Counted from the first letter of the stretch, positions 1-64,000 are shown. The stretch is 64,000 nt of DNA from Octopus bimaculoides (GCF_001194135.2 NC_068981.1:130001172-130065171); one strand, 5' to 3'. Numbers and translations: made by a program. Notes: generated from the sequence alone by a model not told the origin.

Positions 1-210
1 GTTTATCCTTAGCTAGGTATTTCTCCTGCAACTGTCTCACTAGAAATAAGGCATCAGTAGTGCTTTTACCTGGCACGAACCCAAACTGCATCTCATCTAA
101 ATTGATTCGCTCCCTAATTAGTTGGGCTATGACCCTCTCTGTAACTTTCATAACCTGATCTAACAGCTTGATGCCTGTGTAATTATTTGTATCTAAAGCG
201 TCACCTTTAC
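1..210 (-). mobile_element. RTE-clade LINE reverse transcriptase fragment
   Basis: closely similar to 37830-38030 (YKGKGDALD..NYRGIKLLD..QFGFVPG region). Confidence 0.8.
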
Positions 211-1497
211 CTTTGTATATATATATATATGTGTGTGTGTGTGTATTTGTGTGTCTGTGTTTGTCCCACCCCCCACTATTGCTTGATAACTGATGTTGGT
301 GTGTTTATGTCCCCATAACCTAGCGGTTTGGCAAAATAGACCAAAAGAATAAGTCCTGGGGTTAATTTCTTCAACTAAAAACCCTTTAAGGTGGTGCTCC
401 AGCATGGCTGAAGTCAAATGACTGAAACAAATAAAAGAATAAAAGAAAATTCTCTGTGTGACCTCATTTACCTGCATTTTGTTGGGCAGTGAACAAGAGA
501 TTTCTGATTAATAACTTTCAAGTACTCTCTGTTCTGCACTTACTTGCTGCTTGTATACACTATTTAATTGTGTTAACATGTTTTGTGCTTTGTGTTCGCC
601 CGATACTTAATTCCACTTCCAATGACAAGCACTATAACTTCCTTCTCAGTTTTCAAAAGAAAAAGAGTTACTATGCATGGAGACTTCAAAAAGAAAACAC
701 AAAGTTTAGCATTTTCGAATTTCATAGGTAAGCCAAGAATAAACTTTAAACTATTCACTTTTGAAACAGCTCAGACTAGATTCCTTATCAAATTTATTTT
801 GTGTCAAAATTAGCTGATTTAGTTTAATTTCAGTGATATTGCCTTGATGAGGCAGCAGTTCAGTGGAGCTTCATAGGTCATATACTTCCTTGCCATTTGA
901 AAGATTTTTCAGATTCGGAAGAATCAAGCTTTGTTGAGACTCAGTGTTGTTTTTAATATCCTGATCATCACATTCAACCAAGCTGTTCTTGATGGTACCA
1001 CAATCTTTTATCATATGACTTTTTGTCGACCAAAACACATTAGTGAACGACTTTTTAATGAAACAACTTTCAGATGGTGTAGATTCCTATTACATCGAAC
1101 TATGGTGTGGATTTTTTTCAGAGAGGTGGGGAGTAGAAGAGTTTCAGATCATTCACACAAGTCCTCTTTGTTTCTTCATTACATACAGATGGGTATTTTT
1201 AAACAAAATTTTCTACAAATACTTTTTAAATAGTGCTGATTAAAATTATATTGGAATTTAATGTTAAAAAACAATGGTAGCTGTGCACACAAACATACTA
1301 ACTCACATCACATATATCAGAATGAAACTTGAAATTTAAAAAGAAAAATTGTGATGAGTGTTAGTAGAGTGTAGGACAAAACCCTCTAGAAAAATAAACA
1401 CAAGGTAAAAAAAAAAAATCACGAGGACAAAAGCAAGCAAGTTTTAAGCCATAATTTTAATTCTTGTTATTTGTAGTTTATAAAATATTACATTATA

Positions 1498-4176
1498 CTA
1501 GCAGTATAACCTGACGTTGTCCGGGTGTGACTTATTACGCCATCTACGATATAAATCTTGCAGTAGAAAGCCATGCATGAAACCTGCTTGTTGCTGCAGA
1601 CGTCTGTACTGAGAGGATGACATTGCAGAATGTCAATATGGTATCCGTTTTCACCATGAGGAAATAGTAGGGGGTACTGGAGCGCATCGTATGCCCTGTG
1701 AGTTTCTGGAATTCGCCTTATGGCATCATTACAACATGACAGAACGATGTCCCTAGGTTAGACTGGTCACCCTGAAGAATGATAACGATTTCATTACATG
1801 AAGTTTGGTTGTAGCGTCCAAGGTGTTCTCCAGATGGGCGTTTGTCAGCATCAATGACCACTTTAAAATTGGGGCTTGAGGTCATCTCCACGGCATACTT
1901 GAAACTACGCATGTAGCTGTTTGTAGCATGAAGCATCTCTTGCAATTGCAATGTCAGCTCAAAGTCAGTACCTGGTGATATTGTGGTTCATTTTGCGGCT
2001 TGGTTTTGATAGTTGCAAATGAAGTACAGCTGAAGAAACTTTGGCTCTTGGCCTGCGGCTGGCTGAAGAGATCTAATTCTATGGTAAACTTGGCCCTGTA
2101 CTTTAAAAGTGGGCACGAACCCTTCTTGTCTGATGATGTTCACTTCAAATGAGGTCATTTGGAAAGCACAGTTGTACTTCCTTGTCACGAAGAAAACGCC
2201 TTGAGTGTTTGTTCTGGTAAGAAGCAGCTGTAATGGATGAGGGGTGGGTCCAACAAAGAGGGTAGTCTGACCTTTCCACCTGAGCAGCACAATCCAGCTG
2301 GTTCACCGGGTCACTTCCTCGCAGAACAAATTGGACAAACGACTTGCATATAGGAAATCGATAGGTCTGGATGGGAAGCATAGTCGATGTCAGGCTTATA
2401 GTCGAACGCTTTTAATGACTATCGGGAACTGCATGGCCTAGAAACACCTCGATGACAATTTCTACAAATTGAGACATTGGCCAGGCGATGAAACCTGACT
2501 TTGGAGCTCTCATTAATTCTGGAGGAAGCAATAGAGGCAGCGTTTTTGTTGAGGCAAATGGCATGTTGTTTAGCATTCTCAGCCGCTCTGCGGGCCGAAG
2601 TGCAAGCAGGGTTATTCATATGATGCAGGTTACGCTGTTGCTCAGACTGAGCAGCTTGCCTTGCGGCTTGTAAAGCAGCACGTCTTGCTCTCCGCATAGC
2701 AGGGTAATCCCTTTTCACAGGAGCTAGGATGGCAATTTCTGATGAAGCAATTGCTGGTGATCTGTTGCTACACAGTTCTGCCAGAATTCTATCAGATTGG
2801 GCAGTAGATGCACCATTTTGCATTATGTTCAAAGTAGCTTCTGGAATGTGGTGAATTGCTGCAGTCTGTTGCTGTCTTTTTAAACCGGTTGCTTTCTTTC
2901 CCCAGCAAACTCTCTTCTTTGGAGGCATAACCTATGTATATATTAAACAGAACAACAAAAAGTTATAACAGATGGCAGGGTAGGTAGTTTTCACATTTTA
3001 ATGAAGTTCACTGATTTGCAATGTGTTGTCCTGTCTACATAAGCTCCGTAGTTTGTATATTTACAAAATATTGACAAACATGTAGTAAGGTAAGATCTAG
3101 TTATATTGTAGTGAATGCTTGTGTGTACGTGCGCGTGTATGCGTTTGAGAGAGCGAGAGAGAAGAGGAAGAGAGAGAGAGGGGGAGAAAGGAATAGAGAA
3201 CGGGAGCGATGAAGAGAGGAAGGGAGAACGGAAGACAGTTATAAAATAGCTATGTGTGCACGCGTTCATATAAGAAACACACACAAACTAAATCGTATAT
3301 CTATAATGTTGATGTGTGTATGTATTCATGTGTATGTTGTTGACACAGATCACGTATGTGTGGTTGTGTGTGTTTTTACGTCTCTATGTTATGAAAAATA
3401 TGTAAAAAATACTAAGAGGAGACAAGGACGCTGAACATGCAGACAGACAATGTAACGAAAACATGAACGAGTGAAACGGGGTATTCCTTATTCAGTCTAG
3501 TTACAAATTATCATTGCAACTTCGGCAAAAGGAAGCTAAGAGCCCCAGATTCCTTGGAAGAAAGAACTGAATGTAAACAGAAAGAAGGACGTATAACAAC
3601 AGAGAACAGATACATACAAAAAGCAGGATATCAACAGCAGGTGTATTTCGACTCCTCACGAAGTAAGTGATGCTGGCTTGTGTAGGAAATGAGAAAGTGA
3701 AGCGAGGAAAAAGAGATGTGCACGGACAAGGTAGAGGGATAGAAGAAAGCTATTAAATGGGAGAGGGGAAGAAGTACGAAGTAAGAGTGAAAAGGTAGAT
3801 AGAAGGAAAGAATAGAAATGGAAGAATAGTCTTAAACCAAGTTTATCTATGACTTCGTATGTATCACTTTCTCTCTCTCTCTCTCCCTCTTTTACTCTTA
3901 CTGTCTATATTATATGTTGAGCGCGTGATCGATGTGTAAGAACGCTGGACAGATAGAATGGAAGAAATATAAAAGTTGCTAGAAACAAAAGCCAAATCTC
4001 CCTTAAATCATACAAAGTAAATGGAATTTAAAAAATCTAATTACTGCACTGGAAAGTTCACATCGAGAAAATTCCATTGATGTAAAAATTTTCACGAAAA
4101 AGTGAAAAATGTGAATTTCTATAAACTTTTAAAAAGGCTACACACAGACACACAACTTCAGCTTTATATATATAGA
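1498..4176 (-). mobile_element. Helitron, internally deleted, both termini present
   Basis: 5' end A|TCTATATATATAAAGCTG (minus, 4176). 3' hairpin CCCGGACAACGTCAGG then CTAG|T (minus, 1498). Frameshifted Rep N-terminal ORFs: YNCAFQMTSF..TFKVQGQVYHRI..KFLQLYF and LQEMLH..NSY..VVIDADKRP..H.GRYN. No helicase region. Confidence 0.88.
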
Positions 4177-4442
4177 TAATAACCCCAATCACAAAAATGA
4201 GCGTAATAAAAAGAATATCATATCATGTCTTTGAAAAGTTAAAACAAACACAATATTGAAAACCTCATTAAATGTTCATTTTACTACAACCTGATGCTCT
4301 GCCCTACACCATTCAAAAATTCATCCATGGTCTTCCTCTCATTGACATAGTCCAGACATAGGTTCTTTAAACATTGTTGATGCTCTTTGTGACATGTTTG
4401 ACTCGTTTTCTTGAAGGTTCAGTACAAGAATCCTTAATCCGA

Positions 4443-4786
4443 GGGAGTGGGGAGAGGACTTCGGAAAATTCACAAGATCCGTGTTTTTCCCTCGTAACTT
4501 TGAGGAAAATATAATCCTTTTAGAATCACAAATTAGGATTTTCCTCAGGAACTTGGATGTTAAACATCCCTTTGAAAGGTTCGGGTCCTTACTTCTACTA
4601 TACACACACATATCTATCTACCTATCTATCTATAGTAGAAGGACCCGAACCCTTCAAAGGGATGTTTAGCATCTAAATTCCTGAGGAAAATCCTAATTTG
4701 TGATTTCAAAAGGATTATATTTTCCTCAAAGTTACGAGGGAAAAACTCGGATCTTGTGAATTTTCCTAAGTCCTCTCCTACCCCGT
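4443..4786. repeat. long inverted repeat (fold-back), ~150-bp arms around a microsatellite spacer
   Basis: 4451-4602 is the reverse complement of 4631-4778 with scattered substitutions and small indels. Confidence 0.92.
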
Positions 4787-4825
4787 TGCTTTCCGCGCAT
4801 TTTTGCTTTCAGATTCGTTTCCTAC

Positions 4826-5327
4826 NNNNNNNNNNNNNNNNNNNNNNNNNNNNNNNNNNNNNNNNNNNNNNNNNNNNNNNNNNNNNNNNNNNNNNNNNNN
4901 NNNNNNNNNNNNNNNNNNNNNNNNNNNNNNNNNNNNNNNNNNNNNNNNNNNNNNNNNNNNNNNNNNNNNNNNNNNNNNNNNNNNNNNNNNNNNNNNNNNN
5001 NNNNNNNNNNNNNNNNNNNNNNNNNNNNNNNNNNNNNNNNNNNNNNNNNNNNNNNNNNNNNNNNNNNNNNNNNNNNNNNNNNNNNNNNNNNNNNNNNNNN
5101 NNNNNNNNNNNNNNNNNNNNNNNNNNNNNNNNNNNNNNNNNNNNNNNNNNNNNNNNNNNNNNNNNNNNNNNNNNNNNNNNNNNNNNNNNNNNNNNNNNNN
5201 NNNNNNNNNNNNNNNNNNNNNNNNNNNNNNNNNNNNNNNNNNNNNNNNNNNNNNNNNNNNNNNNNNNNNNNNNNNNNNNNNNNNNNNNNNNNNNNNNNNN
5301 NNNNNNNNNNNNNNNNNNNNNNNNNNN
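4826..5327. other. assembly gap; other large gaps at 21469-21992, 26219-27163, 38722-38836, 54465-55088
   Basis: runs of N. Confidence 0.99.
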
Positions 5328-5600
5328 GAAGTTTCTATAAAACTAATGTTTAAACAGTGAATAGCTATGGGGATCCACCAGAATGAAATAGTAATCAAAT
5401 GGATCCATAAAAAATGGTTGAAAACCCCAAATGTAGAGTGAATCAACACAAAAAAAAAGATATTTTTCATGATTACTTCAATTATATATTTTTCTTCTAA
5501 TTTTAGAAACAGAAAAAAAAAAAAAAGGTAAAACTGAGTGGGTTTTGTCCTATTTCGCGACCCAGGGAATTTCTGAATGGCACGACTAACGAAAAATTAC

Positions 5601-5645
5601 CTTGAATTTATTTTTAGTAGTGCGGCCCGCCTGAAAATGTGCCAT
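5601..5645 (-). CDS. candidate first coding exon of an unidentified divergently transcribed gene (MAHFQAGRTTKNKFK)
   Basis: ATG at 5645, 15 open codons, AAG|gtaatt donor, in the CpG-rich zone upstream of DCAF11; no downstream exon identified. Confidence 0.3.
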
Positions 5646-6224
5646 GTCTCATGCCTACTTTCCGAAAAAGGCTATCCGTGTCTTCCCAAGGAAGTCAATA
5701 AAGCAAAGTCTGTAGATCAAGCGGAAGGGATAGAAAGGAGATACAGTTGACGGTAGTTTAAGAAGAGCACGTTTGTATTTATGTTGTTTCGATTCCTGGA
5801 TGCTGTCATTTTAATGATACTTTTTATGAAAACATTTCATTCATGCACCTCACTTTCCCTTCTTTCCTGATACCAAATGTAATCAAATGAGTAACTAGTG
5901 TATCAGAGCGGATGTGATGTCATAAGTGCTCAGCACTTAGCATGGAATAAGTTAAATAATCTAATAAGTATATAATAACCCTAAATAACCAAAGAAACAT
6001 CTTTTAAAAAAATTCTTGAAATATTCCAGCGTATACATTATGAAATGATCGGGAGGAAATTTTATATTTCCAATTAATAAACAAAATATATATACTCGGC
6101 ACGGTGATCTGCACGGTTAGTTCAGCTGAAAATATGGTGTGATCATCAGAAAGTTGATTTAATGAACTTTCTTCAAGTGATTACCTAATGATACAGTATT
6201 TGTTTTTTAAAAAGCTTTGCCAGC
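5646..6224. promoter_or_regulatory. putative promoter / 5' region of DCAF11, possibly bidirectional
   Basis: repeat-free, locally richer in CpG than the introns, lies between two outward-facing ATG exons; inference only. Confidence 0.35.
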
Positions 6225-6319
6225 ATGAGTAAATCGAGTGGAAATACTTCGTCCGGATCGAGAGATAACGACGAAAGACAGGCGAATTCGCTGAATCATC
6301 CTCTTATTCTTGCCACAAG
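6225..6319 (+). CDS. DCAF11: DCAF11 coding exon 1 (MSKSSGNTSSGSRDNDERQANSLNHPLILAT)
   Basis: ATG in a CpG-rich region, open frame, donor AG|gtaaac (phase 2); Ser/Gly-rich start like vertebrate DCAF11. Confidence 0.65.
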
Positions 6320-9300
6320 GTAAACAAATGCACATTTACTCGTTTCAAGATATGTAATAACATAGCATGTCCTATCAAGTATTAATCTACTCATCTGAAA
6401 CCATACATTTGCTCAAACTTTCATAAATGAGGACTAGCAACCTTTAGTCGTAACTTTAAACGTAATTCATGGATCCAGTGCTAAGTCGTCCTTGACTTCC
6501 CTGTTGCTGGTCAGAATCATTTGTTTAGTAAATAAAAGTGAAAGGCTTCTGAAAAATGGCATCTTCTCTCTCCAAGCCAATTTATTCCACTCTTCTGCCC
6601 TTGTAAACAGATTTATTCCATTTTAAAACTGTTTATAACAATACAGCTAATCTACTTTTGCAAATATTTGAAAGGTTTGATTACATAAACAACAGGACCT
6701 GCATTCAGCTAACTGTACCCGATAAAAAGAAATCGTTGTAAATCTCTTTACAGCCATTCTCTAAAAAATATCTGTTCCAGGTCATCTCTGATCAAGAGCA
6801 CGAATGTAGTCGGCCGACAGAAGCTGTATTTATTTATTATTTTTCCAGCCGTGCGCACTCTTTAACCTAAGCTATTAAGGAAGCTACAGCTTGGGCTGTT
6901 TGGTTTCAGATCTTATCTCTCTCCATACTCCAAAGAATGTCTTTGTACTTTGATTTATTAATGACACGAACTCTGCAATTATGCAACAACAACAATACAC
7001 ACACACACAGAGTTAATTACTCAGAGACGCCGTCTGCATGGAATAATAGTTAAAATATACTAACACTAACTTACATAAGTTTTTGTTTGGTTCTCTACAT
7101 TGCTCACACCATTTAACCCTATACGTTAATAGGTTGTTATTGAATAAATCCAATTGTTTGGACATATGATCTAAAGGTATATCGCCCGCTATTATCCCGT
7201 CATTTAATTTTCCAGACAATAGATTATATTAGTCATAGTGTCATTCACTTTTCTTAAGACATCAGCCTGTGATGCGAGAGAAATTTGGCTGCTATTTCTA
7301 GCGGGTTGAGGCTCCCTAGTAGGTTCGTGTCAAATGTACGCTTATGTGTGGAAACAATGAAGCTGTCATTTGAATTTATACACAAAAATTTCCTAGGGTT
7401 GTAAACCAGAACTTTTTCCATTTAGTCCTCCTTTTTTTTCTCAGTCTTAGTCTCATACGAACATTGTGTGTGTTTCTGTTGTCTTTATACTTGTATTTAT
7501 ATTTTTAATTGGCAGCAATCTTTCGCAGGTCGGTTCCATTACTTAAAGCCTTTTATATTTTCCCAAACGCAACTCTTATTGACTTGTATTAAGACACTTA
7601 TGCCTATTGAACAAATGTTTATTATATATGTAGTTATTAGTTAAGTACATATATATTTATGTATTTCAATGTTAAAAGCAAGTAGCTTCTTTCGTATGGA
7701 GCTATCATAATTATCAAAATCCATCTGTACTAGGCCAACATTGAAAAAGTGGGGCTAATGTCACCTCTTGAAAAATGCATCTTTTTGAAAAACGTTTTTG
7801 GGATTCCTACGTTCTAGATGTTGGAGATTCAGGCCATAGGATACATTATTTTCCTCTTTAAGCTAATACAATGTATGAATAAACAAGTATGTAAAATGAA
7901 TCTCTTAATGATTTTCAAACAGTAATCTGATTCTGTTATGATATCTATATATAGTACCTTTAGAGCTGCCTCTAGATTGTCTGACTTTAAAACATACTAA
8001 CATATTACAAGTTTTGGATTTGGATAAAAGTAAATTAACAATGGGTGACATAGTAAGATATGTAATTTGGAGATGATATCAATGGTAAAGGTTTGAAAAG
8101 TCACTGATCTATTGAATCCAAATCTTGTCCTGTAACTAATACAATTTGTTTTCATTGTAGAGGTAGAAGACATAGAGCTGTTCGTCACTCATCCAGGAGA
8201 GAGAAAAAAGAAGTAGATGAACCCAAAGGTAATTATTTCATTACATTTTAGTTTTAATTTAACCCAAGCACAGTGATTTATTTGTAATATGATTTGTAAC
8301 AGATTTTTGTGGAAGGTGTGATCAATTATGTCAACTCTAGTTCTCACAAGCATGTATTTCATTGATCTTGGAAGGCTACAAAGCAAAATAAACTGCAGTA
8401 GGATTTGATCTCAAAATGTTGGCAATAAAATAGACTTCATTTGGTCTGGCAACTTAGAAATAACTCCCATGATTCCACTTAGAAATGAATCACTTATGTT
8501 TATTATTCTGCACATATTTATAAGGGTGTCTATTTGGTGTGTGTGTCACTAAATCATTTATATATTTTTATGTAGTTCAAACAATGATTTGCATAATTAT
8601 TCTTAATATGTTTTGGCAGATTTGAATGCAAACTGTTAATCACTGGTGACATGTAAAAGGCACCCTTTCTGGTGACACGTAAAAGACACCCACTACATTC
8701 TGTGGAGTGGTTGGAACTTAGGAAAGGCATCCAGCTATAGAAACCAAGCCAAAACAAGACGAGCCTGGTGCAGCCCTCTTGTTTACCAGTTCCAATCGAA
8801 CTATCTTATCCATGCCAGCATGGAAAACAAACACTAAATGATGATGGTGGTGAAGCATACATCACAGGAGAAAAACTTATTTTTACAATGGTGTGTTCAT
8901 AGTGCACTTAACTCATTGCTATGAGGGATTCTGGGACACTGGTTTTTCCCATGATGCTGTGTCTCATCAGCTAGAAGCTCTCCAGACTTTTGACTCTAAA
9001 CAAGAGCTGATGATTTTTGTTTATAATTTCAGCAAACAAACTGCTGATTGGTGATGATATCTACCAACTAAAAATAAATCACTGTTTACACTATGAACAG
9101 CAAGGTCTGATATAATGACTTGCATATTTCATTCTTATTACATTCCAGCAAATTTGAATGCAAAATATGCCAATTACTGTTGTGTATGTCACAGGAAAAC
9201 AACTTCTTTATTTTATGAGTGTGTTCATAACACATTGACTTATTGGTGCAATGGATACTGGAACATCAGTGTTTCAACAGGTTGTGTCTTGTAAACCAGA

Positions 9301-10226
9301 AACAACCCAGACCTTTTTGTCGAAACAAGAATCCTATTTTCTAACATAATATTCAAGTTTATCTTGTTATTAGGACCAGCGTATGCAGTTTCCCTCCTTA
9401 CAGTTTGCCAGTATTTATGTTTTGGAATTCATGATTTTAGAATTCCCCAAAAATACCAATTTCAGGAGAGTAATAAATCAATTACATCGAACTTAGTGCT
9501 CTACTGGTACTTAATTTATTAACTGTGAAAAGATGAAAGGCAAAATTGATCTTAGTGGAATTTGAACTCAGAACATAATGACAGCATTTTGCCTAGTGTG
9601 CTAATGATTCTGCCAGCTTGCTGCCTTCAGAAGTACCAATATTGATTTCAATGAATACCTTTCTCTCTACTTTTTTCCAGCTAGTCTCTCAACGAGTTAA
9701 ATTTTCATCTACATATAAATAAGCTTTCTCTTTATCTAAAGACAATGTACTAAGTTTTATCTCCAAGTTAAACACTAGCATCCAAGAAGACTAGTGGTGG
9801 TTTATTTTGGGGCAAAAGTTTGTCCAACAAAGTTTTTAAAGATGGGAACTATTAATAAAGTGTGAAGAAAGTTTTAATGTCCTATGTTGGGACCAGAGTT
9901 CTGAGAAATGATATTGGTAAAACGAAATTAAGAGCTAATCAAATCATAAAAATTTGATTATGAGAAAGGGTGAGTGAATGGAAGAGAGAGAGAGAGAGAG
10001 AGAGCAAGAGCAAGAGGGAGGAAAAATGGAAACAACTGCTTCGATAAACCAAACTCTTTATTTGATGTTAATATTTTATATTGTAATCTTTCTTATTCCC
10101 AAATTACATGTGTACTTATATTTTTATTATTTTCTATTCTAGCTGACCAAGCTCCGAAATCAACAGTTCATGTAAGCATGATTGATGTTTGGGGAATGTC
10201 ATGAAGGTAACACCCTTGTAACGTTT

Positions 10227-10273
<47 letters not shown>

Positions 10274-13200
10274 GTTTATGTATAACCCACAGCATATTGA
10301 TACTCTAGCTATAAATATTTGGCTTTCAACCTTGTACTGTTGTGTAAAATTCTGAGTGCTTGTCAACAATTTTTTCTTTAATATTTTAACAAGTAAATCT
10401 CAGTTTCTTTACTAAAGCAGCTTAATGAATCTTCAATGAAAGACAAAGCTAGTTGGGGAATTGAGGCCAAAAGAGTTGTGGTTTCGGAAAGAAAAAATAG
10501 AATACTGCTTTCTGTGAAGCCTGGAGTTTGTGGATCGATTGTATAAAACCAAACCAAACGTGTTGAATTGTCCACTGAGTAAAAGGTTTTGGTTTCTGCA
10601 CCAGATGTTGTGAAGATGTTCCGTGAATTGGTTAGCTACATTCTCTAGAAATTTATTTTATCTCCATTACCATTTAATGTCCATCTTCCATGCTGGCATG
10701 GGTTGGATGGTTTAACAGTATCTAGTAAGCCAAAAGACTACATCAAGCTCCAGTGTCTGCTTTGGCATGGTTTCTACAGCTGCTTGCCCTTCCAAATGCC
10801 AACCACTTCACTGAGTGAACTGGGTTCTCTTTGTATGGTACCGGCACTAGTGAGGTTGCCTTGTAACTCACATATCAAGACCCCTTGACTGAGTCAGGGT
10901 GCAATATTGAGGGACATGGCTTTGTGTCAGGTGTTGAGACATTAAAGTGTGATAGAGGGACAGGAACAAGTGTCATGCCGCTATGGAGATACATGGCTAC
11001 TTCAGCTGGAAGAGGTGAAAAGATGGTAGTGATGAGGTGTCAAGACATATCCTCAAGGGTCAAGAAGGTGAATATAAAAGAGAATAGAGACAAGATTGGG
11101 AAGGGTGGGTGGGTAAGTTCATGAGAGTATGATAGGTGTATGACATCAGCATCATCATCATCATGAGTTGTAGGGAAGGTTTTGTCATCTCCTCTATGAG
11201 GGCCAACATCCTAAGGTTGGTTTTCACTACTCTGTCTCATGTCTTCCTGGGTCCCTGCTTTATTGCATATCTTCCACAGATTCCATCCATATATTTTGCA
11301 ACTGAAACATCTTTATGCAGCTGTCCTCATTCATATGCATCACACGATCATATCAACAGTTTTCACTCTTGCATACTGTATCTAATGCATTTTATGCCCA
11401 GATTTTCTCTCAACTCCTTTGCATTTTGTTGAACATACACATTGAGGTTGCACATCCAACAGAACATACTAGTTTCATTTCTTTCATGTCTTCACATGTG
11501 CTCTGCATTCACAGCCCTTGCTGTTTGTATGCAAACATCATACAATATTGCCTTTCATTCTGAGGGAGAGGCCTTTTATTAACAACAGGGGTAATAACCC
11601 TCTGAACTTTTTCCAGGGGACATTATATTATTTTTAATATCATATAAAAGCACCTGTGCAGCACCACGTAAAAACACCTGTATGGTGCCACATAAAAGCG
11701 TCCAGCACACTCTGGTTGGTGTTAGGAAGGGCATCCAGCCATAGAAACCATGCCAAATTAGACTGGAGCCTGGTGCAGCTCTCTACTTTGCCAGCTCTGG
11801 TCAAACTGTCCAATCCATGCCAGCATGGACAATAAATGTTGAATAATGATGATGATGATAGTTTTATAGAGATCATAGAGATGTTAGAGTGGAGTTATGT
11901 CCATGTGTGCTGTGTACAAATATATACAAAATGTAGCATGAAAGTGATCCTTCACTAGATACCTTAAGTGTAAGGAACACAGGTACAAATTCTTTTAGAT
12001 GAATAAAAGCTCTGGATTGGGTGGAATAGGCATACTATTAACAGAGAAATAGATAGATATGGTAATTGAATTAGAAGGAGTGGTTGTGTGGTAAGTAGCT
12101 TGGTAAGTACCAACCACATGGTTCTGGGTTCGGTCTCACTGCATTGCACCTTGGCAAGTGTCTTCTACTATAGCCTCGGGCCAACCAAAGCCTTGTGAGT
12201 GGATTGGTAGACGGAAACTGAAATAAGCCCGTCGTATATATGTATATGTATATATATTTGTGTGTCTGTGTTTGTCCCCCCAACATTGCTTGACAACTGA
12301 TGCTGGTGTGTTTACATCCCCCGTAACTTAGTGGTTCGGCTAAAGAGACTGATAGAATAAGTACTAGGCTTACAAAGAATAAGTCCTGGGGGTCGATTTG
12401 CTCGACTAAAGGCGGTGCTCCAGCATGGCCGCAGTCAAATGACTGAAACAAGTAAAAGAGATTAATTATGCTTAAGTTAGTTATAGGCTGCAGTGATTTC
12501 TGCATGTGTGTTACAATCAGGTATGACAGATGTACGAAAGAACCAGTTCTATGAAGTCCTCTTGTGGACTACCTCCGTGACTAATGACAATGACCTTGTT
12601 GTCACTTCTAAGGAGGTCAGTGGACACTGGGAAACATCCACAACAGCCAAAGTCTCCATGTACTCAAGTGTACATGAAGGCTATTGTATAAGGAATGAAG
12701 AAGAATCAAGGGTGCTGGAGTTTTGTGATACAACTCTGATCTAACCATTTGTAACTCATCATCGTCATCATTGTGTAACGTCCACTCTCCATGCTGGCAC
12801 AAGTGGGATGATTTGACATAGAGCTGGCTAGCAGGGAGTTGTTCAGACTCCAGCTATCAGTTGTGGCACGGTTTCTGTGGCTTGATGTCCTTCTTAATAC
12901 CAACCACTTAGCAGTGTGTGCTGGGTGCTTTTTACATGCCTCTGGCATGGGTGCATTTACACAGCACTAGCATTTACACAGCACCATTTACACAGCACTA
13001 GCATTAACACAGCACCAGTATGGGTGCTTTTTAAGTGGCACCAGCACCCAAAAGGACAAGCCTGTATGTGTGGAATACAGTGATTTTTCTTAGCTTGACA
13101 TGTCTTATAAGTATAGCAAATCACATCTCCCAGTCCCTTGTCATTTCCTCAGTGAGGCCCAGCATTTGAAGATCCTTTCTCACCACTTTGTCTCACATCT

Positions 13201-16132
13201 TCCTGGGTCTACTCTTTCCACAGGTACCTTCCACAATTAGAGCTCAGCACTTCTTTATGCAGTTGTCCTCCTGAAAACCAGTTACAGATCTTTTTATTTA
13301 CTACTCATGTGAACATGCAAATAGAAAGATTTCATGCTTATTAGGAAACAGAATAGACAGCTGGCTGTGTTTCTAGATTTTTCCCCTATGAAGAAAGTAG
13401 CACTTGAGATAGACTAATGGTCAATGACTCCTTAAGGTTAGAACAGAATAGACACAGAAATGAGAAAAACTGAAAGTGGATGATATGAAATCTAAAAGAT
13501 CCTTTAGTCATACATAGATTCAAAGAAGTAACAGGTAAAACTTCTGAGTGAAGTAAGAGAGATAGATACATACGACAACTGGGAGTTTTTTCAGAGACAA
13601 TCTGCTAAGAGCCATAGACCAGAACTGAGAATGGAGAAAGGGTCCCAGCCAGGTGGAAGGTGACATGGTGGTAGAATGGTAGAGAAGGTAGTCATAAAGG
13701 TCAAAACATATGTCTAAGAAGAAGGGGCAAGGTAGAAGATGAGTAGAAGGGGCAAGGAATAGTATCATGTAGATCGAAGAGAAGTTAGACATCAGGTATT
13801 TTTAACAAAGAGAGGAGATGTAAGTGAGAGGTCTGACAATGTTCTGTTGCAAGAGGATCAGACAGAGGTATGATGTTTTTCAGATTGCAAAGCTGAATCA
13901 GGATATCGTTGGTGAAAAGTATGTTTGAAATGTGAGTGGTACCTTGCTTAGGCAAAAAGAGATCTAACAGTCTAAAACCTGCTTCGTTCATGAATGACCA
14001 TGGGATTGCACTTAGAAAAGTTCCCTTCCGAGGCATAGTCCAGGCAAGGTTATTTATGGAAGACCAACAGTCGCCCATGCATACCAATATTGTCCAAGGG
14101 AAAGGCAGAAGTTGATACAGCTTTGCACCAGTGATGTAGCAGCTCATTTCTACAGCTGAGTGAACTGGAGTAACGTGAAATAGTGTCTTGCTCAAGAGCA
14201 CAACACACAGCTCAGTCCGGGAATTGAACTCACTACCTCATGATTGTGAGCCTGACGCTCTAATCACTGAGCCATTCGCCTTTGCAAAAAGAAATACAGC
14301 CCAGCTAATTAGGAAAAGGATTAGATTATATTAGATGTTATACAAATTTGTGCCAAAATGAAGAGAGTTATTAATGAATTGTTTAAGAAATTTAATTGCA
14401 GCTAGTTGTCCATCAGAGCTCCTTTCTCAGCTCCTGCTTGGTTATCATAGTTTTTCTGGCCATGAGAGAAGAGTTTAAGACCAGATGAATTAGTTCTGAC
14501 AACTGAATCTGTCAAAGAACTAAGGAAGGAATTCTGAATGTGAAAGCAAAGTCATCATCATCACTTAGCATCTGTTTTCCATGCTGGTATGGATTAGATG
14601 GTCTGACTGGAACTGGTAAGCCAGAGAACTGCACTAGGTTCCAGTCTAATTTGACTGTGTTCTACAGATGGATGCCCTTCCTAATGCCAAGCACTCCATA
14701 GAGTGTACCAATTGTCTTTTACATGCCACCAGCACAGGTGCCTTTTGTGTCACTGGCACTGGCCACAATTATGATTTCACTTGACTTGACGAAAAGTCCT
14801 CAAGGTTTACCTATCAAAGACATAAGTTTTGGCTTGCCAGAAATATGACAGCACTTTAATACCATCTCATAAGTAGCCATATTCTACTTGCTTCAGTCAT
14901 TAAACTGTGGCCATGCTGGAGTACTGTCTTGAAGGCTTTTTAGTCAAATGAATCGACCCTGGTACTTATTTTCTTGTTGTTACGCCTGGTACTTATTCCA
15001 TTGGTCTCATTTACCAAACCACTAAGTTACAGGTGCGCAAACACATCAACACTGGTTGTCAAGTGGTGGTGGGAAACAAACACAAAAACACCCACACATA
15101 GACATATATATATGACAGCCTTCTTTCAGTTTCCATCTACCAAATCTACTTGCAAGTTTTTGCTTGACCTGAGGCTACAGTAGAAGACACATGCCCAAGG
15201 TGCCACGCAGTGGAACTGAATCTTTTTCAATATGCATGAGGGACTGGTAGGAATTCTATACATTGTCTTTGATATAAACTATGGGTGCATAAATAATGCA
15301 ATAATATCACAGGCAGGCTGAGAGAAAAGAAGCACCTCATATGTAGCAGATGCATAGGAGTAATTAGCAGTAATAGCAACCATTAAATGAATTCATTTAA
15401 ATGGCTGGATGTCTCCCTAGAAGTAGTTGTTTACTTCAATTTCCTAACTAGCAATGGTGGTGGGTGTTTTCAAAGTCTAGTAGCCAGAGTAAAAATGGGG
15501 ATGAGGAAAAAATTAGGACAGATTGCATGATGTTTATGCATGAAGTGTGATAACACATGATGGCAAAACCTGGCATTGAATGTGGATATGAGTGAAGGCT
15601 AGAAAGAAATAAGATGAGCATGTTTCACTGGACATTTAATATTGGCTTCAAATGTTGGCACAAGAACAGCAATTTCAGGGGAGGGAGTAAGTTGATTACA
15701 TCAACCCCAGTGTTCAGTTGGTACTTATTTTATTAACCTCCAAAAGGATGAAAGGCAAAGTTGACCTCAGTAGAATTTGAACTCAGAATGTAAAGATGAA
15801 TGAAATGCTGTTAAACAATTTGTCTGGCTTGCTAACGATTCAGCCAGCTTGCTGCTTCACACTGGATATATAATATAAGTTGCTAAGAGAAAACAGGTGA
15901 ATATAAGAAGAATCATGTAATGTGCATGGAGCATGATAGTTGATTAAGAAGTGCCAAATGATTTGAGCAGAAGGCACCTATGAAAAATGAGCAAGTGTGA
16001 AAGTTGACCTTAGAATACTAAACTTCAAGAAGGAAATGATGATGGACCACAGCAAGTGGTCAGCTGGAGGAGACTCCTTTGTCTCATATGAACATAGGAA
16101 AACAGACATGATAATGATTATGTATGAATGTG

Positions 16133-16184
<52 letters not shown>

Positions 16185-19100
16185 NNNNNNNNNNTATGTA
16201 TATATACAAGGTGGTATCAAAAAGTTCCAGGACTAGTTATGTTTAATAAAAAATAAGTTATTTACCTAAGGTTTAACATCATCTCCTTTGAAATAGTCAC
16301 CACAGCAATACACTGGTATCAACGTTACTGCCTCTTTTAGAATCTGGCCTGGATGTCATTTTCCATAAGTGATATTTGCTCTGGATCTTGGCAACAATAT
16401 TAAAACACCAACCTTTGAATGACATTTTCCTCTTGGAGAAGAGATGGCAGTCCATAGGTGCTAAATCTAGTGAATAGGGCAGGTGCAGAAGTGATATCAT
16501 GTTTTTGGTGAGAAACTCGCAAGTGAAGAGAGCTCGGTGACAAGGTGCATTATCATCCTGAAGAATTCAATTCTTTGCGCTCCACAGATCTGATCATCTT
16601 AGCTGAATATCTTTCCCCAAAAACTTCAAAATATTGCTGTAGAACTCTTGATTGACTGTCTGACCCTGAGGAACAAATTCTCAATGCACAATACCACTTT
16701 TCAGTACTTTACATAGTGTACTGAATGTTTTTTTGTTTTATTATAGCACTGACATTAATGAGGTCACCAAGTAATTTGCAAGACCCCTCAACTGAGTTGG
16801 TACAATATTGAGGGAGATGCCTTTATGTCAGGTGTTGAGAGATTAAAGTATCATAGAGGGACTAGAACAGGTGTCTTGCTAAAGATGGATAGAGAGAATA
16901 GTGAGGGTATACCCTCAAGGTACAAGAACATAAGCAAGAGAAAGGGACAGAGGAACAGAAAAGCTGGGTAGGAAGGTTAGTTTGTGAAGGTGTGAAAGGA
17001 GGCTGACAGATGGTTAGAGGTGGTGATATAGATGGATGCAGTGAATGCGGTACACAGGTGGAGACATGGTCAATGATGCATATCAATTTGGTGGGGGAAT
17101 GAAGGAAATTGAGGTGAGTTGGAGAGGAGAAGGTGATAAATGAAAGTAATAGGAAGACGAGAATTTGAAAGATTGGGAGATAAATGGTATATATGTATAC
17201 ATATATATTTGTGGTGGCTGCAACTCGATTTCAAGTAAAGTCACAGTTTCAACATGTGCAACATAGATGTTGTTTTTCATTCCTGTTAGGGACTTACAAT
17301 CTTTTGTGCATAGATGTAGCAACATTGAGTGCCCCTTGCTGGAGGTGTCAAAGTTTTATTTTGGTGAACCTTCATATGACATTTCAGTCAACTTCCTGAT
17401 GCACATTCTTTTGCACACTCTCTGTGAGTAGAGATGCCATATAATACATAGTTAACAGCTTCCATGTGTCTGTAGCTGTGTGCATGCACAAGTATGTGTC
17501 TGTGAGTGTTTACTTTCTGCATCATCATCATTTAATGTCTATGCTCCATGCTGGCATGGGCTGGATGGTTTCACAGGAACTTCTGATGGGTCCAAGGACT
17601 GCATCATACTCCAGAATTTGCTTTAGCATGGTTTCTATAGCTGGATGCCTTTCCTAATGCCAACCGCTTTACAACATGTACTAGTTGCTTTTTTCAGCAC
17701 TAGTAAGGTCAGCATGCAGCTCACAAAGCTACAATACCTGGGTGGGGGTGGGGGAATTTATGCACAGAGATGAGGGGTTAACATATGAAAGGAGAAGAGG
17801 GAGGGGCAAACAAGTTCTAGTACAGGAGCTATTGACTCAGCTTTAGGAGAGAGAGAGTGATAATGGGATTGATCAGTTGGAGCTGCAAGTCCAGATGGCT
17901 TGTCAAGGTACAAGGTGAGTAGAAGTGTGTTGGCACAGAGAAGGTAGGTGGGAGTTTGTAAAAGAATATGAGAGAATAATAGATAGGGGGATGGGAGGCT
18001 GGTAACTACTGTAAAGATTGGGTAGGATTGAAGGGTGAGTGTAGGGTGTGATGGATGACTAATGATTTGGGGAAGGTAGAGAGATGTAGAAGAGAAGACA
18101 AGAGAGAGATAACATGTTTATGCAAGCTACATACAAGGGTGGGGTAAAAAGGCAAGCATAGTGCATGAAAGAAGATTTGGTGGGCCAGTGGTGAAGAGTG
18201 AATCATGTGGGTGAGAACAATAATGGATGGAGAATAACTGACAAGTGAAATGGTTCTAGATAGCAAGAAAAAGCAAGTAGGGTGGAGGGTTTGCAATGAG
18301 AAAAATGATGGGTGAGGAGGTTGGTTGGAGGGGATTGGATGAGGTGCATGAACAGGCAAGGATCAGTGACAGAAAGAGTATTCAGTTGTAAAACAATGCC
18401 TGAATACTACAAGGTGTTGTGCCAACCCACGGTAGCATGTAAGAACAGACCTAAAACAAATCAACATTGTCTTTCTGTTTCTCTTTCTCTCTCTCTCTCC
18501 TATTCCCTGTCAGCTATAGGGATTCACTTAAGCCCTTTAGTCTTAGAGGTTGCAAGGTGACTTCACAAGTTGTTGGCACTCCGTCACTTATGATGTCGAG
18601 GGTTCCAGTTGATCCGATCAACGGAACAGCCTGCTCATGAAATTAACGTGCAAGTGGCTGAGCACTCCACAGACACGTGTACCTTTAATGTAGTTCTCGG
18701 GGATATTCAGCGTGACACAGTGTGACAAGGCTGGCCCTTTGAATTACAGGTACAACAGAAACAGGAAGTAAGAGTGAGAGAAAGTTGTGGTGAAAGAGTA
18801 CAGCAGGGTTTGCCACCATCCCCTGTCGGAGCCTCGTGGAGCTTTAGGTGTTTTCGCTCAATAAACACTCAGAACGCCCAGTCTAGGAATCGAAACTGCG
18901 ATCCTATGACTGCGAGTCCGCTGCCCTAACCACTGGGCCATTGCGCCTCCACGACTTCACAAGTACTGTGTCATGAAAAGAAGCACCCAAAACTGTAAAG
19001 TGACTGGCATTTGGAGGGACATCTGGCTTTAGAGATGTCAAAAAGTCATAGGGGTATGACACAATTATCATGATGATGGCATGTAGTATCATTGTCATCA

Positions 19101-19399
19101 TGATGGCATGTGGCTTAGTGATTAGGGTATTCAGCTCATGATCATAAGGTCATGAGTTCAATTCCTGGTGGTGTACTGTATCCTTGAGCAAGACATTTCA
19201 CGTTGCTCCAGTTCACTCAGCTGGCAAAAGTGAGTAGTACCTGTAATTCAAAGAGCCATCCTTATCACATTCTGTGTCATGCTGAATCTCACTGAGAGCT
19301 ATGTTAAGGGTACATGTATCTGTAGAGTGCTCGGCCACTTGCACATTAATTTCATGAGCAGGCTGTTCCATTGATTGGAGTGCCAATCATTACATATTT

Positions 19400-19466
<67 letters not shown>

Positions 19467-19819
19467 ATGGGTGTATATTATTTGACAGGAGTTATATTTA
19501 AGGTTACTAATATGCATTTAATCTAAACTTACAACCAATCAATCATCTGTTAATGTAGACAGTTTCTGTTTACCGTTGGTTAGGATATTGCTAATGAAAT
19601 GAAAGAAATAACGTTGCTTAATTATGTTTGTCTTCTCCCAATCTATTGCAGGACACTCATCTTGGACAACAGATTCTATTGGCTTCTGGCCGAATCCACA
19701 AAAATAAAAGCTATTGTGGGCCGACTGTTTCTCACATGTTGCAAAAGGTAAATTCTTACATATATTTATTCTTTACTGCAGTGGTTCCCAACCTGTGGTC
19801 CGCAAACTAAATTCAAAAT

Positions 19820-19851
<32 letters not shown>

Positions 19852-22032
19852 TTAACATCCGCTTTCCATGCTAGCATGGGTTGGACGATTTGACTNNNNN
19901 NNNNNTTGAAACATATGTAGGAATAAAGTATGCAATTATAACATGCATTTTCTCCAATCCTTAAATTCTTAAATATATATGTATATATATATATGTGGAT
20001 ATATGGTAGTAGCCGTTGCAAGATCTGCATCATGGAGAGAACCAAAATTCTTAAGGACTTTAAGAAGCCTGGCGCATTAAACAGCTGTAAAAATGCGTTT
20101 TCTAAATGTATCCACTGCACTACTTACTAGAAAATTGGATCTTCCTGTTTGCTCATTAGGCCTCTCAGAGTCTATAAAGGTTCCCTTCTCTGATTAAGGG
20201 GAAACAACCCGTATTCATTAACGTTGTTCCTATTCCTCAAGTTTTAATAGTTTCCTCACATCCGCAAAAGCAGATATTTTAAAATTTTGTATTCCTATAG
20301 AGTCTCACGAGCTGTCCAGAAGGCTTTAAGTTTGTGTGTGTGAAACCTTGGTTAAGAACTCTATATAAAATTTTGTTGTAATAATTTACTGCTCTGATAT
20401 ATATTTTATTAACTACATACACACACACATATGCACTTACATATTTACATATATATACACACACATACACCATTCATAATTGTGTATATTATTATTTGCA
20501 TGAAAGCATTTTCTATTTACTCTTTTGCAGGCTGTTTAACTTGATAGAATGATTGCACAAGTTGCTCATTGCTATAAGTTTTTCATTGATCAAACGCTAA
20601 AGAGACCTCTATATTTAAGTCATTATCAAAGAACTCTCCTTCTACTCCAACTTCGCCGTTTTAAGCATCTCCAACTTTCCAATCCAGTTTTACCAACATT
20701 TTTTCGGGCAAAGAACTATTTGGAAAGAGTTGCTCTTGTTGACCAGAATGGGCACTTCCGATACAGAGACCTACTCCATTACAGTGCAATTTTATCTAAA
20801 AAAATTAAAAATACAGTTGGCTGCACTCCAAATTCCTGTGAAGGGTTACGGATAGCATTTCTTTGTGAAAATGATTTGTCATATGTCATAACAGAATGAG
20901 CAACTTGGATGATTGGAGCAGCTGCTGTTCCTCTTTGTAAAACATATCCTGTTAAAGAAATTTGTTATTTCATAGACAATTCCAAATCCTCAATTGTTAT
21001 TATTAGTGAAGAATTCAGAAGTCTAACTAAGGAAATAGAACAAAAAACAGGAGTTCAAACATTGCTTTTAAGCAAAGATGACTATCTTCATGACTATGAT
21101 CCATGTCAAAATTATTGGTTGACTAAATGTAAAGAGTTGGACAGAAAATTTGAAGAAATGCTTAAAATAAACCAGTTCAAAAACCAGCCTGCATTAATTA
21201 TTTATACTAGTGGTACAACAGGGAAACCAAAGGTAAGTTTTTAATTCCACCCAATTAATTTTAATGTTTTATTTACTACCTCTCCCTTTCTCTCTCCTAT
21301 ATATATGACCGTTGACTGAACACTATTCATTTTTTTTCTCCGTGTTTTTCTCCTTGTCTCCGTATTCTTTCTGTTGAAGAGCGTAGCTCGAAACGTCAAA
21401 GACTTTCCGTATTCCCGAGCGTCATACTAATATATACTTTTGTTATTTACACCACCTGTCCTCGTCTGNNNNNNNNNNNNNNNNNNNNNNNNNNNNNNNN
21501 NNNNNNNNNNNNNNNNNNNNNNNNNNNNNNNNNNNNNNNNNNNNNNNNNNNNNNNNNNNNNNNNNNNNNNNNNNNNNNNNNNNNNNNNNNNNNNNNNNNN
21601 NNNNNNNNNNNNNNNNNNNNNNNNNNNNNNNNNNNNNNNNNNNNNNNNNNNNNNNNNNNNNNNNNNNNNNNNNNNNNNNNNNNNNNNNNNNNNNNNNNNN
21701 NNNNNNNNNNNNNNNNNNNNNNNNNNNNNNNNNNNNNNNNNNNNNNNNNNNNNNNNNNNNNNNNNNNNNNNNNNNNNNNNNNNNNNNNNNNNNNNNNNNN
21801 NNNNNNNNNNNNNNNNNNNNNNNNNNNNNNNNNNNNNNNNNNNNNNNNNNNNNNNNNNNNNNNNNNNNNNNNNNNNNNNNNNNNNNNNNNNNNNNNNNNN
21901 NNNNNNNNNNNNNNNNNNNNNNNNNNNNNNNNNNNNNNNNNNNNNNNNNNNNNNNNNNNNNNNNNNNNNNNNNNNNNNNNNNNNNNNNNNNNCCATGCTA
22001 GCATGGAAAGCGGACGTTAAACGATGATGATG

Positions 22033-22086
<54 letters not shown>

Positions 22087-25000
22087 GGATAAGCATATTA
22101 AAGGGGGTCCATAGGAAAACTCATTTAAATAAAAGAAGTCCTTGGTAGTGAAAAGGTTGGGAACCACTCCTTTAGTGCAATACGCCACTTCTATATCAGG
22201 GGTCAGCAACAAGGTAATCATAGCCCACAAATGGGCCATTAAAGTGATCTATATGGGTTTCAGATCTTTTGTTTCAAATTTATTGTATTTATAAATCATT
22301 GAGTAGTTTCAAGTAACCTTTTTTGTCACAATTTGTTTAATTTTTGCTAAAATAACCATTGCAAATAATGGAAATAGCGATGCACCTGAGGATGATTTTA
22401 TTCATATATAATCATTTTCATTTAACTTCTACTTTTCCATGCTTGCATGGGTTGGACAGTGTTTATTTTCTATGGCTGGGTACACTTCTTGTTGCCAACA
22501 AAGGCAAGGTAGTATTCAGGGCCAGCCTTAAGCCAATTGGACTGATTGCTCCCAATCGGGCCCCGTGCTCAAGGCTAGACATGTTCTTGCAGAATATTGG
22601 AAATGAATCACACTGCTTGTTTGACAGTGACAGTCAGTTTACAACTGTCACATGATGTAAAGACAAGGAGACACAAGTACACACGTGTGCACACAAACAC
22701 TTTCACTTCCTGTCTACCTAATCCATTCACAAGGCTTTGGTTGGCTTGGGCTATAGAAGACACTTGTGTAATGTGTTGTGTATTGAGACTTAACCTAGGA
22801 CCATGTGGTTGGGAAGCAAGCTTCTTACCACACAGCTACGCTTGCACCTACAAAACAAGGATCAGTTCTTTTTGCAATGGTCCTCTTTTGATTTTTAAAA
22901 AATTTACTCATGGTACAAAGCCAGCAATTTGGGAGAAGGGGAAAATCACTTAAATCAATCCCAGTGTTCCACTGGTACTTATTTTATTGACCCTAAAAGG
23001 ATGGAAGGTATAATCAACCTCAGTGAAATTTGAACTCAGAACATAAAGATGGATGGAATGCTGCTAAGCATTTTGTCTAGCATGATAGCAATTCTGCTAG
23101 CTTGCCTTTATATATATGTATGTATTGCAAAAAGAAGTTGTTCATCCTTGTTTTGTGTGACAACAGTTGTTTTGATTTCAATGTTTGTATGTGTAAGAGT
23201 ATGTATTTTTTCAGATAGAGATTCTTTAGCTATCCCAAACTTGGTCTTCATCAATAATATATCATTTCCATTCATGTCACTTCATCAATTTGAAATTTGT
23301 TTTATTTAACAAATAATGAAGATGGAGACCTTCCTGCAATGCCAAAAGAGAGAGTTGAATAACCTTTATATATTACAGGCATAAATGCCCATCATCAAAC
23401 ATGAACAGTTTTAAGGAATTTAAATTTACATAGATCATTTCTTTAACCCTTTAGCATTCAGACTATTCTTTCAAATGCAATGCTTATATATTCACATTGT
23501 TTTGAAGTAATTGTGCATTATCTCATAACTTTGAGACTTCAGTGATGTAATTGTTTATTTTTAGAATGACAATGTAGAGTAGGTGTGAAAGGTTGGAACT
23601 GGCCAGTTTGAACAAAAAAGAATGATACAATATCTGGGCTGGATATGGTCAGTTTGAATGCTAAAGGGTTAAACTGTTCACTTCTGTTGATAGGCATTTG
23701 TGCCCAAAATATATAAAGGGTGCTTAACTGTGCCTTTTTGTACTATTAAAATCTTTTTATCTTCTTTATTTGTTATTTTACTTCTGTATCACAATACTTG
23801 AAGCAAACTACAACACTCTTTTTTGTTTTATTTCAGAGAGAAGTTGGCATGGGTGATAAGCAATGTTTTTCAAATGGAGACCAGTGTGCAATAGGTACCC
23901 TGTAAGTACCTATTCTATATGGTTATGTGTCGATCTTGACATTTTTCTTTCTTTTTTGCTTTTTTTCTTTTTTACTGATTTTAGTCAATTGATTGTAGCT
24001 ATGTTGAGTTGGCATCTTTACAAGTTTTTACTCAATTATATCGATTCCAGTACTTAATCTGGTGCTTATTTCATCATCCTCATTAGCTACAGAAATGCAA
24101 AATGGACAATCAGTCAAACTCTGTTTGAATGTTTTGTTCGTCACGCATACATATGTACAGAAGGGAGGAAACCATTACAGCTCATTGTAATACATCATCA
24201 TTTTAATGTTCATTTTGCCATGCTTGCATGAGTTGGATGAAATTTAATGAGGTGGATTTTCTGTGGCCAGATGCCCTTCCTGTCACCAACCCTCACCTGT
24301 TTCCTGGTAAGATAATATTTCTCCATGACCAGACATGCTTTCAAAGATAGTAAATGAAGGACACTGCTTGCAATAATCACTTGAAGTCAAGTCAAAGAGA
24401 CACGTATACGACAAGTTTCTTTCAGTTTCTTTCTAACAAATCCGCTCACAAGACTTTGGTTGGCCTTGGGCTATCATAGAAGGCACTTCCCAAGGTGCCA
24501 TGTAGTGGGACTGAACCTGAAATCATGTGGTTAGGAAGCAAGTTTCTTACCACACAGTCACACCTGTGTCTATTATGTACAGTATATGAAATAAGATTAG
24601 ATAGAAAAACCTGGTTGCCAGCTCTACAATTTTATATAGAATTACAAGGAAAATGAGAAGAATGACTGAGAAAACATTACTAATATTAAAATACAAACCA
24701 AAAAATCAACACACAGATAAATCACTCATAAAATACATAAGAAAAATCCACCAGTATAATTCTTAAATTTGCTATTTCTGATTTATCAGTTATAACAATA
24801 AAGGATTCCTGTGATCTTTTGTAACCTAATCCAAAGCATGCAGATAACATCCCATTATTACCATCATTTCATTCTGTTGATGGGACTGTGAAGTTTATGA
24901 AAGGTTATTACACCAATGGATTAAGGAATTTTGCATTTACACTAGTGCCATGTCAAAAGCTCTCATGCTGGTACTGCATAATAGCACTTATGCCAGTACC

Positions 25001-28000
25001 ATGTAATAGCACAAAAGGATCACAAAACAGATTCTTCAAGCTGAGCCAACTAGCAGGATGCCTAAGAGTAAACCAAAAATAAGATGGTTGGATATCTTTA
25101 GTCTCAGTTGGTTACACTTGGATATCCAAATGGAAAGTGCAATGATGACTGCTTCTGATAGGAGAAAGTGCCTCAAGACTCTACCCACGTCCACAACCCT
25201 CACAAGAATAGTGGACGGAGGAGATGGCTGGATGGCTGGAAACTAAACTTAAACATTGTTATGTCATTGATATAATCATATTTCAAAGAAAAGCTGTTCT
25301 CTATTCACACACATAAATATTTGTATATAAATATAATTTTATGCTTCAAATTGATGTTTTTTTCGTCTTTAGATACATCCCAAATATGATGTCAACAGTT
25401 GCTTACTGCAAGGACAAAGCGTTCTGTGGAATTTATTCCAAAGAAGGTGACAGCTTCTTAGCTGCAGGTCGAGGTAGGTACACATATTCTTTTATTCATT
25501 GAATGTTTTATTCACTTTTCCTCTCTCACTCACTCTCTCTCCTCCTAAACCTCCCTCCTTCCATCTCTCTCTCTCTCTGTTTTCAGCACGAGTGTATTAA
25601 TCTCTTTATGACTTGACTTCACATGGTTGTTGTAAATGAGTGTCACCATCATACACGTGGTGTCTTTAGTTTCCAATCTTCCATGCAAACATGTCTTGCC
25701 ATAAAGATATATTAAGATATATTACATTGCTTGGAAACAGGTGAGGATTGTCAATAGGAAAGGTATCTGACCATATAAATCTGCTTTAATGAATTCCATT
25801 TGATTCATGCAGGCAGGGAAAAGTGGACATTAAAATATTAAAATGATGATGATAGTATGCATATATATATGTATATGAGCGTGACTGTTGCCAGTACCGC
25901 CAGACTGGCCCTCGTGCTGGTGGCACGTAAAAGCACCAACTACACTCTCGGAGTGGTTGGCGTTAGGAAGGGCATCCAGCTGTAGAAACTCTGCCAGATC
26001 AGATTGGAGCCTGGTGCAGCCATCTGGTTCGCCAGTCCTCAGTCAAATCGTCCAACCCATGCTAGCATGGAAAGCAGACGTTAAACGGTGATGATGATGA
26101 TGATGATATATATATATATATATATATATAGTTCAAAAAAACAATAACAAAAAAACAAAAAAACAACAAAGTGAGGACGTGATATGGATAGTATTATTGG
26201 ACGCTCAGGAAAGGAAAGNNNNNNNNNNNNNNNNNNNNNNNNNNNNNNNNNNNNNNNNNNNNNNNNNNNNNNNNNNNNNNNNNNNNNNNNNNNNNNNNNN
26301 NNNNNNNNNNNNNNNNNNNNNNNNNNNNNNNNNNNNNNNNNNNNNNNNNNNNNNNNNNNNNNNNNNNNNNNNNNNNNNNNNNNNNNNNNNNNNNNNNNNN
26401 NNNNNNNNNNNNNNNNNNNNNNNNNNNNNNNNNNNNNNNNNNNNNNNNNNNNNNNNNNNNNNNNNNNNNNNNNNNNNNNNNNNNNNNNNNNNNNNNNNNN
26501 NNNNNNNNNNNNNNNNNNNNNNNNNNNNNNNNNNNNNNNNNNNNNNNNNNNNNNNNNNNNNNNNNNNNNNNNNNNNNNNNNNNNNNNNNNNNNNNNNNNN
26601 NNNNNNNNNNNNNNNNNNNNNNNNNNNNNNNNNNNNNNNNNNNNNNNNNNNNNNNNNNNNNNNNNNNNNNNNNNNNNNNNNNNNNNNNNNNNNNNNNNNN
26701 NNNNNNNNNNNNNNNNNNNNNNNNNNNNNNNNNNNNNNNNNNNNNNNNNNNNNNNNNNNNNNNNNNNNNNNNNNNNNNNNNNNNNNNNNNNNNNNNNNNN
26801 NNNNNNNNNNNNNNNNNNNNNNNNNNNNNNNNNNNNNNNNNNNNNNNNNNNNNNNNNNNNNNNNNNNNNNNNNNNNNNNNNNNNNNNNNNNNNNNNNNNN
26901 NNNNNNNNNNNNNNNNNNNNNNNNNNNNNNNNNNNNNNNNNNNNNNNNNNNNNNNNNNNNNNNNNNNNNNNNNNNNNNNNNNNNNNNNNNNNNNNNNNNN
27001 NNNNNNNNNNNNNNNNNNNNNNNNNNNNNNNNNNNNNNNNNNNNNNNNNNNNNNNNNNNNNNNNNNNNNNNNNNNNNNNNNNNNNNNNNNNNNNNNNNNN
27101 NNNNNNNNNNNNNNNNNNNNNNNNNNNNNNNNNNNNNNNNNNNNNNNNNNNNNNNNNNNNNNNATGTGTGTGTTTATGTGTGTGCGTGCGTATGTGTGCC
27201 AGGTATGTGTGTTATTTTGTGTGTGCACTCCTGTGTGTATGTGTGTGCATGTGTATGCGGCTGTGTATGTAGGCGTGCGCGTATATATGGGTGTGTGTGT
27301 GTGTGTGTATATGTGCGTTCGGCTATGTGTGTGTGAGGGTAAAAAAATAAAAATAAAAAAATAAAGAAAAGTGTTGCAGGGACGTAAAGTGGAGAGTCAT
27401 AAGGAAGAGAGGGCTGCGTTGAGTCCAAAGGGGAAAGAAGAATTAAGGTTGAAAATGTAGCGTTGCTCCAAGTGGAGTCGCGAGGCAGTGGACCCATGGT
27501 GCAGGGCAAAAGATAGAGATGTATACATATGAAAGGCTTCCATACAGTTTCTATGTACCAAATTTCTCTGTTTTGAATTTCATCACTGTTAAGCTGTTGT
27601 GGAAGACACTTACTTAAGGTATCTTACAGTGCAATATGATGTTGATCCATGTGATTGCAAACAACATGTTCATATTTATGCCCATGTATAAAATTCTCAG
27701 TGACTATCTGAAGTATCTTAATATCAATATTCAGGATTGAATTAATTTTTATGGTTTATTTTAGCAGCTCTTTATCGAGCTTTGTGTTTACTTCAGAAAA
27801 TTTTTATTAGTCTTTTAAAATCATTTGGAATCTTCCATTAAAAATTTAAGCTTTACTAAAAGCTTGATTATAAATTATTTCTCAAGCCTCTGACAGTTTG
27901 TTTATTTATCTTCAGATGTATATATACGGTTGTATGACACATCATGTGATGAATTCAGACATATTAAATCAATTCGAGCACAAGGATTTTTCTGGAGTAT

Positions 28001-31000
28001 TTTAGATGCTGCATTTAGGTAAGTTTTTATTTCTTGAAAATTTTCTTGCTATTAAGGAAATATAGTGAAGAAAACGAGCTTCTAATGATGTGAAAAGGGA
28101 AAGTTGAGAAACCTTTGTATATTTCAGGAACAAAGGTCCATTGTCAGAAGTGAATAGACAAAATGGAGTTTCTGCCTGTTTTGCTATCAAAATGACAGGA
28201 TCTACATAAACTCACATTTCTAAACTGTTCGCTTCTGATGAGGGGCCTTTGTGACAAAACACATAAAGGTTACTCAAGTTTCCCTTTTTGCATTGTTAGA
28301 AATCCTCTTTCTTCATTATTTGTTATTTTACTTCTGTATCACAATGTCTTAAGCAAACTACCATGCTTTTCTTTAACTCTTTAGCATTCAGATTACTCTG
28401 TCAAATATGATGCCTGTCTATTCATGTTGTTTTGAATTTATCCTGCATTATCTTGTAGTTTTGAGATTTTGATTACGTGATTATTTATTTTAAGATTAAC
28501 ATTGTAGGGTAGGTGTGAGAGGCTGGATCTGGCCAGTTTGAACTTAAGACAGGTAAAATATTTTGGCTGGTTATGGCCAGTTTAAATGCTAAAGGGTTAA
28601 GGAAAAATAATTCTTAAATCTGTGATTGTCAGTTATTAATATACTAATTATTAAATGTGAAAACAACATTCTGTAGTTTCTAGATAACATGTTCTTGATA
28701 GCTGATGCCATTCTATTTATCTTGTTGAATCAATTTTAGACTTTCTTCACAACTTTAAAATAATTTTTATGGACTGGTTTATGGAGGACGGATCTTGTAG
28801 TAATTTAGAACTTGACATATTTTGTTTGTTTGTAAATTAAATGCAGCGGCATGCATACATAGGCTTCTTATAGCTTCTCTTTACTAAATCCACTCACAAG
28901 GCTTCAGTTGGTCCTGGACTATAATAGAAGACACATGCTCAAGATTCCATACAGTAGGACTGAACCCAAGATCATATGTCTATTGATAAGAAGTTTTAAA
29001 AAAACTGTTTTGCATGTTTTATTCGCTTGTTACTTACTTTCCCCCATTCTGAAATAATCCATGCCTCACTGGTTGAGTGTGTGTCCTGCCTTGAGAAATA
29101 CTGATCCAGCAGAAGACCTGTATGAATTTATTGATTGTAAACTAGCTTTAATTTGCTAACTTATTCATCATATTCATTCTACTCTTTCTGTTACTCCCAG
29201 TTGATGCTTATCTAACCAACTTCTTATCACACACTTACTCAGAACTGCATTATTTTCAATCCCTTCTACTATTTCTCCATTTATTAACTTGAAAGAGCAG
29301 TACACATTAATCTGCCTTTGTTAACCCTAACTTTCAGTCCAGGAAGGCTTGAAAAATCTACAAAAAGACTAACTAATAATAATAAAATTGTGAATGCTTG
29401 TATAGTATGTAATGTAACAGTATTTGGGGCTTAGAATATACAGTATTATATTTTGAATGTATTTGGTACCCAGAGTGTTGTGGTATGTCTGCAGACAATT
29501 CATGGTCTTTGAAATAACATACTCATTGATGTAATAGATTCCTCTTGTACAGCAGAGTTTATTCTAAAGAACACTTATAGAGTCCTGGTTTAAAGACTAA
29601 TGCTGAAGCTCAGATATTTCATAAAAATACATAAAACCAAAGACACAATTCTGAAGTCATCAACAAATGGTCTTATGTTTAAGTTGCTTTAAAGGAAATG
29701 ATTGTAAAAAAATCTATAAAACAAAATATTTTTTCCCAACAGGTTCCATATAAAAAAGAATTAGTTACTAAGAGAGATTTCCAAGCAATCATTTTATAAA
29801 TATACCTGGTAAATATTGAAAGAACATTAAATTTTATGTAATATTCCATGATTTGCTTATAGTAACTGTAAAAGGAACAGTTCCTTTTTCTGAAGGAAAT
29901 TATTTATCATTATAAATACTTAATGTTTTCAAAGCTTTCAATGACTTATGATAAAACAACATCAACATATACTTTTGTATTTTAATTGCTTGTATTTTTA
30001 TAAATGTATAATTTGGAAGAATTTAACTTAAATCTTTTATAATATTTCTTTTATATTTTCTTAATTTTTGTTTAGTCCTGATGGAAATTATGTGATATAT
30101 TCCAGTTGGTCTGATTGCAGTAAGTCTTACATCTTTTATTATTCAAGAACCGTCAAAGCAGTGAAAAAGATAGAATTGTTAGCATGCCAGGTGAAATGTT
30201 TAGCGACATTTCATCCGTCTTTATGTTCTGTGTTCAAATTCTGCTGGGGTCAACTTTGTCTTTCATCCTTTTGGGGTTGATGAAATAAGTACCAGTGGAG
30301 CACTGGGGTCGATGTAATCAACAAGCCTCCTTCCCCTAAACTTTAGGCCTTGTGCCTATTGTAGAAAGGATTATTCAAGAGCCGTCTAATTCTATTCTGA
30401 AAAAATGGAAATCGATTACATACTAGCAATAATGATGATAGTAATTTCTTGCACAAACTGTTTCTTCATTAATGAACAAATGTGAAAGATTATATCATCT
30501 ATAGTGTCAGCCTACCATTCTTTACTTCTCTATCTCTCAGAACATTGATAAAATATTTCATAATTTTTACATACTCTTATCATAACAATGACTTTTGTAA
30601 GTGTGAATATTTGCATATGAATTATAGTATTGTTTGATCATCATCATCATCGTTTAAAGACCGCCTTCCATGCTGGCATGGGTGGGATGGTTTGACAAGA
30701 GTTGGCCAAGCAGAAACCTTCATTTAACTGTTTTGGCAGGAGTGTTACAGCTGGATACCCTTCCTAACACCAACCACTCAGCAGGGTGGACTTAGTGGGG
30801 TCTTTTATGTGGCACAAGCACAGACGAGGTCAGTTTTAGTGAGGTTTTTACAGTTAGATGCCCTTCCAAATGCCAAGAACTTTACAGTGTGGACTGGGTG
30901 TTTTAAGTGGCTCCTGCACTGACAGGGTCACCAAAAACTTGCAAGACAAAAAGAAAAAAACTCTTTTGAGAGGGGAGGTGGCATTAGAGGAGGTAATCTT

Positions 31001-31084
31001 GTGTTGGATGATGAAAGGTTATATTGAGGCAGAGAGACAGAAACAGGTGTCTTGCTGTAGAGGCGGTACAAGGTTACCCCTGTC

Positions 31085-31118
<34 letters not shown>

Positions 31119-34100
31119 AGGAACGAAGACTGAAACAAGTGCGCTGCTGTAAAGAAAATACATGGTTACCCAACCTGAAGGAAGTGCAGGAGAGGGAGAG
31201 AGAAAGTGGGAGATAGCAGGATAGAGATGGTGGCAAAGTACTGGGCATACCCAATGATACATAGAGACAGGGCGTGGGTGGAACACACAGGTCAGAAGCT
31301 AGCAGAGAGCAGTGATACAGTGGCGCTAGGCCAAGAGGACAGGATTGGGGAGTGGGAGGTAAGCTTAGTTCATGAAGTGGAAATGTGAGGAAGAGAAGAC
31401 ATGTAAAGATGTAGTTTGGTTTGTTGTGATAGAGTGTGTGAGAAATTTTCTTAAGTGTGGGTGGGACACAGCGCTTCTAGAACTCCCTTTTGCTGACAGG
31501 GTCCATTGTCATTTCCTCTGTGAGGCCCAGCATCCTCAGATCGGTCCTTACCACTTCATCCCACATCTTCCTGGATTGCCCTCTTCCGCGGGTACCCATC
31601 TACTTTCAGTGATTGGCACTTCTTTATACAGCTGTCCTCAATTGTATACCTCAATTATTTTGGAGTGTTATCTGCTGTCAGGCAGACAGACAAACTGTTT
31701 CAAAACACAATGGTTGTAGCTAATCTTTTAACCCTTAGTTATGTGCATAAAAAGAAAGCTGCCAGTTGTATGTGATATCTTATGATTATCATTATGTAAG
31801 TCAAGAATTCATAATTTCTCAAGACTAAAAACATTGTTTAATTTTGTAACTTTAAGATATTGTTCATTGCTGGGATTACTCCCATATTTAAATCAGTATC
31901 TGGGAAAAAGACTTAGGAAATTTGAAAAAATACAAACCAAAGCTATTTATCTAAATGAAAGTTATTATATGCATTTTCTGATAGAAATATTGTACCTGAT
32001 TATGGGCAACTTCCAGAATGAAAATGTTCTATTTACAGAAGTTATGTAATATTAAAATGCTTCAGTTTCAAAATCTGCATATTTTATTTTACAATATTAA
32101 TACAACACCTACAACTATACATTATTGTATCAAGACATTTCTTCTTAACTTAAACTAGGAAATAAAAAGTAGATTTGAACAATAGACAGAATTTGTAGAG
32201 CAGAAGATATATTTGAATGTAATAACCCTAGTATGTTACTGATACTCATTTTATCTATCTTGAAAGTATGAAAGTTAATGTTTACTCAAATGAGACTTGA
32301 ACTCTGAAGGCAAAAAGAAAAATATGTTTTTAACTGTAATGTATTTAGTTCAACACTTCTGTTTGTGCTATCTTTATTGTATTGAAAATAGCTACTCAAA
32401 ATATTATTTTGAAAGTATTGTTTTATGTATATTTCAAAATATATGAAACTAAATGCTTATTTGATATAGTCACAAGTATTATTTTTTTTTTCATTTTGTT
32501 TATTTAATGTCCTCTTATGCATATATTTCAGTTCATTTGTGTAATATTCGAGGTGACCGTGATATCCACGAAGCCCTACCATTGTTTCCTGGTAGAAGTA
32601 CTTTCTGCATTTTTTCACTGACATTCTCTTCTGACAACAAGGAAATTCTTGGAGGGTAAGCTTGAAGTTTCTTCTTCCATTCATCATCATCATCATCATC
32701 ATCATCATATTGCTTTAATGTCCGTTTTCCATGCTGGTATGGGTTGGATGGTTTGACCAAAGCTGGCAAGCTGCACCAAGTCCCAGTCAGATTTGGCTTG
32801 GTTTCTACAGCTGGATGCCCTTCCTAATGCCTACCACTTTACAGTGTGTGCTGGGTGCTTTTAACGTGCCACCAGCATGAGTGCTTTTACATGGCACCAG
32901 CACAAGTGTTTTTTATGTGACACTGGTACAGGACTCTTGCAGGCTAATCCTCTTCACCAGGGAATGTGGCCTTAACACTTCTGCTCTGGAAGACAGGTCT
33001 TCTTGAGTACAGCAAGGCACTAGGTATCTCGGTCCTTTGTCAGCTTCTGAAATTCACTGTAATTTTAACTTTGGTCTCCTTTCTTACATCTTGAACCATG
33101 TGAAACATATTACTCTATGATAGACATCTCATTTGAAAATATATCATATGCTATCATTCTTACTTTACTTCAATAATTAACCTGAACTAGTTTTTTTTTT
33201 CTGTCATTCAACTCGATACTGATGCAACTAAGTTATCTTTTAATTAAATCTTTAAATATAGGCTCACTTATTCAATGTTCTAAATCCTGTGATAACATAC
33301 TTAATTTAGAGTATTGCTATGACTAGAAAGTGACTTGAACAATAAAGTTCTATTGAAATTTAATATGATCTCAGGAGGATAGTTTATTCCAGATATTCCT
33401 ATTGAACCATTACCTATATTTTATGAACAGCCTCTGACACCAAAATTTTAATAAGATGTTTTAAATGAATCAAAAATTGCTTTGTAGAGAAAATACATTC
33501 ATATAAAATGTAAAAAAAATTAAAAAAATAAAATTTTTAAAAAAATTAAAAAAAACATAAATACATTTACCATATATACTGGTTTATAAGATGTGACAAG
33601 AAATTGGCATGCATTGAATGTGGCTGTATTAAGGCTGGAATACCGAGTGTATAACTGTATGATGAAACATTAACTTTGTTTTCTCCACAAAATATTCTTG
33701 TCAGTGGGGGGGTGGGGTCTTATATGCTAGCAGATACATTATTTTGAAATAGCAGACACCATTTATTTAATTTTTTTGCATAAAGTAAATTTTTATTAAA
33801 TTTTTATTAAAAGACCCCTTTTCTTGCAGAATCTCAGAATTTTGCTACAGAACCTACTTAAAGAAGCACTGATCTGATATATCAGGGCAAATTTCATTAA
33901 ATATCCTATTCTTGTACTAGCAAAACATTCCCTGTAATTATGAAAAGAATCCCCAAAATTTGAAGTAGAACTTTTCACAGCCAGGTGGCCATCCTTAATA
34001 CCAGTGTTTCATATTTGTGAGTGTCCCTGATTTGTTGCCAAGAACATTTCTCACTGAAGCATGTAGTTTATTATACTGATGTCATCATTTGTCCCTTTGC

Positions 34101-37100
34101 TAGTATGAATACAATTTGCATTCAAACTCACTGAAACTATTTTTAAGGTGTCAGATTTAAAGAAGCCTTTATCTTACATATATTTCTATTATTTTTCTAC
34201 CATTTTAACTTAATACTTTGCCATTTTTAAAAGTAAGCTTTCACTATTTTCCAGTGCAAACTGTGGTAATTTTTATGTCTATGATTTAGAGAGAAATCAG
34301 AAGATATTAACAGTAAGTCATTTTGCAAGACTTTACTTCTTCTCTTCCAGTCACTGAGTACAAATGAAAAAGAATCATATGTGCGTGTGTGCATGTGCTT
34401 GTGTGTTTGTGTGTGTGTGTGTGTATGTGTGAAGGTCTGTATATACCTATCTACCCATTTCCCATGGACAAACAAAAGAAAGAAGCACACAACACATTTG
34501 GAAGGAGTGCATATATTAGTAGTCAATAACAATTTGATTTGACTCCATGCAACTTTAAGTATTGTAGGCTCATCACAGAACCTAGCACCTTAGGCCTCAG
34601 GAGCTAGTTTCATGTGATGAACCTACAAAAGTTACATGGAGCCAATTCAAACTATTATTAAATACTAATATATATATGCGCGCACACACACATACACACA
34701 CACATGTGATGGGCTTCTTTCATTTAGTATCTACCAAATCCACTCACAATTATTTGGTTGGCCTGGCACTATAGTAGAAGACGCTTGCACAAGGTGCCAC
34801 ACAGTGGGGCTGAACCTGAAATCATTTGCTTCTTAACAACACAGCCATGCCTTCTTAACCATATAGCCATAACTGCACCCATTTATATTATATATCAGGC
34901 TGAGTAAAAAGTAATCAACGTTTTGAAACATGAAATTCATCACAATATATTTCAACCATGCAGAAATTTTATTCATCAAAGTGAGCACCATTACAATCAA
35001 CACATTTTTGCCAATGAGTTACAAGTTTGTTTATTCCAGTAACATAAAAATCTGGAGTTCTAGAGCTGATGAACTCTTTGAACACACTTTCAGCATCAAT
35101 TTGATTTTTGAACTCCTTCTCTCGCAGGAAACCATCAAGGTGCTTGAAAAGGTGGTAGTCATTACGAGAAAGATCTGGGGAATAAGCTGGGTGGTGAAGA
35201 ACTTCGTGGCCAAGTTCCCTCAACTTCTGGAGTGTCATTAGGGAAACGTGTGGTTGAGCATTGTCATAAAGAATGATTGGCCCTCTTCTGTTGACCAGTC
35301 TGGGATGGAGGAGTAGCAGTTTTTTGTTCATTTTGGCAATTTCACAGCAATATGTTTCTGCAGTAATGGTTTTTCTGGGTTTTAAGAAGTTATTGTGGAT
35401 GAGTCCAGCAGTACACCACCAAACAGTTACCATAACCTTTTTGAAGAGCTCAGGTTTAGGGAAGGATTTTGGTGTTTCATTTTGATCCAGCCACTATGGA
35501 GAGCATTTTTATTATTATACAGAATCCACTTTTCATTGCAAGCTGCAATACGGTCGAGAAATGGATCAGTCTGATTATGGAGAAGAAGCAATGAGCACAT
35601 CCCATATCTGTGCATCTTCTGATTTTCTTTCAAATTGTGTGGTACCCATTTGTCATGCTTTTTTGATTTTCTGATCGCATGCAAATGGTTGCAGGTACTT
35701 TTCTGGCTAACTTGAAGTTCTTTTGCCTGTTCTTGGGTGGTTTTACGTGGATCTTTCTCAATGACAGTCTTTAATTGATCATCATTGATGACGATCTTTA
35801 AGGCTCAGTTCTCCACTACAAAATCGTTTAAGCCATTTTTGAGCTGACCACTCACTGGTCATTTCCTCACCAAATGTTTCACTGATATTGCGAGCAGTTT
35901 CAGCTGCTTTACATCCTTTTTTGAAGTTGAATAGCAAAATTGCTCAGATATCTTACTTTGACAGTTCCATTTTAGGTGATTGTAACAACAGTGGAAAAAA
36001 TATCAGTGTTAATTTATTGATGCATCTGTATTAGACAATTGCAAAAAGTTGTTTAAAAAAATTTCAAACCTCTACAAAAATCCGGTACAAATTCTTCATG
36101 GTTCAAAATGTTGCTTGCTTTTTACTCAACCTCATCATCATTATCATTGTTTAACGTCCGCTTTCCATGCTGGCATGGGTTGGGCGGTTTGACTGAGAGC
36201 TAGCAAGCCAGAAGGCTGCACAGGGTTCCAATCCGATATGGCAATGTTTCTACAGTTAGATGCCCTTTCTAACGCCAACCACTCTGAGAGTGTAGTGGGT
36301 GCTTTTTACATGCCACTGGCACGAGGGTTAGTTAGGTGGTACTGGCATCAGCCATGCTTGATGGTGCTTTTTACATACCACTGGCTCGGGAGCCGGTCAG
36401 GCGGCACTGGCAGTGATCATTCTTGAATGATGCTTTCTACATGCCACTGGCACAGGACCAGTCAGGTGGCACTGGTACCGACCACGCTCAAATGATGCTT
36501 TTTACATGCCACCGGCACAGGTGCCAATCAGGCGGTACTGTCATCAGCCACAACAACGACTTCACTTGCCTCAAAAGGTTTTCACAAATGCAATTTATTG
36601 CCCAATGATTGAAGGATACTCTTAAATGGGCTGGTTATGCTGCACTGGCATACGCCACGTTTACGGTCTCACTTGGCTTGCCAGGTCTTCTCAAGCACAG
36701 CATACCTCCAAAGGTCTCAGTCACTTGTCTTCACCTTGGTGAGGCCCAACGTTTAGAAGTTGTGCTTCACCATCTCATTCCAGGTCTTCCTGGGTCTACC
36801 TCTTCCACATGTTCCCTCTACTGCTAGGGTGTGACACTTTTGCACACAGCTGTCCTTATCCATACGCAGCACATGACCACCAGCACAGTTGTCTCTCTTG
36901 TACACCACATCTGATGCTTCTTATGTCCAATTTTTCTCTCAGGGCGCTTATACTCTGTTGTGTATGCACACTGACATTACACATCCAGCAGAGCATACTA
37001 GCTTCATTCCTTGCAAGCTTATGCATGTCCTCAGCAGTCACAGCCCATGTTTCACTGTCATATAGAATGACTGTTTGCACATGCATCATACAGTCTACCT

Positions 37101-38894
37101 ATTATTTTGAGCGAGAGGTCCTTTGTCACCAGCAGAGGTAGGAGCTCTCTCAACTTTGCCCAGGCTATTCTTATTTTAGCAGTTACACTCTCAGAGCAAC
37201 CACCCCGCTACTGATTTAGTCACTTGTAGTTTTTGGCCCAAGGAATGTGATGGAAGCTGTTTTCTGCACATTTTCAGTGTTTATTGCCCCTGAGCATTTA
37301 CCACACACAAAAACTATCTTCCCAGTTAGCCTTCCTATTATGTGTCCATAGCTTACACCATCTTATGGAGTTTCTACCTACACCTTTACTACAGATCGAG
37401 CAGGGCCATCTGCCTGAAGGGGTTTGTGTCTTGTCTACCTTCCTACTTATTAGGACTTTGGTTTTAGCTAGGTTGACTCTAAGGCCCTTCGATTCTAGTC
37501 CTTGCTTCCACACCTGAAACTTCTCCTCTAGTTCTNNNNNNNNNNGGGCATCCCGTCTTGAATTCCTGTGTTATTGCTTGGAGGACTATGATAAATAGGA
37601 GGGGGCTGAGGACTGAACCTTGGTGGACCCCTACCTTTACCGGAATTCTTCACTGTACTCGTTGCCAACCTTCACCTTACTGACAGCATCTCTGTACATA
37701 GCTTGCACAGCTCTCACTAACCATTCATCTATCCCTAGTTTCCTCATTGACCACCAGATAAGGGATCATGAGATCCTGTCAAAGGCTTTCTCCATGTCAA
37801 CGAAAGCCAGGAACAGAGGTTTATCTTTGGCTAGGTATTTCTCTTGCAGCTGTCTTACCAGAAATATAGCATCAGTGGTGTTTTTCCCTGGAACAAACCC
37901 AAACTGCATCTCGTCTAGATTAACTCCCTCCCTAATTAGTTGGACTATGACCCTCCATGATTTTCATTACCTGATCCAAAAACTTGATACCTCTGTAATT
38001 ATTTGTATCCAATGCATCACCTTTACTTTTGTAGCAGTTGACTATGGTGCTGCTGGACCAGTCATTGGGTATGACTCCTTCGTGTATCACCTGATTGACT
38101 ATACAGGTAACTAGACTATAGCTGACACCACCAGATATTTTAAGCATCTCTGTGGTTATTCCTGATGGGCCGGAGGCTTTCCCTGTCTTCATATCCTTAA
38201 TTGCTTTATCTACCAAGGTATTGTTAATTTGGACAGTTGGTCCCTCCGTTGGGTCGACATTTGGCAGACCCTCTTTCTCCCATTCATTCTCTTCATTTAG
38301 CAACCTTTCACAGCGGTGTCTCCAAGTCTCTCTCCTTGCAGCCTTGTTAAATGCAAGTGAGCTATCATCCATGTGGACACATTTCAAGTCTTTGGTCCTC
38401 ATAATGCAGAACATTGGCAATTTTTTTATCTCCTTCCTCTTTGGCTAAGTAAACCTGTCTCCTAGCTTCCCTTCTGGCAATCTGATACAATTCCCTGCTA
38501 CCATCGTTCTTCCTGTTCTTCCATGCTTGTTTCTTTTCCCTAATGGCCCTGACAACTACATTGTTCTACCACCACATTACCATGGGTCAAGAGTGGACTT
38601 TGCACCATCCACAGATCTGGTTAGTAGCCTTCAACAGGCTGTGCAGAGGGACTGAACCCAAGAGCACATGGTGGGGAACCAAGCTTCTCAACCATACAGT
38701 CATGTCACCACCTATATATATNNNNNNNNNNNNNNNNNNNNNNNNNNNNNNNNNNNNNNNNNNNNNNNNNNNNNNNNNNNNNNNNNNNNNNNNNNNNNNN
38801 NNNNNNNNNNNNNNNNNNNNNNNNNNNNNNNNNNNNNTATATATATAGTTTTAGGGAAAATTTTGGATTTTGTCCCTAATATTATTATTATTAT

Positions 38895-38926
<32 letters not shown>

Positions 38927-41194
38927 TATTCTTTTGTTGGTTTCAGCCACTGAAACCATGACCTTGCTAGAGCACTGCCTTCAAGGGGTTCAGGGGATTA
39001 TATTCATTGGTGTGCTTCACCCAGTACTTGATGACATGACTGTATGGTTGAGAAGTCCCTCTGCACAGCACATTCCGCAAGTGTCTTCTACTATAGCCCT
39101 GGGCCATCCAAAGCTTTGTGAGTGGATTTGGTAGACAGAAACTGAAAAGAGCCTCTCATATAAACCAATGGTTTACAACCAGGTTCTATATGACCCCTGG
39201 GGGTTCACAGTATTATTTTAAGGGTTCATTACAAGAGTCTGCTAGGTTTCTTTCTCTAACATTTTAAATAGTGCAACCTACATAAGTGAATGTGTGATGA
39301 ACAAATTAGGAATTTTGAAAGAAGTATCTATAAAACTCAAATGGCTATGGGGGTCCACCAGTATAAAATAGTAATCAAAGGGGTCCATAGATGAACAATG
39401 GTTGAGAACCACTGTTGTAAACGAACATCATTATTGTTTGTTTCCATTCTTCTGTGAAAAAGATGAGAAAATATTACCTTGCTTGGAAACGGTTGAAGGT
39501 TGGCAACAAGAAGGGTGTCCAGCTGTAGAAAATCTGCCTCAACAAATTTCGCCTGATCCATGCAAACACGGAAAAGCGAACATTAAAACAATGATTATGG
39601 TTATGATTGTGTGTGTGTGTGTGTGTGTGGTATTGTGACCCATTATACAATATTTTTTTAAAATTTCATTTTGAATTTCTCTGGTCCAGTAAACTCAGCA
39701 ATAATGATTGACTAATATATTGTGCTACTGTGAATGAAGTAAGAATGTGCATAAAGTATGTATTATTGGATGCATTGATCAGAGGTATTCCAGCCATGAC
39801 CATCTTGTCTTTTCCCTATGAGCAAAGAACGCAAGACCCATATAATGCAGTATGTCCCTTTCTAAGATAGTGGTATGTTATCTGTGGGACATTTAGCTAC
39901 TACTTCTTGCCGCTAGAGCGTCCATGTAGAGACTTCCTTGGCTCCTGTGGACATGTTTGTGTTATACTTGCGTAAAGCTAAAGTCTGAAGGAGAGGTAGA
40001 AGGAGGGGGGGTTATAAAAGGGAGATCACTCTCTAAAGGGACGTGACTCTATTGAACTTGTTAAAATTAGTATTATATTAACGTATGGGAGTCACTATAA
40101 TTGACTGCCATCTCCTCTATATTTCTGACCTTGTGTCTATGTAAGAAATTATTATTATTTTATTATCGTGCGGGTGACACGTAAAAGCACCCACTACACT
40201 CTCTGAGTGGTTGGCGTTAGGAAGGGCATCCAGCTGTAGAAACTCTGCCAAATCAGACTGGAGCCTGGTGTTGCCATCCGGTTTCACCAGTCCTCAGTCA
40301 AATCGTCCAACCCATGCTAGCATGGAAAGCGGACGTTAAACGATGATGATGATGATGATCCACTGCCCTTTTGGCAAATAAACCATTGGTCAAGTCATTG
40401 AAAGAGATCACTCCACAATCTTCCTTTAGTTAAGATAGTCAAGCAGTGTTCCCTGTTCTGGGGCTTTGGTGAAGGAGGTTCTGTGGTGGATACACATGAA
40501 AGGACTGAAGATGGACTCCTTCCTCTTGACATTTTCATGAACTTTTTCAAGATCAATAAAATAACTAACTGCTTATTGCTAAGGCCTATTAAATCAACTA
40601 TACAGTTGAATCTAAAAAGGGAAGGACACATCAGACAATGTAATTCTAGAGAAGACAAGATTGATGTAGATATGACCTCTTTGATCCTAGCTCTGCTGAG
40701 TCAGGGCTGCCCTGAAGTTACACTACAGCAACAACTACAACTACTTCAAATTGTTGGAGTTGTGCCAATGTTAGAAACCATTGTTGTTGTCAATGTACTT
40801 TTTTGTGATTTATAGATCAAAGCACATGGTGATGATGTTAATGCAGTAAAATTTGCAGATGATAGTTCCCAGATATTGTTCACAGGAGGAGATGATGGAT
40901 TCTGTAAGGTAAGAAATAAAATAAATACATTTAGATTTGTTTATGTTGTGCAGTATATTACTTCTCTAACGTATTGCTACTTCACTGTTCCACATTCTAC
41001 ACTAATGCTCTATATTGTATATTGAATAATCTCATTGTAATGTACTATTTTGTTTTATTATATTTTTCTCAATGATCTGGTCTTCTGTTCAATCCCACTG
41101 CACAACACCTTGGGCAAGTGTTTTCTAATATAGCCCTGAGCCAACCAAAGCCTTGCAAGTGAATTTGGTAAATGGAAACTGAAAGAAACCTATT

Positions 41195-41241
<47 letters not shown>

Positions 41242-44200
41242 CATGTGTGTGTTTGTGTGTACCCTTGTCTAGACATCACCTGATGATTGTAAATGAGCAT
41301 CACTCTCAGACAAGCAAGGTTATTCATTTCCAATTTTACCTGAAAAAGCATGTCTAGTTGTCGGGAAATATCGCCTTGCTTGGAAACAGGTGTGTGCTGG
41401 TGAACGGAAGGGCATCTGATTGTAGAAAATCCACTTCAACAAATTCCATCTGACTTTTACAATTATGGAAAAGTGGACATTAATCCTTTCATTACCAAAC
41501 CACACTAAACTAGTTGAAATGACCTATTGATATTTTAATGAGAATTTCAGCACAAATTTCATTAGTACATTCCTGAAAACACATGGTTTCACTATGTAAA
41601 CAATTGGTTTACATTGTCTGCCATTATTTTACAAGATATCTGGGTGCTGCAAATTTTTGGAGATTTTTTTTTTTCCATTTTTTTCCCACTTTGATTTTCT
41701 GAAATGTTTCATTACGGACGGAAAATGGATACCAGTTTCATGTTGCTAAGCAGTGAGTTTGAAATCAAAGTATTTTCGAAAGAAGACAAAAAAAATCTAA
41801 AAAAAATACATGGCAAACATGAAAACCACATATGTGATTATGAATCGAATATTTCTTTTTCTGAAAGTGAAACAATTCTGACAATTTGTGATAGTGATAA
41901 AAGAAAACGGAATTTGTACCTGAAATCACAAAATCCCCACTGAACAGGATCTGATGGATCAGAGGACAACATTGTGTTCCAATATCTCATTTTGCTGTAG
42001 CTGGATGCTCTTCTGCATGACAATCATTTTACAGAGTGTCCTGGGTGCATTTCTGAAGGCACCAGCTCTAGTGAGGTTGCTTTGAAGTCCACAAGACTAA
42101 TAAAAAGTCCCCGTGACTTAGAGGGGGAATATAACACAGGAAGTCATGACTTTTATGTAAGGTATTGAGAAGTTGAAGTATGATGAGAGAAACAGTGTTA
42201 TTATGCAAGAGTGTTACTGGAGAGACTAGCAGAGACTGTTAGGGAAGGGAGAAAGAGAAAGAAAAGAGGAGCAACGTCAGGGTTTAGTGAGAGTGAATCA
42301 GAGACAGATAAGGAGGACAGTAGCTTGAGTAGGAGAAGATTCAGAGCTATCTCACATTATATAAGGCTGGGTGTAGTAGTGGTGCCAGAAAGAGAGATAA
42401 AAATGATGGTGACCAGAAGTTAGAGTGCACCTTCAAGGTAACATATTGTAGAAGAGAGCGTAGTGATACAGGATTTATGAAGGATGGGCAAAAGTTGTAA
42501 GAGTGGGTTGGGGTGAGTGATGGATAGAAATAAGGGTGGAGGTGTTCAGTGGGTATATAAGAGGGGAAAGTAGTCAATGACAAATGATGGTTGGGGGTGG
42601 TTGATGGTAAGAATGATGAATGGATGTCAATTGGAAGTTGCTCAAGGCAGTACAGATATTTATCCTACCCAATTTTCACTGACACTTCTTTGTAACTTTC
42701 TCCATTGGAAATGCTGTCAACCAGTGATTAACTCATTAGAGATCTATAACCAATGATGTTGTTACTCACAGAATGCATGATATAAAATAATAATAATAAA
42801 TACACATACAATCTAGCACATTGATATACACTTCTAAAATATTGAAATCAGCACTTATTTAATACAGGATTATAAAGGACTTATAAATTTTATTGTGAAA
42901 CATATTATAGCACATACTCACATACAACTTCTAAATATGCATTGAAGCATATAATCATATTCTTTCTAATGTCATTTACAATCCTATTCATTTAAGTACT
43001 CACATTTCTGTTGTATATTCTTCTACATACCTAAGAAGATACATGTTATAAACATGGTTATATGTGCCATTTTTATACGCGCACACACACACACACACAC
43101 ACACACAATCTCACACACACACACAATCATACTCACACACATGCACAGAATTACAATCACATTCATAAGATATTCACAAGGACATGCATACATTCACACA
43201 TTAAACAGTTCATCAGTCAGGATTTAATTGCTTGTCCTAATTGTATGATTGACTACAACTTTGATCCTTCTTGTTTAACTTTCAGGTTTGGGATCGGCGT
43301 ACCCTTAATGAAAACAATCCAACTCCAGTTGGAGTGTTTAGTGGACATGCAGGTGGCATCACATATATAGATTCCAGGGTAATGTCTATCTTATACAAAT
43401 TTTTTCTCATCTTGTTGCATGCATTCAGCAAAATTTGTTGTGTTTTAAATGAGTTACAAAGGTTTAGTGGATGGCTTTTGAATTGACATTATGCTGAAGG
43501 CACAACCTCTGGCTCAAAGCCATTAACATTACTTGACTAAAATGTAATAATTATTTAACCTTTAGCATTCATATTATTCTGTCAAATGTAATACTTATCT
43601 ATTCACATTGTTTTGAATTAATCATGCATTAAGCTTATAGCTTCAAGATTTCAATGATGTGATTGTTTATTTTTAGAATGACATTGTAGGGTAGGTATGA
43701 GAGGCCAGATATGGCCAGTTTAAACATTAAACAGAATATTTGGGTTGAATATGGCTGGTTTAAATGCTAAAGGGTTTGGCAAAATAGCAAAGAAGCTTCT
43801 ATGTGGTCACTCAGCTTGCTAGAATTAACAAATTTCCTGGATAATTTAGTCCTGAATTTAATGTACCAGAAAAAAATAGACGGCATGGTCTATTTGTATT
43901 CTCTTTTTATTCATGTGTACTTTTAATCACAAGTGATTAACTAAACTGAAGTAATTAATATTTAATCATAAGTATAGCCTTGTCTTTATACTATGTAGGG
44001 TGCCAACACGGCTATGTGGTAATAAGCTTGCTTCCCAACCATGTGCTCTTAGATTCAATCCCACTGCATGGCATCTTGGATGTCTTTCACTATAGCTCTA
44101 GGTTGACCAAAGCTCTTATGAGCAGATTTAGTAGAAAAAACTGAAAGAAGCCCATCATATGTGTGTGTGTGTGTGTGTGTTTATCCCCACACTACTGCTT

Positions 44201-47200
44201 TACAATTGGTGTTGGTTTGTTTATGTCTCCTCAACTTAGCTGTTTGGCAAAAGAAGACTGATTGAAAAAGCACCAGTCTTAAAAATAAGTACTGGGGTTG
44301 ATTTGTTCAACTAAGCCCTTCAAGGCAGTGCCCCAGCAAGGCCACAGCCTAACAACTGAAACAAATAAAAGATAAAAGATATTATTTGTTATGTTACTAT
44401 ATGTAATTGAACTGGACATAATTATGGTAATTATTTTGAATGAAAAAATTAAAACTAGAAAATTTTATTTTTTTAGGGTGATTCACGGTACTTGATATCC
44501 AATTCTAAAGACCAGACAATAAAACTGTGGGACATACGAAAATTTTCTACAGAAGAGGGTATCAAGGTAATTTCATTTCTGATCTGTGATTCATTCCTGA
44601 AGCTGATTGTCAAGTTCTCTGGTAGATGTTTGGATTTTTATAATCATCATTATCATTATCATCATCATCATCACCATCATCACCACCATCATCGTCATCA
44701 GTTTCTAAAAATGATAATATAAAAACTAAAGTTCAGGATTACCATTGGCAGCCTATTTCTGAAGAACGTAAGCATACTTTTAAAACACTTTTTCATGCAC
44801 AGAATCTTTTCAAGTTTTCAATTTATACAATTTCTGAAATTTGTTTTAGTGAAACCACAAAACCAGCTCAACTCACTGGAAAAATCACTTTTCTAAAACC
44901 ATTTGCAAATATATATATATATATTAGTGTAACTCTTCCTTTCCTGATAGTTTGGATATAATAGGTAAAAAACTATCTTTCTACATTTTTTTTATGTAAT
45001 TAGAGAAGGAGTTATGATATCCATTAAGAGATACAGATCTTCTAGTGGATTTGTTTGGTGTTCAGCTCAAATTCCTGTGGCTTGATACATGCATGAGAAA
45101 GTGGGTAGAGACGTTGTAGAGCTGGGTAGAAAAGCATAGTTCAAAATGCTAGAAGCATTATTCTTCAAAATTATTTAGGACAAAAAAAGTAAAAAAATGG
45201 CAGAAGAGATTGACAAAAGCATTGTAGACCTGTTTTGCATATTGTTAAATGAATCTTTGCAAATCAACTGTAGAGCCTGCAGTCTAGGATGTTTGAGTGT
45301 GCTGCAGCAACACTATTCCAAATATGGGTCACAGCTGAGCTCTGTGGAGAGTCAGCAATTGATCTGTAGTGATCCCTAGTGGTTATGACAACAAGCAAAA
45401 TGGAAAAGGGATGTAACGAGAGTAATCTCCCTCAAGCTTCTAGAATGTTCAAGATTCTTCAGGAAGCTTCCAGTTTTACAGGGAAGTCAGGGACTTCCAG
45501 TCCATCCCTATATAAAGGAAAGAAATTCTAAATTCACGCCATTCAGACCCTTTTGGTTCTTCAACATGTACTGGATAGAGCTGCCGTACTTCATGTGCAC
45601 TCATTCACTTTTCTAACTTGGAAATGTGACTGTAAACAGAACATATTCATGTAATGTTATAAGCTTCCTTCTATTAACCTTGTATATGAACGTATTACCT
45701 CCAGTAATAAAAGTTATGACTTATTACAAGTGTCTCATGAATTCTATCCTCTTGTTGTTATGAACAGAAACAGTGACTTCCTTTTCTCTTATACTGACTA
45801 AATTATAGTGAGTCATTAAGCCAACGTTACCACCAAAAATGGATAACCCTGACATCACTATAGATCTAAGGTTTAAGCCTAGCATTTTGAATGTTCTTTT
45901 CTCAATATTATACATGTATGATCACTATGAAGTTCACCAGAAATTGTATTTGAAATGACTTTAGAGAGTTATAAGTCAGTGTTATTCATGAATATTTCTT
46001 TGACATATGTAGTGAGTGTATAGTAAAGGCTGTGTGTATTAGGAGTCTTTTGGTACTGTTGAAGAAACTCAGTTGATCATTCCCATGTTTTGAATACTGA
46101 AGAATTTCGAAATGCTCCTGGCAAGCCAAATCAACAGCTTGCTTTAAATTTCTGATTGGAACCATTCCATATCACTTTAATTTCTAATGTTCTTAAGAAA
46201 TGGTTGAACATCACAAAATTCCATTCCCTGTTTTTCTAAGACTACATATCTTTGTAAGAAATTACAAATATCCAGTTTTCTTCTTTTCAGGCTACTGAAG
46301 CAGCTATCAGTTTCCAAAGGTGGGATTATCGTTGGCGGCCTATATCTCAGGAAAGTAAGTACATCCATAAAACACTCTTCTTGATGTACAGAATTTTGAA
46401 ACTGTTAAAAGTATACAAAATTTTTCAACTTTGTTTCAGTGAAATTACGAAAGCCTCTAACTGGAGATGTATCAGTTATGACTTACCGTGGGCATACTGT
46501 TTTGCACACATTGATTCGTTGCAAATTCTCTCCACGCTTCACTACGGGTCAGAGGTACATTTATTCTGGATGTGCAACAGGAAATGCATGTAGTAAGTAC
46601 ATACTTTTCCTTCATTTATTTTTCAATTTAATTTTTCTCTGAAATTTCATCTTTCTTTATAATCATCCAGTTTCCACTTTAAAATGAAAACCAGTTTAGT
46701 TTACATCACTTCCACAGAACCATAGTGAGCTGTGGTAAGAAAATAAGTTGTAAGTGTTAAGACAGTATTCCTCTTCTAGGCTGGTTGCACAGATGTTTAG
46801 TCTACTCATTCAACTACATCTCTGGGCATTACCATGTCAAGATATAACCGACATTACGATGTTTTATGTCTAGTCTCTTGTACATAACAACAATGATAAT
46901 CAAAGACTTTTTGTCTTAAAAGAAGACTTTTGTAAAGAAGAGGCTCTGAAAGATGTATCACTTTTTAAAAAAAAATCTTTTATTGGTTTGGTTTAGAGGA
47001 AGTGAAGGTACATGGCCTAGTGATTATGATGTTGCACCCATGATTGCAAGATCATGGTTTTGATTCATGGATCAGGTGATGCATTGTGTTCTTGAACAAA
47101 ACACTTTGTTTCACACTGCTCCAGTCCACTCAGCTGTAAATGAATAACCCTGTGATAGACTGGTATACATACACACACATACATACATACATACATATAA

Positions 47201-48629
47201 ATATATATATATATCATCATCATCATCATCATCATCATCATCGTCATCGTTTAACGTCTGCTTTCCATGCAAGCATGGGTTGGACAGTAAACAAAGTTTG
47301 TTTGTAGAAGCGTTGAGATGTATTGAGAGATACAGGAATAAATTTTTTATTCTCAAACGCATGATAATGCTAATAAAATAGAGCGAACAGGATAAATTAT
47401 CCATACATTGCAGAAAAATACGTTATCAGCCAGCCATGGCTGGCTGGTAACGTATTTTTCTGCAATGTATGGATAATTTATGGCTGGCCAGTAACGTATT
47501 TTTCTGCAATGTATGGATAATTTATCCTGTTCATGCTATTTTATTAGCATCATCATACGTTTGAGAATAAAAAATTTATTTCTGTATCTTTCAATAAAAC
47601 TAATTTTAATATTTTCAGTTTATGATGTTCTTACTGGAGAAATTGTGACCAAACTGTCCAATTGTCACAGCACATGTGTACGAGATGTCTCATGGCATCC
47701 CACGAAAAACACAATAGTAACCACCTCAGTGAGTAAAAATTTATTTCCTTTGCATTTGACTTAAGTGATTTGCTTTCTAGGTGTATGAATTACAGATACC
47801 TTGTCTGCTGTAAGATGATGGTTAAATTTCAATCGACTTGAAACCCAATCCTGTCTTTTGGCAACCATGCTTGGTGTGGTCTTTCACCCAGCTAACTTCA
47901 CTGCAGTTGACAGTTTTGACTACTTTGACAGTCTCTAAGTCAAGTTAGCACCAGAATAATGCTTTGTCATGTCAACCCTTTTGATACCAACCTGCCCAAA
48001 ACCACTCTTGTTTCTATGATACAAATTGCATTTTAAAGTTATCTAAATTAAAACTTTCCATCAAAATTCCATGTTAATTTATGTTCTAAACACAGCCTTG
48101 ATAATGGCAACATTGTTTTACTAAACACTTCATTATTTTAAAAATTCATTCAAATAAAGGTAATGTATTTTAACAGAAATATGGTAACAAAAGGGTTAAA
48201 CCCTATTTCCATTATTTTAATATTAAGTAATTTTTCATAACACCCTATTTCTTGAAAGTCTTTCTTTCTCCCTCCCTCTTACAAAAATAAAAGATGGAAA
48301 GGAAAAAGGTTGCCAGTGGAGTTGAGAAATAGAAAGGAGGAAAATTGTAGTACAACCTGTGGCAACTTATATTTCAGATATTTCTTTGAAATAAATCATT
48401 AAATCCAAATGCAAATTCTTTTTTTATTGATGAAAAAATGTAATGCATATATGTTTTTGGATATGTCTCAAGTATATAGTTGATTTACTAAAACTTGAAA
48501 AATCTTTGTTCTATCTTGTAGTGGGACTCAACAATATGCCAGTGGTATTACTATGGCATTGAACAGCATCGAGATTTTGAAAATGGAGAATTATATTACC
48601 TCAAATCATTTCGACGATTATTTGATTGA
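6225..48629 (+). CDS. DCAF11: DDB1- and CUL4-associated factor 11 (WDR23), complete multi-exon CDS, 497 aa
   Basis: join(6225-6319,8161-8228,10143-10171,19652-19747,23837-23901,25373-25473,27916-28018,30076-30119,32532-32655,34255-34312,40816-40908,43286-43378,44477-44566,46291-46354,46440-46592,47619-47728,48522-48629) = 1494 nt, all GT-AG, phases chain without a break. Hallmark motifs: KAFCGIYSK, PDGNYVIYSSWSD, HGDDVNAVKFAD, VWDRRTL, RYLISNSKDQTIKLWDIRKF, WDYRW, MTYRGHTVLHTLIRCKFSP, CVRDVSWHP. Exons 1-3 are the least certain. Confidence 0.93.
8161..8228 (+). CDS. DCAF11: DCAF11 exon 2 (RGRRHRAVRHSSRREKKEVDEPK)
   Basis: ttcattgtag acceptor, gtaatt donor, phase 2 to 1, open; called on phase fit rather than strong homology. 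Confidence 0.55.
10143..10171 (+). CDS. DCAF11: DCAF11 exon 3, 29-nt micro-exon (ADQAPKSTVH)
   Basis: ttctattctag acceptor, gtaagc donor, phase 1 to 0; aligns with vertebrate VDATPDTREL. Confidence 0.65.
12080..12460 (+). mobile_element. tRNA-headed SINE with internal (TA/TG) microsatellite; related copies or fragments at 200-445, 14880-15230, 38930-39150, 43990-44385
   Basis: shared blocks 'tatagcctcgggccaaccaaagccttgtgagtggatt', 'ggtgtgtttacatcccc', 'actgaaacaagtaaaaga'. Confidence 0.75.
16203..16720 (-). mobile_element. mariner transposase fragment (C-terminal half plus one TIR)
   Basis: LHLPYSLDLAPMDCHLF (YSPDLAP motif) on minus; TIR-like TACAAGGTGGTATCAAAAAGTTCC. Confidence 0.75.
18571..18952 (-). 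mobile_element. full-length tRNA-derived SINE with 12-bp target-site duplication
   Basis: Pol III A box TGGCCCAGTGG and B box GTTTCGATTCC on minus; direct repeat GACTTCACAAGT at 18559-18570 and 18953-18964. Confidence 0.88.
19100..19390 (+). mobile_element. older copy of the same SINE family, opposite orientation
   Basis: tRNA-like head plus shared core 'gtgctc.gccacttgcac.ttaatttcatgagcaggctgttcc.ttgat'. Confidence 0.8.
19402..19466. repeat. (CA)n microsatellite; other SSRs include (TA)n 10231-10270 and 16139-16185, (CA)n 22037-22085, (CAT)n at many retroposon tails
   Basis: directly visible. Confidence 0.97.
19652..19747 (+). CDS. DCAF11: DCAF11 exon 4 (DTHLGQQILLASGR...SHMLQK)
   Basis: ctattgcag / gtaaat, phase 0 to 0; resembles TQVELATG...RMLHQ. 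Confidence 0.8.
20005..20215 (+). mobile_element. probable Penelope-like element 3' fragment (GIY-YIG C-terminal tail)
   Basis: GSSRCKICIMERTKILKDFKKPGALNSCKNAFSKCIH resembles the recalled PLE tail RCxLCxxEK..I...LNxRxE..SKCRH; followed by a decayed hammerhead-like CTGATTA-AGGGG..CCCG. Confidence 0.45.
20549..21232 (+). pseudogene. ACSF3: ACSF3 (mitochondrial malonyl-CoA synthetase) first coding exon, 228 codons, one in-frame TGA at a conserved Trp; nested in DCAF11 intron 4 (pseudo-exon or editing-rescued exon)
   Basis: ORFs 20549-20899 and 20909-21244 are in the same frame. RVALVDQNGHFRYRDL, RIAFLCENDLSYVITE*ATWMIGAAAVPL and ALIIYTSGTTGKPK (AMP-binding P-loop) match ACSF3. Acceptor ttttgcag at 20530, donor AAG|gtaagt at 21233. 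No later ACSF3 exon was seen in the readable sequence. Confidence 0.88.
21300..21468 (+). mobile_element. Penelope-like pseudo-LTR / non-autonomous repeat carrying the hammerhead, truncated by a gap
   Basis: hosts the hammerhead motif; a related inverted copy lies at 26130-26218. Confidence 0.55.
21366..21402 (+). ncRNA. minimal type I hammerhead ribozyme motif (Penelope-type) with A6U core variant
   Basis: stem I UCUUU/AAAGA; core CUGUUGA; stem II GAGC-GUA-GCUC; GAAA; palindromic ACGU stem III; GUC triplet ending at 21397. Confidence 0.7.
23443..23672. mobile_element. TTAA-flanked MITE (piggyBac-like); family copies at 28373-28600, 43555-43776, 50386-50605
   Basis: TTAA-CCCTTTAGCATTCA ... 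TGAATGCTAAAGGG-TTAA termini, shared ~220-bp body. Confidence 0.85.
23837..23901 (+). CDS. DCAF11: DCAF11 exon 5 (REVGMGDKQCFSNGDQCAIGT)
   Basis: tttcag / gtaagt; resembles RERGLCHRGSFSLGEQSRV. Confidence 0.85.
25373..25473 (+). CDS. DCAF11: DCAF11 exon 6 (YIPN...KAFCGIYSKEGDSFLAAGR)
   Basis: tctttag / gtaggt; KAFCGIYSK motif. Confidence 0.92.
25880..26105 (-). mobile_element. young RTE-LINE 3' tail / derived SINE ending in (CAT)n; near-identical copy at 40170-40358, many older copies
   Basis: 'gttggcgttaggaagggcatccagctgtagaaac...ccatgctagcatggaaagc.gacgttaaacg.tgatgatg' recurs throughout the window and matches the tail of the LINE at 36133. Confidence 0.8.
27916..28018 (+). CDS. DCAF11: DCAF11 exon 7 (DVYIRLYDT...WSILDAAFS)
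   Basis: cttcag / gtaagt; IRLYD and WSILD motifs. Confidence 0.92.
30076..30119 (+). CDS. DCAF11: DCAF11 exon 8 (PDGNYVIYSSWSDC)
   Basis: gtttag / gtaagt; YSSWSD motif. Confidence 0.93.
30180..30370 (+). mobile_element. short tRNA-related SINE; copies at 9470-9630, 15680-15860, 22950-23105, 56290-56500
   Basis: shared 'ctttgcctttcatcc..ggggt.ga..aa.taagtaccag...cactggggtcgatgtaatc' block. Confidence 0.7.
32532..32655 (+). CDS. DCAF11: DCAF11 exon 9 (IHLCNIRG...FSSDNKEILGG)
   Basis: tttcag / gtaagc; matches IHICNIYGE...SSDGREVLGG. Confidence 0.93.
34255..34312 (+). CDS. DCAF11: DCAF11 exon 10 (ANCGNFYVYDLERNQKILT)
   Basis: ttttccag / gtaagt; matches ANDGCLYVFDREQNRRTL. Confidence 0.9.
34893..36133 (-). 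mobile_element. near full-length decayed mariner (SETMAR/Hsmar1-like transposase)
   Basis: WVPHNL, DEKWILY-like, MVTVWWC, DNAQPH and HPAYSPDLS.NDYHLF motifs in frameshifted ORFs; TIRs TCAGGCTGAGTAAAAA / TTTTTACTCAACCT about 1.24 kb apart. Confidence 0.93.
36133..38520 (-). mobile_element. 5'-truncated RTE-clade LINE (RT plus 3' UTR with tandem repeats and (CAT)n tail)
   Basis: ORFs with KAIKDMKTGKASGPSGITTEMLK, YKSKGDALDTNNYRGI, WKQGLESKGLRVNLAKTK and ILYDSETWAVT; frameshifts and stops. Confidence 0.92.
40816..40908 (+). CDS. DCAF11: DCAF11 exon 11 (IKAHGDDVNAVKFADDSSQILFTGGDDGFCK)
   Basis: ttatag / gtaaga; WD repeat. Confidence 0.95.
43286..43378 (+). CDS. DCAF11: DCAF11 exon 12 (VWDRRTLNENNPTPVGVFSGHAGGITYIDSR)
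   Basis: tttcag / gtaatg; WD repeat. Confidence 0.95.
44477..44566 (+). CDS. DCAF11: DCAF11 exon 13 (GDSRYLISNSKDQTIKLWDIRKFSTEEGIK)
   Basis: ttttag / gtaatt; near-identical to vertebrate motif. Confidence 0.96.
45412..45728 (+). mobile_element. probable solo LTR
   Basis: TGTAAC...TTACA inverted termini, TATATAAA near 45508, AATAAA near 45706; no clean TSD. Confidence 0.55.
46291..46354 (+). CDS. DCAF11: DCAF11 exon 14 (ATEAAISFQRWDYRWRPISQE)
   Basis: ttttcag / gtaagt; WDYRW motif. Confidence 0.93.
46440..46592 (+). CDS. DCAF11: DCAF11 exon 15 (GDVSVMTYRGHTVLHTLIRCKFSP...YIYSGCATG)
   Basis: gtttcag / gtaagt; preceded by a short 85-nt intron. Confidence 0.96.
47321..47596. repeat. palindromic fold-back element with an internal direct duplication
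   Basis: arms TATTGAGAGATACAGGAATAAATT... / ...AATTTATTTCTGTATCTTTCAATA, centre CAGCCATGGCTG at ~47436; 'taacgtatttttctgcaatgtatggataattta' occurs twice on the right arm. Confidence 0.92.
47619..47728 (+). CDS. DCAF11: DCAF11 exon 16 (YDVLTGEIV...CVRDVSWHPTKNTIVTTS)
   Basis: ttttcag / gtgagt. Confidence 0.95.
47972..48199. mobile_element. second piggyBac-like MITE family
   Basis: CCCTTTTGATACCA ... TGGTAACAAAAGGG-TTAA termini. Confidence 0.65.
48522..48629 (+). CDS. DCAF11: DCAF11 exon 17, terminal (WDSTICQW...RRLFD*)
   Basis: cttgtag acceptor; begins WD as in vertebrate S|WDGNLRLW; TGA at 48627-48629. Confidence 0.88.
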   Translation, partial: WDSTICQWYYYGIEQHRDFENGELYYLKSFRRLFD

Positions 48630-49205
48630 TTGTAACTGTCATATGGGTTACAAAAGAAACTGAACAGATGTAAATAATTAACATTTAACAGACATGGCTT
48701 TAAGCCCTCACTTTTTTTTCATTGCTACATCCATCATTAGAATAGTTATATTAAATATATTTAGAAATCTCAGTCTATAAAACATATTCGTTTCAACAAT
48801 TGAAATTCTTTAGAAAATTTTGAAAGAAAGCAGGCTCTAATTCTCATGAAGTGAAATATTTTAAATACCTTCTTTCAGCATAATCTGCTGCTTGAGACCC
48901 TAAGATTCCTAAAGAGTCTGAAGATATTTAAAGTATACAAAGATCTTGATTTCACTGATTCATATGCTGTTTTTGTAGAACTAAGTCTTCCTCAACTGCC
49001 AACTACTTTCTTAATTTGATAAAACAACTTTAATTAGTCAAGGCTACTTTACATTTATTGTTTTGTGCAAGTTAAATACTGCTAGAAGGTTTCAGCTTAT
49101 TACATTCCTATGCAGAAACTACCAACAAAGGATTTCCTTTGTAACATTCTAAGTTTATATTGTACTGACACAACTGCCATCATGTATAGAATGGATATTT
49201 CTTTT

Positions 49206-49684
49206 GGTGGAATTCTGGTTTAAGCAGCCCATATAATCTCTTGTAACTTTTCTATTTTTTGGAATTTTCAAAACATTTTTGAAAATTTGTGTTCTACACA
49301 TGGGAATTCATATGATTATGTAAAAAATCTTTTCCTTAAAACTTTTTTATTCCCCCCTATAAATCCTAAAAGTTCCACTATTTTTGGAATTTTTTCTTAA
49401 AATTCATTTAAAATATGGACAGTCTGAATTTTTTACTTAAATCCCAGCGATGGACTACCATTGGGTGCATCATCATTCCATTAAATGTGTTTATGGGGAG
49501 AAAAATATTGAATAGCATCAATACATGTTAGATTGACAAAGAAACAAGAAAGGTTTCAGTGGTTGTCAGATGTACTAAGAACAGCTAAATCGCCCATAAA
49601 TCACACAAATTTGCAAAAGTTTTCTGAAAATTCCAAACAAATTAGAAGAGTTATTATATGGGGTACTTAAACCAAAATTCCACC
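49206..49684. mobile_element. MITE with ~90-bp imperfect TIRs downstream of the DCAF11 stop
   Basis: GGTGGAATTCTGGTTTAAG..CCCATATAA / TTATATGGGGTACTTAAACCAAAATTCCACC. Confidence 0.75.
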
Positions 49685-52600
49685 TTTCTTTTATTAAAAC
49701 TTTTAGTTATAAAATCTAAGGAGATATGGAAGATAAAAACAATCCATGATCATCTTTGTAGCAAGATATAGCATCGTCATTTATGTGTGTCTGGAATTTC
49801 TTTCCACTATTTTTGAATAAATAAGTGTTATTTAGTTTTGTTTGTCATCTATATCATCATCATCATCATCAAGTGACATCTGCTTTCCATATTGACATGG
49901 GTTGGATGGTTTAGCAGGGAGCTGTCCAGACACCAGCTGTCTGTTTTGGCATGGTTTCTACAGATGGATACCCTTCCTAATGCTAACCACTTAACAGTGT
50001 GCTGGATCCTTTTTACATGCCACTAGCATGGGTGTGTTAACACAGCACCAGTACAGGTGCTTTTTAAGTGACACCAGCACCTGAAAGGACAAGCCTGTAT
50101 GTGTGGAAGACTGATTTTACTTAACTTGACATGTTTTATTAAGAACAACAAATCACCACATCTCCTGGTCCTTTGTCATTTCCTCAGTGAGACCAAGCAT
50201 CCGAAGATCCTTTCTCACCACTTCCACCCACGTTTTCCTGGGTCTACCCCTTCCACAGGTACCCTCTACAATTAGAGCTCAGCACTTCTTTATGCAGCTG
50301 TCAGTAAGTTAAATTACTGTCCTATTGAAATTCTCTTACCCCAAGTATTATTTTAGTGGCTGTTAAAAGCTGGAGTAAATCCTTGAACCCTTTAACATTT
50401 AAACTAGCCATATCTAACCCAAAATATTCTGTTACGGTCAAACTGGCCAGATCTGATCTCTCACACCTACCCTACAATGTTATTCTTAAAATAAACAATC
50501 ACAACATTGAAATCTTGTAGCTACAAGATAATGCATGATCAATTCAAAACAAAGTGGATAAATGAGCATTATATTTGACAGAGTAATCTCAATGCTAAAG
50601 GGTAAAAGACCCATTTGTAGCATCTATGGATCACTGTTTAGCAGAAACAATAAGTTTACTAGTGTAGCTAGAATGTGTGCCACCCCTGGCCCCCCACAAA
50701 AAAGTGGTGCCACCCGGGGCAGACTGCTCCCTTCCCTCTAGCTATGCTAGTGAATAGGTTATGATACAATAGATTAAACAGGAGATAAATTTGTTACTGG
50801 ATGAAGCTAGTCAGTTGCACACATTTTTCTGGAATATCTTGTCACCTGTTCTTTTGGGTTAGGTATACAGAGTCAATGTAGAACAGTGTTCTGTTTGAAA
50901 CAAAATATCTACAACAGATTTTAAGACATGATCTACACTTTTTTAAGAGTAAACTGAAATAATATCAAAGCAAATTTAGAAAAAAAAAAAAAACTTGAAT
51001 CAAGTTGAAATAATCTTAAAGTTAATTATAATAATCTCAGAGCAAATTAAACAATAGATCATCATTGTAATATCCACTTTTCCATGCTCGCATGAGTCAG
51101 ACAGAATTTGTTGAAGCAGATTTTCTGTCTGGATGCCCTTTTTGTCACCAATCCTCACCAACAGACTGGACATATTTTCATGTAAGATTGGAAATGAAGG
51201 AAAATAACTTGCAGGATAGTAACACTCATTTACAACTACACATGAAGGCAAGGAAACAGTAACACACACACATATATAAATGATAGGCTTCTTTCAGTTT
51301 CTGTCTACCAAATTCACTCACATGGAAGGCTTTGGTTGGCCTGGGGCTATAGCTGGAGACACAATGAAACTGAACCTAGAATCATGTGGTTGGGAAGCAA
51401 ACTTCTTACCACACAATTTTTTTGTCATTGATACAATGTTTTGTATTATTTACATATCTTTCTTTTCCTATTATTTTTAAAATAATAAAATAGTTCACTT
51501 TCAGAGTATACATGTAATAAGAATAGTGTGAAAGTACAAAATCCAGTTAGTTTAATATTTTGTATTGTATTTACAAAACAAAATTTTCCATCATCATATA
51601 ATGTTTGTTTTCCATATTTGGCATAGGTTGAACAGTTTGACTGGAACTGGCATGTCAGAAAACTGTACCAAGCTCTACTCTCTGGTTTGACATAATTTCT
51701 ATGGCTGGATGCCCTTCCTAATGCCAATCACTTTACATAGTGTACTGGGTGCTTATGTGGCACCAACACCAATAAGGTCACCTAGCAACTTGCAGGGCAA
51801 TACTCAACTGGTGGGGAGTAGTATTGAGGGACAGAAAAGAGAGAGAAGATGGTGAAAATGTGATAGGTGTATGCCCCCCCCCCCACAACCTAAGTTACAG
51901 AGTGGTGTATATGGTGAAGTGGACCAAGGATTGGGGAGCATGTGTAGGTGGGTGATTTCACAGGTTTGCAAAAGGAAGCTGGTGATGCTAGAGGGAGGGG
52001 ATATTAGGAGGATATGTTGTGGGGGAGGTATTCAACAGGGACATATTGTATAGCATTATCACCAGTATTTAATGTCTGTTTTTTCCAATCAGGCATTGGT
52101 TGGATAGCTTGAGAGGAACTAGCAAGACCAGGGGCCACACCAGGTTCTATAGTTCATTTTGGCATGATTTCTACAGCTTGATGCTCTTCATAATGCCACT
52201 TTACAGAGTGTACTGGGTGCGCTTCACATGGCACCAGCACCCACACCAATGTTTTTTCATGTGGCACATGTATTTTAATTTTCAAATCTAGTTAAAAGTA
52301 TTCTGTTGTTTCTTCAATTTTCATGAGATTAATTGCAATAATTTATGGATAAAATTTTTCATGAAATTCTTCCCTGGCCAAGCTGCCCACATTCATTTTC
52401 TGAAAGGTGTTCAGAGAATTGCAATGGTTTGCTAGCAACGTTTTTTTGTCTCTCTCTCTCTCTCTCTCTCTCTCAATACCCTATCTTGAACAAAAATTGA
52501 GTCCAGTTCCTTTAGCAATGAGTATACTGTTGCCATGAACAAAGGAACCTACTATGATGGATCTATTTTTCCATCAAAGAATGAAACTTGCAACAACTGT

Positions 52601-54383
52601 AAAGAGGTTGCACATTTTTGGTAAACATGTCAGTCAAAAAGAGCTACAGCATCATTATCTACAATTCTTCCTATAACAGGGGCACAACAAAGAAATGGAC
52701 TTGAACAATGCTAATCAGCAAATATATGGCTAATCAATATATTGATACTTTACTCAATTCAGTTAGTGTTACCAATCTCTCATTCTCAACTTTGCAGGAA
52801 TATCTTTAAACTGTCCTGGCAGCTCAATCCAAACAGATGACTTTAAACATTAATATGAACCATTACAGAATTTTTATGTCGTTCAATATATTCCAACTTT
52901 GGCAACCAACATTTTTTTTTTATTTTCTAAATTTAATGACTTGAAACTAATTGCTACTAAATCTTGCCACTTTTTCCTATTTGATAAAAGGACAAAGAAA
53001 GATATTAAATGGTTTTTTTTTATGATGACAATATTGAGTCCACAGTCTCTCCATTGTAAGCCTATGTGGTAGCAGTAAGAAACAGAGGCAAAAACAATAT
53101 ATCTTGTCTTGATGATTTACAAACAATAAATTACTACTGCACTGTAGAAGCTTGTCTGCTTCCTAATACTGAAAATCTTATGTGTTCTATTCTCAACAAA
53201 TTCTACAACAAACTGGATCAAAAAGAAGCATACCATTAGATTCCAATCCAAAATGACGATAAGAGATATACTGCATTTGAAGTTGATTGAAGGTTTAGTG
53301 TATCTAATACTGCAAGTACTTTTCAAAGAACAATAAATAGTTACTGACAATCAAAGGCATTTACACCTATCTCAATGTAATTGTCATTGGCAAAACCATT
53401 TACTGCCTGTACATTCAAAAATACACAGGCAGTGAATTTTTCCAGCATTTTAGCTTACATATCTTTAACACATGCCTCAATTTCATTTTATTTTATTTTT
53501 ACCTCATTCAGATTATACTGGTGCAGATTTATCAGTTTATTACTTTTCTTTAATCTATTTTCTCTACTAATGGCTAAAGGCAGTCAGAAAGAGAATAATG
53601 TCGTACATTATGTATAACAATATCAGTGACATTAAAAGTTGATTTTTTTTTAAAAATCAACTTATTCAAAAAAGGATCTTCTTGGAGTAGGAAGACTGAA
53701 ACAGCAAATTTTGAAAATGACATTGGTATTATGATGGAATAAAGATTTCAATCAGTATTTCATTTATCTAACATAAACATCATCATCAACATCTATTTTT
53801 CCTTACTGGCATAGATTGGATGGTTTGGTAGGGCCTGGCAAACCATAGGCCCACATCAAGTTCTAATGTCAGCTTTGGCATAGTTTCTATGGTTGGATGC
53901 CCTTCCTGAGGTCAACACTTTACAGTGTGTTCTGGGTGCATTTTCCCATGCTACTGGCACTAGTGAGATTGCCAAGTAACTTGCAAAGCAAGAAAAGAAC
54001 AAAAAGGGGGAAAAGTAAAAGAAGAAAGTCTCCTTGACTAAATGGGAGTGGTAATATTTGAGAGGGAGAAGAGGGATGCTGGTTCTATGCCAGGTGTTGA
54101 CAGGCTATTTATTGTGTGAGGGATAACAAGCCCAGGTGTTTTGCTTTAGAGATACAAGGCTACCCTGCGTTATATAAGGGTATTGGGAGTAACTGGAAAG
54201 CTGGAACATCTCAAGATATGAGGTGGGTGTTAGGATGCAGACAGTGGATTGTGCGTGATGTAGAGGGAAAAGAATTTTCAGAGTGAAAGAAAGATTTCTA
54301 CATAATTGAAATATATTTAGTCTTAAAAGTTATATACAGATCAACAATAATCAAATGTAATGGTATAAAGAACAAGAATGAAA

Positions 54384-54464
54384 TACAAGGGGGTGCTGAA
54401 AAGTTCCTGGCTTTGGGCAAAAAAAAAAAAACAACAACAAGATCATTTAATTATGATTTTATTC
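54384..54464. mobile_element. mariner-like terminal inverted repeat next to a gap
   Basis: TACAAGGGGGTGCTGAAAAGTTCCTGG, similar to the TIR at 16203. Confidence 0.5.
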
Positions 54465-55817
54465 NNNNNNNNNNNNNNNNNNNNNNNNNNNNNNNNNNNN
54501 NNNNNNNNNNNNNNNNNNNNNNNNNNNNNNNNNNNNNNNNNNNNNNNNNNNNNNNNNNNNNNNNNNNNNNNNNNNNNNNNNNNNNNNNNNNNNNNNNNNN
54601 NNNNNNNNNNNNNNNNNNNNNNNNNNNNNNNNNNNNNNNNNNNNNNNNNNNNNNNNNNNNNNNNNNNNNNNNNNNNNNNNNNNNNNNNNNNNNNNNNNNN
54701 NNNNNNNNNNNNNNNNNNNNNNNNNNNNNNNNNNNNNNNNNNNNNNNNNNNNNNNNNNNNNNNNNNNNNNNNNNNNNNNNNNNNNNNNNNNNNNNNNNNN
54801 NNNNNNNNNNNNNNNNNNNNNNNNNNNNNNNNNNNNNNNNNNNNNNNNNNNNNNNNNNNNNNNNNNNNNNNNNNNNNNNNNNNNNNNNNNNNNNNNNNNN
54901 NNNNNNNNNNNNNNNNNNNNNNNNNNNNNNNNNNNNNNNNNNNNNNNNNNNNNNNNNNNNNNNNNNNNNNNNNNNNNNNNNNNNNNNNNNNNNNNNNNNN
55001 NNNNNNNNNNNNNNNNNNNNNNNNNNNNNNNNNNNNNNNNNNNNNNNNNNNNNNNNNNNNNNNNNNNNNNNNNNNNNNNNNNNNNNNNAAAAAAGTTATT
55101 CTTTTGATTTCAAATAAATAGTCCATTTTGTTTTTGCTTCTTGTAAAAAATATACTCATTTTTATAAAATTCATTTGCTGGGGGAACATTTTGTGTATGT
55201 TTTTTGTGTATCCAAAATTGTAAAAACACAGTTACTCAACATGTTTGATACACTGCGGAAAAATATTTTTACTTCCCCCAATCTCTTAAAAACTTGACCA
55301 AAATATGTCTATTGCTAGAATTGTTACTTTCTATTTTTTCTTAAAATATTTGTGTTAGCCCTCCATCTTTTTTTTTTACTCCCTTTTACCTCCAATAAAA
55401 AAAAAAAATATATTTTCATATTTCTGTGACACAACAAAATTTAGCATGCATTTCAGCTAAGTTCATAAACAGAATGCAAATGCATATTATTATGTTACTG
55501 TGGCATCTGCAGAAAGCTATGCAATGTTGTTGAATTTTAGCATATCCTTCAAAGTTTGTCAAATTTATATTAGGCATTTCAGAAAAGACAGTCAATTTAA
55601 CAGAAGTATCTACATTATTCAATTACCCATTCAATTCTGGTACCCACAATATAAATGTATGTATATGTGCATGTGTGTATGATAATGTTAAAAATATATT
55701 TGTGTTTTTAGATAACTGAGGGGATCTATTCATTGGATTCTGACTGTCTGATTTCAGACTTGTATTCACCTTGTGCGCATGTACAACAGAGTCAATAACA
55801 AAGGGGTTGGTATTCAT

Positions 55818-56230
55818 TCAAACACCAACTTCTTGCTTAAAATGAGAAGGAGTCTGATTATGATTGGTCAAGTTCCCTAATTTGAACTGAGACTCAACTT
55901 GCATACTGGAAGGTGTCAGTGAAGTATCATGAGGATCCGTGAGTGTTTGATGAGGATGCTGGTCGTGTATATTAACTGTGATTGAACAGTCATTAGACAG
56001 AGGACTACTGCAGGTCAGAGGTGACTGGCTAAAAGGGGAAGTGTCAAGTGAATTGCTGCTGCCAACTGTGTCTTGAAGAATTATTTGGGAATCACCATTC
56101 TGACCATTAATAATGTTCTCCACAGCTTGATTTCCAAGCTGGTCAGGAAAACTGGGATTTGATAATAAATGAGGTTGAAGACTAACTGCTGAAACCGCTG
56201 CTGAGGAATGTCCAATTTCACTATTTGCTC
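55818..56230 (-). CDS. HNF4: HNF4 terminal exon, Ser/Pro/Gln/Thr-rich F domain ending FKQEVGV*
   Basis: catttccag acceptor, phase fits the previous exon, ORF open to stop; KQEV resembles the vertebrate HNF4A C-terminus. Confidence 0.8.
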
Positions 56231-59200
56231 CTGGAAATGATAATAATAATAATAAATAATAATGATAATAACAAACATTAACAATAATAATCCTTTCTAC
56301 TATAAGCACAAGGCCTGAAGTTTAGTGGGAGGGGGGCTAATTGATTACATTGACCCCAGTGTTTAAATGGTACATATTTCATCGATCCCGAAAGGATGAA
56401 AGGCAAAGTCAACCCCGGCAGAATTTGAACACAAACTGTAAAGACAGACAAAATGCTGCTAAGCATTTTGCCTGGCATGCTAATGATTCTGCCAGCTCGC
56501 CAGTTTAATAATAATAATAAATAAATACACAACAAGTTAAAATTATGGCATACTAACAGTTACCTACAGCATAACTAGCAGACTGATATGATATCACTGT
56601 AATGGCTAGACTATCAGATGTTGCTATACATCGCTGGTCACAATGCACTTCCTTGTATTGTTATAACTTTCAAATGATGCTACCCCTATAGCTAGGTGGA
56701 CAGGCCAACATTATCTCTGAATGTCGCACAAGTTACTCGCTGGGTTATCCATTTACAGCTTAGTGGACTGAAGCAATGTAAAATGAAGTGTTTCATTCAA
56801 GAACACAATGCACAACCATTCTGAGAATCAAAACTACAATCTTGTAATCATGAGGACAGCACCCCGACCACTAGGCCATGTACTTGTATATATAAGCTAG
56901 GAAATATTTTCCCTTTTCTTCAGACCAGACATGTTTTCTTGGAAGATTGCAAACAAAATGTCATCACTTGTGTACAACAGTGACACTTGTTTACAATTAG
57001 TATACAATGTCAAAACAACACCCACACGTGACAGGCTTCTTTTTAGTTTCAACCTATTAAATTTGCTGTCAAGTTTTTGGTCGGCCCTTTATGCATGTGT
57101 ATGTGTCGGCTTTGAATTTGCATTGACTACAATGCCCTGTGTTCTGACTCTCTGTTCTGAATTTAGATCCTGTGGAGACCAGCCTTGTCTTTATTACTTT
57201 CAGAGTTGATTAAAAAGACTACTAATCCAGGGTCAGGATATGACAGAGATGTTGCAATGAAATATGACAGAGAGGTGCAGTATTGAGATATGGTAGCAAG
57301 CTGTTTGAGTGAGGCAATGAGATATCATTGGGACACAGTAGTGAGATATAATAAAGAGATGACAGATAGAACAGAGAACTAAAAAACAAGATGTAAAGCG
57401 ATGTAGTAAGTAAATATGAGAAACAACCATTGTATAATGTTCCTGAGCAAAATGTCACACTATACTTGCTCCAGTTTGCCTGACTGATCAGTTCAGGCTC
57501 TACTACACAATGGTTGAATAGTAAGTGGACAGTAGCATAGTTAGTTGGGGTGCAAGGAGTAGCAGTTTGCTCAGGTGATGCTCTTATGGGGGGAAACATC
57601 TTTAGGTCTCCTGTATAACTGTACAGGCTTGGGGTTTGGTTTGGGCGGTGGGGAAAAAACTTAAGGGTTGTTCCGAGTGACACACTCTTTAGCTATTCCA
57701 CTGTAAATAATTTTCATACAAAAATATTCCACTCACAACTTGAGAAGACCCATGAAACCAAGAAAAATTGTAGTCGTGGCCAATGCTGGTGTCACATAAC
57801 TGGCACCTGTGCTGGTGACATGTAAAAAGCACCCTTTGAATGTTGGATCTCACAGAGGCAATGATAAGTGACTGAAACCTTTGGCGATATGCTGTGCTTG
57901 AGAAGACCCATCAAACCAAGTGAAATCATAGTTATGGCCGATGCTGGCATCTGTGCTGGTGGCATGTAAAAAGCACCCATTACACTCTTGGAGTGGTTGA
58001 CATTAGGAAGGGCATCCAGCCATAGACACCATACCAAATCAGATTGGAACCTAGTGCAGCCTTCCAGCTTATCAGTTTCAGTCAAACCGTCTAACCCATG
58101 CCAGCATGGAAAGCAGACACTAAATGATTATGATGATGATGAACAGCAGAGGAAAGTTTTTTTTTTTTTGTTGCTTACCTCCAAGTAACATTTCTTGAAG
58201 AAGATTGTCTATTTTAGCTACCCCAAATATTTTGGCCATCTGAATCTGTTCTATCATCTGCCAAGTTATGCTCTGTAAGACAGGTAAAATAAGCAAAATT
58301 TCTCCAAATCGACCACGGCATTCATATTGTCTGTCATTGATATAATCTTCAAGATTCACTTGAGCTTGGCATCGATACGTTTTTATTCGGTGGCTGTCAA
58401 TTAAACCTCTGGCACCTAACAAAGAAAATTAAACATTGGTTTGGTTATTGGAGACAGATAAATGATTAAGGTTTCAAATTTCGGAATTTATCCAAACAAG
58501 TGTAAATACACATTTATACATATATACAATGATTTCATAGACAGAAAGTAAAAGAAGCCTGTCGTGTGTGTGTAGCATGGGTTAGACAGTTTGGCTGGAA
58601 CTGGTAAGCCAGAGAGCTGCACCAGACTCCAGTCTGTTTTGGCTTGGTTTCTACAGCTGGATGCCATTCCTAACACCAACCACTTTACAGAGTGTATTGG
58701 GTGCCTTTCACATGTCACCAGCACTAGTCACAACCATGATTTCACTTAGCTATATATATATATATATATATATCAGGTTTTCCCATAAGTTCTTTCTGAA
58801 TTTTGAATAAAGAAAGCAAGTGATCAAATGTCATATTTAATTGAAATTTAATTACCAATGTACTTTCCCTGATTATCTATGACTTCCTTCCATCTATTTA
58901 CAAGCTTTTTAATCCCATCAATGTAAAACTCTTTTGGTTTCAAAGCGAAGAACTCTTAAGTGTCAGTTTCGACCACCTCCTGGCTTACGAAAGTTATGTC
59001 CCCCAAATGATTCTGTAAACTATGAAACAAATGGTAGTCTGAAGGAACAAGGTCAGGAGAATAAGGTGGACGAGGAATTTTTTCCTAACCAAGCTTTCGA
59101 TCTTCTGTGATGTGATCTTTGCAGTTGGGGGTTGCGCATTGTCCTGATGAAACATCACTCCTTTTTGATTCACTAAAGCGAGTCGTTTTTTTCCTCAAAG

Positions 59201-62200
59201 CTTGGTTCAAGTGCTCTAATTGCTAATAATAAACTTGAGCATTGATTGTTGCATTTGGTGGTAACAATTCAAAGTGAATTACTCCTTTGCAATCGCACCA
59301 GATGGACAGAAGAACCTTTTTCCCATGATGTTCCCTTCTCAGTTGTGGTTGAGCTTTTTCCCTTTTACCAAGCCACTGTTTACGATGTTTAACATTCCAA
59401 TAGAAAATCTATTTTTCATCACCAGTCTATCCAAAAAGGGTAAAATGAGTTTGCGAGAATGGAGAGAAGAGCAGATGTGAACTCGGGATTTGCGGTTGCT
59501 TTCGGACAATTCATGAGGCACCCATTTTCCAAGTTTAGGAAACTTTCCAAGTTGTTGAAGATGACAATGAACAGTTGCATGGTTTGAACTAAACTTTATT
59601 GCCAGTTCTTCAAATGATAATGCAGGATTTTGTTCAAGTAATGCCTCAAGGAGCTTATTGTCAAACTCAACAGGATGTCCTGTTCGATCTTCGTCTTCAA
59701 GGCTGAAATCTCCACTTCTGAATTTTGCAAACTATCTTCTGCAAGTTCTTTCTTTCAAGCATTCTTTCCCATAAACTGAGTGTATGTTTTGAGTTGCTTC
59801 GGCTGCAGAGTTTCCTTTTTTGTATTCATAAAGCATGATGTGCCTTCAATGCTCTTTGGATACTTCCATGTCATTTGCATGATCATTTATAACAAAATAT
59901 AACTAATTTCTATTCAAGTTTAAATTATAAATTTCTGAAAAGTATTAACAAAACTAGAATCTTTAGAAAGTTTTATTTTGACTAGGAACAAACATCCAAT
60001 ATTTTAGGAATAGGAAACTGGAATTAATAGCCTTCATGTCTTCCCCCAAGGATATCAGTAAAAGGAAGTGAAACAGCAACAACCCTTAATCAAAATCGAT
60101 TTCATGATCTCGCTCTGCTTGAGAGAATGTCTTTGAAAAGGTCCAGTATGGTTGAATGCATTTGGTTTTCTCACTGCTTGCTGCTGGGGTGATTTTTTGT
60201 GTCTGTCTGATATTGCGTTTTTTAATACAGTGATTAGATGTTATCTCAGGACAAATACCACAATAACTAGCCTATCAATGGTGTATATATATTATGTATG
60301 ATACATAGATGGCGAATTTAATAGTAAAATGGCTCACGGAAGGATACCTTGAGATGACCTTGTAAAAAATAGAGCTATTATTTTACCTGGATCAAAGAAT
60401 ATGATTCCTTTAAGACATGCAAATTCCGAGTCATCAATATCTACTTCTTGCAAAGGCTTTACAATTTCATCAATCACTCTGCCACAAATATGTGACATTT
60501 CAGTATTTGCTACATGTCGAGAAATCACAGAATCATTTCCTAGAAGTAAAACATCTTTCAGTTGTAATGAACGTCTGGCAACACCTAACAGAAGGTGTTC
60601 TCCTGCATGAGCCCGTAATAAAGCTACCTAAAGGAAGAAAATAATGGAAATAATGCAACATTCAGATTGGTTTAGGTTTTAGAAATCAAATCATGTATTA
60701 AATACATTCATTTTAGTGCTATTGAGATTATACATTGTCTTTTAAGAGTCTCACAGATAGTAAATATTTCAGGGTAAAGCATAACTGATAGAATTGTACA
60801 GGCATCATAAAAAAAGACTTTTCAAGTACTGCATCGAAAACAAGTCAGCTTGCTTCTTTCCAAGCATTGATTATACAGAACATTTCTGTACCTTTTTATA
60901 GCAGCTTTTATAGTACCTTTTTATAGATTTATCCAGCAAACACAAACAGTTAATCTTTTGAATAACTGGACAATATCTTAACTGTTCTAACTCTTCATCT
61001 AGAAGTTGAAAAATTAGCAACTTCTTGAAAGCGGAGAATTAAAGTGCAACAGTGCATGTTTCATAGCAACTAGAAATCTTCACACAAGGTAACAAGTTCA
61101 ATTCTAAATGTGAGTTTTACAAACCAACTAACAGCATGGCCACTGAGCTATTCCGTTGTCCTTTATGATATGATATGTTATAAAATTTGAAATAAAACAT
61201 ACTGATTGGTACCAAATGTATCAAGACCATGATTGACCAGTGTAAGCATTATAATATTGGCTGGCCTTGCATCCTTGGATATGGTAACAAGACAATATCA
61301 TTGATACAGTATCATTTAAAATGTGTTTCTTTTTTTATTTAAAAAGAACAATGAATAGTTCACAAGCTGCTAGATTTTCAGTCTCAAATTTTAAACAGCC
61401 AATCATTCCTGTTGTATTTATTAATAACATTATAACTAAAGCAAATCTGTTTTGAAAGTGGCTTTAAAGAAGGCTAAAACTAATTGAGTTAAAGTATGTA
61501 CTACTACTCCTTAGGGTCCATAGTTAAGCATTATTGATGCAACAACTAAGGTAACAGAAAAGGTTAACAGGGACTGACATTAATTCATAAGATATTTTAT
61601 GATAATTTTATGTGGACTGCTCATCTACCTGATCATCTAGCTGTAGTTCTCCAAAACATGGAATGTATTTAGCCCATTCAACTAAAACCAGTAGTTGTTG
61701 TTTCATGGACTCGCAGACATCATTTGGTGTAGCCATCTTTTTACTTGCTAAGTTATCTGTGTTTGGTTGACTTATTACCTGTAACAGAAATAGGAAAACA
61801 GAATTATTTCTGATCTGATGAGTTGAATAAGATCTTGGTTTTCAAAAACAATATTATATCTTGTAAGCAGTTAATTTCATCTAATTGGAGTATTTTATAT
61901 ATTAATCTTCTTGAAAGTTTTAATTTATGATCATCAATCTTGGGATAACACTCATTTTCTGTTGTAGGTAGTAGTCTAGGACAAATAAAATCTAGTTTGA
62001 ATTACAATTGGTACCACAAGATCTAAACACATGACCTTGTAGTCTATAGCAAAACAAAAGATGAACTGCTCATCATTAATAAGAAAATAATTTTGTTCTG
62101 AATAGTTAACATCTTTTTTAACTTCTACACCTACCATTCATATTCTGAGCTGAATATATAAAATAAATGTTGTTCGGTTGACTGTCAAGACTTTATTATT

Positions 62201-62718
62201 CACTTACAATTTTTAAACATTTACCTAGTACTCAACTGTCTTCTCAAGTCTCTACAGTTCCCATGTCTTAACAGTTTGCTAAGTATTCTACCCCAATCAA
62301 TATTGACATCAGACCACTTTTCTCTGCAATCCCCATTCCCCTTGTTTCACCTCTCAAATCCTGCAATAAATACTTTACCCATCTGACAGGAGGTCCCACT
62401 GCTAATCTGTGATAATTCAAAGTTAATTCATTTTAACTACCCTAACCATGCCTAGTTATTCCTATGTTTCAATGTAAGAAACCCAGAAGTTATAGACACT
62501 GCTCTTGCTCCTTAGATTAATGAATAATAATAATAATTTTTAAAATCTCCAGCTACTTAATTTTACACTGACAGCCTGTCTATTGTTTCAAATAATACTC
62601 ACTTCTCTTGACATTAACTCAGCATTTAAAAGTGAAGAAATTGATAAAGATGAGCTGGTGCCCAGATCTTCATAACTTGTTCGCCGAATGCTGATGCGAT
62701 CTCTTTCATTCTGTACCG
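55818..62718 (-). CDS. HNF4: Hepatocyte nuclear factor 4 (NR2A), 3' five exons (partial; DNA-binding exons not in window)
   Basis: complement join(62603-62718,61629-61778,60387-60627,58179-58415,55818-56230), all GT-AG with chained phases; [64 protein letters not shown]. Confidence 0.96.
58179..58415 (-). CDS. HNF4: HNF4 LBD/AF-2 exon (GARGL...[13 protein letters not shown])
   Basis: tgttag / gtaagc, 237 nt. Confidence 0.96.
58771..60002 (-). mobile_element. decayed mariner in an HNF4 intron
   Basis: [15 protein letters not shown] on minus near 59035-59078; TA-TCAGGTTTTCCCATAA TIR at 58771; ~1.23-kb length. Confidence 0.8.
60387..60627 (-). CDS. HNF4: HNF4 LBD exon ([15 protein letters not shown]...LKGIIFFDP)
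   Basis: cctttag / gtaaaa, 241 nt. Confidence 0.96.
61629..61778 (-). CDS. HNF4: HNF4 LBD exon (VISQ...[31 protein letters not shown])
   Basis: ttacag / gtagat, 150 nt, phase 0 to 0. Confidence 0.95.
62603..62718 (-). CDS. HNF4: HNF4 hinge exon ([18 protein letters not shown]...AELMSRE)
   Basis: cttgaag acceptor, gtgagt donor; NR T-box motif AVQNERD. Confidence 0.95.
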
Positions 62719-63592
62719 CTTCAAGAGACAAGAAATTATGCAAAACTAGAGATATGCAATAAATTTAGATCATGTTTAAAACCAAACATTTAAAAAAAAT
62801 TCTATGACAGGCAGAATAAATTAGGAGACAAGTAATTATTGAAAATGTTCTATTTAAAAAAACAAATAAAAAGACAATCATTATCTTACAGATAATCTGA
62901 CAAACATGGGATTAAACATACTTGATTTACACATATTGAGAATACTAGATATTGGCAAAACTATTAAGATACCAACTTATTAACCACACAATCAAGGTGG
63001 CTTATGATATTTGTTATGATTCTCTACATTCTGAATTCAAAATCATACCATGGCTGACCTTGCCAGAGTCAATGAATAAAAAACCAACGAAATACAGAGG
63101 TTGATCCTCTCAGTCTCTCTCTCTCTCTGTATATATAAGTTATAATAAGGAAGTCAAACCAAATGATATTTTTGAAAGTGTTTAATATGAATGTTTCAGG
63201 TCATCGTGCAATATAGAAAAGGAAATATATCCTTACACAAGACCTTCCTCAGTTAATACATTTCAAAATCAGTCTCTCTCTCTCTCATATGTATATATAA
63301 ATTGGCTATGTGAGGTGGGTACAAAAGGAGTATGAGGATAGGATACAGCAAAAAAGAACCAAAAGGTTCATAGTTTGTATACTATTACTACTGCTACTAC
63401 TATTACACTGTGTCTCTAAGGCATTTAACTCTCAACAGCGCAGGCACTGTTTAAGTGTTGAATGTGTCATTAGCATATGGTGCTGAGCTCAAATTCTTTA
63501 TATAATATAGAGAAAACAAAAATAAAATAAATAAAATGATGCCACTCTAACCTTCATTGAACTAATATCTGAAAATAAATGCTTCATTAATG

Positions 63593-63632
<40 letters not shown>

Positions 63633-64000
63633 TGAGAGGCCATTTGTTGAAGAGGTCTATTAAGACTGAAATATGTCTACAGTTGTCTCCCTTACTTGCC
63701 AAAATAGCATTAATAACTGAGCTGGTTTTTCTTTCTTCATTACATAATCCTTTTTAATTAGATGCTTTGATGCTCACTACATTATGTATGTTAAAATCAA
63801 TTTGACTATTGCTTCCCATTCTGATGGCATCTACGAGTAACTTTTCCTCAGGGATTTATTTTTTTAAATGTTCTAAATATTTTCTAAATGCTGACACAAT
63901 GCTGAATATCTACATAGTGATTCTCCCATTGCTACATCAGCAATTATGGCAATGTTTATGCTCACTAAGGAGGTCTAAATTGAAACATACTTAAAGTTGT

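What the first reader, a model, noticed from the sequence alone, without database searches (positions are those of the whole stretch)
20549..21232. ACSF3 exon whose only defect, a UGA at a conserved Trp, lies in a perfect RNA duplex: candidate stop-codon repair by A-to-I editing
Seen: 228 codons of ACSF3 with no frameshift and one stop, GAA-TGA-GCA-ACT-TGG (E-*-A-T-W), with TGA at 20897-20899. AATGAGCAACTTG (20895-20907) is the exact reverse complement of CAAGTTGCTCATT (20558-20570) in the same exon. A20899 would pair with U20566, and four more pairs can form past a 2-nt bulge (20888-20892 with 20571-20575, one A-C mismatch). Known: ACSF3 has Trp here (VVAQWASWM); coleoid cephalopods recode mRNA extensively with ADAR; UGI is read as UGG (Trp). 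The upstream arm falls in the poorly constrained targeting-peptide region. Inference: editing could act as an on-switch for a genomically broken metabolic exon. Caveats: ADAR disfavours a 5' G neighbour (the 3' G is favourable), 13 bp is short, and a recent TGG-to-TGA mutation or base-call error plus a chance duplex is possible.
Basis: partly seen in the sequence, partly recalled or inferred. Interest (0 to 1): 0.85.

Follow-up and report, generated by a model that had tools for sequence, protein, structure and literature searches.

The report
Stop codon in ACSF3 exon, unproven repair
The first coding exon of a malonyl-CoA synthetase (ACSF3-like) gene really does carry a single TGA in place of a conserved tryptophan, and that TGA lies inside a perfect 13-base inverted repeat, but nothing available here shows RNA editing, so it is most likely a young nonsense variant or base error with a coincidental repeat.

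Summary
The exon is 20531-21232, with ATG at 20549 and one in-frame TGA at 20897-20899. There is an exact 13-nt inverted repeat, 20558-20570 / 20895-20907. The stop replaces a Trp kept in 11 of 13 homologues.

The repeat is the only one of its length in the exon. In shuffles, a repeat this long covers a fixed base with probability about 4e-4. The helix is predicted at probability 0.87-0.95 when the exon is folded alone, but at 0.02-0.7 with intron flanks.

The only close relative found (five genomic contigs, about 94% identical) has TGG. It differs at 4-5 arm positions, and the helix has probability 0 there. The exon shows purifying selection (dN/dS 0.39) and no extra decay in the window lineage, so the stop is young.

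The A has the disfavoured 5' G and is A-U paired, and 13 bp is short for ADAR. No DNA or RNA reads, no second assembly and no published editing table could be reached, and the organism could not be identified.

Best reading (about 0.55): a recent nonsense allele or base error plus a chance near-complement. Editing repair about 0.15. Templated (template-switch) origin about 0.08. Cheap read pile-ups would decide.

The parts
20531..21232 (+). First coding exon of an ACSF3-like (malonyl-CoA synthetase, AMP-binding superfamily) gene: 18 nt of 5' UTR plus 228 codons
   Evidence: Acceptor cag|G and donor AAG|gtaagt read; translation; both junctions conserved in the relative's contigs. Named homologues are ACSF3 / malonyl-CoA synthetase. 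The post-stop half scores 58 bits on PF00501, cutoff 29.9.
20549..20551 (+). Start codon, preceded by an in-frame TAA at 20537-20539
   Evidence: The same ATG was called as the gene start in L001-L005.
20897..20899 (+). In-frame TGA at codon 117, where homologues have Trp (TGG in the close relative and in two outgroups)
20558..20570 (+). Upstream arm CAAGTTGCTCATT (codons 4-8 of the presumed targeting peptide)
   Evidence: It differs from the relative at 20561, 20562 and at 20568, which is polymorphic in the relative.
20895..20907 (+). Downstream arm AATGAGCAACTTG, containing the stop codon
   Evidence: It differs from the relative at 20899 (A vs G) and 20905 (T vs C).
20571..20575 (+). Weak inner extension pairing with 20888-20892 past a 2-nt bulge (4 pairs, 1 A-C mismatch)
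   Evidence: In the relative, 20574 and 20888 are G, giving G.U instead of A-U.
20551..20555 (+). Weak outer extension (5 pairs, four of them G.U) with 20910-20914 across a 2x2 internal loop, seen in the MFE of the 400-nt fold
21203..21232 (+). YTSGTTGKPK adenylate-forming signature motif at the exon end, intact
   Evidence: invariant columns Y219-K228.

Best explanation
This is the first coding exon of an ACSF3-like malonyl-CoA synthetase gene. In this assembly it carries a young G-to-A transition in the third base of the Trp117 codon (TGG to TGA). As written in the DNA, the allele is a null: a 116-residue product, and a premature stop upstream of an exon junction that should trigger nonsense-mediated decay. 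The last two points are inferred from established knowledge. The rest of the exon is under purifying selection and shows no extra decay in this lineage. So the change is most likely a private or polymorphic nonsense allele of the sequenced animal, or a base error, rather than an old pseudogene. The 13-bp complementarity is real and specific to this species. The mutation that made the stop also turned a G.U (G-T in DNA) position into A-U, and so completed the 'perfect' repeat. I read the repeat as a near-complement that arose by chance, not as an evolved ADAR substrate. Shown: sequence, frame, repeat, conservation of Trp, absence of the helix in the relative, selection statistics. Inferred: that the allele is young, that it is not rescued, and that the repeat has no function.
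For: There is a single stop and no frameshift in 228 codons. The close relative has TGG in five independent contigs, and two distant outgroups have TGG. dN/dS between window and relative is 0.39 overall and 0.37 in the mature domain. Of 22 amino-acid differences, the window agrees with the outgroups at 11 and the relative at 8, so the window lineage is not decaying faster. The helix has probability 0 in the relative's exon, and the arms carry 4 fixed differences in 26 nt plus a segregating polymorphism in the relative. That means the arms are not conserved. The helix probability falls from 0.87-0.95 (exon alone) to 0.02-0.7 when intron flanks are included. The exon as a whole is not more structured than shuffles, z = +1.3 and +0.4. 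Two of the other 53 sampled positions in the exon can form 51-nt duplexes at least as strong, so the stop ranks 3rd of 54. The target A has a 5' G and is A-U paired, not A-C (sequence). ADAR's dislike of a 5' G is established knowledge.
Against: A perfect repeat of 13 nt or more covering one fixed base of the exon is expected in only 0.04% of shuffles, so pure coincidence requires that many disrupted exons were screened. No reads or second assembly could be examined, so neither heterozygosity nor base error is shown. Three window-specific G-to-A differences in or next to the helix (20574 Cys->Tyr, 20888 Val->Ile, 20899 Trp->stop) would each be restored by A-to-I editing. This is the pattern the harm-permitting model predicts.
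Confidence: 0.55

Rival explanations
1. ADAR repair. The 13-bp exonic helix, with weak extensions to about 20 bp, recruits ADAR. A20899 becomes inosine, UGI is read as Trp, and full-length enzyme is made. The G-to-A change could be fixed because editing masks it (harm-permitting), or because editing gives conditional control.
For: The helix is in the centroid of the whole-exon fold and in the MFE of the 400-nt fold, at probability 0.87-0.95. The coincidence of repeat and stop is about 4e-4 by shuffling. The exon is otherwise intact and constrained. Two further window-specific G-to-A changes lie at helix-extension positions and would be 'restored' by editing. There is precedent: coleoid transcriptome work joins ORFs across 'editable stop codons' (PMC8382921), there is the harm-permitting model (PMC6881472), and fungal editing repairs premature stops (PMC10776026).
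Against: The 5' neighbour is G, the least favoured, and the precedent in PMC8382921 is UAG, not UGA. The pair is A-U rather than A-C. The duplex is only 13 perfect bp, and the extensions are mostly G.U. The helix is lost with intron flanks at 37 C and is absent in the relative. A mitochondrial housekeeping enzyme would need editing outside the nervous system, where coleoid editing is low (established knowledge). The organism was not verified as a coleoid. There is no RNA evidence.
Confidence: 0.15
2. Templated mutation. A replication template switch between the two imperfect arms (quasi-palindrome correction) copied the upstream arm into the downstream arm. That wrote A at 20899 and T at 20905 in one event, so the repeat caused the stop. 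The result is still a null allele.
For: The derived sequence has a perfect repeat where the relative has an imperfect one. Both downstream differences (20899, 20905) are exactly what copying the upstream arm would give. The upstream difference is an adjacent dinucleotide change AC->GT. This is the signature used to detect such events in coding DNA (PMC8604942; PMC5453318 and PMC8794818).
Against: The spacer is 324 nt, whereas template switching favours short spacers (PMC8604942). Polarity of 20561/62 and 20905 cannot be set with the distant outgroups. Differences are not significantly clustered, p = 0.35-0.64. The fact that all differences 'improve' pairing in the window is an ascertainment effect of starting from a perfect repeat.
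Confidence: 0.08
3. Fixed loss or redundant copy. The TGA is fixed and the gene is a very recent unitary pseudogene, or this is one of two ACSF3 copies and the other is intact.
For: A stop at a conserved Trp in the first coding exon is a classic disabling lesion. No other ACSF3 exon was found in the remaining 43 kb downstream, so integrity of the rest of the gene is unknown.
Against: There is no second lesion in 228 codons. dN/dS is 0.39 and there is no excess of derived changes in this lineage. Loss would therefore have to be very recent.
Confidence: 0.12
4. Translational read-through. UGA is decoded at low frequency by near-cognate tRNA-Trp, giving some wild-type protein without editing.
For: UGA is the leakiest stop, and Trp is one of the residues inserted at UGA (established knowledge). 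The stop sits in a predicted helix.
Against: The base after the stop is G, not the read-through-prone C, and no known read-through motif or downstream pseudoknot was seen. No Rfam family was matched in the window. Yields are typically below a few percent, and nonsense-mediated decay would still act.
Confidence: 0.03

Closest known systems
'Editable stop codons' (stop-loss, STOP->Trp A-to-I events) in coleoid cephalopod transcriptomes (Shoshan et al. 2021, PMC8382921)
   Same: An internal stop between two ORF halves at a position translated as Trp after editing; an exonic setting.
   Different: Those are UAG->UGG (A with 5' U and 3' G, the ideal ADAR context) and were defined from RNA evidence. 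Here the codon is UGA (5' G) and no RNA evidence exists.
Restorative editing of premature stop codons in fungal 'pseudogenes' (PUK1 and about 70 genes in Fusarium graminearum; PMC4817773, PMC10776026)
   Same: A genomically broken ORF restored to the ancestral Trp by A-to-I editing; an on-switch logic.
   Different: The fungal enzyme is ADAT/TadA-derived and prefers UAG in hairpin loops. It does not act on long-range dsRNA, it is specific to the sexual stage, and it is not found in animals.
Harm-permitting model of coleoid recoding (Jiang and Zhang 2019, PMC6881472)
   Same: G-to-A substitutions at conserved sites become tolerable where editing restores G. The window has G-to-A at Cys9, Val114 and Trp117 in or beside the helix.
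   Different: The model was shown statistically for missense sites. A nonsense case would need high editing in every tissue that needs the enzyme. Not tested here.
Amber/W site of hepatitis delta virus RNA (ADAR1 editing of a stop to Trp)
   Same: A stop-to-Trp switch by ADAR in a base-paired context.
   Different: That case is UAG, lies in a long rod-like genome structure, and lengthens a protein rather than repairing a gene.
Template-switch / quasi-palindrome mutations that homogenise inverted-repeat arms (PMC5453318, PMC8794818, PMC8604942)
   Same: The repeat is perfect in one lineage and imperfect in the sister lineage, and the changes match the reverse complement of the other arm, including a dinucleotide change.
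   Different: The 324-nt spacer is far longer than typical, and polarity is unresolved.

Membership tests
ACSF3 / malonyl-CoA synthetase (AMP-binding superfamily) | AMP-binding (PF00501) domain | tested here: met
   The post-stop half 20900-21232 scores 58.1 bits, cutoff 29.9. The relative's intact exon product carries PF00501.
ACSF3 / malonyl-CoA synthetase (AMP-binding superfamily) | Adenylate-forming signature motif (Y)TSGTTGxPK | tested here: met
   YTSGTTGKPK at codons 219-228, invariant across 13 homologues.
ACSF3 / malonyl-CoA synthetase (AMP-binding superfamily) | Closest named relatives are ACSF3 / malonyl-CoA synthetases rather than other acyl-CoA ligases | tested here: met
   Named hits are 'malonate--CoA ligase ACSF3', 'acsf3' and 'malonyl-CoA/methylmalonyl-CoA synthetase'. 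The NCBIfam bacterial models are not discriminating on this 228-aa fragment.
ACSF3 / malonyl-CoA synthetase (AMP-binding superfamily) | Complete gene with the C-terminal domain exons intact | tested here: inconclusive
   No further ACSF3 exon was detected in the window by tblastn, even at E = 50. They may lie beyond 64000 or in N gaps.
ADAR recoding site | Target adenosine lies in double-stranded RNA | tested here: inconclusive
   The predicted pair A20899-U20566 has probability 0.88-0.95 in the exon alone but 0.02-0.7 with intron flanks. This is in silico only.
ADAR recoding site | Duplex long enough for ADAR (about 20 bp or more, usually imperfect) | tested here: inconclusive
   There are 13 perfect bp, plus 5 mostly G.U pairs across a 2x2 loop and 4 pairs past a bulge. 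This is borderline.
ADAR recoding site | Favourable neighbours (5' U or A, not G; 3' G) and preferably an A-C mismatch | tested here: not met
   The 5' neighbour is G20898, the 3' neighbour is G20900, and the partner is U. The preference rule is established knowledge.
ADAR recoding site | A in genomic DNA, G in cDNA | not testable with these tools
   No reads are available. The window's sub-ORFs are absent from the assembly collection, and no editing table could be reached.
ADAR recoding site | Structure conserved in relatives | tested here: not met
   The relative differs at 20561, 20562, 20899, 20905 (and 20568 is polymorphic). The helix has probability 0 there. The relative has TGG, so it has no site to edit.
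ADAR recoding site | Host is a coleoid cephalopod with high-level recoding | not testable with these tools
   No named cephalopod sequence was returned. Run accessions were not found in papers.
Template-switch (quasi-palindrome) mutation | Perfect repeat in the derived sequence, imperfect in the sister, changes equal to the reverse complement of the other arm | tested here: inconclusive
   The pattern fits, but polarity is unresolved, and the pattern is partly forced by starting from a perfect repeat.
Template-switch (quasi-palindrome) mutation | Short spacer between arms | tested here: not met
   The spacer is 324 nt. Short spacers are favoured according to PMC8604942.
Selenocysteine UGA | Sec/Cys at the homologous position and a SECIS element | tested here: not met
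   Homologues have Trp or Leu, never Cys or Sec. There is no Rfam match in the window, though the 3' UTR is not in the window.

The most novel reading that the evidence does not exclude
An animal nuclear housekeeping gene (ACSF3) is kept in the genome with a premature UGA at a conserved Trp. It is made functional only at the RNA level by ADAR editing, directed by a short exonic helix between the targeting-peptide codons and the Trp region. That would be a nonsense-level case of harm-permitting or conditional editing in a disfavoured GA context.
Probability: 0.15. Interest if true: 0.75.

Novelty: already known. Interest (0 to 1): 0.3.

Why it matters
If the stop proved to be fixed in DNA and edited in RNA, it would be a concrete animal example of a gene that depends on ADAR to be readable at all. 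That would bear directly on the dispute over whether coleoid recoding is adaptive or merely permits otherwise harmful G-to-A substitutions. It would also show efficient natural editing of a 5'-GA site, which is of interest for therapeutic stop-codon correction. If, as is more likely, it is a heterozygous nonsense allele or a base error, it is an ordinary annotation problem. It would then be a useful reminder that a striking short repeat at about 4e-4 is within reach of chance in a genome-wide scan.

Tried and rejected
- **Same-species reads or transcripts.** Exact look-ups of the two sub-ORFs (116 aa and 111 aa) found nothing. The homology search returned no same-species protein.
- **More relatives.** Only one close species was found (two alleles, five runs) and two distant outgroups. 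A degenerate DNA scan of metagenome contigs was empty.
- **Identifying the relative's runs.** Nothing was found in the literature.
- **Published editing tables.** The two Cell papers are not held, and the supplements of PMC8382921 and PMC4384741 have no ACSF3 entry.
- **Identifying the organism.** The mariner fragment gave only non-cephalopod names.
- **Other ACSF3 exons in the window.** None were found.
- **Local mutation cluster around the stop** (5 differences in 25 nt). Not significant by scan statistic, p = 0.35-0.64, so rejected as evidence.
- **A(window)/G(relative) excess** (14 vs 6). Not significant, so not used as evidence.
- **Selenocysteine.** Rejected, because Trp is conserved and there is no SECIS.
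- **Downstream re-initiation at ATG 20909.** Considered, and rejected on inference alone as a route to function, because the product would lack the targeting peptide and about 70 residues of the domain.

Full report
**1. The observation.** The stretch 20300-21500 was read directly.

- An acceptor (ttttgcag|G) places the exon start at 20531. An in-frame TAA at 20537-39 precedes the ATG at 20549. A consensus donor (AAG|gtaagt) ends the exon at 21232.
- Translation gives 228 codons with a single stop...SYVITE*ATWMIG..., with TGA at 20897-20899.
- CAAGTTGCTCATT (20558-20570) is the exact reverse complement of AATGAGCAACTTG (20895-20907). A20899 lies opposite T20566. This is the only inverted repeat of 13 nt or more in the exon.

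**2. What the exon is.**

- The translation finds animal and microbial AMP-binding enzymes. The ones that carry names are 'malonate--CoA ligase ACSF3', 'acsf3' and 'malonyl-CoA/methylmalonyl-CoA synthetase'.
- The half after the stop matches PF00501 at 58 bits, above the cutoff of 29.9.
- The signature YTSGTTGKPK closes the exon and is invariant in 13 homologues.
- The stop column is Trp in 11 of 13 homologues and Leu in two spider sequences.
- No other ACSF3 exon was detected in the window, so the state of the rest of the gene is unknown.
- The organism could not be named. No cephalopod-labelled protein is returned for this exon or for a mariner fragment in the window. The window has the look of a draft animal genome: eight N gaps of 10-945 nt, microsatellites and transposon fragments.

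**3. How unusual is the repeat?**

- In 20,000 dinucleotide-preserving shuffles of the exon, 1.4% contain any perfect inverted repeat of 13 nt or more, and 0.04% contain one covering a fixed base.
- Empirically, 1.5% of the window's bases lie in such repeats with spacing of 700 nt or less. Nearly all of these are transposon-like hairpins and microsatellites. Isolated 13-mers like this one occur about 3-4 times per 64 kb, covering about 0.2% of bases.
- The coincidence with the only stop is therefore uncommon (roughly 4e-4 to 2e-3). It is not beyond what a scan over many disrupted exons would meet.

**4. Does the RNA helix form?**

- Folding the exon alone puts the 13 pairs in the centroid, though not in the MFE, at probability 0.87-0.88 at 37 C and 0.94-0.95 at 18 C.
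- In a 400-nt sub-fold the helix is in the MFE, with a 5-bp outer extension that is mostly G.U.
- With 130-230 nt of intron on each side the probability falls to 0.02-0.08 at 37 C and to 0.02-0.7 at 18 C.
- The exon is not more structured than its shuffles, z = +1.3 and +0.4.
- Duplexes of comparable energy are available to other parts of the exon: the stop-centred segment ranks 3rd of 54.
- Replacing A20899 by G, as a proxy for inosine, lowers the helix probability to 0.51-0.63.

**5. Comparative evidence.**

- One close relative exists in the collection. It is represented by five contigs of about 900-940 nt from runs SRR11869384/85/90/91/94. They include both intron flanks, so they are genomic.
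- They differ from the window at 40 fixed positions of 714 (5.6%), plus two positions that are polymorphic among the relative's contigs (20568 and 20746). All five have TGG.
- Within the arms they differ at 20561-62 (AC vs GT), 20899 (G vs A) and 20905 (C vs T). Position 20568 is polymorphic within the relative (His/Leu). In that species only 8+2 pairs remain, and the helix has probability 0.
- Four fixed differences in 26 arm positions is, if anything, more than expected (p = 0.05). The arms are not conserved.
- All differences 'improve' pairing in the window. That carries no weight, because one starts from a perfect repeat.
- Two distant outgroups (53% and 43% identical) also have TGG, but they cannot polarise the other arm changes.

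**6. Is the gene decaying?**

- dN/dS between window and relative is 0.39: 0.48 in codons 1-45 and 0.37 in the mature domain.
- Of 22 amino-acid differences, the window agrees with the outgroups at 11 and the relative at 8. The window lineage shows no relaxed constraint.
- The five differences within 20881-20905 are not a significant cluster, p = 0.35-0.64.
- The stop is therefore young relative to the species split, or it is masked in some way.

**7. Weighing the mechanisms.**

*Editing repair.* In its favour are the coincidence, the in-silico helix and an otherwise intact gene. So is the fact that three window-specific G-to-A changes in or beside the helix (Cys9->Tyr, Val114->Ile, Trp117->stop) would each be restored by A-to-I. 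That is the pattern of the harm-permitting model (PMC6881472). Stop-to-Trp editing inside coleoid ORFs has been handled explicitly before, but as UAG->UGG (PMC8382921). Repair of premature stops by editing is well documented in fungi (PMC10776026, PMC4817773).

Against it:
- the 5' G neighbour and the A-U rather than A-C pairing (established ADAR preferences);
- the short duplex, and its loss in pre-mRNA context;
- its absence in the relative;
- the need for editing in non-neural tissues for a mitochondrial housekeeping enzyme;
- no RNA evidence, and an unverified host.

I put it at about 0.15.

*Templated origin.* A template switch that copied the upstream arm into the downstream arm would write both A20899 and T20905 at once. 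This matches the published signature (PMC5453318, PMC8794818, PMC8604942). However, the 324-nt spacer is atypical and polarity is unknown. I put it at about 0.08.

*Other rivals.* A fixed recent pseudogene or a redundant copy gets about 0.12, and UGA read-through about 0.03.

*Best reading.* The simplest reading is a recent nonsense allele of the sequenced animal, or a base error, sitting in a near-complement that arose by chance and that the same transition completed. I put it at about 0.55.

**8. Comparison with the known, and verdict.** Both the likely explanation (a nonsense variant in a known gene) and the rival (restorative stop-to-Trp editing) are known kinds of thing. Only the combination of an animal nuclear housekeeping gene, UGA in a GA context and a 13-bp exonic guide would be new. 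The interpretation cannot be decided with these tools, and the indirect evidence leans against it. Interest is moderate to low, and the decisive test (DNA and RNA pile-ups at 20899) is cheap.

Noticed in passing
window 4463-4766; 47337-47580; 38638-39069: Three long near-perfect hairpin-type inverted repeats (arms of tens to about 130 nt, short spacers), typical of MITE-like or foldback transposons. They account for most inverted-repeat coverage in the window.
   Followed up: no
window 34969-35433 (-); also 59576-59725 (-): Fragments of mariner/Tc1-type transposase. The first matches PF01359 and SETMAR-like/mariner proteins of insects and nematodes at 55-65% identity. The second looks like the N-terminal HTH part.
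   Followed up: partly
window 21469-21992 (and seven other N runs): Eight assembly gaps of 10-945 nt; one begins 237 nt after the exon's donor site. This is a scaffold-level draft, so base-level errors near the exon cannot be excluded.
   Followed up: no
L001-L005 position equivalent to window 20568; L004 equivalent to 20746: The relative species is polymorphic inside the upstream arm: CAT/CTT, His7/Leu7, in 3 vs 2 runs. One run also has a private G->A at 20746. This shows the arm is weakly constrained there.
   Followed up: yes
window 20531-21244 vs L001-L005: Among 40 fixed differences, A(window)/G(relative) outnumbers G/A by 14 to 6, while T/C vs C/T is 6 to 4. Ten of the 22 amino-acid differences are of the ADAR-type pairs (K/E, I/V, Y/C, Q/R, S/G, stop/W) with the A in the window. 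This is suggestive of the harm-permitting pattern but not statistically significant.
   Followed up: partly
window 37932-38420 (-), 2419-2928 (-), 55818-56309 (-): Three ORFs of 160-170 aa have no Pfam match. The first reads like the N-terminal part of a non-LTR retrotransposon ORF2; this is an impression only.
   Followed up: partly
window 20420-20470 and 21280-21300; same places in L001-L005: The CA/TA and CT microsatellites flanking the exon are shared with the relative. They are where all five short-read contigs end.
   Followed up: no
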